Of a stretch of 64,000 nt of DNA, positions 1 to 64,000 are shown piece after piece; positions within the stretch are counted from its first letter, which is position 1; each line of letters starts with the position of its first letter. The notes under the pieces are model-generated. The model had not been told where the DNA came from. It saw only the letters and a list, made by a program, of their open reading frames with translations, and did not search any database. A program made the translations under genes and the position numbers. The DNA is from Betaproteobacteria bacterium (lineage in GTDB: Bacteria; Pseudomonadota; Gammaproteobacteria; Burkholderiales; SG8-41), in assembly GCA_947476215.1 (NCBI GenBank), contig CANJQI010000003.1, forward strand, positions 5,980 through 69,979, given 5' to 3'.

Positions 1-846
1 GCCGTTTTCGCGGATCATGGGCTTGACCAGGCGGTCCGAGGCATTCAGGCCTTCGTACGCGAAACGATCCTTGTCCGACAACCAGCACTCGTTGATGGCG
101 TCGTTCTCGCGCGGCAACACGCGCATCACGCGATTCTGTTTGACCTGCACCGTGAGATTGGACCCCAGGCCGCAATGCGGGCTCACCGACGAATGGCGCG
201 TCAGTTCCCAGGTGCGGGCGCTGTAGCGGAATGGCTTCGACGTAAGCGCCCCCACAGGACACAGGTCGATCACGTTGCCGGACAATTCGGAATCGACCGT
301 TTTACCGACGAAGGCAATGATTTCCGCATGCTCGCCGCGCCCTATCATGCCCAACTCCATGATGCCGGCGATTTCCTCGCCGAAACGCACGCATCGCGTG
401 CAGTGTATGCATCGCGTCATGTCGGTCGAGATCAACGGGCCCAGATTCTTGTTGTTGACCACGCGTTTGGGCTCTTCGTAGCGCGAGCCGCTGCCGCCGT
501 AGCCCATAGCCAGATCCTGCAACTGGCATTCGCCCCCCTGATCGCAGATCGGGCAGTCGAGCGGATGATTGATGAGCAGAAACTCCATCACGCCTTTTTG
601 CGCGTTGATTGCCTGCTCGGAATGCGTGAACACCTTCATGCCGTTGGTAACCGGTGTCGCGCACGCAGGCAGCGGTTTGGGCGCCTTGTCCACGTGCACC
701 AGGCACATGCGGCAATTGGCCGCTATCGACAGCTTCTTGTGGTAGCAGAAATGCGGCACATAGACGCCAGCCTGATTGGTGGCATCCATCACGGTGCTGC
801 CGTCAGGCACCTCGAGTTTGCGGCCGTCTATTTCAATCTCAAGCAT
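1..846 (-). CDS. nuoG: NADH-quinone oxidoreductase subunit G, N-terminal part (gene continues beyond left edge)
   Basis: Minus-strand ATG at 844-846 reads MLEIEIDGRKLEVPDGSTVMDATNQAGVYVPHFCYHKKLSIAANCRMCLVHVDKAPKPLPACATPV..., the typical 2Fe-2S/4Fe-4S N-terminus of NuoG. It lies directly downstream of nuoF. It is absent from the ORF track only because no stop lies in the window. Confidence 0.9.
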   Translation of the reverse strand, partial: MLEIEIDGRKLEVPDGSTVMDATNQAGVYVPHFCYHKKLSIAANCRMCLVHVDKAPKPLPACATPVTNGMKVFTHSEQAINAQKGVMEFLLINHPLDCPICDQGGECQLQDLAMGYGGSGSRYEEPKRVVNNKNLGPLISTDMTRCIHCTRCVRFGEEIAGIMELGMIGRGEHAEIIAFVGKTVDSELSGNVIDLCPVGALTSKPFRYSARTWELTRHSSVSPHCGLGSNLTVQVKQNRVMRVLPRENDAINECWLSDKDRFAYEGLNASDRLVKPMIRENG

Positions 847-858
847 GGTTCGTCGGCA

Positions 859-2172
859 TCAGATGTAAGTGGGCACCACACACTGCTTGTGGTCTATGTG
901 GTGCTGGAACTCATCACGATAGTGTTTGATAAATGCACGCACCGGCATCGCTGCCGCGTCGCCCAAGGCGCAGATCGTGCGGCCCTGAATATTGTCGGCG
1001 ACGCTGTTCAAAAGATCGAGGTCTTCCGGCTTGCCCTTGCCGTGCTCGATGCGATCGACCATGCGATATAGCCAGCCCGTGCCTTCGCGACATGGCGTGC
1101 ACTGGCCGCACGATTCCTCGTAGTAGAAATAGGACAGGCGCAGCAAACTCTTGACCATGCAGCGCGTCTCGTCCATCACGATTACGGCACCCGAGCCCAG
1201 CATGGAACCCGCCTTTGCAATCGAATCGTAATCCATGTCGGTCGCCATCATGATATCCGCGGGCAGCACCGGCATCGAGGAGCCGCCGGGAATGACGGCT
1301 TTGAGTTTCTTGCCGTCGCGCATGCCCCCGGCCATTTCGAGCAGTTTTGCGAACGGCGTCCCCAGCTTCACCTCATAGTTGCCCGGCCGCGCGACATCGC
1401 CCGACACCGAAAAAATCTTGGTGCCGCCGTTATTGGGTTTGCCCAAGGCTAGGAAAGCGTCGCCGCCGTTGTTGATGATCCATGGCACCGCCGCGAACGT
1501 CTCGGTGTTGTTGATCGTGGTCGGTTTTCCGTAAAGGCCGAAGCTGGCCGGAAACGGCGGTTTGAATCGCGGCTGGCCCTTTTTGCCTTCGAGCGATTCG
1601 AGCAGCGCTGTTTCCTCGCCGCAGATGTAAGCACCCCAGCCATGATGATTGTGGAGTTCGAAGTTGAATTCAGAACCCAGTATCTTCTTGCCGATGAAGC
1701 TCGCGGCGCGCGCTTCGGCGAGCGCCTCTTCCATGCGCTCGAACACGTCCCATATCTCGCCGTGTATATAGTTGTAACCGACCGGGATGCCCATCGCGTA
1801 AGCGCCTATCGCCATGCCCTCGATGAGGATATGCGGGTTGTAGCGCATGATGTCGCGATCCTTGAAGGTGCCGGGCTCGCCCTCGTCGGAATTGCAAACC
1901 AGATACTTGGCGCCGGGATACTGGCGCGGCATGAAACTCCACTTCAGACCGGTCGGGAAACCCGCGCCGCCACGCCCGCGCAACGCCGACTTCTTGAGTT
2001 CCGCAACGACCTGTTCCGGCGGAATCTTTTCGCTGAGTATCTTCTTCAACGCCGAGTATCCGCCGCGCGACAGGTAATCCTGCAGGCGCCAGTTGGCCCC
2101 GGTGATGCCTTTCATGATGACGGCATCGGGCCCGTACATATCACCCGCGAAAGGCGCGACTGGCAGGCCCAT
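859..2172 (-). CDS. nuoF: NADH-quinone oxidoreductase subunit F (FMN/NADH-binding)
   Basis: 437-aa ORF with [10 protein letters not shown] and [13 protein letters not shown] motifs. The ATG overlaps the nuoE stop (TAATG). Confidence 0.95.
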
Positions 2173-2660
2173 TATTTCATCTCCTCGATGAGTTTATCGA
2201 GCTTGTCCGGGCTCATCGCGCACGCCATGCGCTTGTTGTTGACGAGCAGCACCGGTGCGTCGCCACACGCGCCCAAGCACTCGGCCTCCTTCAGCGTGAA
2301 CGCGCCATCGGCGGTGGTCTCGCCAAACTCGATGCCCAGTTTCTGCTTGAGATACGCCGCCGCCACGGTTGCTCCCTGTAATGCACATGGAAGATTGGTG
2401 CAGATGGCGAGCTTGCATTTGCCGACCGGCTTCCGATCGTACATCGTATAGAACGTCGCCACTTCGTACACGGCGACCGGCGCCATCTCCAGGTACTGCG
2501 CAATGCAGTCCATGGTTTCGGTCGACAGCCAGCCTTTTTCGTCCTGCGCGATGGTCAGTGCAGCCATCACGGCGGAGCGCTTCTGGTCGGGCGGGTACTT
2601 GGCCACCGCCTGATCGATGCGGGCGAGCGATGCCGCGCTGAGGACGGACGAAGCGCTCAT
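2172..2660 (-). CDS. nuoE: NADH-quinone oxidoreductase subunit E (2Fe-2S)
   Basis: 162-aa ORF with the [10 protein letters not shown] ... [10 protein letters not shown] cysteine pattern. Operon position is between nuoD and nuoF. Confidence 0.95.
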
Positions 2661-3910
2661 CGGTCGATTTCCCCGAACACTATGTCCTGCGTCCCGATGA
2701 TGGTCACCACGTCGGCTATCATGTGCCCGCGCACCATTTCGTCGAGCGCGGCGAGGTGCGGATAGCCGGGCGCGCGTATCTTGACGCGATACGGCTTGTT
2801 GGCGCCATCCGAAACCAGATAGATGCCGAACTCACCCTTGGGATGCTCGACCGCCGCGTAGGCTTCGCCGGGCGGCACGTGCATGCCCTCGGTGAACAGC
2901 TTGAAGTGATGGATCAGTTCTTCCATGTTCTGCTTCATCGCTACGCGCGAGGGCGGAGCGACCTTGTGACTATCGCTCATCACCGGGCCGGGGTTGTCGC
3001 GCAGCCACTGCACGCACTGCTTGATGATGTGGTTGGACTGGCGCATTTCCTCGATACGCACCAGATAGCGGTCATAGCAATCGCCGTTCACGCCGACCGG
3101 GATGTCGAACTGCATGCGGTCATAAACTTCATACGGCTGCTTCTTGCGCAAATCCCACTCTATGCCCGAACCGCGCAGCATAGGCCCCGAAAAACCCAGC
3201 GCCCGGGCGCGCTCCGGGGACACCACGCCGATACCGACCGTGCGCTGCTTCCAGATGCGATTGTCGGTGAGCAGCGTTTCGTACTCATCGACATAGGTCG
3301 GGAAACGGCGCGTGAAGTCATCGATGAAATCGAGCAGCGAGCCCTGGCGGTTTGTATTCATGTCGCTGACCGCGGCGGCATTATGTATGCGCGATGCCGA
3401 GTACTGCGGCATTTTGGCCGGCAAGTCGCGATACACGCCACCCGGGCGGTAATACGCGGCATGCATGCGCGCGCCCGACACCGCCTCGTAACAGTCCATC
3501 AGGTCTTCGCGTTCACGGAAACAGTACAGAAATACGGTCATTGCCCCGACATCCAGCGCGTGCGCACCCAGCCACAGACAATGGTTCAGCACACGCGTGA
3601 TCTCGTCGAACATCACGCGGATATATTGCGCGCGCAGCGGCACTTCCATGCCCAGCAGCTTCTCGATCGCCATGACATACGCGTGCTCGTTGCACATCAT
3701 CGACACGTAGTCGAGGCGGTCCATGTACGGCAGTGCCTGTATGAATGTGCGGTGCTCGGCGAGCTTTTCGGTGGCGCGATGCAGCAATCCTATGTGCGGA
3801 TCCGCGCGCTCGATCACCTCACCGTCAAGTTCAAGCACGAGGCGCAGCACACCATGGGCCGCCGGATGCTGGGGCCCAAAGTTCATGGTGTAATTGCGAA
3901 TTTCCGCCAT
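2657..3910 (-). CDS. nuoD: NADH-quinone oxidoreductase subunit D
   Basis: 417-aa [19 protein letters not shown]... and C-terminal DIVFGEIDR, classic NuoD. 4-nt overlap with nuoE. Confidence 0.95.
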
Positions 3911-3912
3911 TA

Positions 3913-4527
3913 TTAACCTTTGCGAAAGCCTTCGCTGTCGGCGTAGTGCTGTTCGCGCACGATGCGCGGAACGATCTCGCGCGGCTCAATTGTGACGGGC
4001 TGATAGATCACGCGCTGCTGATCCGGATCGTAACGCATTTCCACGTTGCCTGAGATTGGAAAATCCTTGCGAAACGGGTGACCGATGAATCCGTAGTCGG
4101 TGAGCAGTCGGCGCAGGTCGTTGTGACCGTCAAACACGATGCCGAACAGGTCAAAGGCCTCGCGCTCAAACCAGTTTGCGGACGGCCACACATCAAGCAC
4201 GGAATCGACAACCGGGAAATCGTCCTGTGCGCAGTACACGCGCACGCGCAAGCGCCGGTTATGCGCCAGGCTCAGCAGATGGTAGACAACCGCGAACCGC
4301 AGTCCTACACGCGTCCCGCCACCATAGGTGCTGTAATCGACGCCGCACAGGTCCATCAACTGCTCAAAACGGAACGATTCATAATCGCGCAGCATCGTCA
4401 TGACGTCGCGCAGATTGCCCGCCGCAACGACCAGCGTTACCTCGCCGAGCGCCTCGTCGACCGACATCGCCCTGTCGCCCAGCGTGGCTCGCAAAGCGTC
4501 GACAAGTGCTTGATTATGCGTGGACAT
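3913..4527 (-). CDS. nuoC: NADH-quinone oxidoreductase subunit C
   Basis: 204-aa ORF with ...[40 protein letters not shown], conserved NuoC core. Confidence 0.93.
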
Positions 4528-5004
4528 TTATCGTGCTATGGTGTTGGTGCGCTTGATCTTGTTCTGCAACTGGATAATGCCGTAGAGCAGCGCTTCGGCG
4601 GTCGGCGGGCATCCCGGCACGTAGATGTCCACCGGCACGATGCGGTCACAACCGCGCACCACGGAATACGAGTAATGATAGTAACCGCCGCCGTTGGCGC
4701 ACGATCCCATAGAAATCACCCAGCGCGGCTCCGCCATCTGGTCATAGACCTTGCGCAACGCCGGCGCCATCTTGTTGCACAGCGTGCCGGCAACGATCAT
4801 CACGTCCGACTGGCGCGGGCTCGGGCGAAACACGATGCCGAAACGGTCAAGATCGTAGCGCGACGCACCGGCATGCATCATCTCCACGGCGCAGCAGGCG
4901 AGGCCGAATGACATGGGCCACATCGAACCGGTGCGAGTCCAGTTGATCAGCGTATCCACGCTGGTCACCACAAAGCCCTTGTCCATGACACCACCGTCAG
5001 CCAT
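4528..5004 (-). CDS. nuoB: NADH-quinone oxidoreductase subunit B
   Basis: 158-aa ORF with [10 protein letters not shown], ...[11 protein letters not shown]..., VPGCPP motifs (N2 cluster ligands). Confidence 0.95.
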
Positions 5005-5022
5005 TGCCCACCTCCGCGGCGC

Positions 5023-5403
5023 TTAATCCCATTCTAGGGCGCCCTTCTTCCACTCGTAGATAAATCCTACGACGAGTATGGCAAGAAACAGCACCATGGA
5101 CAGAAAAAAGAACGGCCCGACCACATTCGACATTTCGCCCAGCACAATCGCCCAGGGAAACAAAAACGCGATTTCGAGATCGAACAAAATGAACAGGATA
5201 GCCACGAGATAGTAGCGAACATCGAACTTCATGCGCGCGTCCTCGAATGCCTCGAAGCCGCACTCGTAGGGCGAAAGCTTTTCGCTGTCGGGTCGATGCA
5301 CGCCGAGTAGCCGGCTCACGCCGCTGCCCAGAGCAATAGGCGCCAATCCGGCGACCGCACCGACGATGATAAACAGCAGGATCGGAAAATAATTCTCTAG
5401 CAT
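5023..5403 (-). CDS. nuoA: NADH-quinone oxidoreductase subunit A
   Basis: 126-aa, 3-TM ORF with ...[37 protein letters not shown]... It is the first gene of the nuo operon. Confidence 0.93.
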
Positions 5404-5633
5404 GGGGTTGCGGGATCAAATATGCCGAAAAGGTTCACGTCATGGATTCATCCATGGCTGCAATTATAGCATTACAGCAGACCATCGCGCGCCTCGAAAA
5501 CGGCAGCGAACAGAACCCACGCTTTCTTCAGCTACATGAGCGTGGGCTATTCGACACTGAACCAGGAACATGCAGTTGCGTTTTCCTCAGTTACGCACCA
5601 CGCCACCTGGAACTTTCGTGAAGGAGATTTGAC

Positions 5634-5807
5634 ATGACAGCACTTACGGTTCACTTACCCGATGACAAAAACCGCTCAATCGTCTGATAGATGACTACGC
5701 TGATGTTGGCAGAGTTCGATGCGGAAACACGCTTTCGCCTGCGCGCAAAACGTGGTTCCGGGAAATCTGAGCGTGGTTTGGCTTTACTGGAAAAAGCAGC
5801 GGGCTGA
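5634..5807 (+). pseudogene. Decayed ribbon-helix-helix (CopG/Arc-type) antitoxin gene with tandem in-frame stops and an internal deletion
   Basis: Strong SD (AAGGAGatttgacATG). Reads MTALTVHLPDDKNRSIV-TGA-TAG-MTTLMLAEFDAETRFRLRAKRGSGKSERGLALLEKAAG. The N-terminus (T.hLPDD) and C-terminus (AEFDAETRFRLRA..GS..ERGLALL) resemble RHH antitoxins, but the helix-helix core is missing. No toxin partner is present. Confidence 0.55.
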
Positions 5808-5811
5808 GATA

Positions 5812-5885
5812 GGGCGAGAGCTGTTCGCTGCCGGGGCGATGCACGACGGGCAGCCGCCTCATGCCGCTGCCCAAGGCCACCGCTG
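5812..5885 (-). pseudogene. Internal fragment of a second nuoA copy (approx. codons 24-46)
   Basis: DNA at 5812-5885 aligns to nuoA at 5270-5340 by eye (agggcgagagctgttcgctgccggggcgatgcacgacggg... vs agggcgaaagcttttcgctgtcgggtcgatgcacgccgag...). It translates to ALGSGMRRLPVVHRPGSEQLSPY versus genuine [23 protein letters not shown]. Homology stops on both sides. Confidence 0.7.
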
Positions 5886-6599
5886 ATACTCATCGCACAG
5901 CCGCTTCCGCATCCCGCAGAACAGGTTCACGTCGCCACCCAGACGAAAATGTGCTTCGGTGGAATCGATGCCTGCAATTTCCGGCCACCCGCCCGGCACG
6001 TTCGTTTGCGCCTGGGCAACCGGTAGATGAACCGCAATCTGTCATGCGTTCCTCGCGTGATAATGAACAGTGCACAGCAATCCAGCCACATCGAAGGGTT
6101 TGCGAATGAAATCAACCATGCCTGCTTCACGGGTTCTATCTTGCTCGTCAGCGAGCACGCCGGCGGTAAGCGCGATGACGGGCAAGTGTGTCAGACCCAG
6201 CTCGCCGTGTATGCATCGCGTGGCCTCAATGCCATCGAGCACCGGCATTTGCACGTCCATCAGTACGACGTCGACAGCCGCCGGGTGAGCGCGCAAGTAC
6301 TCGACCGCCTCCAGCCCATGCGCTGCCACGGAAACCTGCGCACCTGCCGGCAAAAGCAGGCGCCTGGCCACTTCCAGATTGATGTCGCTGTCGTCCACGA
6401 CGAGCACACGCACGCCGTCCAACGCAAGGCCTTGCGCTGCTGATGTGACGGGTGTCCCGCCTGCCATTTCCAGCGCGCTGATCGAGGTCAGACCGAAGCT
6501 CAATTCGACCCAGAACTCGCTACCGGCCGCCCAGTCGAAGCAGTTCGTTGCCTGCTTCGCTGAACTCCAGGTTATCGACTTGTTCGCACAGGCGCGCAA
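5886..6599 (-). pseudogene. Truncated paralog of the adjacent hybrid histidine kinase (end of HATPase_c, intact REC domain, start of Hpt). The REC part could still be expressed as a stand-alone receiver from M at 6467.
   Basis: ORF 6042-6599 reads ...AAGSEFWVELSFG...VLVVDDSDINLEVARRLL...VLMDVQMPVLDGIEATR...VIALTAGVL...FIRKPFD. It is co-linear with residues ~780-930 of the kinase at 6520-9918 (GVGSEFWAELSFG...VLIVDDSDINLEVAGRIL...). Past the TGA at 6042-6044 the same frame still reads VPGGWPEIAGID..RLGGDVNLFCGMRKRLCDEY, versus VPRRWPEIEGIN..RLGGDVHLFQSMLKRLCNEF in the kinase. Homology then ends at the nuoA fragment. Confidence 0.65.
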
Positions 6600-9500
6600 A
6601 CGCCTCGTGGCCCAGAAGCGTCCGCAGATGCGGTGTTAATTCACTGAAGCGCTGCAGCGCAAGCAGGTTGTTCTGGCAAAGCAAACTTCGCAGTTCGGCC
6701 AGCTTCTCCGGATCGAGCGTGCCCGTGACTTCGATGTCGGGCCCGGTGTCAGGCGCGAGTTTCATTGCTGCCGCGCCCGAGATCGCGTGCCGCAGTCTCG
6801 CCACCGCCGCCGCCAGCAACGCCACGGTTTGGCCTGCCTGCACGAATTCACCGACACGACAGGCTTGCTCCCCTTGTCCGGCGAGATCGCGGATCATCCC
6901 GGCGCCGAGCAGCCCCGCGCTGCCCTTGAGCTTGTGCAGTCGCGCGGCGAGTACGGTGAGCGCTGCAGGATCCGATTCATCCGGCGGCATGCCAATGTCA
7001 CAAAACTCGTTGCACAGCCGCTTCAGCATGGATTGGAAAAGATGCACATCGCCGCCGAGCCTGGCACTGGCCGCCGAGCCGTTGATGCCTTCAATTTCCG
7101 GCCAACGCCGTGGCACCTGCATGATCGGTTTGGCGGTCGGCAGATTAAACGCGGATTGCCGTGCTGACCGGACATGGCGATGCACGGTACGTATCAATTC
7201 TTCGGCATCGAACGGTTTGCTGATGAAGCCATTCATCCCCGCTTCGCGGGTTTGAGCATGTTCACTCGTCAATACGCCGGCCGTAACGGCAATAACCGGC
7301 ATAAGCCTCATTCCAAGATCGTCGCGTATGCGGCGTGTGGCCTCGATACCGTCGAGTTTCGGCATTTGTACGTCCATGAGTACGATGTCGAATGCCATCG
7401 AGGCGGCGCGCAAACACTCGATCGCTTCCAGCCCGTCGGCAGCTGTTGACACGCGGAAGCCGGCTTGCGTCAGGATGCGACCGGCCACTTCGAGGTTGAT
7501 GTCGCTGTCATCGACGATCAGGACCCGCGCACCGTTCGGGATATCTTCGCCGTTATCCGGAATGGCGGGATTCCGGCATGGCATATCCGGCACGACTCGC
7601 GCGGAAGTACCGAAGCTTAGTTCCGCCCAGAACTCGCTGCCGACTCCCGCGGTGCTCGACATACCCAGATTGCCGCCCATCAGGGCTACCAGGCGGCTGA
7701 CGATCGACAGACCGAGGCCGCTGCCGCCGAAACGCCGCGTGGTTGAGTCATCGGCCTGCACAAACGGGGCAAAAATTTTTTCCTGGACCTCCAACGGAAT
7801 ACCGATGCCGCTATCGCGCACGACAAACCGCAGTGTCACGTCATGATCCGAGATTGCAACGGAGCGAACGCCAAGTGTTATTTCCCCTTGTTCCGTAAAC
7901 TTGACGGCATTGCCCAGCAGATTGGTCAGAATTTGACCAAGGCGCGCGCCATCGCCCTCGATAACCGCGGGCAGATCATCGGCAATATCAACAACAAACG
8001 CCAGGCCCTTGCTTTCGGTTTGCACCGAAATCAAGTCGGACAGATCTTTCAACACCGCGAACATGTCAAAAGGCGTTTTTTCGACGGTCAGTTCGCCTGC
8101 TTCTATCCGCGACAGATCAAGCACATCATTGATAATCGCAAGCAGTGATTTGCTGGCAATATGGATCTTGGCGAGGAAACCCGCCTGCTCGTCACTCAGA
8201 TGTGTTTTGCCCAACAGGTATGTAAGGCCCATCACGGCGTTCATCGGGGTGCGTATCTCGTGGCTCATGTTGGCAAGAAACATGCTCTTCGCCAGACTCG
8301 CCTTGCGGGCTTTGTGCATCGCGCTACGCAGCGAGCTTTCGAGCTGTTTCTGACGCGTGACATCGTGCGCGACCCCCAGGTACCCCAACAGCCTGCCATC
8401 GTCGGACTTCATGGCGGTCATCACCAGGGATACGGTGATACGTCCGCCGTCCTTGTGCAGGTAAGTCCACTCCCGCGGCTGTCGCAGTGTGGCCGGCTCG
8501 ATCAATGCGTTGCCATCCGTGATGATGCGGCCAAACTGCGCGGACAGCTCTTCGCCACGCGCGCGCAATTCACCCGTATCGTGTACACGCACAAGCGTCT
8601 CGCGGCCGACCATTTCATCGCTGGTATAGCCAAGCAAGCGCTGGGCGCCGGAGTTGAATACCAGGATCCTGAGTTCCGGGTCGGTGGCGATAATTGACAC
8701 CTCCGACGCGGACTCGAGTACGCTGTGCAGCAATGACGATGTTTCGATGACGCGAATCTCCGAACGCTTGCGGGAGCTGATGTCCGTTCGAATCGAGATG
8801 TATTTCCCGACCTTTCCATCCATGCCCATGAACGGCGCGATGAACGTATCCACCCAGTACAGGGAACCGTCCCTGGCCCGATTGCATACTTCACCGCGCC
8901 ACGGTGTGCCTTTGGAAATCGTACGCCACATGTCGACCCAGAAACCGCGTGCATGGACACCTGAATTGACAATGTTATGACTGCTGCCCAGGAGCTCCGC
9001 GCGCGAGTAACCGCTGATATCGCAGAACGCCATGTTGACATCCGTGATAAGGCCGGCACGATCCGCCACCGAAACAATCGCGTGCATGTTAAGCGTGGTC
9101 AGCAACGCGTTTTTTTCACGTAAAGCCGCTTCCGTTGCCGCGATGCTGCGCGTCAAGGTCGCATTGAATTCGTCCTGGAATATGCGCGCCTGCTGGACCT
9201 GGTCGGCCATCGCGTCGAACGCACTGGCCAGTTGCCCGATTTCATTGTCCCGCGCCAGACTCAACCGCTGCGAGTAGTCGCCGGTAGCGATCATCAGCGC
9301 ACCGTGTTCGATTTTCCGCAACGGCATCAGTATGCGGCGTCTGATCAGGTTCCATGCGAGGAAGATGACGATACTCATCGTCATCGCAATCGACGCAGCC
9401 GCAATGCGCATGCCGTTCCAGCTTTTCGCCAGTTCCATACGCTTGCGGCCCACCATGTCGTACGCCACATCGCTGATTTCGGATGTCAGCAAGGACGCAA

Positions 9501-9918
9501 TCGCACGCGCCTCCAGACCGGAATCAGCCGGGAATGGGCGAAAATCGGCCGCGCCTGCGCTGGTCGCGGACAAAGGTGGCAACCGCGCATAGACTGTTTT
9601 CGCGGTGACAATGTATTGGCGTATACGATCTATGTCGGTAATGTCGGTGAGAGAACCGGTGGGCATATGGTCGAGTTCCGCCAGCATGGCGGAAATCTTG
9701 CGATGCCACTGATCACGTGCGCGGGGCTCGTGAAACAAGTCCGTTTCCATGGCAATCTGGCGCAATTCCGCGGCGCTTCGGATTAGCGCCTCGACAGCGC
9801 TGATTTGCACCTGCACATGCTCGACATCGCGCGCTATCGACACCGCCCAGCCGCATACCAGCGTCAGCACCACGACGGATGCCGTCAGCAGCGCATCAAC
9901 CTGCGAGCGGATTTTCAT
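6520..9918 (-). CDS. Hybrid sensor histidine kinase (2 TM periplasmic sensor-HAMP-PAS-PAS-HisKA-HATPase-REC-Hpt)
   Basis: 1132-aa ORF. H-box MSHEIRTPMNAV, G-boxes DSGIGIP / GGSGLGLSI, receiver VLMDVQMPKLDG...KPF, Hpt HKLKGSAGLLGA. Two hydrophobic segments flank a ~150-aa periplasmic region. Confidence 0.9.
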   Translation of the reverse strand: MKIRSQVDALLTASVVVLTLVCGWAVSIARDVEHVQVQISAVEALIRSAAELRQIAMETDLFHEPRARDQWHRKISAMLAELDHMPTGSLTDITDIDRIRQYIVTAKTVYARLPPLSATSAGAADFRPFPADSGLEARAIASLLTSEISDVAYDMVGRKRMELAKSWNGMRIAAASIAMTMSIVIFLAWNLIRRRILMPLRKIEHGALMIATGDYSQRLSLARDNEIGQLASAFDAMADQVQQARIFQDEFNATLTRSIAATEAALREKNALLTTLNMHAIVSVADRAGLITDVNMAFCDISGYSRAELLGSSHNIVNSGVHARGFWVDMWRTISKGTPWRGEVCNRARDGSLYWVDTFIAPFMGMDGKVGKYISIRTDISSRKRSEIRVIETSSLLHSVLESASEVSIIATDPELRILVFNSGAQRLLGYTSDEMVGRETLVRVHDTGELRARGEELSAQFGRIITDGNALIEPATLRQPREWTYLHKDGGRITVSLVMTAMKSDDGRLLGYLGVAHDVTRQKQLESSLRSAMHKARKASLAKSMFLANMSHEIRTPMNAVMGLTYLLGKTHLSDEQAGFLAKIHIASKSLLAIINDVLDLSRIEAGELTVEKTPFDMFAVLKDLSDLISVQTESKGLAFVVDIADDLPAVIEGDGARLGQILTNLLGNAVKFTEQGEITLGVRSVAISDHDVTLRFVVRDSGIGIPLEVQEKIFAPFVQADDSTTRRFGGSGLGLSIVSRLVALMGGNLGMSSTAGVGSEFWAELSFGTSARVVPDMPCRNPAIPDNGEDIPNGARVLIVDDSDINLEVAGRILTQAGFRVSTAADGLEAIECLRAASMAFDIVLMDVQMPKLDGIEATRRIRDDLGMRLMPVIAVTAGVLTSEHAQTREAGMNGFISKPFDAEELIRTVHRHVRSARQSAFNLPTAKPIMQVPRRWPEIEGINGSAASARLGGDVHLFQSMLKRLCNEFCDIGMPPDESDPAALTVLAARLHKLKGSAGLLGAGMIRDLAGQGEQACRVGEFVQAGQTVALLAAAVARLRHAISGAAAMKLAPDTGPDIEVTGTLDPEKLAELRSLLCQNNLLALQRFSELTPHLRTLLGHEAFARLCEQVDNLEFSEAGNELLRLGGR

Positions 9919-10462
9919 GAAGCTGGTGAGGAATCCTGACAGCCGCGGGCAGGACTGCTTCCAGCGGCTGCGTATTAATGGCCTTCAGATAATTAGGAGC
10001 CGGGCCGGGCGTGACCAGAGCGCGCCCGGCCGCCCAACGGGTCTCATCGTCGAGCGCCAGCAACAGCGCCTGAACAAGCGATATGCGATAGTCGTGCGGA
10101 TCGAATATTTTCCGCATGAGCGCATCATCAACCTTGATTGCCTCGCCCACGAGGCGCCGGCCATTCGCGGGATCGGCGCGTTTCGACTGCTGGGCCGCGA
10201 TGTGTGCGTTCAGAACGCGCTGGACTTCCCGCGGATGCGCATCGATATAGGACGGCTTGCCCACCAGCAGGAAGCGGAAGGCATATACATCCTCACCATA
10301 GATTAACGCACTGTTGATCTGCATGGGCAGGGCAATCGTTACCGGCGACACTTCCTCCAAGGGGGGCGCCTTCGTCCGGCCGGTCATCCACAACGCGGCA
10401 AGTCCGACGACCAGACCCGTCATGGACAGCCATAGGGCGTATTTTCTGAACATTCCACTCAC
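9896..10462 (-). CDS. Membrane-anchored periplasmic protein resembling the C-terminal lobe of NMT1/PhnD-type ABC substrate-binding proteins
   Basis: 188-aa ORF with an N-terminal TM anchor (ALWLSMTGLVVGLAALWM). The rest resembles by eye the second lobe of nitrate/sulfonate/phosphonate-type SBPs. Its 3' end overlaps the kinase start by 23 nt (translational coupling). Confidence 0.5.
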   Translation of the reverse strand: MSGMFRKYALWLSMTGLVVGLAALWMTGRTKAPPLEEVSPVTIALPMQINSALIYGEDVYAFRFLLVGKPSYIDAHPREVQRVLNAHIAAQQSKRADPANGRRLVGEAIKVDDALMRKIFDPHDYRISLVQALLLALDDETRWAAGRALVTPGPAPNYLKAINTQPLEAVLPAAVRIPHQLHENPLAG

Positions 10463-10537
10463 CGCCAGGGTTGATTTATTTTTCAGGTATTTATCTAGCT
10501 TGAACCAGCCTCGGCCGGCGTACGGTTGAGCGCGTTT

Positions 10538-11563
10538 TTACGCGGTCTCGCGCAGAGGTACTGCCAGGTGCAGGCGCGCGATTTTGCGCGCCTGATCGGG
10601 AACGTTCACGTTGTCGAAAGCGAGCCGCCACGCCTGTGACCTGCCGGCACGCTTGGCCGCATACAACGCCTGATCTGCGCATTTAACGAGATCCGATGCG
10701 TTGTCGTGCCTGCGAATTCCGTCGTCGACGCGTGGGTCCGCGTGCGGCATGCGTCGTACGCAGTTGTTGCCAAAATATGCAAGGCCGACACTGACCGTCA
10801 CATGACCGGCCGTGGGCGAAGACTCATGAGGGATGGCGAGCGACTCGACCCGCGCCATGACCCGGCGCGCCACCTTCTCGGCGCCTGCAAGCGTGGTCTG
10901 TGGCAACAGCAGAGCGAACTCTTCGCCGCCAATACGCGCCACGTCATCCGCCGGACGCATGCACGCATCGCGCAATACCGCCGCCACGGAACGCAGGCAA
11001 GCATCGCCGGCCGGGTGCCCGTAGCGGTCATTGAACAGTTTGAAATGGTCGATATCCATCAGCAGCAATGCAAGCGGGTTGCTTGCGCGCAGGCTGCGCT
11101 GCCATTCGCGCTCAAGTAATTCGTCGAAGCGCCGGCGATTCGAGATTTCGGTCAGTGCGTCGACTGTGGAAATTCGCCGCAGTTCGTCGATCGCCTGCTT
11201 GAGGCGAAGTTGCGTTTTCACGCGGGCCAGGAGCAGCGGTTCGCATATCGGCTTGGAGATGAAATCCGCGGCGCCCAGCGCCAATGCTGCGACCTCATAA
11301 TCGGTATGCGCATGACTGGTGATGAATATGACCGGGACGTCCGCCAATTCCGGGGTGGCCTTCATGGTCTGGCAAACCTTGTAACCGTTGATGTTGGGCA
11401 TTTCCGCGTCGAGCAGCACCAGATCCGGCACCGACTCTCGTGCCATGGCAAGCGCTGTTTCACCATCTGTCGCAAAGCGCATGGATCCAAGACCGGACAG
11501 GACGCGCGCCAGCACCTGGATCATCCCGGGATCGTCGTCGACCAGCAGTATGTTGTATTTCAT
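10538..11563 (-). CDS. Response regulator receiver-GGDEF diguanylate cyclase (PleD/WspR-like)
   Basis: Start moved to MKYNILLVDDD (ATG 11563). REC motifs (DLVLLDAEMP, KP) are present, as is the GGEEF active site with an RxxD I-site 5 residues upstream (RPADDVARIGGEEF). Confidence 0.9.
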   Translation of the reverse strand: MKYNILLVDDDPGMIQVLARVLSGLGSMRFATDGETALAMARESVPDLVLLDAEMPNINGYKVCQTMKATPELADVPVIFITSHAHTDYEVAALALGAADFISKPICEPLLLARVKTQLRLKQAIDELRRISTVDALTEISNRRRFDELLEREWQRSLRASNPLALLLMDIDHFKLFNDRYGHPAGDACLRSVAAVLRDACMRPADDVARIGGEEFALLLPQTTLAGAEKVARRVMARVESLAIPHESSPTAGHVTVSVGLAYFGNNCVRRMPHADPRVDDGIRRHDNASDLVKCADQALYAAKRAGRSQAWRLAFDNVNVPDQARKIARLHLAVPLRETA

Positions 11564-11770
11564 GATTGTCCCCCACGCCTGAGACAGGTTTGGCCGCAGC
11601 CACATTCGCACACTCGGTGATTAACGGCGCTAAATCGAAATGCTTGATTCCAGCAAAACGCCTTATATCGAGTCGCGGGCACCACTTCGGACGCCTCTCA
11701 ATAGTCCTGCGGTAAAGAAAAGCGTCCCGAATGCCGATAACCGGAAATTCCCGTTCTTGAGCTTGCAATC

Positions 11771-12729
11771 TTGATATCAGCGACATGCCATCCCGCCGAG
11801 GAAGTGCGCATCGAAGTAGTGCATGCCCTGAACGTTCTGGACACCGCCGCGGCAGCTCAGTTCGATGCTATTACCAAGGTCGCGGCCACGTTATGTCATG
11901 CGCCAATCGCCCTGGTCAGCCTGGTCGACCGCCACCGCCAGTGGTTCAAGTCTGTCGTCGGACTGCCTCCCGATATAACCGAAACTTCGCGGGATGCCGC
12001 GTTTTGCGCGCACGCGATCCTGGATCAGGACGTCATGGAGGTGAAAGATGCGTCGGTGGACGAACGGTTTCATGACAATCCGCTGGTACCCGGCGATCCA
12101 AAAATACGGTTTTGCGCCGGGCAACCGCTGATCGTGGCAGGCATGCCTGTTGGAACGCTGTGCGTTATCGACAGCGTCGCGCGGAAACTTTCTACCAGTC
12201 AGCGCATTGCCCTGAAATTGCACGAGCCATCAACCCGCGCCTGAAGGCCCTGGCGCGCACCGGCCATTTCAGGGCGACGGTTCTGTTCAGCCACGATCCT
12301 GCTGCGCAACGACTCTCGGTCTGGAACGGTGGCATGCCCAACGCGCTGCTGCTGAGCAAGTCGGGGGACGTCCAAAGCACGATATCGTCTTCCCACCTCG
12401 CGCTGGGAATCTCACGCGACGAGGCATTTGACCCTACGACCGTGGAAATCGACACCCGCGACGCCGCTCAACTTGCATTGCTGTCGGACGGCGTGCTGGA
12501 GGCCGTCAATTCCGCCAACGAAGAATTTGGTCTTGCCAGGACACAAAAAGCACTGGGCTCAGCTCCGGCACGTGATCGGATCGAGGCCCTGCTGGCAGCG
12601 GTTTTTGCCTACCAAGGTCTGACGCCACAGGTTGACGGCATGGCGGTTGCGATGTTGAATCTTCGTGCGGCGTGGTGGTCCGCGAGTCCACTCGCGCCGT
12701 TTCACAGCCGACAGCTGCACAACACTTGA
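11771..12729 (+). pseudogene. GAF domain / PP2C (SpoIIE-type) phosphatase gene, frameshifted and lacking the N-terminal half of the phosphatase domain
   Basis: Frame 2 (11771-12244, TTG start) is a typical GAF domain (FDAITKVAATLCHAPIALVSLVD..RQWFKS...IRFCAGQPL...GTLCVID). Frame 1 continues from ~12215 with ...ALARTGHFRATVLFSHD...VWNGGMPNALLL...LLSDGVLEA...EEFG...VDGMAVAMLNL, which is only the C-terminal half of a SpoIIE/PP2C domain. The metal-binding first half is absent. Confidence 0.65.
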
Positions 12730-12771
12730 ATTTGTATTTGTATTCAACAAATTTCGAAAAACGCGCCGCGG

Positions 12772-13428
12772 TCAACTGCCGGTTTCAGACAGCCGCGCGA
12801 GTGCGCCGGCATAAGTGGATTCAACATCGCTGTTGCCCGTCATGGATACGCCAAGATCCCGCAGTCTTCCATCGCTCAAGCGATAGATCCAACCGTGTAC
12901 GATCAGTTCGCGGCCGCGCATCCAGGCATCCTGCACGATGTTGGTCTGCGCGACGTGCCTGACCTGCTCAACAACGTTCAACTCGCACAAACGTTCCCAG
13001 CGAACCGCCAGGTCCATGGTCGGTGCCAGCAGATGGGCATGCTTACCGCATACATCCTGCACGTGGCGCAGCCAGTTATCTATCAGGCCGAGACGCTCGC
13101 CGGTCAGGGCCGCCTTGACGCCGGCACAGCCATAGTGCCCGCAGACTATGATGTGACTGACCTCCAACACGTCAACGGCAAACTGAATCACCGAGAGGCA
13201 GTTCAAGTCGGTATGCGCAACAACGTTTGCGACGTTGCGATGAACAAAAACTTCGCCGGGCTGCAAGCCGGTAATCTGATTGGCCGGGACCCGGCTGTCG
13301 GAGCATCCGATCCAGAGGTGTTTCGGAGACTGAAGGTCCGCGAGACGGCGAAAGAATTCAGGGTCCTGGGCCGTCATCTTTTGCACCCAGACTCGATTGT
13401 TCTCAAATAGCTCAGGCAGGTATTGCAT
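12772..13428 (-). CDS. can: Beta-class carbonic anhydrase (Can-like)
   Basis: MQYLPELFENNRVWVQKMTAQDPEFFRRLADLQSPKHLWIGCSDSRVP...VCGHYGCAGV, co-linear with E. coli Can. Start placed at the ATG preceded by AGGA (13428); the ORF track start 13437 is also possible. Confidence 0.9.
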   Translation of the reverse strand: MQYLPELFENNRVWVQKMTAQDPEFFRRLADLQSPKHLWIGCSDSRVPANQITGLQPGEVFVHRNVANVVAHTDLNCLSVIQFAVDVLEVSHIIVCGHYGCAGVKAALTGERLGLIDNWLRHVQDVCGKHAHLLAPTMDLAVRWERLCELNVVEQVRHVAQTNIVQDAWMRGRELIVHGWIYRLSDGRLRDLGVSMTGNSDVESTYAGALARLSETGS

Positions 13429-13446
13429 TATTGGCATCCTGTTATC

Positions 13447-13478
13447 AACAAAAACGCGCGTCGCCGGCCCGGCACGCG
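13447..13478 (-). terminator. Rho-independent terminator after the peroxiredoxin gene
   Basis: The minus strand reads ccgcgtgccgggccggcgacgcgcg followed by TTTTTGTT, immediately 3' of the stop at 13480. Confidence 0.6.
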
Positions 13479-13479
13479 G

Positions 13480-14139
13480 TCAGCCCGGTTGTTTAACCAC
13501 GCGCAAATAAGGCTTGATCGTCTTCCAGCCGTCCGGATACAGTGTCTTTGCTTCCGCGTCTGAAACTGAGCCCGCGATAATGACATCATCTCCCGCTTTC
13601 CAGTTAACCGGTGTCGCCACCTTATGTTTGGCGCTAAGCTGCATGGAATCGAGAACACGCAATATTTCGTCGAAGTTGCGCCCTGTGGTCATCGGGTAAG
13701 TCAGCATGAGTTTGATCTTCTTGTCGGGCCCGACAATGAAGACAGAGCGCACGGTGGCATTCGTCGCGGCGGTACGCCCGGCAGCGGTTCCCGGCTCTTC
13801 GGCGGGCAACATGTTGTAGAGCTTGGCCACCGCCAGATCCGTGTCGCCTATCATGGGGTAATTAACCTTTGCCCCCTGGGTTTCTTCGATGTCGACCGCC
13901 CATCTTCCGTGATCTTCGACGGGATCAATCGACAGGCCGATCAGCTTGGCGTTGCGCTTGGTGAATTCCGGTTCAATCTTCGCCATGTAGCCGAGCTCGG
14001 TGGTGCATACCGGCGTAAAGTCCTTGGGGTGCGAGAAAAGGACAGCCCAGTTGCTGCCTATCCATTCGTGAAAATCGATTGTGCCCTGAGTCGTTTTGGC
14101 CTTGAAATTCGGAGCGGTATCGTTAATCCGAAGAGACAT
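13480..14139 (-). CDS. 1-Cys peroxiredoxin (Prx6 type)
   Basis: 219-aa ORF, ...WAVLFSHPKDFTPVCTTELG..., SD AGGAGG 5 nt upstream. Confidence 0.92.
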   Translation of the reverse strand: MSLRINDTAPNFKAKTTQGTIDFHEWIGSNWAVLFSHPKDFTPVCTTELGYMAKIEPEFTKRNAKLIGLSIDPVEDHGRWAVDIEETQGAKVNYPMIGDTDLAVAKLYNMLPAEEPGTAAGRTAATNATVRSVFIVGPDKKIKLMLTYPMTTGRNFDEILRVLDSMQLSAKHKVATPVNWKAGDDVIIAGSVSDAEAKTLYPDGWKTIKPYLRVVKQPG

Positions 14140-14411
14140 AGAACCTCCTGAGAAAGTGAATTGGGCCGAAAGGCATTCGACTCAAGCATGGTACGCCGTG
14201 CGCGCGCACCCGGAATCCTGCGCTTTTAGCGGTGAACAATTATAGCCGCAACGACCCAATACAGTATTCGGCACATTCTCACTTGGCGTGGCATACACAG
14301 CCCTGTAACATCCTTTTCATACTAGCCGGGACCGGCTTGGCCAAGTACACATGCACGCTGGCGGCTTCCTCGGAAGTCCTTCGGTGACAATACCGAAATT
14401 CGGAGGTAATC

Positions 14412-15674
14412 ATGTTTTTCAGGCAATTATTTGATCCGGCCTCGTCGACGTATACCTATCTGATCGCCGACGACGAGACGCACGAGGCGGTGATTATCGA
14501 TCCCGTCATCGAACAGCTGGACCGCGATTTGAAGCTGATCCGAGAACACGGACTTACATTGATGTACGTGCTCGAAACCCATGTTCATGCGGATCACATC
14601 ACCGCCTCGCGCGCGCTTAAGCAGGCAACCGGCGCGCAAACCGCGGTGTCGAGCGACTGCAATGCGCAGGGGTACGATCGCATGCTGGAAGGCGGCAACG
14701 TCATACTGTTTGGTCGCGAGGATATTCTTGTCATGGCAACGCCTGGCCATACCTCCGGCAGCGTTTGCTATCTGTGGCGCGATCGCGTTTTTACCGGGGA
14801 TACGCTGTTGATCGGTGGCTGCGGGCGAACCGATTTCCAGAATGGCAGCGCGGAGAGCCTGTGGATGAGCATCGTCGAAAACCTGTTCCGGCTCGATGAA
14901 CAGGTTTTGGTTTATCCCGGCCACGACTACAAAGGCCGCAGGGTCAGCACTATCGGCGAGGAAAAACAGTTCAATGCGCGCGTGGCCGGGAAAACGCGCG
15001 AGGAGTTTATTGAAATCATGAACAACCTCAACCTTCCCCTGCCAAAACGTCTGCAGGAAGCCGTGCCGGCCAATCTTGCCGGCGGCGCGCGCCTTCCGGA
15101 TCCCCACGGCGCCCGCCAAATGCAAGTTGCACGCGAACCCGGCAATTCGCTGCGCAGCGTTGCGGCACAGCAGTTGGCGACCCTCTCCGCGTCCGGAAGT
15201 TTGCACCTGCTGGACGTGCGCACGCCGGGCGAGTTCGCAAGTTTACGGATAGCGGGTTCAATCAATGTTCCGTTTGATCGGCTCGATCCTGCGGCGTTGC
15301 TAGCGCGCTTTGCCGCGGACGCACCGCTCTACTGCATGTGTCAGACCGGCACTCGCAGTCAGTTGGCCGCCGACCGGCTGCGCGCCGCAGGCTTCAGCAA
15401 CGTGGTGCATGTCGATGGAGGCACCAACGCGTGGATAGCGGCCGGCCTTTCGGTAATACGCGGCGAACGCAAAGTGATCTCATTGGAACGGCAGGTGCGT
15501 ATTGCCGCGGGTCTGCTATCGGTGCTGGGCGTGATCGCGGGCGCATTGATCCACCCCGCAGGCTATGCGCTGTCCGCGCTGATAGGGGCCGGACTTGTGT
15601 TTGCGGGAGTCACCAATTCATGCGGCATGTCCACGGTACTCGCGAGACTGCCATGGAATCAGGCGCACGTTTAG
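14412..15674 (+). CDS. Persulfide dioxygenase (ETHE1-like MBL fold)-rhodanese-DUF2892 (YgaP-type membrane tail) fusion protein
   Basis: N-terminus MFFRQLFDPASSTYTYLIAD...ETHVHADHIT...TPGHTSGS (type-II PDO MBL motifs). The middle has a rhodanese active-site loop, CMCQTGTRS. The C-terminus, RIAAGLLSVLGVIAG...GAGLVFAGVTNSCGM, is the two-helix DUF2892 motif. Confidence 0.85.
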   Translation: MFFRQLFDPASSTYTYLIADDETHEAVIIDPVIEQLDRDLKLIREHGLTLMYVLETHVHADHITASRALKQATGAQTAVSSDCNAQGYDRMLEGGNVILFGREDILVMATPGHTSGSVCYLWRDRVFTGDTLLIGGCGRTDFQNGSAESLWMSIVENLFRLDEQVLVYPGHDYKGRRVSTIGEEKQFNARVAGKTREEFIEIMNNLNLPLPKRLQEAVPANLAGGARLPDPHGARQMQVAREPGNSLRSVAAQQLATLSASGSLHLLDVRTPGEFASLRIAGSINVPFDRLDPAALLARFAADAPLYCMCQTGTRSQLAADRLRAAGFSNVVHVDGGTNAWIAAGLSVIRGERKVISLERQVRIAAGLLSVLGVIAGALIHPAGYALSALIGAGLVFAGVTNSCGMSTVLARLPWNQAHV

Positions 15675-15803
15675 AGTATCCCCACAGCGCATTTTGGAAC
15701 ACAATAACTATCGGGGATACCGTGCGTTTCCACGACACTCGCCGCGGCGCAAGAGCTCAAGAAACGAACCAGCCGAAGCATAACGATGGTAGGAGGCATG
15801 CCT

Positions 15804-16862
15804 ATGCAATTTGGGATCAACGTCAGCACGGACGATCCTGGGGGCCGCGACCCGATGTCGCGTCTCGAGGACTACATGGAACGTGGCCGCACGGCAGCCG
15901 ATATGGGCTTCGATACCGTTGCAGTGAGCCATCGATACTCCTTCGGGCCGGCGAAAGCCGACGCACGCGGCGAGCCCCTTAGAACTTCACGCTTTCAGCC
16001 GCTGCTAATGCTTGCCCACTTGGCCGCCGAACTGCGTGACCGTGTGAACTACGTCACCAGCATTTACATGTCCACCTTTGCGCATCCGGTGCAGCTTGCC
16101 GAGGACATCGCAACCCTTGACGTGTTTTGCCGTGGGCGTTTGCGCCTCGGTGTGGGCCTGGGCTGGATGCCCTACGAACTGGAGGCCTTCGGCATACCCA
16201 GGCGCGAGCGGGTTACACGCTTTGAGGAGGGCATCGAGCTCTACCGGCGCCTGCTCACCGAGGACGTGGTCGACTTCGAGGGCAAACATTTCCAGGCGAG
16301 AGATGCGCGCATGATCGCGCGCGCTATCCAGAAACCGATGCCGCCCCTGTGGATCGGTGCTTCCGCGGACCCTGCAGTGTTGAGGGCGGCACGCATGGGC
16401 GACTCCTGGATCATGTCGGCGCATATTGCCATCGACGAGCTTGAGCGGCAGGTCGTGCTCTACCGCGACGAACTCAATCGGTTGAACAAACCGTTCCCGG
16501 ACGAGCGGCCGATCGTGCGCATCATATACGTAGCCCCGGATCGGGAAACGGCCCTGAAGGAAGCCGAGCCCGCGATCGCGAAATGGTATCGGGAACGTGG
16601 CACCTGGGGCTGGTTCCTCACCCAAGGCAGCGCCGGCGCAATCGCCGACGACGTGATGCGCAGCGGCCGCTGGATCATCGGAGACCCGGATGATTGCGTC
16701 GAACAGATCAGCCAGTTCCGCGATCGTTTAGGCGTCAATCACATGGTATTCGCGATGCCGCGGTCGGACGGCGGGCAGGACAAGCAGCGGCGTTCCATGC
16801 GTCTGTTGGCTGAACGTGTGCTGCCACACTTGCGGCCGAAGCCGACGGCAAAGCCGGCATGA
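15804..16862 (+). CDS. LLM-class (luciferase-like) flavin-dependent oxidoreductase
   Basis: MQFGINV... with TIM-barrel LLM family features (GFDTVAVSHRY, RLGVGLGW, LWIGASA). Start set at the ATG 9 nt after AGGAGG (15804). Confidence 0.8.
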   Translation: MQFGINVSTDDPGGRDPMSRLEDYMERGRTAADMGFDTVAVSHRYSFGPAKADARGEPLRTSRFQPLLMLAHLAAELRDRVNYVTSIYMSTFAHPVQLAEDIATLDVFCRGRLRLGVGLGWMPYELEAFGIPRRERVTRFEEGIELYRRLLTEDVVDFEGKHFQARDARMIARAIQKPMPPLWIGASADPAVLRAARMGDSWIMSAHIAIDELERQVVLYRDELNRLNKPFPDERPIVRIIYVAPDRETALKEAEPAIAKWYRERGTWGWFLTQGSAGAIADDVMRSGRWIIGDPDDCVEQISQFRDRLGVNHMVFAMPRSDGGQDKQRRSMRLLAERVLPHLRPKPTAKPA

Positions 16863-17516
16863 TCTGCCAACTGCCAGGCATCCTGGACGACAGCTGCGGG
16901 ACGATTTTCGATCGTGGTCAAGGCAATGGTCCCGGCACTACAAGAGCCACTGACCAAATCGCAAACATTCGTTACTGAGTGGCCGGTGAAACTCAGCAAG
17001 CCGCCGCTCGTGGGCGGGATATAAACGACAACCTCGCTTTGCCGCCGTTGAATCTGTGGGCGGCATAAGCGGCCGTTGAGCCGTTACCCGCTATTGCACA
17101 CGAATTTCAGCCGGATGGCAGTTTTCCAATACAGCGAACGCGTACTCCCGACCGATTTCAAACCTTTATGACCGTCGGCTTCGCTGACGTAGTTCTTGGG
17201 CAATGGCGGCTTGGGCCAGGCAACAGATATTCAGAATTTTTCGCGCCAAGATTGGGAATTTTCATTTCTGACGGCCGCTTCCAAAAAATCCATCACCGGC
17301 TGGCGACCCGTTGCGCGTGTAGGTGACAGCCTGGGATCGAGAAATCTACTTGGCTCCGACGATGAGAATTCCCTCGATCGACAACGTTCGCCGAGTGCCC
17401 AAGCAAGACCCGTAATTGGCGACGCTGCCCACTTGTGTTTCCAATTGGATCGGCTTTCCCGACGTCGCTGTTGTGATTAAACTACCTGGCGGGCCTTGAT
17501 GAAATAAGGAGTTGAA

Positions 17517-17918
17517 ATGGTGATTACGGGCGGTTGTCATTGTGGTGCCGTTCGCTACGAAGCGGAAGGCGAAGCGATCACTCACGCGTTGTGCCATTGC
17601 AGGGATTGCCGACGTCACGCCGGCGCGCCGATGGTCGGTTGGACCATGTATAAAGAAAGCGCAGTCAAGGTCACGAAAGGCAAACCGAAGGTCTATCATT
17701 CATCGGAATTTGGACGACGGCATTTCTGCGCCGATTGTGGCACCGGTCTGTTCTACACCAATGCCCATATATTGCCGGGCATCGTCGATATCCAGAGCGG
17801 AACCTATGATGACCCCGATGCCGTTCCTGCGCGCGCACATATCCAAATCGCGGAACGTATCGGTTGGATGGCGCGTGCGCACGAACTCCCTACGTTTGAG
17901 CGTTTCCCACCGCAGTAG
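17517..17918 (+). CDS. GFA-family (glutathione-dependent formaldehyde-activating / CENP-V-like) zinc protein
   Basis: GGCHCGAVRYEA...HALCHCRDCRRHAGAP...FCADCGTGL, the diagnostic Cys pattern. SD AAGGAG. Confidence 0.88.
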   Translation: MVITGGCHCGAVRYEAEGEAITHALCHCRDCRRHAGAPMVGWTMYKESAVKVTKGKPKVYHSSEFGRRHFCADCGTGLFYTNAHILPGIVDIQSGTYDDPDAVPARAHIQIAERIGWMARAHELPTFERFPPQ

Positions 17919-18187
17919 TGAAATCGTGTAGCGTGCCTAAATTGCGGTTGCTTGAGGCGATCCGCAATGCGACGTTTCCTTGCTCACGTCGCTTCGTCAC
18001 ACCTGCTTACGTTCTTGTGGGCTACCCGTCGTCCAGTATTTTCGGAGAATGACGAATGCGAGGTAGTGAATAATTAGCGGGCACAGACGGGATCATGACA
18101 ACAAATGCCGGATTGTTCCGGTCAATTCACGCGGAAATGAGCCATCTCCCAAGACAGCGCACCGTACTTACTCTCCATACCGCAGAC

Positions 18188-18233
18188 AAGAAAAAGGCCG
18201 TAATCCATGTATTTACCTGGACTTACGGCCTTT
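18188..18233 (-). terminator. Rho-independent terminator downstream of tRNA-Leu
   Basis: On the minus strand AAGGCCGTAA-19 nt-TTACGGCCTT is followed by TTTTTCTTGT, 25 nt after the tRNA 3' end. The loop is rather large. Confidence 0.5.
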
Positions 18234-18257
18234 ATCGGACTGCTTCGGACTAACACA

Positions 18258-18342
18258 TGGTGCCGTCGGAGAGACTCGAACTCTCACAGCTTTCGCCACC
18301 GCCCCCTCAAGACGGCGTGTCTACCAATTCCACCACGACGGC
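18258..18342 (-). tRNA. tRNA-Leu (anticodon GAG)
   Basis: The reverse complement is GCCGTCGTGGTGGAATTGGTAGACACGCCGTCTTGAGGGGGCGGTGGCGAAAGCTGTGAGAGTTCGAGTCTCTCCGACGGCACCA. It has a 7-bp acceptor stem, the anticodon loop TTGAGGG, a long variable arm, T-loop GTTCGAGTC and an encoded CCA. Confidence 0.93.
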
Positions 18343-18350
18343 ATTGCCTG

Positions 18351-18719
18351 TTACTTCGGTATTTCCTTCACTTTTGAATCCGCGTCCAGCGCGGGCACGG
18401 ACGGCACCGGCGTTGAAGTCGGCTCTTTGCCCGGGATTGGCGACTGCGATGCCGGCTGCGTCTTCGACATGACGCCCTTGGTTTCCGTTTTGTGCGCGGA
18501 AAACCACGTCAACGTGAGGCTGGTCACAAAGAAAAGCGTAGCCAGTGTCGCGGTTGCGCGACTCAGGAAATTTGCCGACCCGGTGGAGCCGAACAGGCTA
18601 CCCGACGAACCGCCGCCGAATGCAGCGCCCATGTCGGCGCCCTTGCCATGCTGCAGCAGCACCAGACCGATAATCGCTATCGCCGCCACCACGTGAACAA
18701 CCAATATCAGAGTTTCCAT
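18351..18719 (-). CDS. secG: Preprotein translocase subunit SecG
   Basis: 122-aa ORF, LLQHGKGADMGAAFGGGSSGSLFGSTGSANFLSR signature, two TM helices. Located between tpiA and tRNA-Leu. Confidence 0.92.
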   Translation of the reverse strand: METLILVVHVVAAIAIIGLVLLQHGKGADMGAAFGGGSSGSLFGSTGSANFLSRATATLATLFFVTSLTLTWFSAHKTETKGVMSKTQPASQSPIPGKEPTSTPVPSVPALDADSKVKEIPK

Positions 18720-18736
18720 GGACCTCTCCCTAACTT

Positions 18737-19495
18737 TTATCGACGTTCCGCGGCACGGCAGATCGCCAGAAATTCTTCAGCGACCAAGGATGCGCCGCCT
18801 ATCAGGCCGCCGTCGATATCGTTCATAGTAAACAACTCCGCAGCGTTTGAAGCTTTTACGCTGCCGCCATATAGGATACGCAAGCCGTCGGCAAGCGCCC
18901 TGTCCTGCGCCGCCACGCTGCCGCGAATAAACGCGTGCACAGCCTGCGCCTGTTGCGGCGTCGCGGTCTTGCCGGTCCCTATCGCCCACACAGGCTCATA
19001 GGCAACCACCGCCTTGCCCAACGCCGCCACGCCCGATTTATCGATCACCGCCGCAAGCTGCCGGCCGACAACCGCTTCCGTGACATTCGACTCGCGTTCC
19101 TGCAAGGTCTCGCCCACGCACAATATCGGCGTCAGCCCGGCTTTGAGCGCGACTTCGAACTTGGCTGCAACGACCGCGTCGCTCTCGCCAAAAATACTGC
19201 GCCGCTCGGAATGACCGACAACCGCGTGCCGGCAACCGAACTCAACCAGCATGTCCGCGCTGACGGCGCCGGTATATGCGCCGGCACCAAACTGACTCAA
19301 GTCCTGACCACCCCAAACCGTCGTCGAACCGGTGAGCGCCTGCTGAGCCTGAGTCAGATACGGATAAGGCACGCAAACCGAGCACTCGACACCACGCAGT
19401 TGCGCTAGGCCGTCACGCAATGCCGCAAGCAGCGCCTGGTTTGCACCGAGGTTGCCATTGCATTTCCAGTTTCCCGCTACCAGTCTGCCGCGCAT
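18737..19495 (-). CDS. tpiA: Triosephosphate isomerase
   Basis: Start moved to MRGRLVAGNWKCNG (19495). Also VGHSERR and AYEPVWAIGTG motifs. Confidence 0.93.
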   Translation of the reverse strand: MRGRLVAGNWKCNGNLGANQALLAALRDGLAQLRGVECSVCVPYPYLTQAQQALTGSTTVWGGQDLSQFGAGAYTGAVSADMLVEFGCRHAVVGHSERRSIFGESDAVVAAKFEVALKAGLTPILCVGETLQERESNVTEAVVGRQLAAVIDKSGVAALGKAVVAYEPVWAIGTGKTATPQQAQAVHAFIRGSVAAQDRALADGLRILYGGSVKASNAAELFTMNDIDGGLIGGASLVAEEFLAICRAAERR

Positions 19496-19622
19496 GTCCG
19501 ACTCATTTGTTTGATATGGCCCTGCAAAACCGTCGGATTTTACCGGCGACTGCATCCACGGTCAACGCAATTCAAGCCTTGGGCAGTAACCAAGCGCCTT
19601 GATTTTTCGGGAGAAATGGCCT

Positions 19623-20513
19623 CTACGAGACTCCAGGGTCGGTCCGCGCAGGAAGATGCATCAATCGCTCCCCGACCCGAATCCGCGCGCCGTCGCGAAT
19701 TCCCTCGCACAGCGCAAACCCGCGCGGTGCGAATACGATGATGGTCGAGCCGTGCTCAAACCTGCCCATCTCCTCGCCCTTCCGGAACCCGGCATTGCAG
19801 CGGATAACGTTGGGGCCGCGATAACGCAAGTTCAGCGGTGCGCCCAGAAAATTGAACTTCATGCTGGCGACCAGCACGGCCGCGACGGGCACCAGCACCA
19901 GCGGCACGCCATCGGGTTCAAGTCGGGTCAATAAGGCAGCGCGCTCGTTCTTGCAGAACAGTTTCTCGACACGCCTGAGCGCGATCGGATTGACGTTCCA
20001 GGTGTCGCCGGAAAAATAGGTCACGCGTTCGACCCGGCAATCATGCGGCGCGTGGAATCGGTGATACATGCTTGAGGTAATGCGTAGTGTCGCGTAGCAG
20101 CCTTCGCGCAGCAGTTCTATCGTCGCGGTGTCGCCCAGCAAGTCTTCCAGCGTATACGGAAAACCCTTGGCCTGAATCACGCGCGTGCCTTCTACCGGTC
20201 CGCAGGCGCCGACTATGGCGTCGCACGGGCTCGCAAGCACATCGGGGCCGGCATCGATAGGCCGCGCGCCGGCCTTCAGTTCGCGGATAAAGCAGTCGTG
20301 CAGGCTCGCAAAGCGCGATTTTTTTGCCTCATCGAGATCAAGGTCAGCAATCCGTCGCCACAGTCCGATGGACAGATCGCGCACCAGCGGTTGTTCGATG
20401 CGGCTGAACCAGCCCATGAATCTCGTCAGCGCCTGACGCGGGATACGGTTGGTAAGGAGAAAATTGACGTCCTCCTGCTGGAAGAATTGTGCCATTCGGG
20501 CGCGGACATTCAT
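19623..20513 (-). CDS. psd: Phosphatidylserine decarboxylase proenzyme (E. coli-type)
   Basis: 296-aa ORF, co-linear by eye with E. coli Psd (FNEFF-like DCFIREL, ...YHRFHAP..., self-cleavage site FEHGST). Confidence 0.8.
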   Translation of the reverse strand: MNVRARMAQFFQQEDVNFLLTNRIPRQALTRFMGWFSRIEQPLVRDLSIGLWRRIADLDLDEAKKSRFASLHDCFIRELKAGARPIDAGPDVLASPCDAIVGACGPVEGTRVIQAKGFPYTLEDLLGDTATIELLREGCYATLRITSSMYHRFHAPHDCRVERVTYFSGDTWNVNPIALRRVEKLFCKNERAALLTRLEPDGVPLVLVPVAAVLVASMKFNFLGAPLNLRYRGPNVIRCNAGFRKGEEMGRFEHGSTIIVFAPRGFALCEGIRDGARIRVGERLMHLPARTDPGVS

Positions 20514-20566
20514 ATGATTGCAAACTTTCTCAGGTAAAAGTCTCCGGAGATGACTGGAGGTTGACT

Positions 20567-22228
20567 ATGGATGAAGCCCTGATCGTGTATGCCGTGGGCG
20601 CGATGGCCACGTTGCTGGCGCTGCCGCGACTTAAAACGCGGCTCGAACTTTCGCAAGCCAAACACCGATCGCTTGCCGGACACTCGCGCATGGCGCGCCG
20701 CCTTGCAGCATTGGTACCGTTCTATGAATACAACGAGTCGCGCTTTTTCGGCTGCGACGATGCCCCTGACGAGATCGTCGAACTGCGCCGTGCGGGATTC
20801 AAGCGCCTCGCCCGCTACTACCACGAGCACTACGAAAAAACGGCGGCGCTCACTGCGCAAGCGGCACAGGGTATCTCCGACCTGCAGTTCACGAGTGCTT
20901 ACCGCGTGCCGTTCCAGTTCAGCCGCTACGTGCGCGAGCATCTGAAGGGTGGATCGTTCGTAGCCTCGTCCCAGGGCGTGACGGTGACCGATCTTGACGG
21001 CAACTGCTTTTACGATCTGACCGGATCGTATGGCGTCAACGTTTTTGGCTACGACTTTTACAAATCGTGCATAGCCGAAGGCGCGGCGCGCGTGCGCGAA
21101 CTGGGCCCCGTGCTCGGCAACTACCACCCGGTGGTGGCCGACAACGTAAGGCGATTGCGCGGGATATCGGGACTTGACGAAATTTCCTTTCACATGTCGG
21201 GCACCGAGGCAGTAATGCAGGCGGTGCGTCTGGCGCGCTATCACACGCGCCGCTCGCATCTGGTGCGCTTCTGCGGCGCCTACCACGGCTGGTGGGGCGA
21301 CGTGCAACCGGGGATAGGCAACCCGGTCCCGGCGCGTGAAACCTACACGTTGAAAGATATGGATCCCGATGCGCTGCGCGTGCTGCGCACGAGACGCGAC
21401 ATCGCGTGCGTGCTGGTCAATCCACTGCAGGCGCTGCATCCCAATGCCAACGCGCCCGGCGACTCGTCGCTCGTGGACAGTACCCGGCGTGCGCACTTCG
21501 AGCGCGAACGTTATACCGAATGGCTGAAGCAACTGCGGGCGATCTGCACCGAGCGCGGCATCGTGCTCATATTCGACGAGGTGTTTGTCGGCTTTCGCCT
21601 TGCAGCGGGTGGCGCGCAGGAATATTTCGGCGTGCGCGCCGACATGGTCACTTATGGCAAGACTCTGGGCGGTGGACTTCCGGTTGGAGTGGTGTGCGGC
21701 AAGGCGCAACTGATGAAGCGATTTCGTGAAGATCGTCCCGCCGACATCTGCTTTGCGCGCGGCACCTTCAACTCCCACCCTTACGTAATGGGCGCAATGC
21801 AGGTTTTTCTCGAACGGCTGGAAACCCCCGGGGTGCGCGCGCTCTACAGCCATCTTGATTCCCACTGGAACGGTCGAGCGCAACAGATCAATGTGCGTTT
21901 GCGCGAAGCCGGCGTGCCGGTCCAGGTCGCCAACCTGTCGTCCATCTGGAGCGTGTGCTATACGCGGCCATCGAGATACAACTGGATGCTCCAATACTAT
22001 CTGCGCGCCCACGGTCTGGCACTGAGCTGGGTCGGAACCGGGCGCCTGATATTCAGCCTGAACTATACAGATGCGGATTTTGAAGCAGTATGCGAGCGCT
22101 TTGTGGTGGCTGCGCAGGCCATGCAAGACGACGGCTGGTGGTGGTCGCATCCCGGACTGACCAACAAGTCGATCAAACGCGGCATACTGCGCGAAATGAT
22201 TGCGCGGCGCCTGGGACGGCGTATTTAG
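20567..22228 (+). CDS. Class-III (GSA-aminomutase-like) PLP aminotransferase with a ~140-aa N-terminal extension containing one TM helix
   Basis: Start at the ATG after GGAGG (20567). N-terminus LIVYAVGAMATLLALP is hydrophobic. Core DLDGNCFYDLTGSYGVNVFGY...FHMSGTEAVM...FDEVF.GFR...TYGKTLGGGLPVG holds the PLP lysine context. It is divergent from psd with only 53 bp between the starts. Confidence 0.8.
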   Translation: MDEALIVYAVGAMATLLALPRLKTRLELSQAKHRSLAGHSRMARRLAALVPFYEYNESRFFGCDDAPDEIVELRRAGFKRLARYYHEHYEKTAALTAQAAQGISDLQFTSAYRVPFQFSRYVREHLKGGSFVASSQGVTVTDLDGNCFYDLTGSYGVNVFGYDFYKSCIAEGAARVRELGPVLGNYHPVVADNVRRLRGISGLDEISFHMSGTEAVMQAVRLARYHTRRSHLVRFCGAYHGWWGDVQPGIGNPVPARETYTLKDMDPDALRVLRTRRDIACVLVNPLQALHPNANAPGDSSLVDSTRRAHFERERYTEWLKQLRAICTERGIVLIFDEVFVGFRLAAGGAQEYFGVRADMVTYGKTLGGGLPVGVVCGKAQLMKRFREDRPADICFARGTFNSHPYVMGAMQVFLERLETPGVRALYSHLDSHWNGRAQQINVRLREAGVPVQVANLSSIWSVCYTRPSRYNWMLQYYLRAHGLALSWVGTGRLIFSLNYTDADFEAVCERFVVAAQAMQDDGWWWSHPGLTNKSIKRGILREMIARRLGRRI

Positions 22229-22267
22229 CTGGGCAATCCCGCGCATGCACGGGCATGTGCTGTGAAA

Positions 22268-22873
22268 TTATGCGTGCCGCCTGTCCAGCGCAGGATCCAT
22301 CAGTTCGCCGCGTAACAGGTAATAAGGCGACTTGTAGTACAACTTCACATCGTGAAACGGATCGGTCAGTATCTTGGTCAGCCATACTAGTCCGGTGCGC
22401 GTGTCTTTCAGGTAGAACAGATGGAAGGTGCGGAACAAGAGACCGCCAATACCGATCGTCAGCCAGACTATGCCCATTTTTTGCACAAAGGTTACTCCGT
22501 CGTTGGGCACAAAAATGCCGAACAGCGTCGGGGCCAGATAAAGCACTACCGGAGAGAGCCCCCAGATGCTCAGCAGCACGATCTTGCGTTTGAGGTTATA
22601 GCCGACCTTGATCGCCTCCTTGTGTTCGTGCGTGGCATTGTTGACTTCATCGTAGCCCTTGGGTTCGAAGAAGAAGTGTCCGACCTGGCGGCTGACCATG
22701 GCTGCCAGCCAGCCGATCAGCGCGGCGGCGACGGGATTGCTGAAGATGAGTACATATGCGGTCAGAAAACTCAGGGCGCTTACGAGATGCAGCGTCTGGT
22801 TAATACGGCTGTGATGATAGTAGCGATGATCGTCCCAACGCTGAATCCTGAGCGCTTCCAGAAAACCCTTCAT
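22268..22873 (-). CDS. Mpo1-like / DUF962 family membrane protein
   Basis: Only the last 201 codons of the 667-aa track ORF are credible: the perfect SD AAAGGAG lies 6 nt before ATG 22873. Motifs YYHHSRINQTLHLVS and SRQVGHFFFEPKG match the YHxxxxNxxxH and QFxGHxxFEKRxP signatures of yeast Mpo1/DUF962. 4-5 TM helices. Confidence 0.65.
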   Translation of the reverse strand: MKGFLEALRIQRWDDHRYYHHSRINQTLHLVSALSFLTAYVLIFSNPVAAALIGWLAAMVSRQVGHFFFEPKGYDEVNNATHEHKEAIKVGYNLKRKIVLLSIWGLSPVVLYLAPTLFGIFVPNDGVTFVQKMGIVWLTIGIGGLLFRTFHLFYLKDTRTGLVWLTKILTDPFHDVKLYYKSPYYLLRGELMDPALDRRHA

Positions 22874-23023
22874 TACGTCTCCTTTACGGAAAATCGAAAA
22901 ATGTACTAGGCGCGTAATAGTGCCTGGTAATTGCTGCGTTTTGTTTACGAAGGCTTTACAGGTGCGTGACAATTGCCATGGCGCTGTCATCAAAGTTTCT
23001 TGAAAGTCTGACATGCTTGCCGT

Positions 23024-24277
23024 ATGGAAAAAGCAGTCGCCACGGACTTCGGCAACAGAGCCGGCCCAGCTCATCTCGGCAAAAAAGCGCTGCGCATTGC
23101 CTACGTGACGGAGACCTACCCCCCGGAAGTGAACGGCGTCGCGAACACCGCCGTGCGGTTTGTGGAGGGGTTGCGAGCGCGCGGTCACGCGATACAGCTC
23201 GTTCGTCCGCGACAGGACCGCGGCGACCATGCGCATAACACCACGGGTTATCGCGAAATATTGATGCCCGGAATGCCGATTCCGCGCTACCCCGACCTCA
23301 GGATGGGACTGCCGTCGACGGGAGAACTGCAGCGTCTGTGGAACACGGAGCGGCCGCACCTGGTGCACATCGTCACCGAAGGGCCGCTTGGATGGTCGGC
23401 GCTTCGCGCGGCGCTCAAACTCAAATTGCCTGTGAGTTCTGATTTCCGCACCAACTTTCATGCCTATAGCCGGCACTACGGCATAGGCTGGCTGCAAAAA
23501 CCCATTGCTGCCTACCTGCGCGGTTTTCACAATCGCACCGGATTGACACTGGTGCCAACCGAAGCCATGCGCGCAGATCTGACCCGACGTGGATTTCGCA
23601 ATCTGCGCGTGGTGGCACGCGGTGTAGACACGCAGCTGTTCGATCCGACGCGACGCAGTTTGACGCTGCGCGCGCACTGGGGCGCTGGACCCGACGACCC
23701 GGTCGTGCTGCACGTGGGCCGTCTCGCGCCAGAAAAAAATCTGGAGCCGGTTATCACCGCTTTCGAACAGGCCCGAACGGTTCATTCCCGGGCGAAGCTG
23801 GTTTTCGTCGGCGATGGCCCGGCGCGTGACAGCCTGCGCGCGCGCTGCCCAGATGCTGTTTTCGCGGGCACGCGCATCGGCGTGGATCTCGCTGAACATT
23901 ACGCGTCGGGAGATGTATTTCTGTTTTCCAGCCTGACCGAGACTTTCGGCAACGTCACGGTGGAGGCCTTGGCCAGTGGACTCGCGGTCGTCGCATACGA
24001 CTATGCGGCAGCACGCGAGCATATTGTTCATGGTCACAATGGGATGCTGGCGCGATACGACGACAGCGCCGAGTTTGCGCGTCATGCCATATCGCTGTTG
24101 CAAAACCCCGCGCGCCGCCGCGAGATAGGTCAGCGCGCCCATTTGGGCGCAGAAACGCTCGCATGGACGAACGTTGTCGAGGAGTTTGAAACTATGCTGC
24201 AGGCGGTGGCGGAATCTCCGCCGGCGCCCGCTGGCCTCTCGATAGCCGGGCTTTTTCCTGGCGCCGCACAATCCTGA
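23024..24277 (+). CDS. GT4-family (GT-B) glycosyltransferase
   Basis: LRIAYVTETYPPEVNGVANT N-terminus and C-terminal ...GDVFLFSSLTETFGNVTVEALASGLAVVA (E-X7-E region) are typical of GT4 lipid/sugar glycosyltransferases. Confidence 0.85.
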   Translation: MEKAVATDFGNRAGPAHLGKKALRIAYVTETYPPEVNGVANTAVRFVEGLRARGHAIQLVRPRQDRGDHAHNTTGYREILMPGMPIPRYPDLRMGLPSTGELQRLWNTERPHLVHIVTEGPLGWSALRAALKLKLPVSSDFRTNFHAYSRHYGIGWLQKPIAAYLRGFHNRTGLTLVPTEAMRADLTRRGFRNLRVVARGVDTQLFDPTRRSLTLRAHWGAGPDDPVVLHVGRLAPEKNLEPVITAFEQARTVHSRAKLVFVGDGPARDSLRARCPDAVFAGTRIGVDLAEHYASGDVFLFSSLTETFGNVTVEALASGLAVVAYDYAAAREHIVHGHNGMLARYDDSAEFARHAISLLQNPARRREIGQRAHLGAETLAWTNVVEEFETMLQAVAESPPAPAGLSIAGLFPGAAQS

Positions 24278-24382
24278 ATCGTTCTCGGGACGGCACTACA
24301 GCCGCTGATAGTTGCCGACTTGCTTCTGACAATCTTGAAACGGTGGTTCGCTGCAAAAAAATTGACAATGCTTTGATTTATA

Positions 24383-25588
24383 TTAGTTTTCAGGCAGGAA
24401 TCGCGAATTCGCCTTACCTCGGAATGCCTCGCCGTGAGCGGCTATGACTCGCGAGTAGATATCCGCCAGACGCCGCGCCTGCTGCGTCGCGTCCCATTCC
24501 GCTGCATACTGCATGCCTTCGATGGACAGCCTGCGTCTTTCCGACGGCGAATCGAGCAGATCGCATACTGCGTCCGCATATGTAGATTCCGAAAGCGGCG
24601 CAACGACGGCCCCCTTCCCTGCATCGAGGATGTCTATGGTGCCCATCTCGGCGATTGCGACGACCGGTACGCCGAGCGCCATTGCTTCAAGCAACACCAG
24701 ACCCTGCGTTTCGGTGCGCGAGGCGAACACAAAAACGTCGCCGGCGCGGAAACAATCAAGCAAAGTGGTGGCGCGATCCAGATAACCAACGAACCGCACG
24801 TTTGCGTCGAGTTGCAGGCGGCGCACCAGACTTTGCAGATGCGGCAGCGCCGGGCCTTCACCGGCAATCAGCAATAGCACATCGGGATGGCGGGAGCGAA
24901 CCTGGACCAGCATACGCAGCAGAAAATCGATATTCTTCTCAAACGCGACTCGTCCTACGTGTACCAGCATGGGCCTGTCCGCGGCAATTCCATGGGTGCG
25001 CCGAAACGCCGCACCGTCCCCCCCCGCGAGTTCCTTGAGCCGAATACCGGTGGGCAGTACGGTCATGGGAGAACGCACGCCGTAAGCGGTCAACGCTGCC
25101 AGCATGGCGCGTGACGGCACAACAAGCGCGTTCACCTGATTACCCTGGCGACGCGAAAATTCCCTGGCGAAACATCGCATCAGCGCGCGCGGCGCAAACG
25201 GCACATAGTGATACAGATACTCTTCAAAAAAGGTGTGATACGTGGCCACGCATGGCAACCTGAGTTCACGCGCGAGACGTAGTCCGGCATAGTGCGCCGC
25301 GAATGGCGTCTGGATGTGCACGATATCGAACTTTAGGCCGTTGAGGCGCGCCGGCAGCTCACGCAAGGCGTCACCCCGCATCAAGCGGTCTTCGGGATCA
25401 AGCGGAATGCCACGGGCACGAATGCGCAAGATACCGGCTTCATCGATACCGACCGCCTGCGGGTATTCAGGGGCAGCCACCACCACCTGATGACCGAGAT
25501 CCTGCAATTCACGGCGGAAGGTGCGTATCGAGGTGGATACCCCGTTTACGCGGGGGAAATAGACATCCGACAGGTAGAGGATCCGCAC
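24383..25588 (-). CDS. GT4-family (GT-B) glycosyltransferase
   Basis: GTG start. (M)RILYLSDVYFPRVNGVSTSI... and ...GDVFVFASRTETQGLVLLEAMALGVPVVA. The N-terminus resembles diacylglycerol glycosyltransferases. Confidence 0.85.
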   Translation of the reverse strand: MRILYLSDVYFPRVNGVSTSIRTFRRELQDLGHQVVVAAPEYPQAVGIDEAGILRIRARGIPLDPEDRLMRGDALRELPARLNGLKFDIVHIQTPFAAHYAGLRLARELRLPCVATYHTFFEEYLYHYVPFAPRALMRCFAREFSRRQGNQVNALVVPSRAMLAALTAYGVRSPMTVLPTGIRLKELAGGDGAAFRRTHGIAADRPMLVHVGRVAFEKNIDFLLRMLVQVRSRHPDVLLLIAGEGPALPHLQSLVRRLQLDANVRFVGYLDRATTLLDCFRAGDVFVFASRTETQGLVLLEAMALGVPVVAIAEMGTIDILDAGKGAVVAPLSESTYADAVCDLLDSPSERRRLSIEGMQYAAEWDATQQARRLADIYSRVIAAHGEAFRGKANSRFLPEN

Positions 25589-25711
25589 TGGGCGAGTTTC
25601 GGTTTCGTGACACCCAACCGTAACAGCGCATCGTTACAGTTTTGCGTCGGTACGGTCATTATTGTCACAAAAGTTGGCGAACAGCACCCACCATGGCAGT
25701 ATTGCAAGATC

Positions 25712-26587
25712 ATGACAGCCGACGTTTTTATCTGGTGGTTTTTCCTGTGCGCGGTGAGCGGGCTCAATATTCTGGCCTGGGCGCTCTCCGCCCAGGCGCT
25801 CGAGCGGCGCCAGGCAGCGCTGCCCGAAGCGGTTTACCGCGCACGGCGACTTCAGCTGTTCCTGTCCGCGGGATATGTCTTCGGCTGCGCGTTTCGCTCC
25901 ATCCTGCCGGTCTACGACGTGCCACGCGTATGCCTGTTCGATTCGTGGCTGTGCAGCGTCATGGTCGGGCGCTCGGTGGCCACCTTCGCCGAAGTGTGCT
26001 TTGCCGCGCAGTGGGCGCTGATGATGCGCGAAATCTCCCATGCCTCCGGGAGTTTCTTCGCCAGAATCGCCGCGCTGGCGCTGGTTCCCCTGATTATCAT
26101 TGCGGAGACTTTTTCATGGTATTCGGTGTTGACCACATCGAACCTCGGCCATGTGGTGGAGGAATCCATCTGGGGTGCGAGTGCGGCACTGGTGGTGATA
26201 AGCCTGATTGCGGTGTTGCCACGCTGCGCAGGCATGCTGCGCCGCCTGATCCTGAGCGCGTGCGCCGCCGGCACTGCCTATGTTTGTTACATGTTCCTGA
26301 TCGACGTACCCATGTACTGGTCACGGTGGGTCGCCGATGAGGCGAACCGGCGCGACTATCTGGGCATTACCCAGGGACTCGCCGATGTGTCGCAACGCTG
26401 GATTGTGTCCCACCATTGGCAGGATTGGCAGGATTGGCAGAGCGAGATTGCGTGGATGTCGCTTTATTTCAGCGTGGCAGTGTGGCTCAGCATCGCGCTC
26501 ATCTACGCACCGATACTGGAACGACGCACCGCGAGCAACCGGACATCGGTGATATTCGCCCGCGTCGCCGGGAACATGGTTCGCTGA
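25712..26587 (+). CDS. Polytopic membrane protein of unknown function (about 7-8 TM)
   Basis: Start moved to MTADVFIWWFFLCAVSG (25712), because the upstream part of the track ORF overlaps the GT gene. I recognise no family. Contains an in-frame 9-bp x3 repeat (WQDWQDWQ). Confidence 0.6.
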   Translation: MTADVFIWWFFLCAVSGLNILAWALSAQALERRQAALPEAVYRARRLQLFLSAGYVFGCAFRSILPVYDVPRVCLFDSWLCSVMVGRSVATFAEVCFAAQWALMMREISHASGSFFARIAALALVPLIIIAETFSWYSVLTTSNLGHVVEESIWGASAALVVISLIAVLPRCAGMLRRLILSACAAGTAYVCYMFLIDVPMYWSRWVADEANRRDYLGITQGLADVSQRWIVSHHWQDWQDWQSEIAWMSLYFSVAVWLSIALIYAPILERRTASNRTSVIFARVAGNMVR

Positions 26588-26753
26588 ACTGCGGCTTCGA
26601 CGCCGAAACCGGATCTCTTACCCAAGTCCAAGACTAAGCCGCATACCCCGTAACCGATGCAGAGAAAGCAGGCGTCTGCCGCGAATCCGCGACACCTGCG
26701 GCGACCCCGGCTGCGGCAACACCGGATACGTTCGTCTCACCAACGACACCGTT

Positions 26754-27773
26754 TCATTCTGCCCGGATCCCGGCGGCGCGTACCACCTTGTCCCATTTCG
26801 TAATCTCGGCGTCCAGGTGGGTCTGAAATTCGGCTGGCGCGGATCCGTAAACATCCAGCCCCTGGCCCGAGAAGCGTTCCAGAACCTGGGGACTTCGGAT
26901 GATTTTTGCGGTCGTGGTGTGCACACGTTCGACTATCACTTTGGCGGTACCTGCCGGCGCCAGCATTCCGTACCACGTCGCATATTCGAATCCTGCCAGA
27001 CCCGATTCCGCAACCGTGGCAATTTCGGGCGCGATCGCGGACCGTTTCAGACTGCTGATGGCCAGCAGCTTGATCTTTCCGGTCTTTGCATACGGCAGCA
27101 CGCTTGCCATATTGGTCAACAATACATGAACCTCACCGGACAGCAATGCGGTGGTTGCCTGACCTGCGCTCTTATAGGGCACATGCAACAGATCGATCCC
27201 GGCGGTGTACCTGAATAATTCCGCACCCAGATGCGTCGCGCTGCCGATGCCGGCCGAGCCATAGGCGAGTTTGCCGGACTGCGTTTTCGCCAGCGATATC
27301 AGATCCTTGACGGAATTCGCGGCGACGGATGCATGTACCGCCAATATGCTGGGTTGGCTGGCAATCAGCGTCACGCCAACAAAGTCGCGCCTGATATCAA
27401 AATCCAGATTCTTGTAAAGCGCCGGCGTAATCGCGATCGATGAACTGGATATCAACAATGTATAGCCGTCGGCGGCCGCCTTGGCAGCCATGGACGTGCC
27501 AACCGTACTGCCAGCGCCGGGTCGGTTATCCACCACGACCGCCTGCCCCCATTCGTCGGTGAGCGCCAGCGCAACGATGCGCCCGACGATGTCGCTGCCC
27601 CCGCCTGGCGCCAGCGGCACGATGATGCGCACTGGTTTTTCGGGGAATTTCCCTGATTGCCTTGTAACTGGGCGCGTGTTGCCCTGTGCATAAACGTGAG
27701 CGGCGCTAATTACAGCCAGTGCAATAAACAGGCCAGCCACGCACGGGCCTTTCCAGTAACGATTGGGTCGCAT
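26754..27773 (-). CDS. Bug-family (tripartite tricarboxylate transporter) periplasmic substrate-binding protein
   Basis: Start at MRPNRYWKGPCVAGLFIALAVISAAHVYA (signal peptide). Followed by FPEKPVRIIVPLAPGGGSDIVGR..., the family hallmark. Confidence 0.88.
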   Translation of the reverse strand: MRPNRYWKGPCVAGLFIALAVISAAHVYAQGNTRPVTRQSGKFPEKPVRIIVPLAPGGGSDIVGRIVALALTDEWGQAVVVDNRPGAGSTVGTSMAAKAAADGYTLLISSSSIAITPALYKNLDFDIRRDFVGVTLIASQPSILAVHASVAANSVKDLISLAKTQSGKLAYGSAGIGSATHLGAELFRYTAGIDLLHVPYKSAGQATTALLSGEVHVLLTNMASVLPYAKTGKIKLLAISSLKRSAIAPEIATVAESGLAGFEYATWYGMLAPAGTAKVIVERVHTTTAKIIRSPQVLERFSGQGLDVYGSAPAEFQTHLDAEITKWDKVVRAAGIRAE

Positions 27774-27818
27774 GCAACGCTTTCGTCGGTAACAAAAATG
27801 ACATGATGAACGACTGAT

Positions 27819-27835
27819 ATTGAAGTTTTGTGACA
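27819..27835 (-). promoter_or_regulatory. Candidate Pho box upstream of the Bug gene
   Basis: The minus strand reads TGTCACaaaacTTCAAT (half-sites 11 bp apart), then 10 nt, then CATCAT. It lies 46-62 nt upstream of ATG 27773. Confidence 0.4.
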
Positions 27836-27851
27836 ATGCCCGGGAGAGTCA

Positions 27852-28256
27852 TCAGGCGGCCGACTGCAGCACCTCATTAAGCGCGCCGCGCGGTATATCT
27901 CCGCTCATCACATCAAGTATATTGCGTGCCGCCTCAAGTTCTGCTTCCCTGCCCACGCGGTTGGTCAGGACTGTTGTCAGCCAGATGCCGCGTCGCGTGC
28001 ACGCCGTAACGTCGATGTGCTCCGGAATCGGGAACGCGCACGCTATCACCCGCAATTTTCTGCAGTACTGCAGAATCTCATCGTCGATGGACACGGGGGC
28101 TGCCACCAGCCAGGCATGCGCACAGCCGCCAGGCACGACGATTTCGTGTCGCGCATCCTTGTTAAACGACATTGTGGGCAACACGTCGCAGAGGCTGGTC
28201 AATAGATCGATGGCGCCAGGGTCGACGTTTCGTGTGATCAGTGCAATCGGTTTCAT
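27852..28256 (-). pseudogene. D-2-hydroxyacid dehydrogenase remnant lacking the whole NAD-binding domain (in-frame internal deletion)
   Basis: 134 codons from the ATG after AGGAAA. MKPIALITRNVDPGAIDLL...LRVIACAFPIPEHIDVTACTRRGIWLTT is the N-terminal catalytic subdomain. It joins directly to ...REAELEAARNILDVMSGDIPRGALN, the extreme C-terminus. No GxGxxG segment is present. Confidence 0.5.
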
Positions 28257-28387
28257 ATTGTGGTTTTTCCTCATGACTTGATATCGGTTGGCTACGAGCT
28301 TGAGTGCCACTGAAGGCGCACCAACGTAACATGCGATTGTTGCGCCATGATGGCAGACGATCCGTGCCGCGGCATGGCGCGCGGAAA

Positions 28388-28432
28388 CTGTCACCAAAAT
28401 GTCACCGAAATGTCACAAACCCCGCCTAATAT
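28388..28432 (+). promoter_or_regulatory. Pho box (three tandem half-sites) plus -10 element of phoX
   Basis: CTGTCACcaaaaTGTCACcgaaaTGTCAC, with half-sites starting at 28389, 28400 and 28411 (exact 11-bp phase). A 10-nt gap follows, then TAATAT (28427-28432). The phoX ATG is at 28472. Confidence 0.8.
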
Positions 28433-28471
28433 CGCTAATTCCTCGCCACATTCAACACAGGAGTTATCGCA

Positions 28472-30394
28472 ATGAGCAAAGGGTACGGCGATCAAGAAAC
28501 CATAAACAATGCGCCCATTTCAGGAACCTTTTCTGAATTGCTGGAAGTAAGCCTGTCGCGGCGTCAGATTTTAAAGGGCGCATCCTTGCTGCCCCTGCTG
28601 GGTCTGCCGCTCGGCTGTGCCACCACGGCGGGCCCACCCGATTCCGGTGAGCTCGGGTTCAGTGCAATCAGCGCTTCCTCCGAAGATCGGGTACGGGTAG
28701 CGCACGGTTACGACGCCCGCGTACTGTATCGCTGGGGTGACCCGGTGGGCAGCACCGCCGGCATGCCGGTGTTCAAGTCCGATGCAAGCAACACTGCCGC
28801 CGAGCAGGCGCTGCAGGCCGGCATGCATCACGACGGCATCGAGTTTTTTTCGCTGCCCTATGGGTCGGGCAGTTCCGAACGCGGACTGCTGGTGATGAAT
28901 CACGAATATACCGACGACGGACTGCTACATGGCGATGGCTTCGCCAACTGGAGTGCAGAAAAAGTTCTGAAGTCCCAGAATGCGCACGGCGTTAGCGTGA
29001 TCGAAGTCGAACTGCGCAACGGCATATGGTCAGTGGCACGCCCTTCCCGTTACGCTCGCCGCATTACCGCGCGCACCGCGATGCGGGTTTCCGGCCCGGC
29101 GGCGGGACATGCCTCCCTTCAAACTTCTGCCGATCCGTTGGGCCTTGAAGTTCTGGGCACCATCAACAACTGCGCGGGCGGTTACACGCCGTGGGGCACC
29201 TATCTGACGTGCGAGGAAAACTGGAATAACTATTTCGTCAATACTTCGACCATACCCGATGAACAACGCCGCTACGGCGTCAATGCCAAGGGTTCCGGTT
29301 ACCGCTGGAACGAATTCGACGCGCGCTTCGATGCCTTAGCTCATCCCAATGAACCGAACCGGTTTGGCTGGGTCGTCGAAATCGATCCCTTTAATCCGGA
29401 CTCGAAGCCGGTCAAGCGCACCGCACTTGGCCGAATCAAGCACGAGGGCGCGGCACTCGCACTGACTGCCGACAACCGAGTCGTTTATTACATGGGCGAC
29501 GACCAGCAATTTGAATACATCTACAAATTCGTGTCGCGCGATGCCTATAACAAGGCCGATCGCGCCGCCAACCGGGATCTGCTCGACCACGGCACGCTTT
29601 ATGTTGCGAAGTTCGGCGCTGATGGCAGCGGGGAATGGATTGATCTCTCGCACGGCAAAAACAACCTTACCGCAATCAACGGATTCGCAAGCCAGGCTGA
29701 CGTATTGATCAAGACCCGGCAGGCGGGAGATGTCGTCGGCGCGACAAAAATGGACAGGCCGGAATGGACGGCCGTACACCCGAAGGATAAATCGGTCTAT
29801 TGCACGCTGACCAACAACAGCGCACGCGGCGCCAAGGACCAGCCGCGCGTGGATGCCGCCAATCCACGCGTCAACAACACGTTCGGCCACATCATACGCT
29901 GGAATGAAGACAGATCGGATCCGGCCGCCACGACATTCCGCTGGGATATATTTGTCATGGCGGGAGACCCGTTGCTCGCCGATGCCAACAAACACGGCAA
30001 CATCAAGGGTGACGTATTCGGCAGTCCGGATGGTTTGTGGTTCGACACCGCCGGCCGCCTGTGGATACAGACCGATGTTTCGACCAGCACGCTGGGCCGC
30101 AACGACTATGCCGGGATCGGCAACAATCAGATGGTATGCGCCGATATCGCAACCGGCCGCATCAAGCGCTTTCTGACAGGACCCAAAGGATGCGAAATCA
30201 CCGGCATCGCGGAAACCCCCGACGGGCGAACCATGTTCATCAATATCCAGCACCCCGGTGAAACCTCGTCCGAGCGCAACGACCCCGCGAATCCACAGGC
30301 TGTCAGCACCTGGCCGGATGGCCCCGAAGGAGGACGGCCGCGCGCGGCCACCATTGCCATACGGAAAACCGACCGCGGCGTGATTGGTACCTGA
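28472..30394 (+). CDS. phoX: PhoX-family (DUF839) Tat-exported alkaline phosphatase
   Basis: 640-aa ORF with Tat signal SRRQILKGASLLPLLG, beta-propeller PhoX-like body (MNHEYTD..., NCAGGYTPWGTYLTCEEN, ...RMDRPEW..., DGLWFD). SD AGGAG. Confidence 0.85.
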   Translation: MSKGYGDQETINNAPISGTFSELLEVSLSRRQILKGASLLPLLGLPLGCATTAGPPDSGELGFSAISASSEDRVRVAHGYDARVLYRWGDPVGSTAGMPVFKSDASNTAAEQALQAGMHHDGIEFFSLPYGSGSSERGLLVMNHEYTDDGLLHGDGFANWSAEKVLKSQNAHGVSVIEVELRNGIWSVARPSRYARRITARTAMRVSGPAAGHASLQTSADPLGLEVLGTINNCAGGYTPWGTYLTCEENWNNYFVNTSTIPDEQRRYGVNAKGSGYRWNEFDARFDALAHPNEPNRFGWVVEIDPFNPDSKPVKRTALGRIKHEGAALALTADNRVVYYMGDDQQFEYIYKFVSRDAYNKADRAANRDLLDHGTLYVAKFGADGSGEWIDLSHGKNNLTAINGFASQADVLIKTRQAGDVVGATKMDRPEWTAVHPKDKSVYCTLTNNSARGAKDQPRVDAANPRVNNTFGHIIRWNEDRSDPAATTFRWDIFVMAGDPLLADANKHGNIKGDVFGSPDGLWFDTAGRLWIQTDVSTSTLGRNDYAGIGNNQMVCADIATGRIKRFLTGPKGCEITGIAETPDGRTMFINIQHPGETSSERNDPANPQAVSTWPDGPEGGRPRAATIAIRKTDRGVIGT

Positions 30395-30424
30395 GCGACG
30401 GCGCGCTGCTTCTTTGAACCTCCC

Positions 30425-30577
30425 AACGCAGGGGACGCAAAGGACGCAGGGGTTCGCAGAGGAAAGCTTGTATCCCCAGTTTTGGGTGGTGTGCCGTCGG
30501 GCACTTGCATCCAGAGCTTAACTCGATCCAGATTTTTTTCCCCGCGCTCCTGCGCGTCCTTTGCGTCCTCCGCGTTG
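30425..30577. repeat. MITE-like element, family 3, copy 1 (~40-bp terminal inverted repeats)
   Basis: The left arm is AACGCAGGGGACGCAAAGGACGCAGGGGTTCGCAGAGGAAA. The reverse complement of the right arm is AACGCGGAGGACGCAAAGGACGCGCAGGAGCGCGGGGAAA. Confidence 0.65.
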
Positions 30578-30628
30578 CGAGTTTGAATTCAGTTCCCGAT
30601 GTCGGCAATGATTTACCGACTCTCTCCC

Positions 30629-31477
30629 CTATGACGTCTCGACGGCCAGGTTATCGATGTGCACTACGGAAGTTGGAGCAGACGTCCAGCGCACGAGCTG
30701 CATGTCGCCGTCCATGTGTTCGACGATGGCAGTGCAGCTATCCACCCAGTCACCACAGTTGATATAGGTGATGCCGTCTATCTGCTTGATCACCGGCGTG
30801 TGTATGTGACCGCATATCACCCCGTCCAGACCGCGGCGCTTCACATTGCGGACAACGGCGTTCTCGAAATCGCTGATAAAGCTGACCGCGCGCAGCACAT
30901 TACGCTTGGCATAGTCCGCGAGCGACCAGTGGCCGCTGACGCCGAGTTTGCGGCGGATCAGCGACAGTATCCGGTTCAGATGAACGAGCACGGTGTAGGA
31001 CACGTCGCCCAGAATGGAAACCCATCGATGGCAGGTCGTGACCTGATCGTACTCGTCGCCGTGCAGCAGAATGTAGCGCTTGCCGTCGGCAGCGATGTGA
31101 ATATGTTCGCGCACCACATTGATGTCGCCGAATGAGCTGTCGACGTACTCACGCAGTGCCTCATCATGGTTACCGGGTATCAGAAACACGTTCACGTGGT
31201 GGCGCGCCTTCTTGAGAATCTTCTGCACCACGGTGTTGTGCGAGGCAGGCCAGTAGACGCTGCGGCTCATTGCCCAGAAGTCGACAATGTCCCCTATCAG
31301 AAAAATATACTCGGGATCGTATTCCTTGATGAAGGACAGCAGCTGCTCGGCGCGGCAGGCACGCGATCCAAGGTGTATGTCGGAAAGGAACAGCGATCGC
31401 ACCCTGCGTACAGGAAGATCGGGGGCAATTGCAGTCTGGTCGTCCATGACTGACTGTATCGCTGACATGTCGTTCAT
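30629..31477 (-). CDS. LpxH-superfamily metallophosphoesterase, PlcP-like (candidate phosphate-starvation phospholipase C)
   Basis: 282-aa ORF with metallophosphoesterase motifs LSDIHLG, GDIVDFW, PGNHDE, LHGDEYD, GHIH. It deviates from the true LpxH context (GDLFxxWxGDD, GNRD). It has its own Pho box and sits next to dgkA and phoX. Confidence 0.65.
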   Translation of the reverse strand: MNDMSAIQSVMDDQTAIAPDLPVRRVRSLFLSDIHLGSRACRAEQLLSFIKEYDPEYIFLIGDIVDFWAMSRSVYWPASHNTVVQKILKKARHHVNVFLIPGNHDEALREYVDSSFGDINVVREHIHIAADGKRYILLHGDEYDQVTTCHRWVSILGDVSYTVLVHLNRILSLIRRKLGVSGHWSLADYAKRNVLRAVSFISDFENAVVRNVKRRGLDGVICGHIHTPVIKQIDGITYINCGDWVDSCTAIVEHMDGDMQLVRWTSAPTSVVHIDNLAVETS

Positions 31478-31598
31478 GCCGGCCGTCGATTCACGTCCGC
31501 CATATCCCTATTCATGGCCGCGATCAGCCTCTCCCAAAATTCTCTCCTACCCTTCAACATGCAATCCATTGTGCGCATGATGATGGACAATCGAGACG

Positions 31599-31631
31599 AT
31601 TTGATTAAGGTCGCATGACGGTTTTGTGACT
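31599..31631 (-). promoter_or_regulatory. Pho box and -10 upstream of the plcP-like gene
   Basis: The minus strand reads AGTCACaaaacCGTCAT (11-bp phase), then 10 nt, then TCAAAT. Confidence 0.55.
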
Positions 31632-31651
31632 GCAGAATGTTCGCAGAATAC

Positions 31652-32020
31652 TCAGCCGAACAGCACAATCAGCCACACCACGGGCACATTTATCAGGGAC
31701 AGCAGCACGGCCGCACTACCGAGATCCTTGGCGCGCTTTGCGAGCGCGTGGTCTTCGAGCGAAACTCGATCGGTGACGGCCTCGATACCGGAATTGAGCA
31801 CTTCAACAATCAAGACCAGAAGCACGCAGGACACCATCATTGCCCTGCCTGTGCCGTTAACCGGCATGAAAAAAGCAAGCGGAACCAGGATCAGTGCCAG
31901 CAGCACTTCCTGGCGAAATGCGTCTTCGAACCGGTAGGCCGCCGCAAGCCCGTCGAACGAATAGAACAAAGCATTGCATATGCGCCTGAGTCCGGTCTTG
32001 CCTTTATAAGGACTTTCCAT
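31652..32020 (-). CDS. dgkA: Diacylglycerol kinase (prokaryotic DgkA family)
   Basis: Start moved to MESPYKGKTGLRRI (32020). The 122-aa, 3-TM protein carries ...AFRQEVLLALILVP..., VEVLNSGIEAVTDRVS and AKDLGSAAVLL, the DgkA signatures. Confidence 0.88.
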   Translation of the reverse strand: MESPYKGKTGLRRICNALFYSFDGLAAAYRFEDAFRQEVLLALILVPLAFFMPVNGTGRAMMVSCVLLVLIVEVLNSGIEAVTDRVSLEDHALAKRAKDLGSAAVLLSLINVPVVWLIVLFG

Positions 32021-32042
32021 CCGGCCACCCCTGAAAAGGTTG

Positions 32043-32076
32043 CAGCTTAGGTAACCAAGATGACAACCGCGTGACA
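32043..32076 (-). promoter_or_regulatory. Pho box and -10 upstream of dgkA
   Basis: The minus strand reads CTGTCACgcggtTGTCAT (11-bp phase), then 10 nt, then TAAGCT. The box ends ~40 nt before ATG 32020. Confidence 0.7.
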
Positions 32077-32214
32077 GCAGCGCCGTAAGCCCAGATGGGT
32101 GCGCTATCCAGGGTCCGTTTACATCGCGAAATGGATGAATAAATAAGAACTTAGTCATCAAAATGTAATCTTTTAATGCGATAAGCATTAGACCGGTTGA
32201 AAACTTGGTGAAAT

Positions 32215-32421
32215 ATGGCCCGACACACTGAACCGGACGTGCTGTTTTCCCGCCTGCTGATAGCCGGCGTCAGCGACATGCTCAAGGAGTGGCGCAAGTT
32301 TAATGCTGGCAAGGCAGACGTGATCATCGAGCACGATGCTCTTGATACAAGTGGCCGCATGCCCAAGTATCACACCTCGCCTGATACCGACCGCAAAGGC
32401 GCGGAAAAGAAGTCGATGTAA
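32215..32421 (+). CDS. Possible small protein (68 aa), no recognisable family
   Basis: The ORF has G/C-rich third codon positions consistent with local coding bias, and GGTGA lies 4 nt before the ATG. There is no similarity I can recognise, and it may be non-coding. Confidence 0.3.
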   Translation: MARHTEPDVLFSRLLIAGVSDMLKEWRKFNAGKADVIIEHDALDTSGRMPKYHTSPDTDRKGAEKKSM

Positions 32422-32493
32422 CAGCCACCTTACGATTACAGCTCGGCGAGCCAGCCAGAGTGTAACCAAATCGTAACATTGTCGCTCTAGAAT
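32417..32493 (+). promoter_or_regulatory. Two in-phase Pho-box-like elements and -10 upstream of the STAS gene
   Basis: TGTAACagccaCCTTAC lies at 32417-32433 and TGTAACcaaatCGTAAC at 32461-32477. All half-sites fall on an 11-bp register (44 bp apart). A 10-nt gap follows, then TAGAAT (32488-32493). Confidence 0.6.
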
Positions 32494-32529
32494 CCGGTGT
32501 TACATGGCGGCAATAAAGGATACCGGCAC

Positions 32530-32868
32530 ATGAACATCGAATCCGAATCTTTGGACGGCGGCATACTCAAGATCACGCTTTCCGGCCGCATGGATATACA
32601 GGGTACACAGGAAATCGACCTGAAATTCAGCAGCCACACGGCCCGGCAGCGATCGGTCATTGTTGACATGAGCGCGGTGGATTTTCTTGCGTCCATGGGA
32701 ATACGCTCACTGCTGATGGTTGCCAAGGCAATTTCAGGGCGCAATGGAAAGATGGTGCTGTTGGGTCCTGACGCCGGCGTGACAAAAGTCCTCGAAATGT
32801 CGGGCGTCGACACGCTGGTGCCGATTTTCAGGTCCCTTGATGAGGCGTGCAAGGCCGTTCGCGTGTGA
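32530..32868 (+). CDS. STAS-domain protein (anti-sigma-factor antagonist / SpoIIAA-like)
   Basis: 112 aa from the ATG after AAGGA. LKITLSGRMDIQGTQEI...VIVDMSAVDFLASMGIRSLL...GKMVLLGPDAGVTKVLEMSGVDTLVPIF is the STAS fold pattern, with the conserved Ser in DFLASMG. Confidence 0.85.
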   Translation: MNIESESLDGGILKITLSGRMDIQGTQEIDLKFSSHTARQRSVIVDMSAVDFLASMGIRSLLMVAKAISGRNGKMVLLGPDAGVTKVLEMSGVDTLVPIFRSLDEACKAVRV

Positions 32869-32988
32869 CCTAACGAACACGTCACATCCGCATCCGTCAA
32901 GGCACCGAAAACGTCAACGCCTGACACCATGCGACCTGCACGTCCATATGCCAAGCTTCTTCCCGAAAAACACTTACCCAGAGAGCGG

Positions 32989-33021
32989 TGAAACAATATT
33001 GCAATATTAGTCAGGTAGGAT
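32989..33021 (+). promoter_or_regulatory. Candidate Pho box / 14-bp palindrome and -10 upstream of pstS
   Basis: TGAAACaatatTGCAAT (11-bp phase), then 10 nt, then TAGGAT (33016-33021). It overlaps the perfect palindrome AATATTGCAATATT (32995-33008). Confidence 0.45.
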
Positions 33022-33070
33022 GCGTTCGGTCCGTCAGAATCTAATTTACTCAATGAATGGAGTGCTATTT

Positions 33071-34117
33071 ATGAATTCCCAATTTATGCAAAGACTTATC
33101 TCAGGCGCGGCGCTGGCATTAAGCCTGTCGGCCGCACCCGTTGCGTTGTCGGCCGACATCACCGGCGCCGGCGCGACTTTCCCCTACCCTCTATATGCAA
33201 AATGGGCTGAAGCCTACAAGGCAAAGGCGGGAATCGGCATTAACTATCAGTCGATCGGATCGGGGGGCGGCATCAAGCAGATTATTGCGAAAACGGTAGA
33301 TTTCGGGGCTTCGGACGCGCCGCTGGAAGCTGCGCAGCTTGAAAAAGAAGGATTGGTCCAGTTCCCCATGGTCATCGGCGGCGTGGTTCCAGTCTATAAG
33401 CTGGAGGGGATCAAGCCCGGCGAAATACGCCTGACCGGCACGGTGCTGGCCGACATCTATTTAGGCAAGATCACCAAGTGGAATGCACCTGCAATCGCCG
33501 CGCTCAACAAAGGCGTCAATCTGCCTGACCAGGACATCACGGTTGTTTCGCGTTCAGATGGATCCGGCACCACGTTTATCTTTACTAGCTACCTTTCAAA
33601 AGTCAGCGCCGAATGGAAGGACAAGGCCGGCAACAACACGTCGGTAAAATGGCCGGCTGGGGTCTCCGGCAAGGGCAACGAAGGCGTCGCGGCTTACGTT
33701 CAGCGGTTGTCAGGCTCCATCGGGTACGTCGAGTATGCGTATGCCATTCAGAACAAGATGTCGTATGTATTACTGCAGAACAAAGACGGTGCATTTGTGG
33801 GGCCGGATGACAAGACATTCAGAGCCGCGGCAGCGAATGCACAATGGGACAAAGCACCCGGCTTTTATCAAATCCTGACCGACCAGGTTGGCAAGGAAAG
33901 CTGGCCGATCACCGGCGCAACCTTTATCCTGATGCACAAGAAGCAAGACAAGCCGGCCAATGCGCAGAACGCGCTCAAATTCTTTGACTGGGCCTACGAA
34001 AGCGGCGACCAGATGGCGCTCGACCTGGACTATATTCCGATGCCAGACAGCGTAGTAAAGCTCGTTAAGGCCGAATGGAAGAAAATTCAGGACGAGTCCG
34101 GAAAGCCGGTGTTCTAG
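33071..34117 (+). CDS. pstS: Phosphate ABC transporter substrate-binding protein PstS
   Basis: Start at the ATG 8 nt after GGAG. Signal peptide, then ADITGAGATFPYPLYAKWAEAYK...GSGGGIKQI...SDGSGTTF. Confidence 0.93.
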   Translation: MNSQFMQRLISGAALALSLSAAPVALSADITGAGATFPYPLYAKWAEAYKAKAGIGINYQSIGSGGGIKQIIAKTVDFGASDAPLEAAQLEKEGLVQFPMVIGGVVPVYKLEGIKPGEIRLTGTVLADIYLGKITKWNAPAIAALNKGVNLPDQDITVVSRSDGSGTTFIFTSYLSKVSAEWKDKAGNNTSVKWPAGVSGKGNEGVAAYVQRLSGSIGYVEYAYAIQNKMSYVLLQNKDGAFVGPDDKTFRAAAANAQWDKAPGFYQILTDQVGKESWPITGATFILMHKKQDKPANAQNALKFFDWAYESGDQMALDLDYIPMPDSVVKLVKAEWKKIQDESGKPVF

Positions 34118-34144
34118 CGTATTGCTTTTCCAGACTCAACGCTC

Positions 34145-34172
34145 TCGCGAGGGGCCTTTTCGGGCTCCTCGC
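34145..34172 (+). terminator. GC-rich hairpin between pstS and pstC (likely partial terminator/attenuator)
   Basis: cgcgaggggcc-tttt-cgggctcctcgcg lies 28 nt after the pstS stop. Only a weak T tract follows. Confidence 0.4.
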
Positions 34173-34189
34173 GCCTTTCAGGGGATGCC

Positions 34190-35209
34190 ATGTCTACAAC
34201 TGAAGCAGCGCTGAACGCACCGCAAATGCTGAAGGTTGCGCAACAATCAACTTATAATCAGGAACCGAAGCCGACAACGAGGCGAGCCTGGATGGACACG
34301 CTATTCAAAAACCTGACGCGTTTTTTCGCATTCTTCGTATTAGCGATACTGGTCGCCATTTTACTGTCGCTGGTTTATCACAGCCAGCTTACACTGAGTA
34401 AATTTGGTTTCGGTTTCCTGTTTGTAGATGAATGGGACCCCGTTAAAGAGGAGTTCGGCGCATTGGTTCCGATTTACGGAACGCTCGTCAGCTCCGCCAT
34501 CGCCATGATCATCGGCATACCGGTGAGCTTCGGTATTGCCCTGTTTCTGACAGAATTGTCGCCGAACTGGCTTAAGCGCCCGCTCGGCACGGCAATCGAA
34601 ATGCTGGCGGCGATTCCGAGCATCATCTACGGCATGTGGGGACTGTTTGTTTTTGCCCCGCTATTTGCGGACTACGTCCAGCCCGCACTGATCAAGACCT
34701 TTGGCGCGTTGCCTATATTCGGGATGTTGTTCAAGGGCCCCGCGATGGGCATAGGTATGTTGACCGCAGGCATCATACTGGCGATCATGGTCATACCCTT
34801 TATCACGGCCATCATGCGCGACGTGTTCGAACTGGTGCCCCCCATGCTCAAGGAGTCCGCATACGGCCTCGGCGCCACAACCTGGGAAGTGGCGTGGAAA
34901 ATCGTGCTGCCGTACACCAAGATCGGCGTGGTGGGGGGCATCATGCTGGGGTTGGGACGCGCGCTCGGCGAAACCATGGCTGTAACCTTTGTCATCGGTA
35001 ATGCGCATCGCCTGAGCACCTCGTTGCTCGCGCCCGGCAACAGCATTGCATCGTCTCTGTCCAACGAGTTTACGGAAGCGGTTGGCGACCTTCATTCATC
35101 GGCGTTGATCGAACTGGGCCTGATCCTGTTCCTGATCACCACCATCGTGCTTGCGCTGTCGAAACTGCTGCTGCAGCAACTAGCAAAACAGGAAGGCCGG
35201 AAAACGTAG
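34190..35209 (+). CDS. pstC: Phosphate ABC transporter permease PstC
   Basis: 339-aa polytopic ORF with the EAA-type loop ([14 protein letters not shown]). Confidence 0.9.
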
Positions 35210-35268
35210 CGTACAAAGCCAGATGAAGCACGAGTGCTTCATCTGGTGCCGCACACATAGGATCATTC

Positions 35269-36108
35269 ATGGTAAATGCAATTTACATACGCAGGCGCAG
35301 ACTGAACAAGCTCATGCTGCTGATTTCCGGCGCGACCATTGTGTTCGGCCTGTTCTGGCTGACGTGGATACTGGCCACACTTCTATATCAGGGATTCGTC
35401 GCTCTGCGCCCGTCGCTGTTTACCCAGATGACCCCCCCGCCGGGCAGCGACGGCGGACTGCTTAACGCCATTGCCGGCAGCTTCATGATGGCCGCCACCG
35501 GCACGATCATCGGCACTCCTGTCGGCATACTGGCCGGCACCTATCTGGCCGAATTCGGCCGTCGCGGCTGGCTGGCGCCGGCAACCCGTTTTATCAACGA
35601 CATTCTGCTCTCCGCGCCGTCCATTGTTATCGGCCTGTTGGTGTACTCGGTCTATGTGTCGCAGGTCAAGCATTTTTCCGGTTGGGGCGGGGCGCTGGCA
35701 TTGGCGCTGATTGTGATTCCGGTGGTGGTGAGAACCACCGACGACATGCTCAAGCTGGTGCCCGACAGTCTGCGTGAAGCGGCGTTTGCTCTCGGCGCGC
35801 CATACTGGAAAATGATAGTGTTCGTGTCCTATCCCGCGGCCAAGGCCGGCATGATTACCGGCATACTGCTTGCGGTGGCGCGCATCAGCGGCGAAACCGC
35901 ACCGCTGCTCTTCACGTCTCTTAACAATCAATTTTGGTCCACCGACATGAACGCGCCGATGGCCAATCTTCCCGTCGTCATTTTCCAGTTCGCGATGAGC
36001 CCCTACGAAGACTGGCAACGATTGGCGTGGGGCGGCGCGATATTGATTACGTTCGGTGTGCTGGCGCTGAATATCGCAGCGCGTCTGGTCAGCCGCGGCA
36101 AGAACTAG
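35269..36108 (+). CDS. pstA: Phosphate ABC transporter permease PstA
   Basis: 279-aa polytopic ORF ([15 protein letters not shown]). Confidence 0.9.
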
Positions 36109-36131
36109 GAAGCAAAACAGGAATATCCGAT

Positions 36132-36920
36132 ATGAACGAAGAATTGAACGAAGAATTGCATATGGCGTCGCCGAAACTCAAGATCAACAGCCTGAATTTT
36201 TACTATGGCGGATTTCAAGCGATCAAGAATGTGTCCATGGATATTCCGGCAGGTCAGGTAACCGCATTCATCGGTCCATCGGGTTGCGGAAAATCGACTT
36301 TATTGCGTACCTTCAACCGCCTGTACGAGCTATATCCTGGGCAGCGCGCCGAGGGCGAGATACTGCTCGATGGAAACGATATCCTTGATGAAAAACAGGA
36401 TCTTACGCTACTGCGCGCCAAGGTCGGCATGGTCTTTCAGAAGCCGACGCCGTTCCCGATGTCGATCTACGACAACATTGCTTTCGGCGTGCGCCTTTAC
36501 GAAAACCTCAACCGTCATGACATGGACGATCGTGTTGAATGGGCGCTGACCAAGGCCGCGCTCTGGAAAGAGGCCAGGGACAAGCTCAATCAAAACGGCA
36601 ACAGCCTGTCCGGCGGCCAGCAACAGCGCTTGTGCATTGCGCGCGGCATCGCGATCAAACCGGAAGTATTACTGCTCGACGAGCCCTGTTCCGCGCTCGA
36701 TCCGATTTCAACTGCCCGAATTGAAGAGCTGATCCATGAATTGAAGGCCGACTATACGGTTGTAATCGTCACGCATAACATGCAGCAGGCGGCCCGCGTT
36801 TCGGATTTCACCGCCTATATGTACCTGGGAGAGATGATCGAATTTGGCGCGACCGACAAGATTTTCACGACGCCAAAACAGAAAGCAACCGAAGACTACA
36901 TCACCGGCAAGTTCGGCTGA
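36132..36920 (+). CDS. pstB: Phosphate ABC transporter ATP-binding protein PstB
   Basis: Walker [10 protein letters not shown], signature LSGGQQQRL, Walker B LLLDEP. The N-terminus holds a 12-bp tandem duplication (NEELNEEL). An alternative start is at 36162. Confidence 0.92.
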
Positions 36921-36948
36921 TCCGATAACCGCTGGCAGGAGAAGAACT

Positions 36949-37671
36949 ATGCAGAATGATCACACCTCGTCGCAGTTTGACACCGAAATGGAAACCCTGC
37001 GCAGCAGCGTGCTGAACATGGGCGGACTGGTCGAGCGCCAGTTGCAGCGCGCCCTGGACGCGGTCAAGGGCGGGGACTCCGCACCGGCAAATCTGGTAAT
37101 GACAGATGAGCAACTGGTAAACGAAATGCAGATGAATATCGACAAATTGTGCGCTGAAGTGATCGCGCGCCGGCAGCCTGCCGCAGGCGATCTGCGCACG
37201 GTTATTGCGGTCGGTCAAACGGTCAATGATCTTGAGCGCATGGGCGACGAAGCAAAGAAAATTGCGCGCAAGGCGACGGAGATCTATGGTGAAGGCGCCA
37301 GTACACGTGATCGCAGGAACTCACTGGTGCATTATTCCGAGATCGGCCACATCGGGCAGCTTGCACAATCCATGCTGCAGATGGCCCTCGACGCATATGC
37401 GCGCAAGGATCTGGTCGTGGCCGCCGAAGTCGTCACGCGGGACAAGCAAGTCGACAGCGAATTCCAGGCCGTCATGCGCCAGCTTATCAGCTACATGATG
37501 GAGGACCCGCGCACCATTTCCTCCGTGCTTGACGTTATTTTTGTCGCCAAGTCATTGGAGCGCATCGGAGACCACGCAAAAAATATCGCCGAATACGTGG
37601 TGCAGGTTGTCAAAGGCAAGGACATGCGGCACGCCACCGCCGAGGAAATTCAGCGCGAAGCCGCGAGCTGA
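36949..37671 (+). CDS. phoU: Phosphate signalling complex protein PhoU
   Basis: Start at the ATG after AGGAGAAG. Two PhoU repeats are present (DLERMGDEA, SLERIGDHAKNIAE). Confidence 0.92.
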   Translation: MQNDHTSSQFDTEMETLRSSVLNMGGLVERQLQRALDAVKGGDSAPANLVMTDEQLVNEMQMNIDKLCAEVIARRQPAAGDLRTVIAVGQTVNDLERMGDEAKKIARKATEIYGEGASTRDRRNSLVHYSEIGHIGQLAQSMLQMALDAYARKDLVVAAEVVTRDKQVDSEFQAVMRQLISYMMEDPRTISSVLDVIFVAKSLERIGDHAKNIAEYVVQVVKGKDMRHATAEEIQREAAS

Positions 37672-39023
37672 AGCTGATGTTCAGGTGGTGGAACAACAGC
37701 CACCATACGCGTCGCCGGAAATTTCAGGGTAAAGCGGCTTCCGCGTCCAGGCTCGCTGTCGATATTGAGTGTCGCGTCATGACGCAATAACACGTGCCTG
37801 ACAATGGCCAGCCCCAGCCCGGTGCCGCCCGTCGCGCGCGATCGACTGCGATCAACACGATAAAAGCGTTCGGTCAGCCTCGGAATGTGTTCTGCGGGTA
37901 TTCCGATCCCACTGTCCTCAACGCTGAACAGGCCTGCGCCATCGGTCATCTGCCAGCGTATTCCGACCTTGCCGCCCTGCGCGGTGTAGCGAATGGCGTT
38001 GCTGATCAAATTGCCGAATGCACTGCGCAACTCGATCTCCGAACCGAGTATTGCCCCCGGAGCCTGCACTTCAAGCTGAATATCGTGCCTCCCGCCGCTC
38101 AGCGACTGCGCATCACGAAGCAGTGCATTCATGAGCGGCGCGATCGCCACCGGCTCCCCGGCCACGCTGTTACTTTCATTCTCGAGCGCCGAGAGCACAA
38201 GCAGGTCTTCCACCAGACGCTGCATGTTATGCGCCTGCTCGGCCATTAGAGAGAGATAGCGCTCCAATTGCTGCGGCGCCGGACCGGTGGTCTGTATTGT
38301 TTCTATGAATCCGGATATCACCGTCAATGGCGTCTTGATTTCATGGGAAACATTGGCCACGAAATCGCGGCGCACGGTGGCCACACGCTCGAACTCCGTG
38401 ACATCTTGCCCGATAAGCAATTTCTCCTGATCGCCGTAAGGGATCAACTGCACGGATATCAGCAGTCCGCCGCCGCGATCCGACTTGAGCAGCAGTGCTT
38501 GTCCCGATCGGTCCGCGGCCAGATACGCGGCAAATTCGGGCTGGCGAATCAGGTTAAAAACCAGAGCCCCCTTGTCGCGCTCCCCGTCGAGCCCGAAATA
38601 CGTTTGCCCTGCTGCGTTACACCATTCGATATGATGTCCGGCGTCCAGCATTACGACGGCATCCGGCATCGCCTCCCCTGCATTTCGAAAGCGCTGCAAC
38701 GCTTCGGCAAGCGAGCGCCGCTCGCGGGACAGTTCCCGCGAAAACCGATGCAGTGCCGCAAAAACGGTTTCCCACACACCGCGGCCCGACGGAATCGGTG
38801 TTTCGACCGGCGACTGCACCCAGCGCTTCAAGGCCCGCAAATTCTGCACATGGAGCGCAACCATGCCCGCAAGACCGCAGGCAGCGATGCCGAGCCCCCA
38901 CACCGCCCCCGCCACAGCGCCTGCCACGAGCGCCGCCAAACCCAGCATTGCGCACGCGGTCAGTGTTCGTCTGAGTATCGAATCCACTCGATTATTTTGC
39001 ACTAATCCGATAGCCGCTGCCAC
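37650..39023 (-). CDS. phoR: Phosphate regulon sensor histidine kinase PhoR
   Basis: Two N-terminal TM helices, PAS, H-box SHEIKTPLTV, HATPase DSGIGIP...GGTGLGLAI. The start is uncertain (ATG 39023 overlaps phoB; GTG 38987 is an alternative). The 3' end overlaps the convergent phoU by 22 nt. Confidence 0.9.
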   Translation of the reverse strand: MAAAIGLVQNNRVDSILRRTLTACAMLGLAALVAGAVAGAVWGLGIAACGLAGMVALHVQNLRALKRWVQSPVETPIPSGRGVWETVFAALHRFSRELSRERRSLAEALQRFRNAGEAMPDAVVMLDAGHHIEWCNAAGQTYFGLDGERDKGALVFNLIRQPEFAAYLAADRSGQALLLKSDRGGGLLISVQLIPYGDQEKLLIGQDVTEFERVATVRRDFVANVSHEIKTPLTVISGFIETIQTTGPAPQQLERYLSLMAEQAHNMQRLVEDLLVLSALENESNSVAGEPVAIAPLMNALLRDAQSLSGGRHDIQLEVQAPGAILGSEIELRSAFGNLISNAIRYTAQGGKVGIRWQMTDGAGLFSVEDSGIGIPAEHIPRLTERFYRVDRSRSRATGGTGLGLAIVRHVLLRHDATLNIDSEPGRGSRFTLKFPATRMVAVVPPPEHQLQLAASR

Positions 39024-39678
39024 GCACAGTCTCTATCAGCCGATCATAACCGGACGCTTCGAGCGCGGCGCGCAAACGGCGCACATGAACGTCCACGGTG
39101 CGCTCCTCCACGAACACATGATCACCCCACACGTGGTCGAGCAATTGCGTGCGGCTGTAAACGCGCTCGGGGTGCGTCATCAGAAAATGCAGCATTCGAA
39201 ACTCGGTGGGCCCCAGTGCGACTTCCGTTCCGTCACAGGTAACACGGTGCGAACCCGGATCCAGTCTGAGTCCGCCTATTTCAACCGCCTCATCGGTTGC
39301 ATCAGGCGCGCTGCGCCGCAAGACCGCATTGATGCGGGCCAGCAATTCGCGCGGCGAAAACGGCTTGGTCATGTAGTCGTCCGCGCCCGCGTCGAGGCCG
39401 ACGACTTTGTCCTGCTCCTGAGATTTCGCGGTCAGTACGATGATGGGAACCGAGCGCGTGCGCTGCTCGCGGCGCAGACTGCGCGCAAACTCTATTCCCG
39501 ACTTTCCCGGCAGCATCCAGTCGAGCAATACCAGGTCAGGAAGTTCCTCGCGTAGCAATGTCTGGGCTGCTTCGGCGTCCAGCGCCTGCAAGATGCGATG
39601 TCCCGCATGCTTAAGGTTTGCCGCAATCAGTTCCTGTATGGCAGGTTCATCTTCGACAACTAAAATGCATGCGGACAT
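38992..39678 (-). CDS. phoB: Phosphate regulon response regulator PhoB (OmpR family)
   Basis: ILVVEDEPAIQELI...LLDWMLPG..., winged-helix C-terminus ...VDVHVRRLR...IETVRGSGYR. Confidence 0.93.
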   Translation of the reverse strand: MSACILVVEDEPAIQELIAANLKHAGHRILQALDAEAAQTLLREELPDLVLLDWMLPGKSGIEFARSLRREQRTRSVPIIVLTAKSQEQDKVVGLDAGADDYMTKPFSPRELLARINAVLRRSAPDATDEAVEIGGLRLDPGSHRVTCDGTEVALGPTEFRMLHFLMTHPERVYSRTQLLDHVWGDHVFVEERTVDVHVRRLRAALEASGYDRLIETVRGSGYRISAK

Positions 39679-39726
39679 GGTGTCTTTCGGAGGGAAAATA
39701 TGAGCATCGCCTTGTCATTGCGCGCA

Positions 39727-39759
39727 AGTGTATTGCATATTTGTTACAGACTTGTGACG
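39727..39759 (-). promoter_or_regulatory. Pho box and -10 upstream of phoB (autoregulation)
   Basis: The minus strand reads CGTCACaagtcTGTAACaaataTGCAAT, three half-sites in 11-bp phase. TACACT lies 10 nt after TGTAAC. Confidence 0.65.
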
Positions 39760-39835
39760 CCGATCAACGCAGTCCCGGGCAACCTTGGTCGCGATGAAAA
39801 TTTAGTGCCCCATCACATGAAGCGCCCACGATTCA

Positions 39836-40828
39836 TTATTCCTCGCGTATGCCGACGTCCTTGATCAGCTTGGCCCACTTGGCGAGATCCGACTTGATGG
39901 TTGACGCATAAGCCTGTGGCGAACCGCCGACGGTTTCGAGGCCGGCAGCGAGCAGGCGGTCTTTCACTTCCTGGCGACTGATAACGCGCGCTGTTTCCTG
40001 GTTCAACCGTTCGACGATATTTACAGGCGTTTTCGCCGGCGCAAGCGCACCGTAGATCTGCACCGACTCATAACCCGGCAGGCCCGATGCCGCCAGCGTA
40101 GGCATGCCGGGCGCCAGCACCGACGGCTTCAAACTCGTCACGGCGAGCGCCTTGACGCGGCCCGATTTGACATGCGGCGTGGCCGTTGCCGCGGCGGGAA
40201 ACATGATTTGCGCCTCGCCTGCGATGATGGCGTTGAGCGCCGGCCCGGCGCCTTTGTAGGTGACACGCACGATGTTGACGCCGGCCATGGTTCTGAACAA
40301 TTCCGCGCCCAGGTGGTTCGACGAGCCCGCCGCTGCGGACGAATAGTTGAGTTCTCCGGGTTTGGCCTTGGCGAGCGCGATCAGATCCTTGACGGTATTC
40401 GCCGCCAGCGACGTGTGAATCACCAACAGGTTGGGCGTGCTTGCTATCAATATCACCGGAGAAAAATCGCGCACCGGGTCGTAAGGCGGTTTTGCGCGCA
40501 GCAGCGGTGCGATCCAGATGATGCTGCCATTGAGCAGCAACGTGTATCCGTCGGGAGAGGCCCGGGACGCCACTTCCGCCGGAAAAATACCGACCCGGTT
40601 ATCGACTATCACCGGCTGGCCCAGCACGCCGGTCAGCCCCTGCGCAACCAATCGCCCGACCAGATCGGAGCCACCGCCAGGTTCCGCCGTCAGTATGCGA
40701 ACTGGTTTGCTCGGATAAACCTGACCTGAGCTTGTCGACGCGGCCTGGCCGAATACTGAACCGGCATTGAGAACTACAGAAATCGTCAAGATCAATCCTG
40801 TTACACGCATAAGATACGCCATAGTCAC
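39836..40828 (-). CDS. Bug-family TTT substrate-binding protein
   Basis: Signal peptide, then YPSKPVRILTAEPGGGSDLVGR... Confidence 0.9.
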   Translation of the reverse strand: MTMAYLMRVTGLILTISVVLNAGSVFGQAASTSSGQVYPSKPVRILTAEPGGGSDLVGRLVAQGLTGVLGQPVIVDNRVGIFPAEVASRASPDGYTLLLNGSIIWIAPLLRAKPPYDPVRDFSPVILIASTPNLLVIHTSLAANTVKDLIALAKAKPGELNYSSAAAGSSNHLGAELFRTMAGVNIVRVTYKGAGPALNAIIAGEAQIMFPAAATATPHVKSGRVKALAVTSLKPSVLAPGMPTLAASGLPGYESVQIYGALAPAKTPVNIVERLNQETARVISRQEVKDRLLAAGLETVGGSPQAYASTIKSDLAKWAKLIKDVGIREE

Positions 40829-40868
40829 TCCACAATGGTAATGGGGTCATTCATTGCGCACAGCACTG

Positions 40869-41318
40869 CTAGCTCTCCAATTCCGACAACAGCAAGATAT
40901 CAATTCCATCCACCTTGCGCCATGCGGCGTCATTTGTCACCGCCAGGGTAGCGCCACGCTCAACCGCCGTTGCAAGCATGATTGCGTCTGGTGTACGCAT
41001 TCCGCACTTCGCCCGGATCTCGGCCGCACGCACCAGTACGGCGCGCGATATTGGCACAAGCGCCAGATGCGGGAAATGCGTCAGCGTCAACTCGATTTCA
41101 TCGGCAACGTCCGGCAGTTTCTTTTTCAACGGTGCCACCAGTAATTCCAGCAACACCAGTTCCGACACTATTGCATCGACCCTTCCCCGAGTGACGGCAT
41201 TCAGTATGTCGTCGGCTGCAGGCCCGAATACGGGTGAGCCCTCGAAATGATATATCCAGACAGAAGTATCGAGCGCAATCAACCGGTGATTGGCCAGCGC
41301 GGATGCTATCGACCCCAC
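40869..41318 (-). CDS. vapC: PIN-domain toxin (VapC family)
   Basis: 149-aa ORF, LIALDTSVWIY...(D)...SELVLLELL...TPDAIMLATA, the acidic PIN residues pattern. It overlaps the upstream antitoxin gene by 13 nt. Confidence 0.8.
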   Translation of the reverse strand: MGSIASALANHRLIALDTSVWIYHFEGSPVFGPAADDILNAVTRGRVDAIVSELVLLELLVAPLKKKLPDVADEIELTLTHFPHLALVPISRAVLVRAAEIRAKCGMRTPDAIMLATAVERGATLAVTNDAAWRKVDGIDILLLSELES

Positions 41319-41533
41319 GCGCCTCTCTCTCGATCCAGAAAGCCCTTGCCCCAGACGCCTTTGTGACGACCGGAAAAACGCTTCACAAAATTGCGCGGCT
41401 CCGGCATGAACACGATACGGTCATCCTTGACCAGCACGAGCAAACGCGCACCGGGTCCCACGCCCAGTTTTCGGCGGGCTTCCTGTGGAATAACGACCTG
41501 ATTTTTGCTGCTTAGCGTAACTGTGGAAGGCAT
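41306..41533 (-). CDS. vapB: AbrB/SpoVT/MazE-fold antitoxin (VapB type)
   Basis: 75-aa ORF. TVTLSSKNQVVIPQEARRKLGVGPGARLLV is a typical swapped-hairpin antitoxin N-terminus. Confidence 0.8.
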   Translation of the reverse strand: MPSTVTLSSKNQVVIPQEARRKLGVGPGARLLVLVKDDRIVFMPEPRNFVKRFSGRHKGVWGKGFLDRERGAWGR

Positions 41534-41666
41534 GGAAGCACCGTAAAGTGATTTTGCGAAATCATTTTACCACGGTACATTCTGTGAACCTTCAACGACT
41601 CAACGATACAGCCAGCCCACGCCATCATTTCGGCCACTGCCGGCGCTCGACCGAACTCGGGATTTT

Positions 41667-42635
41667 TTACTCCTCGCGGATACCCACATCCTTGATGAGT
41701 TTGCCTAGCACCGTCATTTCCGACTTCACGGTGGCGGCGAGTTGTTCGGGCGTGCTGCCTATGATCTCGACGCCGGCATTGAAGAATCTCTCTTTCACCT
41801 CCGGCAGTTTCAGCACGCGCACGATCTCGTCGTTGAGCCGGCTGATGATGGCTGCCGGTGTCCTCGCCGGCGCAAATACACCGTATACAGTTGCGGATTG
41901 ATATCCGGGCAGTCCGGTTGTGGCCACGGTGGCCAGGCCGGGCGCGAGCGCGGTGGGCTGGGACGTCGTTACCGCCAGCGCCTTGAGGCGGCCGGACTTG
42001 ACGTGCGGCCAACCGGCGGCGGTCGTCGATACCATCATCTGCACCTGTCCGGAAATCAGTGCATTGAGGGCCGGGCCTGAACCACGATAAGGAACCCGCA
42101 CGATGTTGACGCCAGCCATGGCCTTGAACAGCTCCGCCGCGAGATGCGTCGCCGCACCGGTGCCCGATGAAGCGTAGTTGAGCTCGCCCGGTTTGGATTT
42201 TGCCAGCGCGATCAGTTCCTTGACCGAACCGGCCGCCACCGACGGGTGCACAACTATGATATTCGGAGAAATCACCGGCATGGTGATGGGCAGGAAATCT
42301 TTCACCGGATCGTAGGGCACGTTGTCGCGCATGAACGGCAGCAGCCAGATATTGCTGCCATAGAGCAGCAGGGTGTGGCCGTCGGCCTGGGCCTTGTACA
42401 CCGCGTCTCCCGCGGCAAGGCCGCTGCCACCGCGGTTGTCGACGATCACCTGCTGCCCGAGGCTGGCGGTGAGTCCCTGCGCGATCAGGCGCGATGCAAG
42501 ATCGTTGCCACCACCCGGTTCGGCGGTGACGATACGCACGGGTTTGCTTGGATAATTTTGCGCCCACGCAGGACCATGACCCGAAGACCAGGTTCCAATA
42601 ACTACTGTGCATAGAGCCAGATACGGAATTTGCAT
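41667..42635 (-). CDS. Bug-family TTT substrate-binding protein
   Basis: Start at MQIPYLALC (GGAG upstream), then YPSKPVRIVTAEPGGGNDLASR... Confidence 0.9.
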   Translation of the reverse strand: MQIPYLALCTVVIGTWSSGHGPAWAQNYPSKPVRIVTAEPGGGNDLASRLIAQGLTASLGQQVIVDNRGGSGLAAGDAVYKAQADGHTLLLYGSNIWLLPFMRDNVPYDPVKDFLPITMPVISPNIIVVHPSVAAGSVKELIALAKSKPGELNYASSGTGAATHLAAELFKAMAGVNIVRVPYRGSGPALNALISGQVQMMVSTTAAGWPHVKSGRLKALAVTTSQPTALAPGLATVATTGLPGYQSATVYGVFAPARTPAAIISRLNDEIVRVLKLPEVKERFFNAGVEIIGSTPEQLAATVKSEMTVLGKLIKDVGIREE

Positions 42636-42669
42636 GCTTTCTCCATTCCTCCCGTTCATTCAAACGCTC

Positions 42670-42803
42670 AACGCAGAGGTCGCGGAGGACGCTAAGGTTC
42701 GCAGGGGAAACCCTTGGTTACCTAATTCCGGAATAATCTTTAAGCCGCGCAACCTTTGATCACTCTACGCATTCTACCCGAGCACCACTGCGTCCTCTGC
42801 GTT
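42670..42803. repeat. MITE-like element, family 3, copy 2
   Basis: The left arm is AACGCAGAGGTCGCGGAGGACGCTAAGGTTCGCAGGGGAAA. The reverse complement of the right end is AACGCAGAGGACGCAGTGGTGCTCGGG. The termini match those of the 30425-30577 copy. Confidence 0.6.
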
Positions 42804-42810
42804 GCATTCG

Positions 42811-42973
42811 TATCTACACATCTCCGATCTCCCCATTACGCAGAATCGTAGGGCGGCATATTCATGCCGCCGCCAGTCACGGCGTACGATGGATCGAGCG
42901 CAGCGAGACCCATCAGACGAACTCGGCTATGGCATGCCGCGACTGATGGGTTTCGTTCCTCAATCCATCCTAC
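42811..42973 (+). repeat. REP/MITE-like palindromic element, family 1, copy a
   Basis: tatctacacatct...gtacgatggatcgagcgcagcgagacccatcag-[25 nt]-ctgatgggtttcgttcctcaatccatcctac, with an extra hairpin (ggcggcat-attc-atgccgcc) inserted at 42852-42871. Confidence 0.7.
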
Positions 42974-43029
42974 AGTGGCTGCGTCCCCTGCGTCGCAAGT
43001 CTTAGCGAATCAGAACGGTGATAAGCGCG

Positions 43030-44814
43030 CTATCGCGAATCCCGCTCTGAACTGAAAAGAGCCACCGCCTCGCTCACCACGCCCGCGCTTCCCATCACGT
43101 TCCTCGCCCATCCTTCAGCAGTTACGGCAATTGACTCGGCATAAAACCGGGCAATCACGACACGCATCTCGTCTACGGGCGATGCGCTTTCAGTCGCCGC
43201 CAGCGCACTTTTCGCCAGCAACGTGCCTCCCAGGCAGATACCAAGCAATTTCAGGTACGGCGTCGCTACAGCCAGCAATTCGGCGGACTGGCGCCGCTGG
43301 TCCAGCAACCACTGGGTTGCCTGCGCACAGGCGTCTATCGCCACGGATAAGCGCTCAGCCATTCCCGCCACGCGATCATCAGCATGGCCGGTCGTCTTCC
43401 GCGCGATGGCGCGCATTTCTTCGATCAACGCGACAACCACCGCACCGCCGTCCGGCAGGACGCGCCGCATGACCAGATCTATCGCCTGTATGCCATTGGT
43501 GCCTTCATAAATAGGTGCGATGCGCGCATCGCGCCAGTGCTGGGCGGCTCCGGCTTCTTCGACATAGCCTATGCCGCCATGGACCTGTATTCCCAGCGAT
43601 GCGACTTCCACCCCGGCATCCGACGCAAAGGCCTTGGTAAGCGGCGTCAACAGATCGGCGCGCAAACACGCTGCATCGCGCGATGCAGCTGTATCCGCAC
43701 TCGCCGATCGTTCGATTTCGGCCGCGGCGCGATAAGCAATTGCGCGTGCTGCCGCAGTCCAGGCCATCATCGTCAAAACATTTCGGCTCACATCCGGATG
43801 TTCAATGATCGCGGCGGGCGCACCACCGGCATTGCGTCCCTGCCGCCGCTCGCGTGCGTAGGCCAGCGCCTGCTGCGTCGCACGCTCGGCAATGGCGACA
43901 CCCTGCAGCCCCGTCGCCAGCCGCGATTTATTCATCATGGTAAACATGCAGCGCAAGCCCTGATTCGGCTCACCCACCAGCCATCCGGCTGCGCCGCTGT
44001 TTTCTCCGTATGTCATGGTGCAGGTGGGGCTGGAACGAATGCCGAGCTTATGTTCTATGCCGGCGCAAGATACGTCGTTGCGCGGGCCGCACGAACCATC
44101 GGCGGCAGGAATGAATTTCGGCACGATAAACAGCGATATGCCCCGGGTGCCGGCGGGCGCACCGGGCAGGCGCGCGAGCACAAGGTGGACGATGTTTTCC
44201 GTCAGGTCGTGCTCGCCGAACGTAATGAAGATTTTCTGGCCTTTGATGCGATACGAGCCGTCCTCCGCCGGCGTCGCGCTCGTGCGCAGCGTACCCAGAT
44301 CGCTTCCCGCCTGCGATTCGGTAAGATCCATGGTTGCTGCCCATACGCCGGAAATGAGTTTCGGCACATACAGGCGTTTCAGTTCATCGCTGGCATGCGC
44401 CACCAGCGCGTCGACGGCGCCATGCGTGAGCACCAGCATCGTGCCCATGGCCATGCATGCGCTGGTCAGCATCTCCATCGTGGCAGTACCCAGAATGGCG
44501 GGCATGCCCATGCCGCCATACGCTGCCGGCAGCGATATGCCGATCCAGCCCGCGTCAGCCCATGCGCGGTACGCAGCCTTCCAGCCTGCCGGCATTGTCA
44601 CGTCACCGTCACGCCATGTCGCCGGCGACCGGTCGGACGGAAGATTGAGCGGCGCAATAATGTCGGCAGCCAGGCCGGCCGCGCCACTGAGTATCGTCTC
44701 TACGTCGCTTTGCGCAACCTCGGCCGAGACACGCGCCAGGCCGTCGCGCCAGCACGCTACCTGCTCCATGACAAACGACATTTCCGACACGGGCGGTGTA
44801 TATGCCATGCTCAT
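43030..44814 (-). CDS. Long-form acyl-CoA dehydrogenase (~594 aa, with C-terminal extension)
   Basis: ACAD motifs (LTESQAGSDLG, ...FITFGEHD..., IYEGTNGIQAIDL). Confidence 0.88.
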   Translation of the reverse strand: MSMAYTPPVSEMSFVMEQVACWRDGLARVSAEVAQSDVETILSGAAGLAADIIAPLNLPSDRSPATWRDGDVTMPAGWKAAYRAWADAGWIGISLPAAYGGMGMPAILGTATMEMLTSACMAMGTMLVLTHGAVDALVAHASDELKRLYVPKLISGVWAATMDLTESQAGSDLGTLRTSATPAEDGSYRIKGQKIFITFGEHDLTENIVHLVLARLPGAPAGTRGISLFIVPKFIPAADGSCGPRNDVSCAGIEHKLGIRSSPTCTMTYGENSGAAGWLVGEPNQGLRCMFTMMNKSRLATGLQGVAIAERATQQALAYARERRQGRNAGGAPAAIIEHPDVSRNVLTMMAWTAAARAIAYRAAAEIERSASADTAASRDAACLRADLLTPLTKAFASDAGVEVASLGIQVHGGIGYVEEAGAAQHWRDARIAPIYEGTNGIQAIDLVMRRVLPDGGAVVVALIEEMRAIARKTTGHADDRVAGMAERLSVAIDACAQATQWLLDQRRQSAELLAVATPYLKLLGICLGGTLLAKSALAATESASPVDEMRVVIARFYAESIAVTAEGWARNVMGSAGVVSEAVALFSSERDSR

Positions 44815-44830
44815 GACCGCCTCCCGAACA

Positions 44831-47143
44831 TCAGTTGCGCAGCGGTTTGCCGGTCGCCAGCATGTGACGCATGCGTGCCAGCGTCTCTGATTTATCAGTC
44901 AGTGCCAGCACCGCTTCACATTCAAGCCGGTAAACGCGTTCTTCGGCAACGGGCGCCAGCGGATCCGCTTCACCTCCCGTCAGCACCGTCGCAAGCGCCC
45001 CGGCGACAACCTCGTCGTGTTTGCTGGCGCGGCCCGCAATGGCGTGGCCGTGCACAAAATTCACGAGCGCCATACGTGCCGAGCGTCCCGGCAGCGCCAA
45101 CGCGGCAGCTTCAGGCGGCCGATAGCCGGCCTCCGCCATGGCAAGCGCCTGGTCGCGGGCCGCGGCCAACACCCGATCCGGATTCATGACGATGGTATCC
45201 GTCGCGCGCAGGTAGCCATGCTGACCAGCCTCCAGTGCCGAACGCGACAGCGTCGCCATGGACAACGTTTCAAACACCCTGGAGGCGACTGCCGCCGGGC
45301 CACCACCCGACGCTGGTGCAGCCGAGGCGCGCGCCAACATGCGTGCGCACCCGCCCCACCCAGGCACGATCCCCACTCTCGCCTCGGGCAATCCCACCAT
45401 CAGTTCGGCGTGCACGACCGCCGCGCTACAGTGCATCATTAACTCGCAGCCGCCGCCAAGCGCCATGCCCGACACTGCCGCGACCACGGGAAACGGGGCA
45501 AGCATCAATGAGCGAAATGCGTGCTGGCCGCTCTGAATGAAACGCTCGATGGCGGCGTGTTCGCCGCGCTCGATCAAGCCGATGAAGAATTCGAGGTTGG
45601 CGCCGGCGGAAAATGCGCGCGAATTGCAACCGCCGACGACAAGTGCGCGAAATCCACGCGGCACCTCGTGCGGCAACCGTTCGATAAACTCGATCACGCG
45701 TTCGTCTATGACGTTAAGTTTGGTACGCAGTTCGAGGCAGGCCACACCATTGCCGATATCCCACAGCGCCGCGGATGCATTTTCAGCCACGCTGGCGCGG
45801 CCTTCGATGGCGTCAGCCAGGGTCAGCACACCTTGGGGCCGTTGACGAACGCGAGCGCGCCCGTCCGTGCCAAGAAACCTGCGCCCACTCTCCTGGTAGA
45901 AGCCACCCGCGCTGACTGCCTGTGCAAGTAATTCCGGCACAGCCTCGCCGTCCGCAGCCAACCGCTCGGCAATTCTCGCCACGCCAACGCGGTCCGCGAG
46001 CGCAAACGGTCCCGCCGCCCAGTTGTAGCCCAGTTGCATGCCCAGATCTATGGTGGCGATATCGTCGGCAATTTCCGGTCCGACGCGCGCGGCATAGGAT
46101 ACGACCCGCGACAGAACCCGCCACGCATAGCGGCCGCCACGATCGTCAAACTCGCACAGGCGCGCGAGATCGCGGCCGGCAGCGGTCACACTCTCCAGCG
46201 TCACAGGCTGCGCCGGCCGATAGGAAGCGCTCGCCAGATCGTATACTTCGCGATTACGCGAAGTGCCCTGTCCGCCCATCCGGTAAAAACCCGCGCCGGC
46301 TTTGCGTCCCAGCCGTCCCTCGGCGACCATGCGGCGCAGCACCGCGTGACCGGGCAAGTCGCAAACCTGAAACGGATCGTCGGCAGGCAGCGCGGAACGC
46401 AGGCTCGCCCACACGCTGGGTATCAGATCGAGGCCGACGAGATCAATGAGTCCAAAGATACCGGTGGCCGGCACACCGAACGGTGGTCCCGCGATGGCAT
46501 CCGCCTCTTCCACGCTCAATCCCAGCGCAATCGCCTCCAGCGCGGCCACAGACATCCAGTAGCAGCCCACACGATTGGCAACGAAGCCGGGCGTATCGCG
46601 GCAATTGATGACCGTCTTGCCGAGAACGATGTCTCCCGCAAGACGCACGCGCTCAACGATCTCCATCCGCGTGTCCGCACCACTGACAATCTCAAGCAGG
46701 CGCATGTAGCGCGGCGGATTGAAAAAATGGCTGACGACAAAATCACCGGCAAAGCGCTCACCCAGTCCGGCAATAAGCTGCGCCCGCGGTATCGTCGAGG
46801 TATTCGACGATACCATAGAGCCAGATTTTCGAACAGCATCAAGTCGTTGATAAATATCATGTTTTATGGCTTCGTTCTCGACGACAGCCTCGACGATCCA
46901 GTCGGCATCGGCAACCAGTCCAAGGTGGTCGTCGATGTTGCCGGGCGTCACCAGAGCGGCTTGGTCAGGATGCATGAAGCCGCCCACCTTCAACTGCCGG
47001 GCGATCGCCGATTCAGCAAGGACTGAGCGATTGCTTGCGCCTGCGGGGACGACATCAAGCAACACCACCGGAACCCCGGCATTGGCAAACTGCGCCGCGA
47101 TCCCGGAACCCATGGTGCCGGCGCCTATTACTGCTGCTTTAAT
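44831..47143 (-). CDS. Bifunctional 3-hydroxyacyl-CoA dehydrogenase / enoyl-CoA hydratase (N-terminal HADH, C-terminal crotonase)
   Basis: The track ORF begins at M within the Rossmann motif (..GTMGSGIAAQ). The frame stays open upstream to a TGA at 47150-47152 and reads I-K-A-A-V-I-G-A-G-T-M-G. The true start is therefore probably the ATT at 47141-47143. The crotonase part is at ...FSAGANLEFF... Confidence 0.8.
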   Translation of the reverse strand: MKAAVIGAGTMGSGIAAQFANAGVPVVLLDVVPAGASNRSVLAESAIARQLKVGGFMHPDQAALVTPGNIDDHLGLVADADWIVEAVVENEAIKHDIYQRLDAVRKSGSMVSSNTSTIPRAQLIAGLGERFAGDFVVSHFFNPPRYMRLLEIVSGADTRMEIVERVRLAGDIVLGKTVINCRDTPGFVANRVGCYWMSVAALEAIALGLSVEEADAIAGPPFGVPATGIFGLIDLVGLDLIPSVWASLRSALPADDPFQVCDLPGHAVLRRMVAEGRLGRKAGAGFYRMGGQGTSRNREVYDLASASYRPAQPVTLESVTAAGRDLARLCEFDDRGGRYAWRVLSRVVSYAARVGPEIADDIATIDLGMQLGYNWAAGPFALADRVGVARIAERLAADGEAVPELLAQAVSAGGFYQESGRRFLGTDGRARVRQRPQGVLTLADAIEGRASVAENASAALWDIGNGVACLELRTKLNVIDERVIEFIERLPHEVPRGFRALVVGGCNSRAFSAGANLEFFIGLIERGEHAAIERFIQSGQHAFRSLMLAPFPVVAAVSGMALGGGCELMMHCSAAVVHAELMVGLPEARVGIVPGWGGCARMLARASAAPASGGGPAAVASRVFETLSMATLSRSALEAGQHGYLRATDTIVMNPDRVLAAARDQALAMAEAGYRPPEAAALALPGRSARMALVNFVHGHAIAGRASKHDEVVAGALATVLTGGEADPLAPVAEERVYRLECEAVLALTDKSETLARMRHMLATGKPLRN

Positions 47144-48098
47144 GAGCCTTCATCCCCGTCTGAGACATGAGCTTGGCTATCCGCGGAAACTCCGCCTTGC
47201 GGAAAGCGCCAAACTGTTCCGGCGTACTGCCGATAGGGTCCGCGCCAAAACTCACCATGCGAGCCTGCACCTCAGGATTGCGCATGACCAGCGCAATCTC
47301 ACGACTGATCGCATTGACGATTGCAGGCGGCGTGCCCCTGGGCATGAGTATGCCCTGCCATCCCGTCAGTTCGTACCCCGGCACGAATTCCGCGATTGCC
47401 GGAAGATCCGGCAAGATCATCGACCGCTTGGCGCTGGTCACCGCCAACGCACGCACGCGTCCCGACTTCAGCGTCGATATGGCGGTCGAGATCACGGAAA
47501 ACGAAACCTGCACACGCCCCGCCTCAAGGTCGGGCGCCGCCCCCGCGCCGCTCTTATAGGTGATCGCAACCAGGTCGACGCCGGCCATGGCTTTGAACAG
47601 CTCACCCGAGATATGCAGCGAAGTGCCGAGCGACGCGACATAATTCAATTGTCCCGGCTTGCTTTTCGCCAGCGCTATGAACTCCGGCACGGTTTTCGCC
47701 GGCACGCTGTTGTGCACCAGCAACACATTCGGCACCGACGCCACCAGCGACACCGGCACGAAGTCGTTCACCGGATCGTACGTCGTCGGCTTGTTCAGGT
47801 TGGGATTCACGGTGTGCGCCAGCGACACCAGCACCATCGTATAACCATCAGGCGGCGATTTCGCTGCGAGTTCCTCCCCTATCACGCCACCCGCGCCGCC
47901 ACGATTGTCCACGACGAATGCGTGCTTGAATGACTCCGACAACTTCTGCGCCACCACGCGCGAAATCAGATCGGCGTTTCCGCCGGCCGGGAACGCGACG
48001 ATAAAGCGTACCGGTTTTTCGGGATACGTGGCACTTAAAGCCGTGGCACCCAGAAAAAATAATCCGGCGAAAACGAAACTACACTGTCTAAGGTTCAT
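47139..48098 (-). CDS. Bug-family TTT substrate-binding protein
   Basis: Signal peptide, then YPEKPVRFIVAFPAGGNADLISR... Confidence 0.9.
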   Translation of the reverse strand: MNLRQCSFVFAGLFFLGATALSATYPEKPVRFIVAFPAGGNADLISRVVAQKLSESFKHAFVVDNRGGAGGVIGEELAAKSPPDGYTMVLVSLAHTVNPNLNKPTTYDPVNDFVPVSLVASVPNVLLVHNSVPAKTVPEFIALAKSKPGQLNYVASLGTSLHISGELFKAMAGVDLVAITYKSGAGAAPDLEAGRVQVSFSVISTAISTLKSGRVRALAVTSAKRSMILPDLPAIAEFVPGYELTGWQGILMPRGTPPAIVNAISREIALVMRNPEVQARMVSFGADPIGSTPEQFGAFRKAEFPRIAKLMSQTGMKAH

Positions 48099-48236
48099 GT
48101 TCCTTGCCTCCAGCCTGCATGCATAAGTTGCAGGCGATGATACTGATGCATCACTGGGCGGTCAATTGAAGGTTCCGTGTGAAACGATGGCGCAAGTGCG
48201 TGACAATGTGGTTACGCACGATGACGATGCGCGTTC

Positions 48237-49196
48237 TCACTCATCGCGTATCCCAAAGTCCTTGATCAGCTTGCCCAACTTCGTCATCTCGTCTTTCACC
48301 GTGGCAGCGAACTCCTGCGGTGAACTTCCGACCGGTTCCGCTCCTGCGGAAAAGAATTTCTCCCGTACATCCGCCTTCTGCAGCAGCGTCACCATTTCCT
48401 TGTTCAACCGGCTTATGATGACAGTGGCTGTTTTTGCCGGCGCGAACAGCCCATACGGCGACACCGATACGTAGCCCGGCACGCCCGATTCGGACACGGT
48501 CGGCAATCCAGGAAAGATTTCGGAGGGTCGCGCGCTGGTAATGGCCAATGCGCGCAGCTTGCCGGACTTTACGTGCTGCACGACCGATCCCACGCTGGCA
48601 AACATCAACTGAAGGCGGCCGCCTATCAAATCCGGGAGTGCCTGCCCCGTGCCTTTATAAGGTATGCGCACGATATCGACACCCGCCATGACCTTGAAAA
48701 GTTCGGCGGCGAGATGCGGTGAAGAGCCAGCCGAGCCCGACCCATAGTTCAGACCACCGGGTTTGGCTTTTGCCAGTGCGACAAGTTCACTGACGGACTT
48801 TGCAGGAACCGACGTGTTGATGACCAGGATATTAGGCGAGCGATGGCTGAGCGTGATGGTGGCAAAATCCCTGGCGGGGTCGTACGGAACGTGGCTGCGC
48901 ATATACGGCGCCAACCATAGTGGACTGCCGTAGGACAGCAACGTGTAACCGTCGGGGGAGGCTTTGGCGGTGATCTGACCGGCGCTGATACCGCGGTTGT
49001 CGACGACGACCTGCTGACCCAGAGTAGTGCCTATGCCCTGCGCGATGATGCGGGTGAAGTAGTCGGTGCTGTTGCCGGTTTCGGTGGTGAGGATGCGGAT
49101 GGGTTTGGTGGGGTACGGTTGCGCTGCGGCTGGAATGGCGAATATTGCCGTGGAAGCGATGAGTATGACTACGGCGATGGAACTTGAGGTTTTCAT
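48237..49196 (-). CDS. Bug-family TTT substrate-binding protein
   Basis: Start at MKTSSSIAVV (AAGGA 5 nt upstream), then YPTKPIRILTTE... Confidence 0.9.
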   Translation of the reverse strand: MKTSSSIAVVILIASTAIFAIPAAAQPYPTKPIRILTTETGNSTDYFTRIIAQGIGTTLGQQVVVDNRGISAGQITAKASPDGYTLLSYGSPLWLAPYMRSHVPYDPARDFATITLSHRSPNILVINTSVPAKSVSELVALAKAKPGGLNYGSGSAGSSPHLAAELFKVMAGVDIVRIPYKGTGQALPDLIGGRLQLMFASVGSVVQHVKSGKLRALAITSARPSEIFPGLPTVSESGVPGYVSVSPYGLFAPAKTATVIISRLNKEMVTLLQKADVREKFFSAGAEPVGSSPQEFAATVKDEMTKLGKLIKDFGIRDE

Positions 49197-49238
49197 GGAC
49201 ATCCTTGTTACGTTGATCTCTTGCAAATTCATGAAATC

Positions 49239-50234
49239 TCAGGTGGGCACGTCCTTGATGCCCATCTCCTTCAGCATGCGTTTCCAGCGGATTAGCTCGT
49301 TACTTACGTAGGTGGAAAACTGTGCCGGCGTTGAATGCTGAAGCTCTATGCCTTGCGCGGCAAACTGCTCCTTGAACTCGGGCGATGCGAGCGCGCGGCC
49401 CAGTGCCTCGTTGAGTTTGCGCACTATCGTTGCGGGCGTGCGCTGTGGGGCAAACACGCCGAACCATTGCACGACTTCAAAGCCCGCCAGTCCGCCCTCG
49501 ATGAACGTCGGCACGTCGGGTGTCGCGGCCAGGCGCTTGACACTGGTCACGCCGAGCGCGCGCATTTTTCCCGAGCGCAGGTGCGGCAGTGCCGTGGACA
49601 CCGCGCCGAAGGATGTCGGCACCTGCCCGCCCATGAGCGCGACCACCGCGTCGCCGCCGCCCTTGTATGGCACATGGGTCATTTCGATATTCGCCATGCG
49701 TTTCAGGAGTTCACCGGCGATGTGCGGCGCGGCGCCGTAGCCGGTCGAGGCGAAGCTTGCCGCCTGCGGCGATTTCGCTTTCGCGAGTTGTATGAGTTCC
49801 TGCACCGAGCGCGCCGGATGCGACGGTGCAACGGTCAATATGACGGGTGTCAATGCCGCGGACGTGACCGGGATATAGTCTCGCAGCGGGTCGTAGGGTA
49901 TGTCGGAGCGCAGGGCCGGTGTAATTGAAAACTGGGTCGATGATCCGAGCAGCAAGGTGTAGCCGTCAGGCACGGCTTTGGCCGCGATCTGCATGCTGAT
50001 GACACCGCCGGCGCCTGCACGGTTGTCAACGATGACCTGCTGGTTCCACGCCTCGCTCAACTTTTGGCTCAGTGAGCGCGCCATCAGATCGGCGACGCCG
50101 CCGGGCACGAAGCCGACGATGAAGCGGATCGGGCGCTGCGGATAGTCCTGCGCCAAGCAGAATGCGGAATAAAAAATTGTCGCCAGCAGCACGGCCGAGC
50201 GTTTGGCCGTGTACATTTCAGGCAATGATTTCAC
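49239..50234 (-). CDS. Bug-family TTT substrate-binding protein
   Basis: YPQRPIRFIVGFVPGGVADLMAR... Confidence 0.9.
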   Translation of the reverse strand: MKSLPEMYTAKRSAVLLATIFYSAFCLAQDYPQRPIRFIVGFVPGGVADLMARSLSQKLSEAWNQQVIVDNRAGAGGVISMQIAAKAVPDGYTLLLGSSTQFSITPALRSDIPYDPLRDYIPVTSAALTPVILTVAPSHPARSVQELIQLAKAKSPQAASFASTGYGAAPHIAGELLKRMANIEMTHVPYKGGGDAVVALMGGQVPTSFGAVSTALPHLRSGKMRALGVTSVKRLAATPDVPTFIEGGLAGFEVVQWFGVFAPQRTPATIVRKLNEALGRALASPEFKEQFAAQGIELQHSTPAQFSTYVSNELIRWKRMLKEMGIKDVPT

Positions 50235-50596
50235 TCAGTAGCTCCGGAAGAAAAACACGAGCTGATGCTAGGTTAGCCCCGATGGGGTGTCAACTGCTGG
50301 CGGTGAAATCGTTGTAGGATACTAGTGTAGTGTTTTTTAAATTCGAATCTGCGTCTATTCAATTCAGTCGATGCACAAATCACCCGTAGCCCGGAAGGAG
50401 TCCGCAGGACGTATTCCGGGAAAAAGCAGGGTGTATCGAAAGCACGTGGGATCGCGCACCTGTGCTTCCCCGGCATGCGGCCATGAAAATACCATGGCCT
50501 TCTTCCGGGCTACGTTCGGGGCAAACGGGAGAAGCCAAGGATGGATGGTTCTTTTCGTAGGGACTGAACGATAGTCCATATTTTGCTCAACCAACA

Positions 50597-51571
50597 ATGG
50601 AAATCATCATGCCTGCTCGCGCCATCATCATAAATATTGTCGGCTCATTCATATTGCTCGCCGCAGGTGTGACCTGCGCGCAGAGCTATCCGTCCAAGCC
50701 GGTGCGCATCGTCGTTGGTACATCGGGTGGCAATGCCGATGCCAATGGTCGCATCGTGGCACAGGGTATCGCGGGTGCGCTCGGGCAACCGGTCGTGGTC
50801 GACAACCGGCCCAATGGCATTATTCCGTTCGAAATGGTCTACAAGGCGCCGCCCGACGGCTATACGGTGCTGGTCTACAACAACACGGTGTGGCTGGCGC
50901 CGCTGATGCACGACGCGCCGTACGATCCGGTCCGGGATTTTGCGCCGGTGACCATTATTTCCACTTCGCCCAGCATCCTCGCCGTTCATCCGTCGTTGCC
51001 GGCAAAGACGGTGAAAGAATTGATCGCGCTCGCGAAGAGCAGGCCCGGCGACCTGAACTACGCGACTACGGGATCGGGCTCGGGCGCCCATCTCGCGGGC
51101 GAACTGTTCAAGGCCATGGCGGGCGTTAATATCGTCGGCATCCCTTACAAAGGCACCGGTCCGGCCTACGCCGACCTGATCGCGGGACGCGTCCACTTGA
51201 TGGTACCGCCTGCGGGTTCCATCATGCCGCATGTGAAAAGCGGACGTCTCAGGGCACTGGCTATCACCAGCGCGCAATCTTCCGCGATGTTTCCCGATCT
51301 GCCGACGGTGTCGGCGTCAGGTCTGCCGGGTTACGAAACCGTGTCCAGAACCGGCATATTCGCGCCCGCCAAAACGCCAGGTGCGATCATTGATCGACTC
51401 CAGCAGGAAGTCGCGAAGTTCGTGAGGACACCGGCCGCCAAGGAGAAATTGCAGGCGCTGGGGCTGGAAGCCGTGGGCAGCACGCCGCAGGAGTTCGCCA
51501 CGCTGATCAGTCAGGAAATAGCGAGCATGGGCAAGGTCATCAAGAACGCCGGCATACGCGCCTCAGAATAG
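50597..51571 (+). CDS. Bug-family TTT substrate-binding protein
   Basis: YPSKPVRIVVGTSGGNADANGR... Confidence 0.9.
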   Translation: MEIIMPARAIIINIVGSFILLAAGVTCAQSYPSKPVRIVVGTSGGNADANGRIVAQGIAGALGQPVVVDNRPNGIIPFEMVYKAPPDGYTVLVYNNTVWLAPLMHDAPYDPVRDFAPVTIISTSPSILAVHPSLPAKTVKELIALAKSRPGDLNYATTGSGSGAHLAGELFKAMAGVNIVGIPYKGTGPAYADLIAGRVHLMVPPAGSIMPHVKSGRLRALAITSAQSSAMFPDLPTVSASGLPGYETVSRTGIFAPAKTPGAIIDRLQQEVAKFVRTPAAKEKLQALGLEAVGSTPQEFATLISQEIASMGKVIKNAGIRASE

Positions 51572-51597
51572 CGTTTAGCAGTCTGTTGAAATTCGAT

Positions 51598-51686
51598 TCG
51601 TCACACCGGCGGAGGCCGGTGTCCAGAGACACGCGAGGCTATCGAATCAACACCTTACTGGATGCCGGTTTTCACCGGCATGACGG
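51598..51686 (-). repeat. REP/MITE-like element, family 2, copy 1
   Basis: The reverse complement cgtcatgccggtgaaaaccggcatccagtaagg...gtgtctctggacaccggcctccgccggtgtgacga matches the copy at 57642-57727. Terminal hairpins are present (ccggtgaaaaccgg; caccggcggaggccggtg). Confidence 0.65.
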
Positions 51687-51718
51687 AATGATAAACACTG
51701 TGACATTCTTCAGCCCCT

Positions 51719-51849
51719 GTAGGATGGGTTGAGGCACGAAACCCATCAACTGCCGCATGCCATAGCCGAGTTCGGTTGATGGGTATCGCTTCGCTCGACC
51801 CATCCTACGCCGTGACCGCGTGCGCAAGGAAGGGAAAAGATGTGTAAAC
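51719..51849 (-). repeat. REP/MITE-like palindromic element, family 1, copy b (inverted orientation)
   Basis: gtaggatgggttgaggcacgaaacccatcaac-[25 nt]-gttgatgggtatcgcttcgctcgacccatcctac, plus a shared tail (...gcgtgcgcaagg..agatgtgtaaac). Confidence 0.7.
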
Positions 51850-51949
51850 ACGCAGGCCCGGTGGGCGCGGGGTATAAAGCCCTTCTACCTCCGGCACGGT
51901 GCGGATGAGAGTAAGGTTTGCGCAAAGTTCACAACACACTCCAGTGCGT

Positions 51950-52792
51950 TTATAACTTCGCGGCGCGGGTTGCGCTCCACTTGCCGCTGACGCTGCCGGA
52001 CTTGAACGTTCCTTCCATGGCGTTGCCGTTCACGCGCCCGGTGTAGACCGCGCCGCCGGCGTTGAAGGTGATCTGGTCGCCACGCATTCTGCCGATATTG
52101 ATGGCCGCCGCGGCGGCACTGGATTTCAGTTGCCCGGTGAGCATCTGGAAATTCTGCTTCAGCGTCAGTTCGCCGTCCGCCATTTTCCATGTGCCCTCCG
52201 CCTTGGCGGGGACTATCCACAACAACGCGGTGCGCCACGAGCCGGCGCTGTCGTCGTCGACGTTGGCGGATTCATCGGCCTCCCATTCACCCATGGAGAA
52301 TGAATTCGACACCACGCGCGTGCCGGGTTTGAGATTGAGGATCTGCGGGCGCAGTTTGAGATTGATGCTGGGCAGCAGGAACATCGTCAGCACGGTGGCC
52401 TGCGAAAAATCACTTTCGAACAGGTCGGCCTTGACGAAATTCGCCTTGCCGGTGACACCCGCCTTTTCGGCATTGCGTTTCGACAATTCAACCATGTCGG
52501 GGTTGTATTCGATGCCCAGCGCACGTGCGCCGCGCCGCGCGGCGGCAATCACAGTGCGTCCGTCACCGGAACCCAGATCCATCACATAGTCGTTCAGCGT
52601 AACTTTCGCCATGTCGAGCATCTTGTTGACCAGCGCATCGGCGGTCGGCACCCAGATGACGTCCTTGCCCGCCTGACCGACTTCGGGTTCGAATCCTGCT
52701 GGCTTGGGCTTCGCTTGTGCATATACATTGGTGGCGGCAAGCGCAAGGGCGAGCATAAAAAACGACCAATAAAGCGTGCGTGCAAGTTTCAT
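51950..52792 (-). CDS. Class I SAM-dependent methyltransferase with N-terminal signal/anchor sequence and C-terminal beta-rich domain
   Basis: Real start MKLARTLYWSFFMLALALAATNVYAQA (ATG 52792). SAM motif I VMDLGSGDGR. The upstream 189 codons of the track ORF overlap the neighbouring FAD gene in another frame and are rejected. Confidence 0.75.
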   Translation of the reverse strand: MKLARTLYWSFFMLALALAATNVYAQAKPKPAGFEPEVGQAGKDVIWVPTADALVNKMLDMAKVTLNDYVMDLGSGDGRTVIAAARRGARALGIEYNPDMVELSKRNAEKAGVTGKANFVKADLFESDFSQATVLTMFLLPSINLKLRPQILNLKPGTRVVSNSFSMGEWEADESANVDDDSAGSWRTALLWIVPAKAEGTWKMADGELTLKQNFQMLTGQLKSSAAAAAINIGRMRGDQITFNAGGAVYTGRVNGNAMEGTFKSGSVSGKWSATRAAKL

Positions 52793-52841
52793 GTGGATAC
52801 CCCGTAGATTTGGTCTCGACTCTTGTTCACATACACATTGG

Positions 52842-54293
52842 CTAGCCGGCCACCGGCTGCGCCGCAGCGGCATTGCGACCGGCGATCCTGCCATACGCAA
52901 GCGCCTCGCTGATGTTGCCCGCGCCCGGATAATTGCGGTGCCACATCGAGCCCAGTTCACCCGCGCCATACAGATGCTGGATGGGTTGGCCCCACACGTC
53001 CAGTATTTCGGCGCGCGCATTTCGTTTCGGTCCGCCCTGGGTATTGAACAGGCACGGCCACAGTTCGGCGGCATAGTACGGCGGTCTGCCGAGCGGCACC
53101 AGCGAATGCGGCGCGCGGCCGAATTCCTGATCGTATCCACCCACGCATTGCATGTTGTAATGCGCGACCGTCGCCTGCAACTGATCGGGTCTGAGCTGCA
53201 GCTTGGCCGCGAGATCGGCGACCGTATCCGCCGCGGTGATCCAGCCCTTCTTGATTTCGACGCTGTTGTCGGCGCTCCACTGATAGGCGTCGCTGGCTTT
53301 CCCGTGTCCCAAGGCGGCGATCGGCCCGCGCGTGCGCGTATCTTCGTCAAACAGCACATAGGCGGGAATGCGCGGCCTTAGCAGCGTCTTGGTGTCTATG
53401 GTCGATGTCGTCGCCCACGTGAAATGCGGATCGGTGCCGGGCTCGTCCATAAAGCGCTTGGCCGCCTGATCCACATAGATGAATCCCGCCGCAGGCATTA
53501 AGTGCATGAATCCAAAAGGAAAGTCAGGCGTCTTGTAACCAAAGGTCGCGGCCACCGCGTTCATGTGCCAGAAGTCCGCGCCGATATCCGCGGCCATCCG
53601 TATGCCGTCGCCGGTATTTCCCTGATTGCCCAGGCCCACGTAGCGTTGACCAAAGTACTGCATGTGCATGGCCTGATCGTATTCGAAGCCGCCGCACGAC
53701 AGCACCACGCCGCGCCGCGCTTTCACCTGCACGTCCTTGCCATCCACCGACGCGACGACACCGGTCACGCCCTGGCCCTTGGTCACCGTCAAGCGTTTGA
53801 CCGGCGTGGAAAAGAGCGTTTCGATTTTCCGCTCCGATACATTGCGCGCCAGAACTTTCCACAAATCGATGCCGGCGTATTCGCCGCCGCCCTTGACGCG
53901 CACGCGCAGACCTATGCCGTCGGCGCCGCGCACCGTGGGAAACGCAGCCGCGGCGTGTTTGATGCGAAAACCTTTGCCGCCGGTAGGCGAGCGCGAAATG
54001 ATTTCTCCGCCGAGCTCCTTGACCCAGTCGGCGTTACGACTGCTCTCGCGCACGAACGCATCCACCACCGGGCGCTCGGTCGTGCTTTCGCACAGCGTTT
54101 CAAAATAATCCACGCATTTGTCGAGATCGAGATAGGTGCGGATATTGCCGCCCGAGTATTTGGTATTGCCGCCGCCCTCGGGATTTTTTTCCAGAATAAG
54201 AACTTTGGCGCCTGCCGCGGTGGCCTCCAGCGCGGCCGAGGCGCCCGCGCCACCGTAGCCCACGACGACGACATCTGCCTCATAGTCCGACAT
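52842..54293 (-). CDS. FAD-dependent oxidoreductase (fumarate reductase/KstD-like flavoprotein family)
   Basis: DVVVVGYGGAGASAALEA dinucleotide fold. C-terminal ...LYGAGELGS... Confidence 0.85.
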   Translation of the reverse strand: MSDYEADVVVVGYGGAGASAALEATAAGAKVLILEKNPEGGGNTKYSGGNIRTYLDLDKCVDYFETLCESTTERPVVDAFVRESSRNADWVKELGGEIISRSPTGGKGFRIKHAAAAFPTVRGADGIGLRVRVKGGGEYAGIDLWKVLARNVSERKIETLFSTPVKRLTVTKGQGVTGVVASVDGKDVQVKARRGVVLSCGGFEYDQAMHMQYFGQRYVGLGNQGNTGDGIRMAADIGADFWHMNAVAATFGYKTPDFPFGFMHLMPAAGFIYVDQAAKRFMDEPGTDPHFTWATTSTIDTKTLLRPRIPAYVLFDEDTRTRGPIAALGHGKASDAYQWSADNSVEIKKGWITAADTVADLAAKLQLRPDQLQATVAHYNMQCVGGYDQEFGRAPHSLVPLGRPPYYAAELWPCLFNTQGGPKRNARAEILDVWGQPIQHLYGAGELGSMWHRNYPGAGNISEALAYGRIAGRNAAAAQPVAG

Positions 54294-54318
54294 TTCTCAC
54301 CTCTCGTATAAGATACAT

Positions 54319-55284
54319 TTATTGTTCTTCGCGTATGCCGCCATCTCTGATCAGTTTTCCCAGCCTCGTCATCTCGGATTTTATCCTAGCCGCGAACTGT
54401 TCCGGCGAGTTCGCAACCACGTCGACACCCGAGCGCAGCAGACTATCCTTGATGTCCGTACGATTCAGTGCGCGTACGATTTCCTGATTCAGACGATTGA
54501 TGACGCTGGACGGCGTTGCCACCGGTGCAAACATGCCCTGCGTCGATGCGGATTCGTAGCCGGCAAGTCCTGATTCGGCAACCGTGGGCAATCCTGGAAA
54601 CACGGCCGAGGGCTGCGCACCGGTGACGGCGAGCGCACGCAGTTTTCCCGACTTGATGTGGGCGCCAACCGACACCGCGTTCGCGAACATGATCTGCACC
54701 TGGCCGCCTATCAGGTCTATCAGCGCCGAACCCGTCCCCTTGTACGGAATGCGCACGATGTTGACACCTGCCATGGACTTGAAAAGTTCAGCCGACAGGT
54801 GATTCGAGGAACCCACCGGACCCGAGGCGTAATTGAGCTCGCCGCGACGGGCCTTCGCCAACGCGATCAATTCCTTGACCGACTTGACGGGCAACGAAGG
54901 ATGCACCACAACCACACTCGGCGAACTGGTGGCCATGGTAATAGGCGCGAAGTCGCGCACCGGATCGTAAGGCAGTTTCTCCAGCAGCGGCGCGATCCAG
55001 AAGGTGCCGCCATAGATGACGATGGTGTAACCGTCGGCCGGCGCCCGCGCCACCGGCATGACAGTATTGGCGATATTACCGCCGCGATTCTCGACGATGA
55101 GTTGTTGTCCCAGCGAACCCGCAACGCCCTGCGCGATCAGTCGCGCCGTGATATCGCTGCCGCCACCCGCGTCGCCCGCCACGATGCGAACCGGCTTGAG
55201 CGGATATTCCTGGGCGTGCAATCCGCCAGCAGCGAGTAACGCCGCCGCGGTGGTCAGGATGATCAGAAAAAATCGCGTTGGCAT
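54319..55284 (-). CDS. Bug-family TTT substrate-binding protein
   Basis: YPLKPVRIVAGDAGGGSDITAR... Confidence 0.9.
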   Translation of the reverse strand: MPTRFFLIILTTAAALLAAGGLHAQEYPLKPVRIVAGDAGGGSDITARLIAQGVAGSLGQQLIVENRGGNIANTVMPVARAPADGYTIVIYGGTFWIAPLLEKLPYDPVRDFAPITMATSSPSVVVVHPSLPVKSVKELIALAKARRGELNYASGPVGSSNHLSAELFKSMAGVNIVRIPYKGTGSALIDLIGGQVQIMFANAVSVGAHIKSGKLRALAVTGAQPSAVFPGLPTVAESGLAGYESASTQGMFAPVATPSSVINRLNQEIVRALNRTDIKDSLLRSGVDVVANSPEQFAARIKSEMTRLGKLIRDGGIREEQ

Positions 55285-55378
55285 CTATGATTGAGAATTA
55301 CTTAACATCGTATCAACTTGAGTTCAGCACCATCACCTTCGGTTCCGGCCCCTCGCTTTGCTCTCCCGAAGAGCATGG

Positions 55379-55508
55379 TATCTACACATCTTTCCCACCC
55401 CTGCGCACGCAGACACGGTGTAGGATGGGTCGAGCGCAGCAATACCCGTCAAACGATCTCCGTAGCAACATGCCGCGGCTGATGGGCTTCGTGCCTCAAC
55501 CCATGCTG
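55379..55508 (+). repeat. REP/MITE-like palindromic element, family 1, copy c
   Basis: tatctacacatctttcccacccctgcgcacgcagacacggtgtaggatgggtcgagcgcagcaatacccgtcaa...gctgatgggcttcgtgcctcaacccatgctgca. Confidence 0.7.
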
Positions 55509-55558
55509 CAGGGGCATTGTAGGTACGTGCCCCAGGGAGAGGAATGCAAACCCTCTCC

Positions 55559-56455
55559 TCAGCCGCCGACAACGTTACGCATCTTGCCTATGCCCACGAT
55601 CTCGGTTTCCACCACATCGCCGGGTTTCAGGAATTCGGGTGGCGTGCGGCCCGCACCGACGCCGGACGGAGTACCGGTGGAAATGACATCGCCCGCCTCC
55701 AGCGTAAGCCCGGCGGACAGTTCGGCAATGATGCGTGGCAGCTTGAAATACATGAAGCTGGTGTTCGAATCCTGCTTCACCACCTCGTTAACGCGACACA
55801 TAATCCGCAGATTGCCCGCATCCGCTTCGTCCGCGGTCAATATCCACGGTCCCATCGGACAGGTTCCGTCCAGGCTCTTGCCCCTGAACCACTGCCCGCC
55901 ATGATGGCGCTGTATGTCGCGCGCTGAAACATCATTGATCACGGTGTAACCGAAAACATGGCTCATCGCATTGTCTTCACTGATATTGATTCCGGTCTTG
56001 CCGATGATGACGCCAAACTCGGCTTCCCAATCGAGCATGGTGGTGAGCGTGGGGCCGACCGGCACGGTGTCGTAGGGGCCGGTCACTGCCGTCGGCGCCT
56101 TGGTGAAAAACACCGGATGCGTCGGCAGCTCGACCTGGGCGACGCGCATTTTCGCGCCTTCCGCAAAATGTTCGAGATAGTTCCAGCCCACGCAGAAGAC
56201 ATTCTTGCGCGGCCGTGGTATCGGTGCATGCAGACGCACCTGGTCGAGATCCTGAGCCGGCTGTGCGGACTTCATGGCGGTGCTGCGTAGCCACGACAGC
56301 GCCGCATCGCCGGCGGCGATCAGCGACAGCATGTCGCGCGGCTCGAATGGCGGATTGCCGCCAACCTTGGACAGATCAACGACCTTTTGCTGTGCATTGA
56401 CCAAGCCTACGCGCGGCGTGGACTCGCCCGGCGGTGTGTAGGTAACTAATCGCAT
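55559..56455 (-). CDS. Fumarylacetoacetate hydrolase (FAH) family protein
   Basis: 298-aa ORF with ...DWEAEFGVIIGK...GYTVINDVSARD...GKSLDG.CPMGPW... Confidence 0.85.
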   Translation of the reverse strand: MRLVTYTPPGESTPRVGLVNAQQKVVDLSKVGGNPPFEPRDMLSLIAAGDAALSWLRSTAMKSAQPAQDLDQVRLHAPIPRPRKNVFCVGWNYLEHFAEGAKMRVAQVELPTHPVFFTKAPTAVTGPYDTVPVGPTLTTMLDWEAEFGVIIGKTGINISEDNAMSHVFGYTVINDVSARDIQRHHGGQWFRGKSLDGTCPMGPWILTADEADAGNLRIMCRVNEVVKQDSNTSFMYFKLPRIIAELSAGLTLEAGDVISTGTPSGVGAGRTPPEFLKPGDVVETEIVGIGKMRNVVGG

Positions 56456-56604
56456 AATGTAACTCCTTTTTAGAACTCGATCCGGGCCATCCCGGCTCGC
56501 TGCATGTCCACCGGATTCCAGCGGAATCTGTTCCAGTCAGCGCACGGTCTTGCACGCCAGAACCAGGTTGTCGAACTCGAGATTGATCGACCAGGTTGAT
56601 TACC

Positions 56605-57582
56605 TCAATTGACCTTTAATCCGGTTTCTTTGACCAGCCGCGTCCACTTCGCGACTTCGTTCCTGATCGTTTCCAGCGCTGCCTCCGGCGTGCTGCCCTG
56701 AGGTTCCACGCCTTCCTTGCCCACTCTCTGCCGGAAATCGTCGGACTTCACAATCCTGACGATTTCCTGATTGAGCTGCATTACTATCGACCGCGGTATC
56801 CCCGCCGGCCCCAGCACCGCATACCATGCGCCGCTTTCATACCCCTTGATACCCTGAGAATCCAGCGTCGGCACGTCGGGCAATGCGTCCGCGCGCTTTG
56901 ATCCGGTAATCGCAAGCGCCTTGAGACGACCATCCCGGACAAACGGCGTGGCGCCGGTGCTGCTGCCAAACATGAACTGGATTTCGCCACCCAATAGCGC
57001 GGAGTAAGTGGGGCCCGTCCCCTTGTATGGGATATGAACGATATCGACGTTGGTGACGAACTTGAACAACTCGGTGGACAGATGGGTCTGGGTGCCGGCG
57101 CCCGAGGAACCATAATTAAGCTGCCCGGGCTTTGCCCTGGCAAGCTCGATAAACTCTCTTAGTGTGCCGACCGGCAATTTGGGATTGATCACCAGCAGAT
57201 GCTCCGCTGTTCCTATCACCGAGACCGGCGTAAAGTCCCTGATCGAGTCATACGGAAGTTTGGGTTCGAACGCCTGGCTCACGCCGTGGCTGCTGTTATT
57301 CGCCATCATCAGCGTATGGCCATCGGGTTTGGAACGCGCCACGAATTCCGAACCTATCGCGTTCGCCGCGCCCGGACGATTCTCAACCACCACCGTTTGC
57401 TTCAGCGCCTCGGCGAGTTTGGGCGCCAGCACTCTCGACATGAAGTCGACCCCGCCTCCCGGCGCCACCGGCACGATAAAGACTATGGAGCGCGTCGGAA
57501 ATGGCTGGGAGAAAGCAGGCACGCACAGCAGACACGATGCGCAAAAAGCAAACAAGACACCACCAGACCGCTGCAGATTCAT
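56605..57582 (-). CDS. Bug-family TTT substrate-binding protein
   Basis: FPTRSIVFIVPVAPGGGVDFMSR... Confidence 0.9.
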   Translation of the reverse strand: MNLQRSGGVLFAFCASCLLCVPAFSQPFPTRSIVFIVPVAPGGGVDFMSRVLAPKLAEALKQTVVVENRPGAANAIGSEFVARSKPDGHTLMMANNSSHGVSQAFEPKLPYDSIRDFTPVSVIGTAEHLLVINPKLPVGTLREFIELARAKPGQLNYGSSGAGTQTHLSTELFKFVTNVDIVHIPYKGTGPTYSALLGGEIQFMFGSSTGATPFVRDGRLKALAITGSKRADALPDVPTLDSQGIKGYESGAWYAVLGPAGIPRSIVMQLNQEIVRIVKSDDFRQRVGKEGVEPQGSTPEAALETIRNEVAKWTRLVKETGLKVN

Positions 57583-57641
57583 GTTCGACTCCTGATAGAA
57601 AACAGTTGCTTATTGAACCTTCCACAATTCATGACATACAC

Positions 57642-57727
57642 CCGTCATTCCGGTGACAACCGCAATCCAGTATCGTTATTGAGGTTCCCATCAGTGTGTC
57701 TGGGTCCCGGTGTCCACCGGGACGACG
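57642..57727 (+). repeat. REP/MITE-like element, family 2, copy 2
   Basis: ccgtcattccggtgacaaccgcaatccagtatcg...gtgtgtctgggtcccggtgtccaccgggacgacg. Confidence 0.65.
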
Positions 57728-57855
57728 ATTCTTTATAAGCACTCTTAATATGGAAATTACAATAATTGAGAATCTCTCCCGGAACGGCGCCGCATTATTC
57801 CCGGGCTCATTATCCTACATCCGATCACCGCACGTCCCGGAAACGGCCATCCCCA

Positions 57856-59334
57856 TCACCGTGCTGTTCTTGAACGGTCTATGAGTCGATGTAGATTTTT
57901 TCCAAAATCGGTATTGTCCTGATATCCCCTGAACAACCGTGCCCCGGGCCCCAGCGCACCGACCACGACCGGCTCGGAGGTATGGCCGGACGTTCCCCAG
58001 TAGAGTCCGGTCTGGCGCGCCACCATGCGCGACAGGGCGCCCGACGTGGCATACAGAAAGTTTCGCTCCAGCGGCTGCTGATTGAGTATGGTTTCACGCA
58101 AGTCCGCATCCAGTGTAAACCCGGGGAAATGCCGGGCCAGCATCTCGTCCAGCACTTCCGGTGCGGGCTTGCGCCCGAGTTTGTCTGCGGCCTGCTTGAT
58201 GGAGATCCCTATGCCAGCGATGAGCTTCAGGTGCGATGCACCCATGGAAAAAACACGTGCGCCCGATCCCGGGCTCGCGCCGCTGCGCGCGTAAGTGGGA
58301 GACAATCCCCCTGTTTCGTGATCGCTGCACACGATCAGCAGCGTTTCGCCGCGCGTCTTGCGCTGAAACTCAAGAGCAACCTGCACGGCCTTGTCAAAAG
58401 CCCATAGGGCCTTGATCAGACCTGCCGCATCCATCGCGTGTCCTGCGGTATCAGGGTTTTCATTTTCGACGAACAAAACGAAGCCGCGCGGACTGCCGCG
58501 GCTCAATGCCTTGAGCGCGGCGGCGGTCATTTGCGCGGTGGTGGGTTGTTTATGCGGATCGCTGTCGATTTCGAGATCCATGTCCTGATCGGCGAATAGT
58601 CCGAGCAGCTTGGATCCCTGCGCGGCATTCAGCTGCGCGGTATCCCTGACGACCTGGTAGCCCCTGCCGGCGAAGGCGGCCATGACATCCCTGCTGTCGC
58701 TGCGCTTGCCGCCCGCCGAACCGGACGGCAGAAAATAATCCGCGCCACCGCCCAGCAGCACATCGGGCGCCAGCGCCAGGTACTGATCGACAATGGACTG
58801 GAATTCACTGCGCGAGCGCGCATGCACGCTGAATGCGGCCGGCGACGCATCGTAGACCATTGCCGTGGTCACCAGGCCCAGGCGCTTGCCGGCGGCCTTG
58901 GCTGCTTCCATCACCGTCTTGTACGGTTTTCCGTCCGGACTCATGGACACCGCGAAATTGTTGACCTTGTACCCGGTCGACATCGCCGAAGCCGCCGCCG
59001 CCGAATCGGTAATATATGCATCGAGCGGATGCGTGGACAACATCCCCAGCTCGCCTTTGCGAAACACGACGTCGGTGACGGTAAATGATTCGTTAAACAG
59101 TTGGCGCGCCGAATATTTTCCGAGTTCCCACTGCGTTGCTGTCGCCCCGTCGGCGAACATGATGATGATGTTCTTGGGGTGGCGAAGTCCGCCGCGCCTT
59201 TCAGCCGCATCGACCGATATACTGGCGCTGACGATGCTGACCACCAACAAAGACACGATCAGCCGGTTCGAGCGCCGGAGTCCCAGAAGCATCACGGCAA
59301 GAAACATTAAAAAACTGCGTGGAAGATCACACAT
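57856..59334 (-). CDS. PhoA-family alkaline phosphatase (exported)
   Basis: NIIIMFADGAT...DSAAAASAMSTGYKV (nucleophile Ser context)...CSDHETGG...WGTSGHT. Signal-like N-terminus. ATG 59334 overlaps the dnaE stop by 8 nt; an alternative ATG at 59307 lies 20 nt after it. Confidence 0.85.
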   Translation of the reverse strand: MCDLPRSFLMFLAVMLLGLRRSNRLIVSLLVVSIVSASISVDAAERRGGLRHPKNIIIMFADGATATQWELGKYSARQLFNESFTVTDVVFRKGELGMLSTHPLDAYITDSAAAASAMSTGYKVNNFAVSMSPDGKPYKTVMEAAKAAGKRLGLVTTAMVYDASPAAFSVHARSRSEFQSIVDQYLALAPDVLLGGGADYFLPSGSAGGKRSDSRDVMAAFAGRGYQVVRDTAQLNAAQGSKLLGLFADQDMDLEIDSDPHKQPTTAQMTAAALKALSRGSPRGFVLFVENENPDTAGHAMDAAGLIKALWAFDKAVQVALEFQRKTRGETLLIVCSDHETGGLSPTYARSGASPGSGARVFSMGASHLKLIAGIGISIKQAADKLGRKPAPEVLDEMLARHFPGFTLDADLRETILNQQPLERNFLYATSGALSRMVARQTGLYWGTSGHTSEPVVVGALGPGARLFRGYQDNTDFGKNLHRLIDRSRTAR

Positions 59335-62300
59335 AAACCACCTTCACATTATCGGCGGTCAACCACGCGCACAGGGACGCCAGCAGATTCTCGCTCACAT
59401 TGACGCGCCATGCATCACCGAGCTCAATCTCGCAACTCGCGCTGCAGTTGTGATAAACAATCGATACCGGGCACGGCCCGTTGCGGTAGGGTGACAGCAG
59501 ATCCTTGAGCTTTTGCGCGGATGACTGGCCGTTGCAGGTCAGGCGCACGCCGCGTGCATACAGATTACGCGCGGCATTCAGGTCGTAGACTTTTTCCGCG
59601 TTGATGCGCATGAACGATGTTTCCGGCTCGTCACCCCCGCCGCTGCGCGTGATATTGCGCACCTTGACTTCCATGACGAGCACCGCGTCCTCGACAACGA
59701 TGTTGCGATATTGATCGAATACCTCGCCGTATATCACCACCTCCTGCGTGGCGTTACCGTCGCTGATGGTAACGATGGCCATGCGCGACGTCTGCGACTT
59801 CGTAAATCGCACGGACTCCACGATGCCGGCGATCATCTGCGCCGGCGCGCTGTTGGCATAGCCCTGGCTAGGCGTCAGCCTGTCGAGCGTGGTCCGCACG
59901 AACTGGCTGATTTCCTCCCGATAAGCCGAGTACGGATGACCGGAAAGATAATAGCCGAGCGCAACCTTCTCCTCTTTAAGCTGCGCGCGCTGATCCCAGC
60001 GCGGCGCCTCCACCATCGCCGGATGGGCATGTTGCCCGTCGTCGCCGTCTCCGAACAGGCTGACCTGCTGCGCGTTGCGCTCGCGCTGTTCGGCGGCGCC
60101 GAGCGCAATGCCCACCGACGCCAGCAGGCGCGCACGATGATCTTCTATGCTGTCGAAAGCGCCGGCACGTATCAGCGCTTCGACGACGCGACGGTTGACG
60201 ATGCGTTTGTCGACACGTTCGCAAAAGTCGAACAGATTCCGGAATGGTCCGTCCTTGTCGCGTGCGACGACGATGGACGCAATGGCCGACTGTCCTGTAC
60301 CTTTGACGCCACCCAATCCGTAACTGATGGTAGACAGATCCAGCGGCACGAAGCGGTAGTCGCCGCGATTGATGTCCGGCGGCAGTATCTTTAGTTTGTT
60401 GCCTGCGGCATCTTCGTAAAAAAGCTTGACCTTGTCAGTGTCATCCATGACCGCCGACAAGTTGGCCGCCATGAACGCGGCGCAGTGATGCGCCTTGAAA
60501 TACGCAGTCTGATAGGCCACCAGCGCATACGCCGCAGCATGCGACTTGTTAAAGCCGTAGCCGGCAAATTTCTCCATCAAATCAAATAGTTCTTCAGCCT
60601 TTGTGGCGTTGACACCATTCTTCGTCGCGCCTTCGCTGAACAGCCCCCGGTGCTGCGCCATCTCCTCGGGCAGTTTCTTGCCCATCGCGCGCCGCAACAA
60701 ATCCGCGCCACCCAGGCTGTAGCCGCCGATGATCTGCGCCATCTGCATGACCTGTTCCTGGTACACCATGATGCCGTAGGTTTCGGCGAGTATTTCCTCG
60801 ACGCGCGGATCCGGGTAGTCGAACTTTCTGCCGTGCTTGCGCGCGATGTAGTCCGGAATGAGATCCATGGGGCCGGGCCTGTACAGCGCCACCAGCGCGA
60901 TGATGTCCTCGAAGCGGTCAGGCCGTGCCTGCTTGAGCAGATCGCGCATGCCGCGCGATTCAAACTGGAATATGGCTGTGGTGTTGGCACTCGAAAAGAT
61001 CCGGTAGGCGTCCGCATCATCGAGCGGCAGCGCGCTGAGCACGATCTGTAACGCGGGGTCCAGCCGTTTGATATATCGAAGTGTCCAGTCAAGTATGGTC
61101 AGCGTGGTCAGGCCCAGAAAGTCAAACTTGACCAGGCCCACCGCTTCGACATCCTTCATGTCGAACTGGCTGACCACGCTCTCCGAGCCCTCGGCCGCAT
61201 ACATCGGACAAAAATCGGTGATCTTGCCCGGTGCGATCAACACGCCGCCGGCATGCATGCCGACATTGCGCGTCATGCCTTCAAGCCGGCCCGCCAATTC
61301 CAGCAGTTCGCGCACCTCGTCTTCGTTCTTTTCACGCTCCCTGAGCAACGGCTCCATCTCGCGCGCCTTGGCGAGCGTGATGTGCTGTCCCGGCTGAAAC
61401 GGAATCAACTTGGCGATCTGATCGCAGAAGTTGTAGCCGAGATCGAGCACCCGGCCGACATCGCGCACCACCGCTTTTGCCGCCATGGTGCCGAACGTGG
61501 CAATCTGCGACACGCTGTCGGAACCGAATTTGCCGCGCACGTATTCAATGACGCGATCGCGCCCGTCCTGGCAGAAGTCGATATCAAAGTCCGGCATGGA
61601 CACGCGTTCCGGATTCAGGAAGCGTTCGAACAGCAAGTCATAGCGCAGCGGATCGAGATCGGTGATGCTCAGGCTATATGCAACCAGTGAACCCGCGCCC
61701 GAACCGCGGCCCGGTCCGACCGGCACGCCGTTGCTTTTCGCCCAGTTGATGAAGTCCGCGACGATCAGGAAGTAGCCCGGGAATCCCATCTGTATGATGG
61801 TCTTGATCTCGAATTCGAGGCGCTTGCGATACTGCGGCAGCTTTTCCGCGCGCACTGCGGCATCCGGGTAAAGCAGGGGCAAGCGCGCGTCCAATCCCGC
61901 CTGCGCGCGCTGAACGAGATAGTCGTCGAGGCTCTCATTGCCGGGCGTGGGAAATTTGGGTAGCTTGGACTTCCCCAGTTCGAGCGTGAGATTGCAGCGC
62001 CTGGCGATCTCCACGCTGTTGGCGAGCGCCTGCGGAATATCGACGAACAACTGCGCCATCTCGGCCTGCGACTTGAAATACTGATCCGCGCCGTAAAGTC
62101 TGGGGCGACGCTGATCGGACAACATATAACCTTCCGCAATGCACACGCGCGCCTCGTGCGCCCTGAAGTCGTCGGCTTGCAGGAACTGCACCGGATGCGT
62201 GGCCACGACGGGAAGTTTGAGTTCGGAAGCCAATTGCAGCGATTGCTGCACGCAGTTTTCAACGTTGGCTCTCGTTCCCGCCTGCGGCTGCGGACGCTGC

Positions 62301-62812
62301 AGTTCGACGTAGTAGCGTTGCGGGAAACTTTTCGCCCACCATCGCGCGAGCTTCAGTGCCTGCTTCGAATTTCCGGCAATCAGCGCCAAACCGACATCGC
62401 CATGATGCGCGCCCGACAATGCGATCAGGCCCTCGGCAGCCTTGGCCGTCATCCACTCGCGCTTGCACTCCGCACGCCCGCGATACTGGTTGGTGCGGTA
62501 AGCGCGCGTCAGCAGCTCGCACAGATTACCGTAGCCGGTACGCGACTGGCACAGCAGCAGCAGACGCGCGGGTTTGTCGCGGTCGGACTCGTTCTCAATC
62601 CAGACATCGCAGCCAAGCACCGGTTTGACACCGCGGCTGCGTGCCTCTTTGTAGAACTTGATGGCGCCGAACAGGTTGGAGAGATCGGTCAACGCCAGCG
62701 CCGGCATGCGATCCGCGACCGCAGCCGCGACCGCTTCTTCCAGGCGCACGATGCCGTCGGTCACCGAATACTCGCTGTGCAGCCTGAGGTGTACAAACGA
62801 CGTCTGTGTCAT
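59327..62812 (-). CDS. dnaE: DNA polymerase III alpha subunit
   Basis: 1161-aa ORF with PHP N-terminus FVHLRLHSEYS and a full-length DnaE layout. Confidence 0.95.
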   Translation of the reverse strand: MTQTSFVHLRLHSEYSVTDGIVRLEEAVAAAVADRMPALALTDLSNLFGAIKFYKEARSRGVKPVLGCDVWIENESDRDKPARLLLLCQSRTGYGNLCELLTRAYRTNQYRGRAECKREWMTAKAAEGLIALSGAHHGDVGLALIAGNSKQALKLARWWAKSFPQRYYVELQRPQPQAGTRANVENCVQQSLQLASELKLPVVATHPVQFLQADDFRAHEARVCIAEGYMLSDQRRPRLYGADQYFKSQAEMAQLFVDIPQALANSVEIARRCNLTLELGKSKLPKFPTPGNESLDDYLVQRAQAGLDARLPLLYPDAAVRAEKLPQYRKRLEFEIKTIIQMGFPGYFLIVADFINWAKSNGVPVGPGRGSGAGSLVAYSLSITDLDPLRYDLLFERFLNPERVSMPDFDIDFCQDGRDRVIEYVRGKFGSDSVSQIATFGTMAAKAVVRDVGRVLDLGYNFCDQIAKLIPFQPGQHITLAKAREMEPLLREREKNEDEVRELLELAGRLEGMTRNVGMHAGGVLIAPGKITDFCPMYAAEGSESVVSQFDMKDVEAVGLVKFDFLGLTTLTILDWTLRYIKRLDPALQIVLSALPLDDADAYRIFSSANTTAIFQFESRGMRDLLKQARPDRFEDIIALVALYRPGPMDLIPDYIARKHGRKFDYPDPRVEEILAETYGIMVYQEQVMQMAQIIGGYSLGGADLLRRAMGKKLPEEMAQHRGLFSEGATKNGVNATKAEELFDLMEKFAGYGFNKSHAAAYALVAYQTAYFKAHHCAAFMAANLSAVMDDTDKVKLFYEDAAGNKLKILPPDINRGDYRFVPLDLSTISYGLGGVKGTGQSAIASIVVARDKDGPFRNLFDFCERVDKRIVNRRVVEALIRAGAFDSIEDHRARLLASVGIALGAAEQRERNAQQVSLFGDGDDGQHAHPAMVEAPRWDQRAQLKEEKVALGYYLSGHPYSAYREEISQFVRTTLDRLTPSQGYANSAPAQMIAGIVESVRFTKSQTSRMAIVTISDGNATQEVVIYGEVFDQYRNIVVEDAVLVMEVKVRNITRSGGGDEPETSFMRINAEKVYDLNAARNLYARGVRLTCNGQSSAQKLKDLLSPYRNGPCPVSIVYHNCSASCEIELGDAWRVNVSENLLASLCAWLTADNVKVVYV

Positions 62813-62953
62813 GCACGCATTTTATCGCGTTCGGCTGGGCGTGCGGTTGGACGCGGTTGCGTTATCATTGCCGCAAGAGGAAAACCCGGCGGCACTTTTC
62901 GGCAATTCGCGTGTCTTATTAGGGAATTAAACGATCACAGGAAAAACAAGAAC

Positions 62954-63412
62954 ATGTCTAAACTGATTGCAACAATTCTGTTGGTGCTGCTTGCGGGCGG
63001 GGCTGTAGCACAGGGCTTTTATTACCAGTCCATCATGCCTGACGGCCGCAAGGTGATCGGCGACAAACCCGCTCCCGGCGCCAAGGAAGTACATAAGATG
63101 CCGCTCACCAATGGCAACACTTCCGCGCCTTTGTCAATCCCCGCTCAACCGGGGGACGGAGCAGCATCCAACCAGCAGACACTCGACGCGGCCACGGCCG
63201 AAGTCACTGCGGCACAGCGCAATCTGGCCGCCGCCAAGGCTGCACTTGAATCTGGCCAGGAACCGCAAGGCGGCGAGCGCACCGGCACCGCCAAAGGCGG
63301 TTCGCAATTGACGGGAGCTTACGCAAAACGCATTAAATCCCTGGAAGACGGGGTCGCCGCCGCGCAAAAGCAGTTGGACGACGCATTGTCGCGGCGCAAT
63401 GCGGCACGTTGA
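62954..63412 (+). CDS. DUF4124-like secreted protein with coiled-coil C-terminus
   Basis: Real start MSKLIATILLVLLAGGAVAQG (62954). FYYQSIMPDGRKVIGDKP resembles the DUF4124 motif. The rest of the 418-aa track ORF is antisense to dnaE. Confidence 0.7.
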   Translation: MSKLIATILLVLLAGGAVAQGFYYQSIMPDGRKVIGDKPAPGAKEVHKMPLTNGNTSAPLSIPAQPGDGAASNQQTLDAATAEVTAAQRNLAAAKAALESGQEPQGGERTGTAKGGSQLTGAYAKRIKSLEDGVAAAQKQLDDALSRRNAAR

Positions 63413-63577
63413 TACCGGTTGCATGCGTTATTATTAATAATTCCGCGGGTAGCTGACAATCTCCACTTTTGGAATTCTTCCTTCTCCCTCGGGGAGAGGG
63501 ACCGAGGGTGAGGGCGCGCTTTTCCCAAGTAAGTAGCGTCGCGACGCTCCCACAAGTACAAACCATCCTGTCCAAAA

Positions 63578-64000
63578 ATGAAACCCAGTCAATCGCATAT
63601 TCACACCATACGAAATCTCCACTACCACGTCCGCACGTGGGGTGATCCGCACGCGCCGCGAATGTTTCTGCTGCATGGCTGGATGGACGTCTCTGCATCG
63701 TTTCAGTTTCTGGTCGACAGTTTTCAACGGGACTGGTACGTGATCGCCCCTGACTGGCGCGGCTTTGGCCTCACGGAATGGGCGCGCGACGGATATTGGT
63801 ATCCCGACTACTTTGCCGATCTCGAAGCGCTGATCGACATCTATCAGCGCGATACGCCAGTCTTCCTCGTGGGTCACAGCATGGGCGGCATCATCGCCAG
63901 CACCTACGCCGGCATACACCCGCAGCACGTTTCCCGGCTGATATCCCTTGAAGGCTTCGGTCTTGCGCGCACTGCGCCGGACGCCGCGCCCAAACGTTAT
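63578..64000 (+). CDS. Alpha/beta-fold hydrolase, N-terminal part (runs off right edge)
   Basis: ATG at 63578 reads MKPSQSHIHTIRNLHYHVRTWGDPHAPRMFLLHGWMD...FLVGHSMGG (oxyanion HG and nucleophile elbow GHSMG). It is absent from the ORF track because there is no stop in the window. Confidence 0.8.
   Translation, partial: MKPSQSHIHTIRNLHYHVRTWGDPHAPRMFLLHGWMDVSASFQFLVDSFQRDWYVIAPDWRGFGLTEWARDGYWYPDYFADLEALIDIYQRDTPVFLVGHSMGGIIASTYAGIHPQHVSRLISLEGFGLARTAPDAAPKRY

Follow-up and report, generated by a model that had tools for sequence, protein, structure and literature searches.

Three genes in the stretch analysed here, encoding a Psd-family pyruvoyl decarboxylase, a membrane-anchored class III aminotransferase (AT) and a small Mpo1-like membrane protein, occur together in several bacterial phyla. 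We grade this triad, which usually lies beside a lipid family 4 glycosyltransferase (GT4) and Pho boxes, as probably an undescribed head-group pathway of phosphate starvation because of the co-location of the triad, its usual lipid glycosyltransferase neighbour and the Pho boxes. A literature search found no paper on the psd/AT/Mpo1-like module.

A conserved three-gene core

The window is a 64,000-nucleotide stretch of a contig assigned to a Betaproteobacteria bacterium, in which an ORF check located all six genes of the region 19623–26587 where the initial annotation had placed them, with the same exact divergent spacers of 53 bp (psd/AT, read from the sequence as 20514..20566), 150 bp (Mpo1-like/GT4a) and 123 bp (GT4b/polytopic gene). 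The arrangement is beyond chance because gene order is kept across phyla. The unit is nevertheless smaller than the six genes in three pairs first proposed, since GT4b is present only in close relatives and the polytopic protein occurs mostly without the triad; the core consists of the psd-like, AT and Mpo1-like genes.

The psd-like gene (19623..20513, minus strand) encodes a 296-aa proenzyme that matches the Pfam profile PF02666 with 175.7 bits, TIGR00163 with 160 bits (cut-off 111.75) and E. coli Psd with 108 bits. All catalytic motifs of Psd are found in it, including the Asp (SPCDAIV) and His (YHRFH) that align with those of the E. coli enzyme and the HGST cleavage motif. We infer that the cluster gene is probably a dedicated paralogue and not the housekeeping psd.

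The AT gene (20567..22228, plus strand; 553 aa) has a GGAGG ribosome-binding site ahead of its ATG and encodes a single N-terminal hydrophobic helix (residues 4–21; 20576–20629), a basic stretch and a PLP-dependent catalytic domain, in that order. The class III fold (PF00202, 108.8 bits), the resemblance to GSA-aminomutase and the transmembrane helix all stand as originally described. An identity with HemL is ruled out by a score of 170 bits, far under the cut-off of 527. Among solved structures, the beta-ketoacyl aminotransferase domain of mycosubtilin synthase MycA is closest (6kfm, E 4e-49); residues 84–505 of AT align to it, the PLP lysine motif TYGKTLGGG included, and 23 homologues all keep Lys365. 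Because similarity to a solved domain begins at residue 84, the truly extra N-terminal part is ∼85 aa and not the ∼140 aa first proposed. The MycA domain works on a long-chain beta-ketoacyl thioester, and this, taken with the membrane anchor, favours a lipid substrate for AT as well.

The third core gene (22268..22873, minus strand) encodes a histidine-rich integral membrane protein of 201 aa with ∼4 transmembrane helices. Its assignment to Mpo1/DUF962 is borne out as a distant likeness and not as family membership, with PF06127 matched over only part of its length and at 21.6 bits, short of the gathering score of 24. Only 786 clusters at 50% identity match it among 1.84 billion representatives. 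Its invariant residues include D14, D15, H16, H20, H29, H66, E70, D75, E86 and D175, and proteins that read as fusions of the PmtA-like methyltransferase (see below) with the Mpo1-like protein were found. The AF2 model (pLDDT 71) has no fold match in the PDB. It would probably act as an Mpo1-type oxygenase that depends on a metal.

AT is carried by at least 599 species or genome loci, and the neighbourhood counts given here rest on the best 80 of these, which span Alpha-, Beta- and Gammaproteobacteria, Myxococcota and Acidobacteriota. Among them, psd is present in 73 of the 73 loci with sufficient upstream sequence, divergent and adjacent in 70, mostly with a shared spacer of ∼66 bp; the Mpo1-like gene is present in all 74 loci with sufficient downstream sequence. 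In three Burkholderiaceae loci the order is Mpo1-AT-psd, with all three genes in one collinear operon. In Myxococcota, GT4, psd, AT, Mpo1-like and polytopic protein genes are tightly packed, as are GT4, psd, AT and Mpo1 in Holophagales. The proposal that these genes are functionally linked in the chemistry of membrane-lipid head groups thus gains support from the co-location of the triad and from its lipid-type partners. Many loci have PlcP-like homologues close to the triad, and the alphaproteobacterial clusters add a phospholipid N-methyltransferase, whose best match is the Legionella-type PmtA (146 bits; next family 73 bits), and a flippase-like protein that matches the N-terminal region of MprF with 186 bits. 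In the betaproteobacterial loci of this sample the flippase-like protein is missing. The neighbourhoods of the examined loci share no conserved enzyme that would attach a head group.

Glycosyltransferases and the polytopic protein

Both GT4 proteins of the region carry the Glyco_transf_4 and Glycos_transf_1 domains. GT4a (23024..24277, plus strand), a GT-B enzyme of 417 aa, is the triad-associated glycosyltransferase of Betaproteobacteria, where its orthologues (44–73% identity) adjoin the Mpo1-like gene. Its top NCBIfam match is the GlcNAc-PG synthase GpgS, of which it is not an orthologue because it scores 129 bits against a cut-off of 480; it is a probable lipid (DAG or glycerolipid) glycosyltransferase. 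GT4b (24383..25588, minus strand; 401 aa) is of the Agt type, with alpha-monoglucosyl-DAG synthase as its top NCBIfam match (133 bits, cut-off 400). It lies outside the conserved core and has orthologues in few loci only, one of which, in Dechloromonas (54% identity), is directly downstream of a PlcP-like gene. GT4b is likely to be the Agt-type partner of PlcP. In Methylosinus, MGDG is still made by a plcP-agt mutant, and bacteria of this kind are therefore expected to have another, as yet unidentified, DAG glycosyltransferase (PMC9239053).

A GT4 gene lies within 5 kb of the triad in 40 of 48 loci. Three GT4 orthogroups take this neighbouring position, each in different lineages, which favours functional coupling over shared ancestry. 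Identity across phyla is 60–80% for the triad proteins, whereas the neighbouring GT4s share only ∼30–35% between orthogroups, and the glycosyltransferase may thus be a module of its own, linked to the triad by common regulation only.

The breadth of the GT4 family, together with the fact that every GT4 match is far under its equivalog cut-off, leaves some room for a different acceptor. The GT4s would then decorate the LPS core, EPS or another non-lipid acceptor under phosphate stress, with the triad as an unrelated neighbour or as the maker of an aminated glycan precursor. Pho-regulated glycosylation of LPS exists in E. coli, where it is carried out by WaaH. We consider such a role very improbable: the GT4s are matched best by lipid glycosyltransferases (GlcNAc-PG synthase and alpha-MGlcDAG synthase) and not by LPS, EPS or glycogen enzymes, they are partnered by Psd and by PmtA-like and MprF-flippase-like proteins, with PlcP-like genes as frequent neighbours, and no polysaccharide export or polymerase genes are conserved near the triad in the examined loci.

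The likeness of GT4a to GpgS bears on another possibility, namely a cationic glycolipid made by an amino-sugar route. Here the product of GT4 would be a hexosyl-diacylglycerol or, as with GpgS, a hexosyl-glycerophospholipid; the oxygenase would oxidise a sugar hydroxyl and AT would aminate it in the manner of the C-6' aminotransferases of aminoglycoside pathways, which are among the solved relatives of AT. Aminosugar lipids are made by gpgSDF and hexSDF, in which a GT4 is likewise paired with a UPF0104/MprF-type flippase (PMC12713373). The difficulty lies with psd, which would take no step on the glycolipid and would only supply PE or balance PS and PE in parallel, so that the strictest association of the cluster, that of psd with AT, is given no role. 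The PmtA-like methyltransferase in turn suggests an amine of the ethanolamine type, and we regard the amino-sugar route as rather improbable.

The polytopic membrane protein (25712..26587, plus strand; 291 aa, 8 predicted helices) has no Pfam or NCBIfam match. Its start at 25712 fits the homologues, which are 272–295 aa long and align from residue 1; the gene caller places the start at 25607. It has more than 5,900 homologues, of which those with a name are called hypothetical protein and none carries a precomputed Pfam domain. Its AF2 model (pLDDT 82.7) has no significant match in the PDB. The gene directly adjoins triad genes in several phyla, but the triad is absent from 31 of 41 polytopic-protein loci of at least 6 kb (flanks up to 10 kb on each side). 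Upstream Pho-like sites occur in 16 of 71 loci, where ∼2 would be expected, and the protein appears to be an optional, separately Pho-regulated accessory of the triad.

Probable phosphate control of the cluster

The suspected response of the cluster to phosphate is supported by the positional enrichment of Pho boxes in many lineages and by a Pho island in the window itself. The Pho-box-like site TGTCACGCACCTGTAAA (22955..22971, minus strand) is present as first noted, co-oriented with the Mpo1-like gene and 82–98 nt ahead of its start codon. Two mismatches make this site weak when taken alone, and chance would yield 4.45 like it in the window; at 16.0 bits it is the fifth-best weight-matrix match on both window strands. 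The site is, however, kept in orthologous loci: 30 of 78 together have 42 Pho-like sites ahead of the Mpo1-like gene, where ∼2.5 sites would be expected. That only 30 of the 78 have one at the threshold used counts against a Pho-controlled pathway. Two tandem half-site pairs 11 bp apart (22974..23001, plus strand; 11.5 and 11.8 bits) point towards GT4a, and their function is uncertain because they lie merely 23 nt from its annotated ATG. A weight-matrix scan found no Pho-like site in the psd/AT spacer of the window; ten other loci have a plus-oriented site 21–104 nt upstream of AT. Across loci, the peaks of Pho-like sites lie ahead of the Mpo1-like gene, ahead of AT and in the GT4/flippase spacer.

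The Pho island of the window includes a triple perfect Pho box (28389..28416, plus strand) upstream of phoX (28472–30394; PF05787). It also holds a PlcP-like metallophosphoesterase gene (30629..31477, minus strand; PF00149 53.6 bits, weak LpxH-like matches), by which the weight matrix finds a weak tandem Pho-like pair (31604–31631), and the diacylglycerol kinase gene dagK (∼31652–32020, minus strand; PF01219 109.8 bits), whose Pho box at 32060–32076 has one mismatch and the top weight-matrix score in the window. Within 33020..39678 are pstS, pstC, pstA, (pstB) and phoU on the plus strand and phoR and phoB on the minus strand (Pfam: PBP_like_2, BPD_transp_1 twice, PhoU, PhoR+HisKA+HATPase and Response_reg+Trans_reg_C).

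Pho boxes on the cluster, with phoX, the PlcP-like gene and dagK close by, would also suit a catabolic salvage of phosphorus, in which the triad dismantles aminophospholipids and builds no new lipid. Psd would convert the remaining phosphatidylserine to phosphatidylethanolamine (PE), which in alphaproteobacteria the PmtA-like enzyme would push on to phosphatidylcholine (PC), a substrate of PlcP. AT would remove or transform the ethanolamine amine, either by transaminating PE or by phospho-lyase action on the phosphoethanolamine that PlcP sets free; the oxygenase would clear the aldehyde or 2-hydroxy product, and the freed diacylglycerol would pass to the neighbouring GT4 and become glycolipid. 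Class III aminotransferases act on terminal amines more commonly than they synthesise alpha-amino acids, deamination of such amines is typical of them, and the animal phosphoethanolamine phospho-lyase shares their fold. It also fits salvage that a genuine Psd yields PE, that the cluster is without a conserved head-group-attaching enzyme and that the triad evolves independently of GT4. We still judge salvage unlikely. AT is nearest to the MycA domain and GSA aminomutase and not to known phospho-lyases, a soluble substrate would need no membrane anchor, and the flippase-like protein of alphaproteobacteria is easier explained by biosynthesis and export of a lipid. Moreover, PlcP alone already degrades PE and PC in the bacteria in which this has been studied.

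A candidate lipid-building pathway

The reading to which we lean, at a little short of an even chance, is a PhoB-controlled lipid-remodelling island in which the triad builds an amine-bearing, phosphorus-free lipid. What follows on its substrates, its product and the sequence of its steps is what we infer. Amine-bearing head groups of lipids would be the target of the triad, on the cytoplasmic side of the inner membrane. The nearby PlcP-like enzyme would release diacylglycerol, on which GT4a would first build a glycolipid free of phosphorus; the membrane oxygenase would then oxidise a carbinol or 2-hydroxy-acid of the head group to a carbonyl, and the aminotransferase would convert this carbonyl to an amine. 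The Psd paralogue would finally remove an alpha-carboxylate, leaving an ethanolamine-like terminus. None of the enzymes in the conserved set is known to add a 2-hydroxy-acid or serine-like group to a glycolipid, so that the Psd paralogue is left with no explained substrate, which counts against the lipid-building reading. The preference of class III aminotransferases for terminal amines and the sub-threshold Mpo1 match of the presumed oxygenase count against it as well.

In alphaproteobacteria, which make PC as well, the PmtA-like enzyme would methylate the amine and the MprF-type flippase-like protein would move the lipid outward. The product of the pathway may thus be a glyco- and amino-modified lipid, as originally suspected, and its ethanolamine-like head group would make it a phosphorus-free stand-in for PE.

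A three-gene module kept together across phyla

The initial annotation had read six consecutive genes, arranged as three divergent pairs, as one phosphate-responsive pathway for a membrane-lipid head group. All six open reading frames were found as described, as were the divergent spacers of 53, 150 and 123 bp. They encode a psd-like protein (19623-20513, minus strand), a membrane-anchored class III aminotransferase (AT; 20567-22228, plus strand, its ATG preceded by GGAGG), a small Mpo1-like membrane protein (22268-22873, minus strand), two family 4 glycosyltransferases, GT4a (23024-24277, plus strand) and GT4b (24383-25588, minus strand), and an orphan polytopic membrane protein (25712-26587, plus strand). 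The family assignments hold for psd, the class III AT and the two GT4 enzymes, but the Mpo1/DUF962 assignment is sub-threshold (PF06127, 21.6 bits versus a gathering score of 24, covering model positions 11-66 of 95). A 667-aa antisense frame (22268-24271, minus strand) that is joined to the Mpo1-like frame was rejected as a shadow ORF of GT4a, a GC-rich gene with a GC3 of 0.68; because the open frame continues upstream of the Mpo1-like gene, automatic annotation could place that start wrongly. Rfam gave no match within the window, and scans of the window for sigma-70 promoters and terminators gave no excess over shuffles.

Some metagenome contigs carry identical copies of the AT in an unchanged gene order, after which come TctC, PhoX, a metallophosphoesterase and DAG kinase. 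The closest AT homologues carry the labels Burkholderiales or Betaproteobacteria. The window has three TctC/Bug periplasmic receptors (26754-27836, 39836-40828 and 41667-42659); several such receptors close together are typical of Burkholderiales, in agreement with these labels.

An alignment of AT homologues against one genome per species gave at least 599 matching stretches, and we examined the neighbourhoods of the best 80 loci by tblastn with the window proteins and by de novo ORF clustering. The titles of these 80 loci name Beta-, Alpha- and Gammaproteobacteria (Steroidobacteraceae), Polyangia/Myxococcales and Holophagales, and Bradyrhizobium, Dechloromonas, Aquincola and Polynucleobacter are cultured carriers among them. 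A psd gene is present in all 73 loci that extend at least 1.1 kb upstream of the AT (divergent-adjacent in 70), and a Mpo1-like gene in all 74 that extend at least 0.9 kb downstream (convergent-adjacent in 66). The conservation of gene neighbourhood that had been proposed as a check is thus borne out for psd, AT and the Mpo1-like gene, which form an obligatorily linked three-gene module. The six-gene unit does not survive in full, because GT4b and the polytopic protein lie outside this core. A GT4 of some kind is found no more than 5 kb away in 40 of the 48 loci having 5 kb on both sides.

Three Burkholderiaceae loci carry a collinear Mpo1-AT-psd operon. In Myxococcota, the GT4, psd, AT, Mpo1-like and polytopic genes are packed without intervening genes, as are the GT4, psd, AT and Mpo1-like genes of the Holophagales locus. 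A methyltransferase gene adjoins the Mpo1-like gene in 33 loci, mostly labelled alphaproteobacterial, and the standard alphaproteobacterial order places it between the Mpo1-like gene and the GT4. The best NCBIfam match of this enzyme is the Legionella-type phospholipid N-methyltransferase PmtA (146 bits; next family 73 bits). A gene matching the flippase half of MprF (186 bits) lies divergent from the GT4 in 20 of these 33 loci; the 215-aa ORFs seen repeatedly in alphaproteobacterial loci are its shadow ORFs.

The sole carrier in the plasmid collection is a Sphingomonas replicon with the order psd / AT / hypothetical / methyltransferase. This record (S. parapaucimobilis, NZ_CP155753; L085 of our loci) also holds lptFG and, about 1.2 kb beyond the cluster at 13344-15722, a 383-aa 'N-acetyltransferase' and a fatty acid desaturase; although entered as a plasmid, it looks like a chromid or a piece of chromosome. 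Two metagenome-assembled genomes titled 'Chitinophaga pinensis' (L007) and 'Bordetella parapertussis' (L075) carry loci 74-81% identical to the betaproteobacterial cluster of the window, and their species labels therefore look unreliable.

Probable phosphate control of the cluster

The strongest Pho boxes of the window lie upstream of phoX (three perfect TGTCAC repeats with 11-bp spacing, 28389-28416) and upstream of dagK (one mismatch, 32060-32076). They are followed by pstS (33020-34117), pstC (34190-35209), pstA (35269-36108), a gap expected to hold pstB, phoU (36844-37671) and, on the minus strand, phoR (37650-39023) and phoB (38992-39678). Judged by its predicted genes, 33020-39678 is a complete core Pho locus, and the cluster lies within a putative Pho island of roughly 20 kb. 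Pho control of a DAG kinase is unexpected for a phosphorus-saving cell. A possibly truncated gene, a short ORF divergent from phoX (27852-28397, minus strand), overlaps the phoX Pho boxes; its match is confined to the catalytic domain of D-2-hydroxyacid dehydrogenases (PF00389, 29.5 bits). Another Pho-like site with one mismatch (44596-44612) is inside coding sequence, in a region (43030-47113, minus strand) encoding a fatty-acid beta-oxidation pair: a 594-aa acyl-CoA dehydrogenase and a 760-aa protein in which 3-hydroxyacyl-CoA dehydrogenase and enoyl-CoA hydratase are fused.

The Pho-box-like site noted earlier between the Mpo1-like and GT4a genes (22955-22971, minus strand) has two mismatches and is not significant alone, although it is the fifth-best weight-matrix match in the window. 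Its position gains weight from the 80 loci, where we counted sites with no more than two mismatches against a background of 0.106 per kb. A sharp peak lies upstream of the Mpo1-like gene, with 42 sites in 30 of 78 loci versus about 2.5 expected, the loci being related and not independent trials. Nearly all of these sites are in the orientation of the gene and 40-135 nt from its start codon, and their sequences differ between loci while the position is kept. Two smaller peaks lie upstream of the AT (10 loci) and, with 22 sites, in the spacer between GT4 and flippase gene in alphaproteobacteria. The triad thus appears to stand behind conserved Pho boxes and is a candidate member of the Pho regulon. 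Two other candidates were rejected. The TGTAAC/TGTTAC/TGTCAC repeats in the spacer between GT4b and the polytopic gene are spaced at 13 bp instead of 11 and reach no more than 9.6 bits. In 12 alphaproteobacterial loci a response regulator lies close to the cluster, but it is not PhoB, its best match being KdpE and below all cut-offs.

The encoded proteins

The AT is a class III aminotransferase (PF00202, 108.8 bits, cut-off 30.5). Its Lys365 is shared by all 23 homologues compared, and the surrounding motif TYGKTLGGG lines up with the PLP-lysine motif TYGKIIGGG of MycA. The family is generally annotated as glutamate-1-semialdehyde aminomutase, a label contradicted by its failure to reach the HemL equivalog cut-offs (TIGR00713, 170.5 versus 527.3 bits; NF000818, 176.7 versus 398 bits); 'GSA-aminomutase-type' is, by these scores, a resemblance only. 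The best solved relative is the aminotransferase domain of mycosubtilin synthase MycA, not HemL (E 4e-49, residues 84-505; 35% identical over about 420 residues). Because this similarity begins at residue 84, the unique N-terminal part amounts to about 85 residues and not the ~140 first proposed; the single transmembrane helix predicted within it stands. That helix (residues 4-21) is followed by a strongly basic stretch, and by the positive-inside rule the catalytic domain would therefore face the cytoplasm. The MycA domain aminates the carbonyl of a long-chain beta-ketoacyl thioester. The AT shares the class III fold and PLP-lysine motif with this domain of the mycosubtilin/iturin synthases and with HemL, but it is free-standing, outside any PKS/NRPS, and carries at its N-terminus the helix and a conserved basic segment of about 60 aa.

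The psd-like protein passes the cut-offs of both PF02666 (175.7 bits, cut-off 22) and TIGR00163 (160.2 bits, cut-off 111.75). Its alignment to E. coli Psd scores 108 bits and takes in the motifs 'SPCDAIV' (Asp) and 'YHRFHAP' (His), and it has the G-S-T motif of self-cleavage in 'EHGSTIIVF' near the C-terminus (HGST site). With these scores and the catalytic Asp/His/Ser (GST) motifs, the protein is a true member of the Psd family. We infer that the cluster psd is a paralogue and not the housekeeping gene because it stays with the AT from one phylum to another (54-82% identity), because its place beside the AT is kept while other flanking genes change, and because some of its carriers are taxa expected to rely on a short-type Psd for housekeeping. 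Bradyrhizobium and Burkholderiaceae are presumably such taxa, and the cluster psd would then be a second copy. It follows that a psd annotated in a carrier genome need not be the housekeeping gene.

Yeast Mpo1 is a 2-hydroxy fatty acid dioxygenase (PF06127/DUF962). Like it, the Mpo1-like protein is a small multi-pass membrane protein, of about four helices, with conserved His and acidic residues. The invariant positions (D14, D15, H16, H20, H29, H66, E70, D75, E86 and D175) fit a putative metal site. The two differ in that the link to PF06127 is weak and partial, with all members tested at 17-22 bits and below the threshold; among six divergent full-length relatives, two scored 16.9 and 17.6 bits and four gave no match. 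The AF2 model (pLDDT 71) matched nothing among solved structures. The relatives form a compact separate subfamily of 786 clusters, and an 85%-identical homologue is named 'DUF962 domain-containing' in one database record. In two database proteins, P0370 (420 aa) and P0481 (456 aa), a Methyltransf_11 domain is joined to the Mpo1-like domain; these may be real fusions or read-through calls of adjacent genes.

Both glycosyltransferases score above the cut-offs of Glyco_transf_4 (GT4a 91.3 bits, GT4b 114.2 bits) and Glycos_transf_1 (99.9 and 114.1 bits). The GT4s found beside the triad fall into three orthogroups in different lineages: a betaproteobacterial one that includes GT4a; one in Alpha- and Gammaproteobacteria, Myxococcota and Holophagales that is 31-35% identical to GT4a; and an Agt-like one that includes GT4b. 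Since several orthogroups occupy the same position, we read the recruitment of different GT4s to it as evidence of functional coupling. Among the loci examined, GT4b orthologues occur only in close relatives and in L042 and L075; in L042, from Dechloromonas, the orthologue lies immediately downstream of a PlcP-like metallophosphoesterase gene. Several loci have a PlcP-like gene close to their GT4a orthologue, and in the window GT4b is 5 kb from such a gene.

The polytopic protein gave no family match even at E = 5. Its AF2 model is an eight-helix bundle (pLDDT 82.7) with no significant match among solved structures, only generic seven-helix bundles at E of 0.28 or above, and the idea of a divergent MprF-type flippase was rejected at a profile-profile probability of 0.07%. 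The family has more than 5,900 homologues, none with a precomputed Pfam domain and all named ones 'hypothetical protein'; its invariant charged residues include H147, E150, E151, D198 and D209. Among the loci from a reverse scan of metagenome contigs, 41 were at least 6 kb long; the triad accompanied the polytopic gene in about 10 of these, and away from the triad no conserved neighbour was found in the reverse-scan loci. A Pho-like site lies upstream of the polytopic gene in 16 of 71 loci versus about 2 expected, two of them perfect, and such sites occur even where the triad is absent. The protein looks like an uncharacterised membrane protein of the Pho regulon in its own right.

Possible chemistry of the module and its known analogues

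The triad is embedded among membrane-lipid head-group enzymes and stands behind conserved Pho boxes. In the reading that we tentatively prefer, at a little under even chances and with its chemistry inferred, a glycolipid would be built on PlcP-derived diacylglycerol, and oxidation, transamination and decarboxylation would then leave it with an ethanolamine-like head group. Methylation of this group might follow in PC-producing bacteria, an idea that fits the PmtA-like enzyme of (mostly) alphaproteobacterial clusters, which also carry the flippase-like partner. The weak point of this biosynthetic reading is that we know of no conserved cluster enzyme that explains the attachment of a serine-like or 2-hydroxy-acid group to a lipid. 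Its most specific form is rather doubtful: that the triad makes an undescribed class of phosphorus-free, amine-bearing lipid on glycosyl-diacylglycerol, an ethanolamine-type surrogate of PE, N-methylated to a choline-type lipid in alphaproteobacteria, with the AT and the Psd paralogue acting on a non-phospholipid head group primed by a Mpo1-type oxygenase.

The canonical PssA-Psd-PmtA route to PE and PC resembles the cluster in having a true Psd and, in alphaproteobacteria, a PmtA-like N-methyltransferase alongside. It differs in that the cluster has no PS synthase, in that psd is tied here to an aminotransferase, and in that this psd has Pho boxes, which are not expected for housekeeping PE synthesis. 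The same enzymes could also form a catabolic funnel for phosphorus salvage, converting PS to PE (and on to PC) for PlcP while the PLP enzyme strips the amine; we consider this unlikely.

PlcP-Agt remodelling, which occurs in SAR11, roseobacters, Agrobacterium, Pseudomonas aeruginosa and Methylosinus, replaces phospholipids when phosphate is scarce. The window shares with it a probable control by the Pho regulon, a PlcP-like metallophosphoesterase (30629-31477) and a GT4 that is a candidate DAG glycosyltransferase. However, PlcP-Agt is without the Psd paralogue, the aminotransferase and the Mpo1-like protein, and here GT4b stands at a distance from the PlcP-like gene, while the triad is tied to another GT4, GT4a. 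The Dechloromonas locus, by comparison, has its GT4b orthologue immediately downstream of the PlcP-like gene, as in the classical plcP-agt arrangement (PMC9239053).

A second analogue comprises GpgSDF, for GlcN-phosphatidylglycerol in P. aeruginosa, and HexSDF of C. difficile, in which a GT4 glycosylating a membrane lipid, together with a UPF0104/MprF-type flippase, yields an amine-bearing lipid (PMC12713373). An amino-sugar glycolipid route resembling gpgSDF (PMC12713373) would agree with GpgS as the best NCBIfam match of GT4a and with the pairing of a GT4 and a MprF-like protein in alphaproteobacterial clusters. However, neither GT4a (129 bits) nor GT4b (111.6 bits) reaches the cut-off of 480 for the GpgS equivalog NF053787, and GT4a is not a GpgS orthologue; there is no deacetylase here, and the window has an unrelated orphan membrane protein at the flippase position. 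Any amine here would come instead from oxidation and transamination, and we think the amino-sugar route quite improbable. ArnA/ArnB, which convert UDP-GlcA to UDP-Ara4N, offer a mechanistic analogy only: oxidation, decarboxylation and transamination make a cationic amino sugar for envelope lipids out of a sugar acid, but by an SDR and a DegT-type aminotransferase rather than a Mpo1-like protein, a pyruvoyl decarboxylase and a class III aminotransferase, and on nucleotide sugars rather than membrane-bound intermediates. Decoration of LPS or EPS by the GT4 enzymes, set beside a triad embedded among lipid head-group genes, is the least probable account, and we give it very little credence.

For bacteria of soils, fresh waters and the sea, replacing phospholipids under phosphate scarcity is a major adaptation, and to our knowledge only a few routes to it have been described: PlcP-Agt glycolipids, DGTS, ornithine lipids and sulfolipids. 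The locus appears to be part of known Pho-regulated lipid remodelling, with what is probably an ordinary PlcP/Agt component. Our literature search found no paper on the psd/AT/Mpo1-like gene set, only the analogues Methylosinus plcP-agt and gpgSDF, and the module is outside any described pathway found there. It is strongly conserved and widespread, in at least 599 species of five phyla or classes, and includes types of enzyme that have so far been tied to no lipid pathway. Because several carriers are cultured, the question is directly testable. The module offers the first testable context for the DUF962-like subfamily, the membrane-anchored aminotransferase family and the orphan membrane family with its thousands of members. 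If true, the biosynthetic reading would mean new lipid enzymology and a pathway shared by at least 599 bacterial species from soil and freshwater.

Follow-up and report, generated by a model that had tools for sequence, protein, structure and literature searches.

The dgkA-plcP locus of the window (the whole 64,000-nucleotide stretch of DNA that we analysed) is most probably what is left of a Pho-regulated dgkA-agt-plcP operon for lipid remodelling after the deletion of agt in this species; we give this reading a probability of about 80%. Judging from gene order, the direct adjacency of dgkA and plcP is a leftover of that operon: the two genes now touch because agt, which lies between them in all close relatives, has been deleted. 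The preliminary description had viewed the tandem as a phospholipid-to-diacylglycerol recycling module; a designed two-gene module is at odds with the dgkA-agt-plcP order of the relatives and with the agt promoter remnant found in the spacer. The locus is a known kind of Pi-starvation lipid-remodelling system with a local deletion variant, not a new kind of system.

The plcP-type gene (30629-31477, minus strand) is an intact ORF coding for a 282-residue metallophosphoesterase, or for a 272-residue form if translation starts at 31447, as called in other assemblies. The protein matches the Pfam Metallophos family (PF00149) with 53.6 bits. Its metal ligands, D33/H35, D63, N103-H104-D105, H139 and H224/H226, are invariant among 38 family members and align with those of LpxH, so that a complete ligand set is found within a calcineurin-like phosphoesterase domain. 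It is 45-51% identical (E about 1e-81) to enzymes of plcP-agt(-dgkA) clusters from Burkholderia, Paraburkholderia, Cupriavidus, Polynucleobacter and others, including 48% identity to a cepacia-complex PlcP. The latter reference sequence is not that of K56-2 but of an orthologue sharing 95-98% identity with the B. latens and B. dolosa loci, and the cepacia-complex PlcPs are reported to be >84% identical to the genetically characterised PlcP of K56-2 (bioRxiv 10.1101/2023.05.30.542800; PMC13691135). The tie to the characterised PlcPs (SMc00171, PA3219, HTCC7211, K56-2) goes via orthologous loci and published identity figures, according to which characterised PlcPs share only 46-51% identity among themselves. 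Sequence comparison places the 282-residue protein with the PlcP class, a resemblance already proposed in the preliminary description and now backed by the identity to the Burkholderia orthologue, the GT4/agt neighbours in relatives and the family tree. By analogy, its predicted activity is the Mn-dependent hydrolysis of PC, PE and PG to diacylglycerol. The AlphaFold2 model has a core with pLDDT above 90, and each of its 25 best PDB matches is an LpxH-lipid X structure. The predicted fold is an LpxH-like core with a putative helical lipid-binding insertion, modelled at low confidence (pLDDT 47-60 for residues ~141-214).

These structural matches raise the question of whether the protein might be a second LpxH, a UDP-2,3-diacylglucosamine hydrolase of lipid A synthesis. 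Public annotation pipelines give its homologues LpxH names, and LpxH is its best structural match and nearest solved structure, sharing with it a calcineurin-like fold, seven metal ligands and the position of a helical insertion (PDB 5B49, 5K8K, 8QJZ). Nevertheless, we consider such a role extremely improbable. The protein falls far below the cut-offs of both LpxH equivalog models (54.9 vs 134 bits for NF003743 and 50.5 vs 190.35 bits for TIGR01854), and its identity to LpxH is only 18-26%. A canonical lpxH is found on another contig of the genome (G000:C1:61804-62514; 312.9 bits, open 254-residue frame), so that the PlcP-type protein cannot be the sole lipid A pyrophosphatase of the organism. 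The two proteins of this genome share 23-26% identity (E 2.5e-4), and LpxH forms a long-branched outgroup, outside the PlcP family tree. PlcP harbours a GNHD motif where the LpxH of the same genome has GNRD, and extra blocks are conserved in the PlcP family, including a C-terminal NxGDWV-S block missing from LpxH. Furthermore, the PlcP homologues consistently have agt, dgkA and Pho genes as neighbours, and not genes of lipid A synthesis. The description of the protein as a member of the LpxH superfamily with motifs unlike those of true LpxH was therefore accurate; it is a paralogue and not the LpxH of this organism, and these results correct a common mis-annotation, as relatives of PlcP are labelled LpxH in public databases.

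As previously described, the phosphoesterase gene lies directly 3' of dgkA, 174 bp away and also on the minus strand. The dgkA gene (31652-32023) is intact and codes for an integral-membrane diacylglycerol kinase of 123 residues, which matches DAGK_prokar (PF01219) with 111.3 bits vs a cut-off of 22.3. It aligns over its full length with E. coli DgkA structures (residues 9-122 to 3ZE3, E 3e-28), with the LNSxIEAVxDR and AKDLGSAAV blocks conserved. Its substrate is probably diacylglycerol rather than undecaprenol, based on its proteobacterial origin, its similarity to E. coli DgkA and the operon context. Including this one, the genome contains three DgkA-family genes.

Analyses of the genetic environments revealed the dgkA-agt-plcP order in every informative close relative (ten same-genus or same-family genome loci and metagenome contigs). 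A GT4 gene adjoins the plcP homologue in 12 of the 20 same-genus or same-family loci, in 10 of 29 order-level loci for which the flanks comprise only 1.5 kb, and in about three quarters of 80 named loci. The order plcP-agt-dgkA was found in 28 of these 80, with a DgkA-type kinase 47-55% identical to the DgkA of the window. The PlcP-Agt-DgkA trio of pathogenic Burkholderia therefore occurs widely among Betaproteobacteria, with its genes in either of two orders. At the window locus, rather than three co-oriented adjacent genes, we found dgkA, a 174-bp spacer and plcP. The agt GT4 gene present directly beside plcP in relatives is absent, and the Pho island contains two GT4 genes, GT4a and GT4b, at a distance of 5-8 kb. 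Close relatives at 84-89% PlcP identity still carry agt.

The spacer (31478-31651, minus strand) occupies the place of the ~1.2-kb agt gene of the same-genus and same-family loci. It keeps the conserved agt promoter (four Pho half-sites in phase and a -10-like hexamer) and the ATG of agt, without the ~1.2-kb agt body. The 87 nt next to dgkA can be aligned with the region between dgkA and agt in relatives (z 14.7 with locus L035 and 6.8 with L037). For the 87 nt on the plcP side, comparisons with agt and with the agt-plcP junction gave nothing significant, the best z being 3.6 in one relative. By alignment, the end-points of the deletion are thus only half defined, its 3' end-point not being located. 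The retained start (ATGGA) aligns with the agt starts of relatives and opens a mini-ORF of 31 codons (31474-31569, minus strand), which may be translated and whose TGA overlaps the ATG of plcP (ATGA). The same ATGA overlap joins agt and plcP in the L039 and L162 loci. By eye, the mini-ORF peptide resembled an Agt C-terminus, but Smith-Waterman comparisons with nine Agt proteins gave z values of at most 0.5, and this idea was rejected.

Four independent lake studies yielded contigs with the agt-less junction, and two other assemblies also have it; therefore, the deletion is real. The Logan contigs of the four studies cover the junction at at least 99%, without joints or loose ends, and one of them spans 31417-32164. 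A JGI contig (L166) is 98.9% identical over the whole region, and another JGI contig of 27 kb has the same agt-less gene order. On the basis of these contigs, we rejected the idea that agt is missing through an error of assembly. In a second strain PlcP and DgkA are 100% identical to those of the window, with three nucleotide differences in plcP and one in dgkA, all four synonymous. Lake samples dated 2017 to 2023 repeatedly yielded the agt-less form; no RNA run was listed as containing the stretch. This natural agt knock-out, stable in a freshwater population, offers a ready-made test of what PlcP and DgkA do when no glycosyltransferase is dedicated to them, and of a possible takeover by unlinked GT4 enzymes.

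Pho-box-like sites precede both genes. That of dgkA, CTGTCACGCGGTTGTCAT (32060-32077, minus strand; CTGTCAC and TTGTCAT separated by GCGG), matches the pattern CTGTCAYNNNNYTGTCAY without mismatch, and 10 nt downstream of it is a putative -10-like hexamer, TAAGCT (32044-32049, minus strand), with which a TAnnnT-like element is aligned in relatives. The site upstream of plcP, CAGTCACAAAACCGTCAT (31615-31632, minus strand), has two mismatches. It belongs to a series of four half-sites with an 11-bp phase (CAGTCAC, CCGTCAT, CCTTAAT and TCGTCTC; 31593-31632, minus strand), conserved column by column with the dgkA-agt intergenic regions of ten relatives. A second putative -10-like hexamer, CATCAT (31577-31582, minus strand), lies 10 nt past the final half-site, with the retained agt ATG following 7 nt later; a NANNAT hexamer occurs at one aligned position in all 11 sequences, i.e. 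the window and ten relatives. Both sites keep their positions in same-genus and same-family relatives. The dgkA Pho-box match was found in eight of ten relatives, in seven of them 60-67 nt ahead of the DgkA match, and phased half-site matches were also found in eight of ten. Conversely, the agt-plcP junction of the relatives has no Pho box. As the spacer keeps the agt promoter without the agt body, the apparent Pho box of plcP is therefore an orphaned agt promoter. The preliminary description had assigned each gene its own Pho box; both genes do have such a site ahead of them, but that of plcP is inherited from agt. Both sites are predicted to bind PhoB and to act in promoters, a role that the site ahead of plcP may have kept after the deletion.

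At two mismatches or fewer, the Pho-box pattern has 11 matches in the window, compared with 1.92 +/- 1.45 in shuffled sequences, and none of 100 shuffles reached 11. Six of the 11 are at promoter positions in the Pho island at 22.9-32.1 kb, ahead of GT4a, GT4b, phoX (two matches), plcP and dgkA. Matches with three mismatches were dropped as non-specific (35 at up to three mismatches vs 20.7 expected), and we used only those with at most two, together with conservation. Directly upstream of pstS, no Pho-box match was found at up to three mismatches. A scan for sigma-70 promoters and intrinsic terminators between 30400 and 32500 yielded no matches, and no terminator-like sites were found between dgkA and plcP. 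PhoX is encoded beside the dgkA/plcP locus, and phoBR are found at 37.6-39.7 kb of the window.

The two Pfam GT4 genes of the island (23.0-25.6 kb), both with Pho-box-like sites, probably encode the enzymes that still use diacylglycerol. GT4a (23024-24277, plus strand), which is paralogous to the agt lost from the operon and may encode a diacylglycerol glycosyltransferase, is preceded by Pho-box-like repeats (22973-23001, pattern match). No operon-type agt copy was found elsewhere in the genome, in which the best match to the operon Agt of L039 is GT4a, at 58% identity. GT4b (24383-25588, minus strand) is a second GT4 glycosyltransferase gene, with a Pho-box-like site at 25701-25718 (pattern match). 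Orthologues of GT4a immediately follow plcP in other families, and those of GT4b immediately precede it in loci L015, L020, L029 and L033. The earlier proposal that these genes use the released diacylglycerol is thus credible, as their orthologues directly flank plcP in other Burkholderiales families. Together with PSD-like, aminotransferase and DUF962 genes, GT4a and GT4b make up a predicted Pho-regulated head-group cluster at 19.6-25.6 kb.

We propose that under phosphate limitation, phosphorylated PhoB would bind the dgkA Pho box and also, directly upstream of plcP, the four half-sites left over from the agt promoter. The plcP gene would probably be read from both promoters, because there is no terminator between the genes. 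PlcP, as a Mn-type enzyme, would convert membrane phospholipids to diacylglycerol by removing their phosphorylated head groups, and the GT4 glycosyltransferases, whose Pho-boxed genes lie at a distance of 5-8 kb, may then take up the diacylglycerol. DgkA would re-phosphorylate the surplus to phosphatidic acid, such that diacylglycerol does not build up in the membrane. A more specific version, which we regard as tentative and rather unlikely, is that the pathway has been re-wired. The diacylglycerol released by PlcP would then be fed only to the head-group cluster of GT4a and GT4b, giving a phosphorus-free lipid unlike that of relatives, and the leaderless agt start and the mini-ORF would keep plcP translationally coupled. 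If true, this lake lineage makes another phosphorus-free lipid than its relatives do.

The loss of agt might also be a step in dismantling the pathway and not in re-routing it. PlcP and DgkA could form a closed head-group salvage cycle that recovers phosphate and returns nearly all diacylglycerol to phosphatidic acid, with no glycolipid arising from the operon product. The absence of agt between the genes and of an operon-type copy in the genome, the Pho boxes kept by both plcP and dgkA, and PhoX encoded next door are in line with such a cycle. Nevertheless, it appears unlikely, as re-synthesis of phosphatidic acid saves no membrane phosphorus, and as the genome has retained both GT4b and GT4a, the latter close to the lost Agt type, with their Pho-box-like sites and with orthologues that are direct plcP neighbours elsewhere. 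Purposeless decay, with plcP and dgkA heading for pseudogenes after agt loss, would fit the deletion of a core gene from a conserved three-gene operon and the presence of two other DgkA-family genes. We find this very unlikely: both ORFs are intact with all catalytic motifs kept, the promoter elements are retained, the second strain has identical proteins with only synonymous differences, and the agt-less form is recurrent in lakes over several years. The remnant operon, with diacylglycerol probably passing to the unlinked GT4 enzymes, remains our preferred reading.

The Pho-controlled pairing with dgkA had been presented as a departure from described systems. However, a Pi-induced plcP-agt-dagK operon of Burkholderia cenocepacia (BCAL2364-BCAL2366) has been published (bioRxiv 10.1101/2023.05.30.542800; J Biol Chem 2026, PMC13691135), with a working model in which the kinase recycles excess diacylglycerol (same references). 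The kinase of operons of this type is DgkA-type, and the DgkA of the window is about 50% identical to it. The two systems share the three protein families, the phosphate-starvation setting and the diacylglycerol-recycling model. They differ in gene order, plcP-agt-dgkA in B. cenocepacia vs dgkA-agt-plcP in the genus of the window, which unlike the former has a second Pho box ahead of agt; in the window genome, furthermore, agt is deleted and dgkA and plcP are direct neighbours. The PlcP-Agt systems of Sinorhizobium meliloti (SMc00171), SAR11 HTCC7211, Phaeobacter MED193, Pseudomonas aeruginosa (PA3219) and Methylosinus OB3b similarly combine a phospholipase C of the metallophosphoesterase type, distantly related to LpxH, with a Pho box ahead and GT4 partners. 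The published descriptions of these five clusters include no diacylglycerol kinase. In P. aeruginosa, PA3219 is also accompanied by two GT4 enzymes, PA3218 and PA0842, one of which is unlinked.

The plcP gene (30629-31477, minus strand) is an intact ORF coding for a 282-aa calcineurin-like metallophosphoesterase (PF00149, 53.6 bits), and dgkA (31652-32023, minus strand) is an intact ORF coding for a 123-aa prokaryotic diacylglycerol kinase (PF01219, 111.3 bits); 174 bp separate the two. The genome, assembled from a lake or freshwater metagenome, belongs to the order Burkholderiales. E. coli DgkA structures align end to end with the window DgkA (E 3e-28), in which the LNSxIEAVxDR and AKDLGSAAV blocks are kept. 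Two further DgkA-family genes are present on other contigs of the genome (G000:C15:4045-4347 and G000:C177:9327-9611; PF01219, 106 and 72.5 bits), and thus the window dgkA is the Pho-island paralogue, one of three.

As initially proposed, the phosphoesterase deviates from true LpxH proteins. It scores far below the cut-offs of both NF003743 (54.9 bits, cut-off 134) and TIGR01854 (50.5 bits, cut-off 190.35), and it shares only 23-26% identity with the genome's own LpxH, whose canonical gene was found as an open frame on contig 1 (312.9 bits). That the 282-aa protein is a second LpxH is therefore highly improbable. All seven metal ligands are present, with GNHDE in the window protein versus GNRDF in the genome's LpxH. 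Some blocks are invariant in the family of the window protein but missing from LpxH, for instance a C-terminal NxGDWVxS. The AlphaFold2 model (mean pLDDT 76.8) combines a core above 90 with a helical insertion at positions 141-214 of only 47-60, and its best 25 PDB matches are all LpxH proteins (E about 1e-9, TM 0.45-0.65). These features thus point to a predicted LpxH-like core with a helical lipid cap.

Homologues of the window phosphoesterase were found in 143 of 301 genomes of the order, in two identity bands. In the upper band (55-100%), plcP is directly flanked by orthologues of GT4b and GT4a on one strand in four loci from other Burkholderiales families (L015, L020, L029, L033). This GT4b-plcP-GT4a order is a third operon layout beside dgkA-agt-plcP and plcP-agt-dgkA. 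The lower band (43-51%) includes plcP-GT4-dgkA loci in one family, where four of the six genomes sampled have this order (L059-L062). One of their phosphoesterases shares 95-98% identity with loci from Burkholderia latens, B. dolosa and further strains of the cepacia complex. The window protein shares 48% identity with Burkholderia PlcP orthologues, in the same range as characterized PlcPs among themselves (PA3219 versus MED193 and S. meliloti, 46-47%; OB3b versus HTCC7211, 51%). In a tree of 143 sequences it falls in a supported clade with its same-genus and same-family relatives and the GT4-flanked group, with LpxH outside on a very long branch. Its assignment to the PlcP class is upheld by these data.

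The preliminary description considered the direct adjacency of dgkA and plcP as a module, but it results from the deletion of agt. Ten loci of same-genus or same-family genomes harbour dgkA, a GT4 agt and plcP in this order on one strand, with an ATGA overlap of agt and plcP in L039 and L162, and agt is also present in metagenome contigs that encode a PlcP with 84-89% identity. Where the relatives have agt, the window has only 174 bp. The dgkA-proximal 87 nt of this spacer align with the dgkA-agt intergenic regions of relatives (z 14.7 for L035, the closest, and 6.8 for L037). The aligned part comprises, from dgkA towards plcP, four 11-bp-phased half-sites, CAGTCAC, CCGTCAT, CCTTAAT and TCGTCTC (31632-31593), then, after a 10-nt gap, a NANNAT hexamer (CATCAT, 31582-31577) and, 7 nt beyond it, the retained agt start ATGGA (31569). 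The plcP-proximal 87 nt, past this start, gave no significant match in comparisons with agt and agt-plcP junctions. The retained agt ATG opens a 31-codon ORF whose TGA overlaps the plcP ATG, and this ORF could keep translational coupling to plcP.

No other copy of an operon-type agt was found in the window's genome, the best match being GT4a (58%). GT4a was rejected as a relocated agt: orthologues of GT4a and GT4b coexist with the operon agt in a same-genus genome (L078, L039), and GT4a is thus a paralogue. In the alignment of the window (31570-31582) with the dgkA-agt spacers of L034-L046, the hexamer precedes the agt ATG by 7-8 nt in 11 of 11 sequences, and the interval lacks a Shine-Dalgarno sequence. 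This conserved distance suggests a leaderless agt mRNA in the genus. As the putative -10 on the plcP side, the alignments favour CATCAT over TCAAAT, as it alone of the two is kept in relatives. In L037 and L034 (genomes G341 and G357), the matches to DgkA, GT4 and PstS each fall into two neighbouring fragments; these are likely frameshift errors of the metagenome-assembled genomes, not true pseudogenes.

Independent data show that the deletion is genuine and stable: four separate studies of lake or freshwater metagenomes supplied Logan contigs that cover the stretch at ≥99% without joints or loose ends (X5 record 14, 31417-32164; X7 record 19, 31076-31659; X12 record 7, 31227-31627; X11 record 4, 31512-32370). 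The JGI contig L166 is 98.9% identical across 2276 nt, spacer included, and the gene order recurs on another JGI contig, of 27 kb. A natural, population-wide deletion of agt inside the operon is of modest interest.

Using the Pho-box consensus CTGTCAYNNNNYTGTCAY with ≤2 mismatches, we identified 11 matches in the window, against 1.92 ± 1.45 in shuffled sequences, a number reached by none of 100 shuffles; 6 of the 11 occupy promoter positions within the Pho island. The dgkA site (32060-32077, minus strand) has no mismatch, lies 36 nt upstream of the start codon and is followed after 10 nt by a -10-like TAAGCT. The site upstream of plcP (31615-31632, minus strand) has two mismatches. Each gene is thus preceded by a site, as first described, but that of plcP is not its own: relatives have a Pho box in the dgkA-agt spacer in 8 of 10 cases and at the agt-plcP junction in none, so that it represents the agt promoter, moved by the deletion. 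Neither a sigma-70 -35/-10 promoter nor a terminator-like hairpin was found at 30400-32500, which fits PhoB-dependent promoters and allows for read-through from dgkA to plcP.

The pairing of plcP with dgkA under Pho control had been regarded as distinct from described systems; however, it is already published and widespread. The plcP-agt-dagK operon of B. cenocepacia, BCAL2364-66, has the gene order of L059-L062; its proteins increase on phosphate depletion, the synthesis of MGDG, GADG and KGADG requires plcP and agt, and a role in recycling excess diacylglycerol was proposed for the kinase (bioRxiv 10.1101/2023.05.30.542800; PMC13691135). A kinase of the DgkA type, with 47-55% identity to the window DgkA and almost always directly after agt, is encoded in 28 of 80 named loci around Burkholderia-type PlcPs, including Burkholderia, Paraburkholderia, Trinickia, Caballeronia, Cupriavidus, Dechloromonas and Polynucleobacter.

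By analogy with characterized systems, PhoB would activate the dgkA and former agt promoters at low phosphate, PlcP would cleave phospholipid head groups to yield diacylglycerol, GT4a and GT4b would glycosylate it, and DgkA would turn the surplus into phosphatidic acid. A head-group salvage cycle without glycolipid production appears unlikely. Still less probable is a decaying plcP-dgkA relic, given the intact ORFs and a second strain, known from JGI contigs, whose PlcP and DgkA proteins are 100% identical, the genes differing by 3 and 1 nucleotides. The differences are too few for a formal test, but the protein identity is consistent with maintenance of both genes.

The surroundings of plcP and dgkA form a dense Pho island, with GT4a (23024-24277), GT4b (24383-25588), a TctC-family binding protein gene (26754-27836), phoX (28472-30394), a STAS gene (32497-32868), pstSCAB-phoU (33020-37671) and phoR-phoB (37650-39678). 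Next to phoX, a short 2-hydroxyacid-dehydrogenase-like ORF (27852-28397) was detected; its counterparts in related contigs (L164:1780-2184, L165:3313-3717) are called as 134-aa genes, and this truncated form is thus conserved and not peculiar to the window. A PSD-like gene, at 19623-20513 in the window, is again found close to plcP or GT4 genes in L051, L064, L078 and L160. Two ORFs of ~578 aa, on opposite strands, overlap at 20489-22246, with a family match for the plus-strand ORF only (Aminotran_3, E 3.5e-31, C-terminal part). No Pho-box match at ≤3 mismatches was found directly upstream of pstS (32860-33090), where several GTCA-containing repeats are irregularly spaced; the pstS promoter may be carried by the upstream STAS gene. 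Back-to-back Pho-box-like repeats on both strands at 22955-23001, in the interval that separates plus-strand GT4a from a small minus-strand Mpo1/DUF962-like ORF (about 22268-22900), look like a divergent Pho-regulated promoter region. Lastly, a Pho-box-like site upstream of phoB (GCGTCAC AAGT CTGTAAC, 39741-39760) is consistent with phoBR autoregulation.
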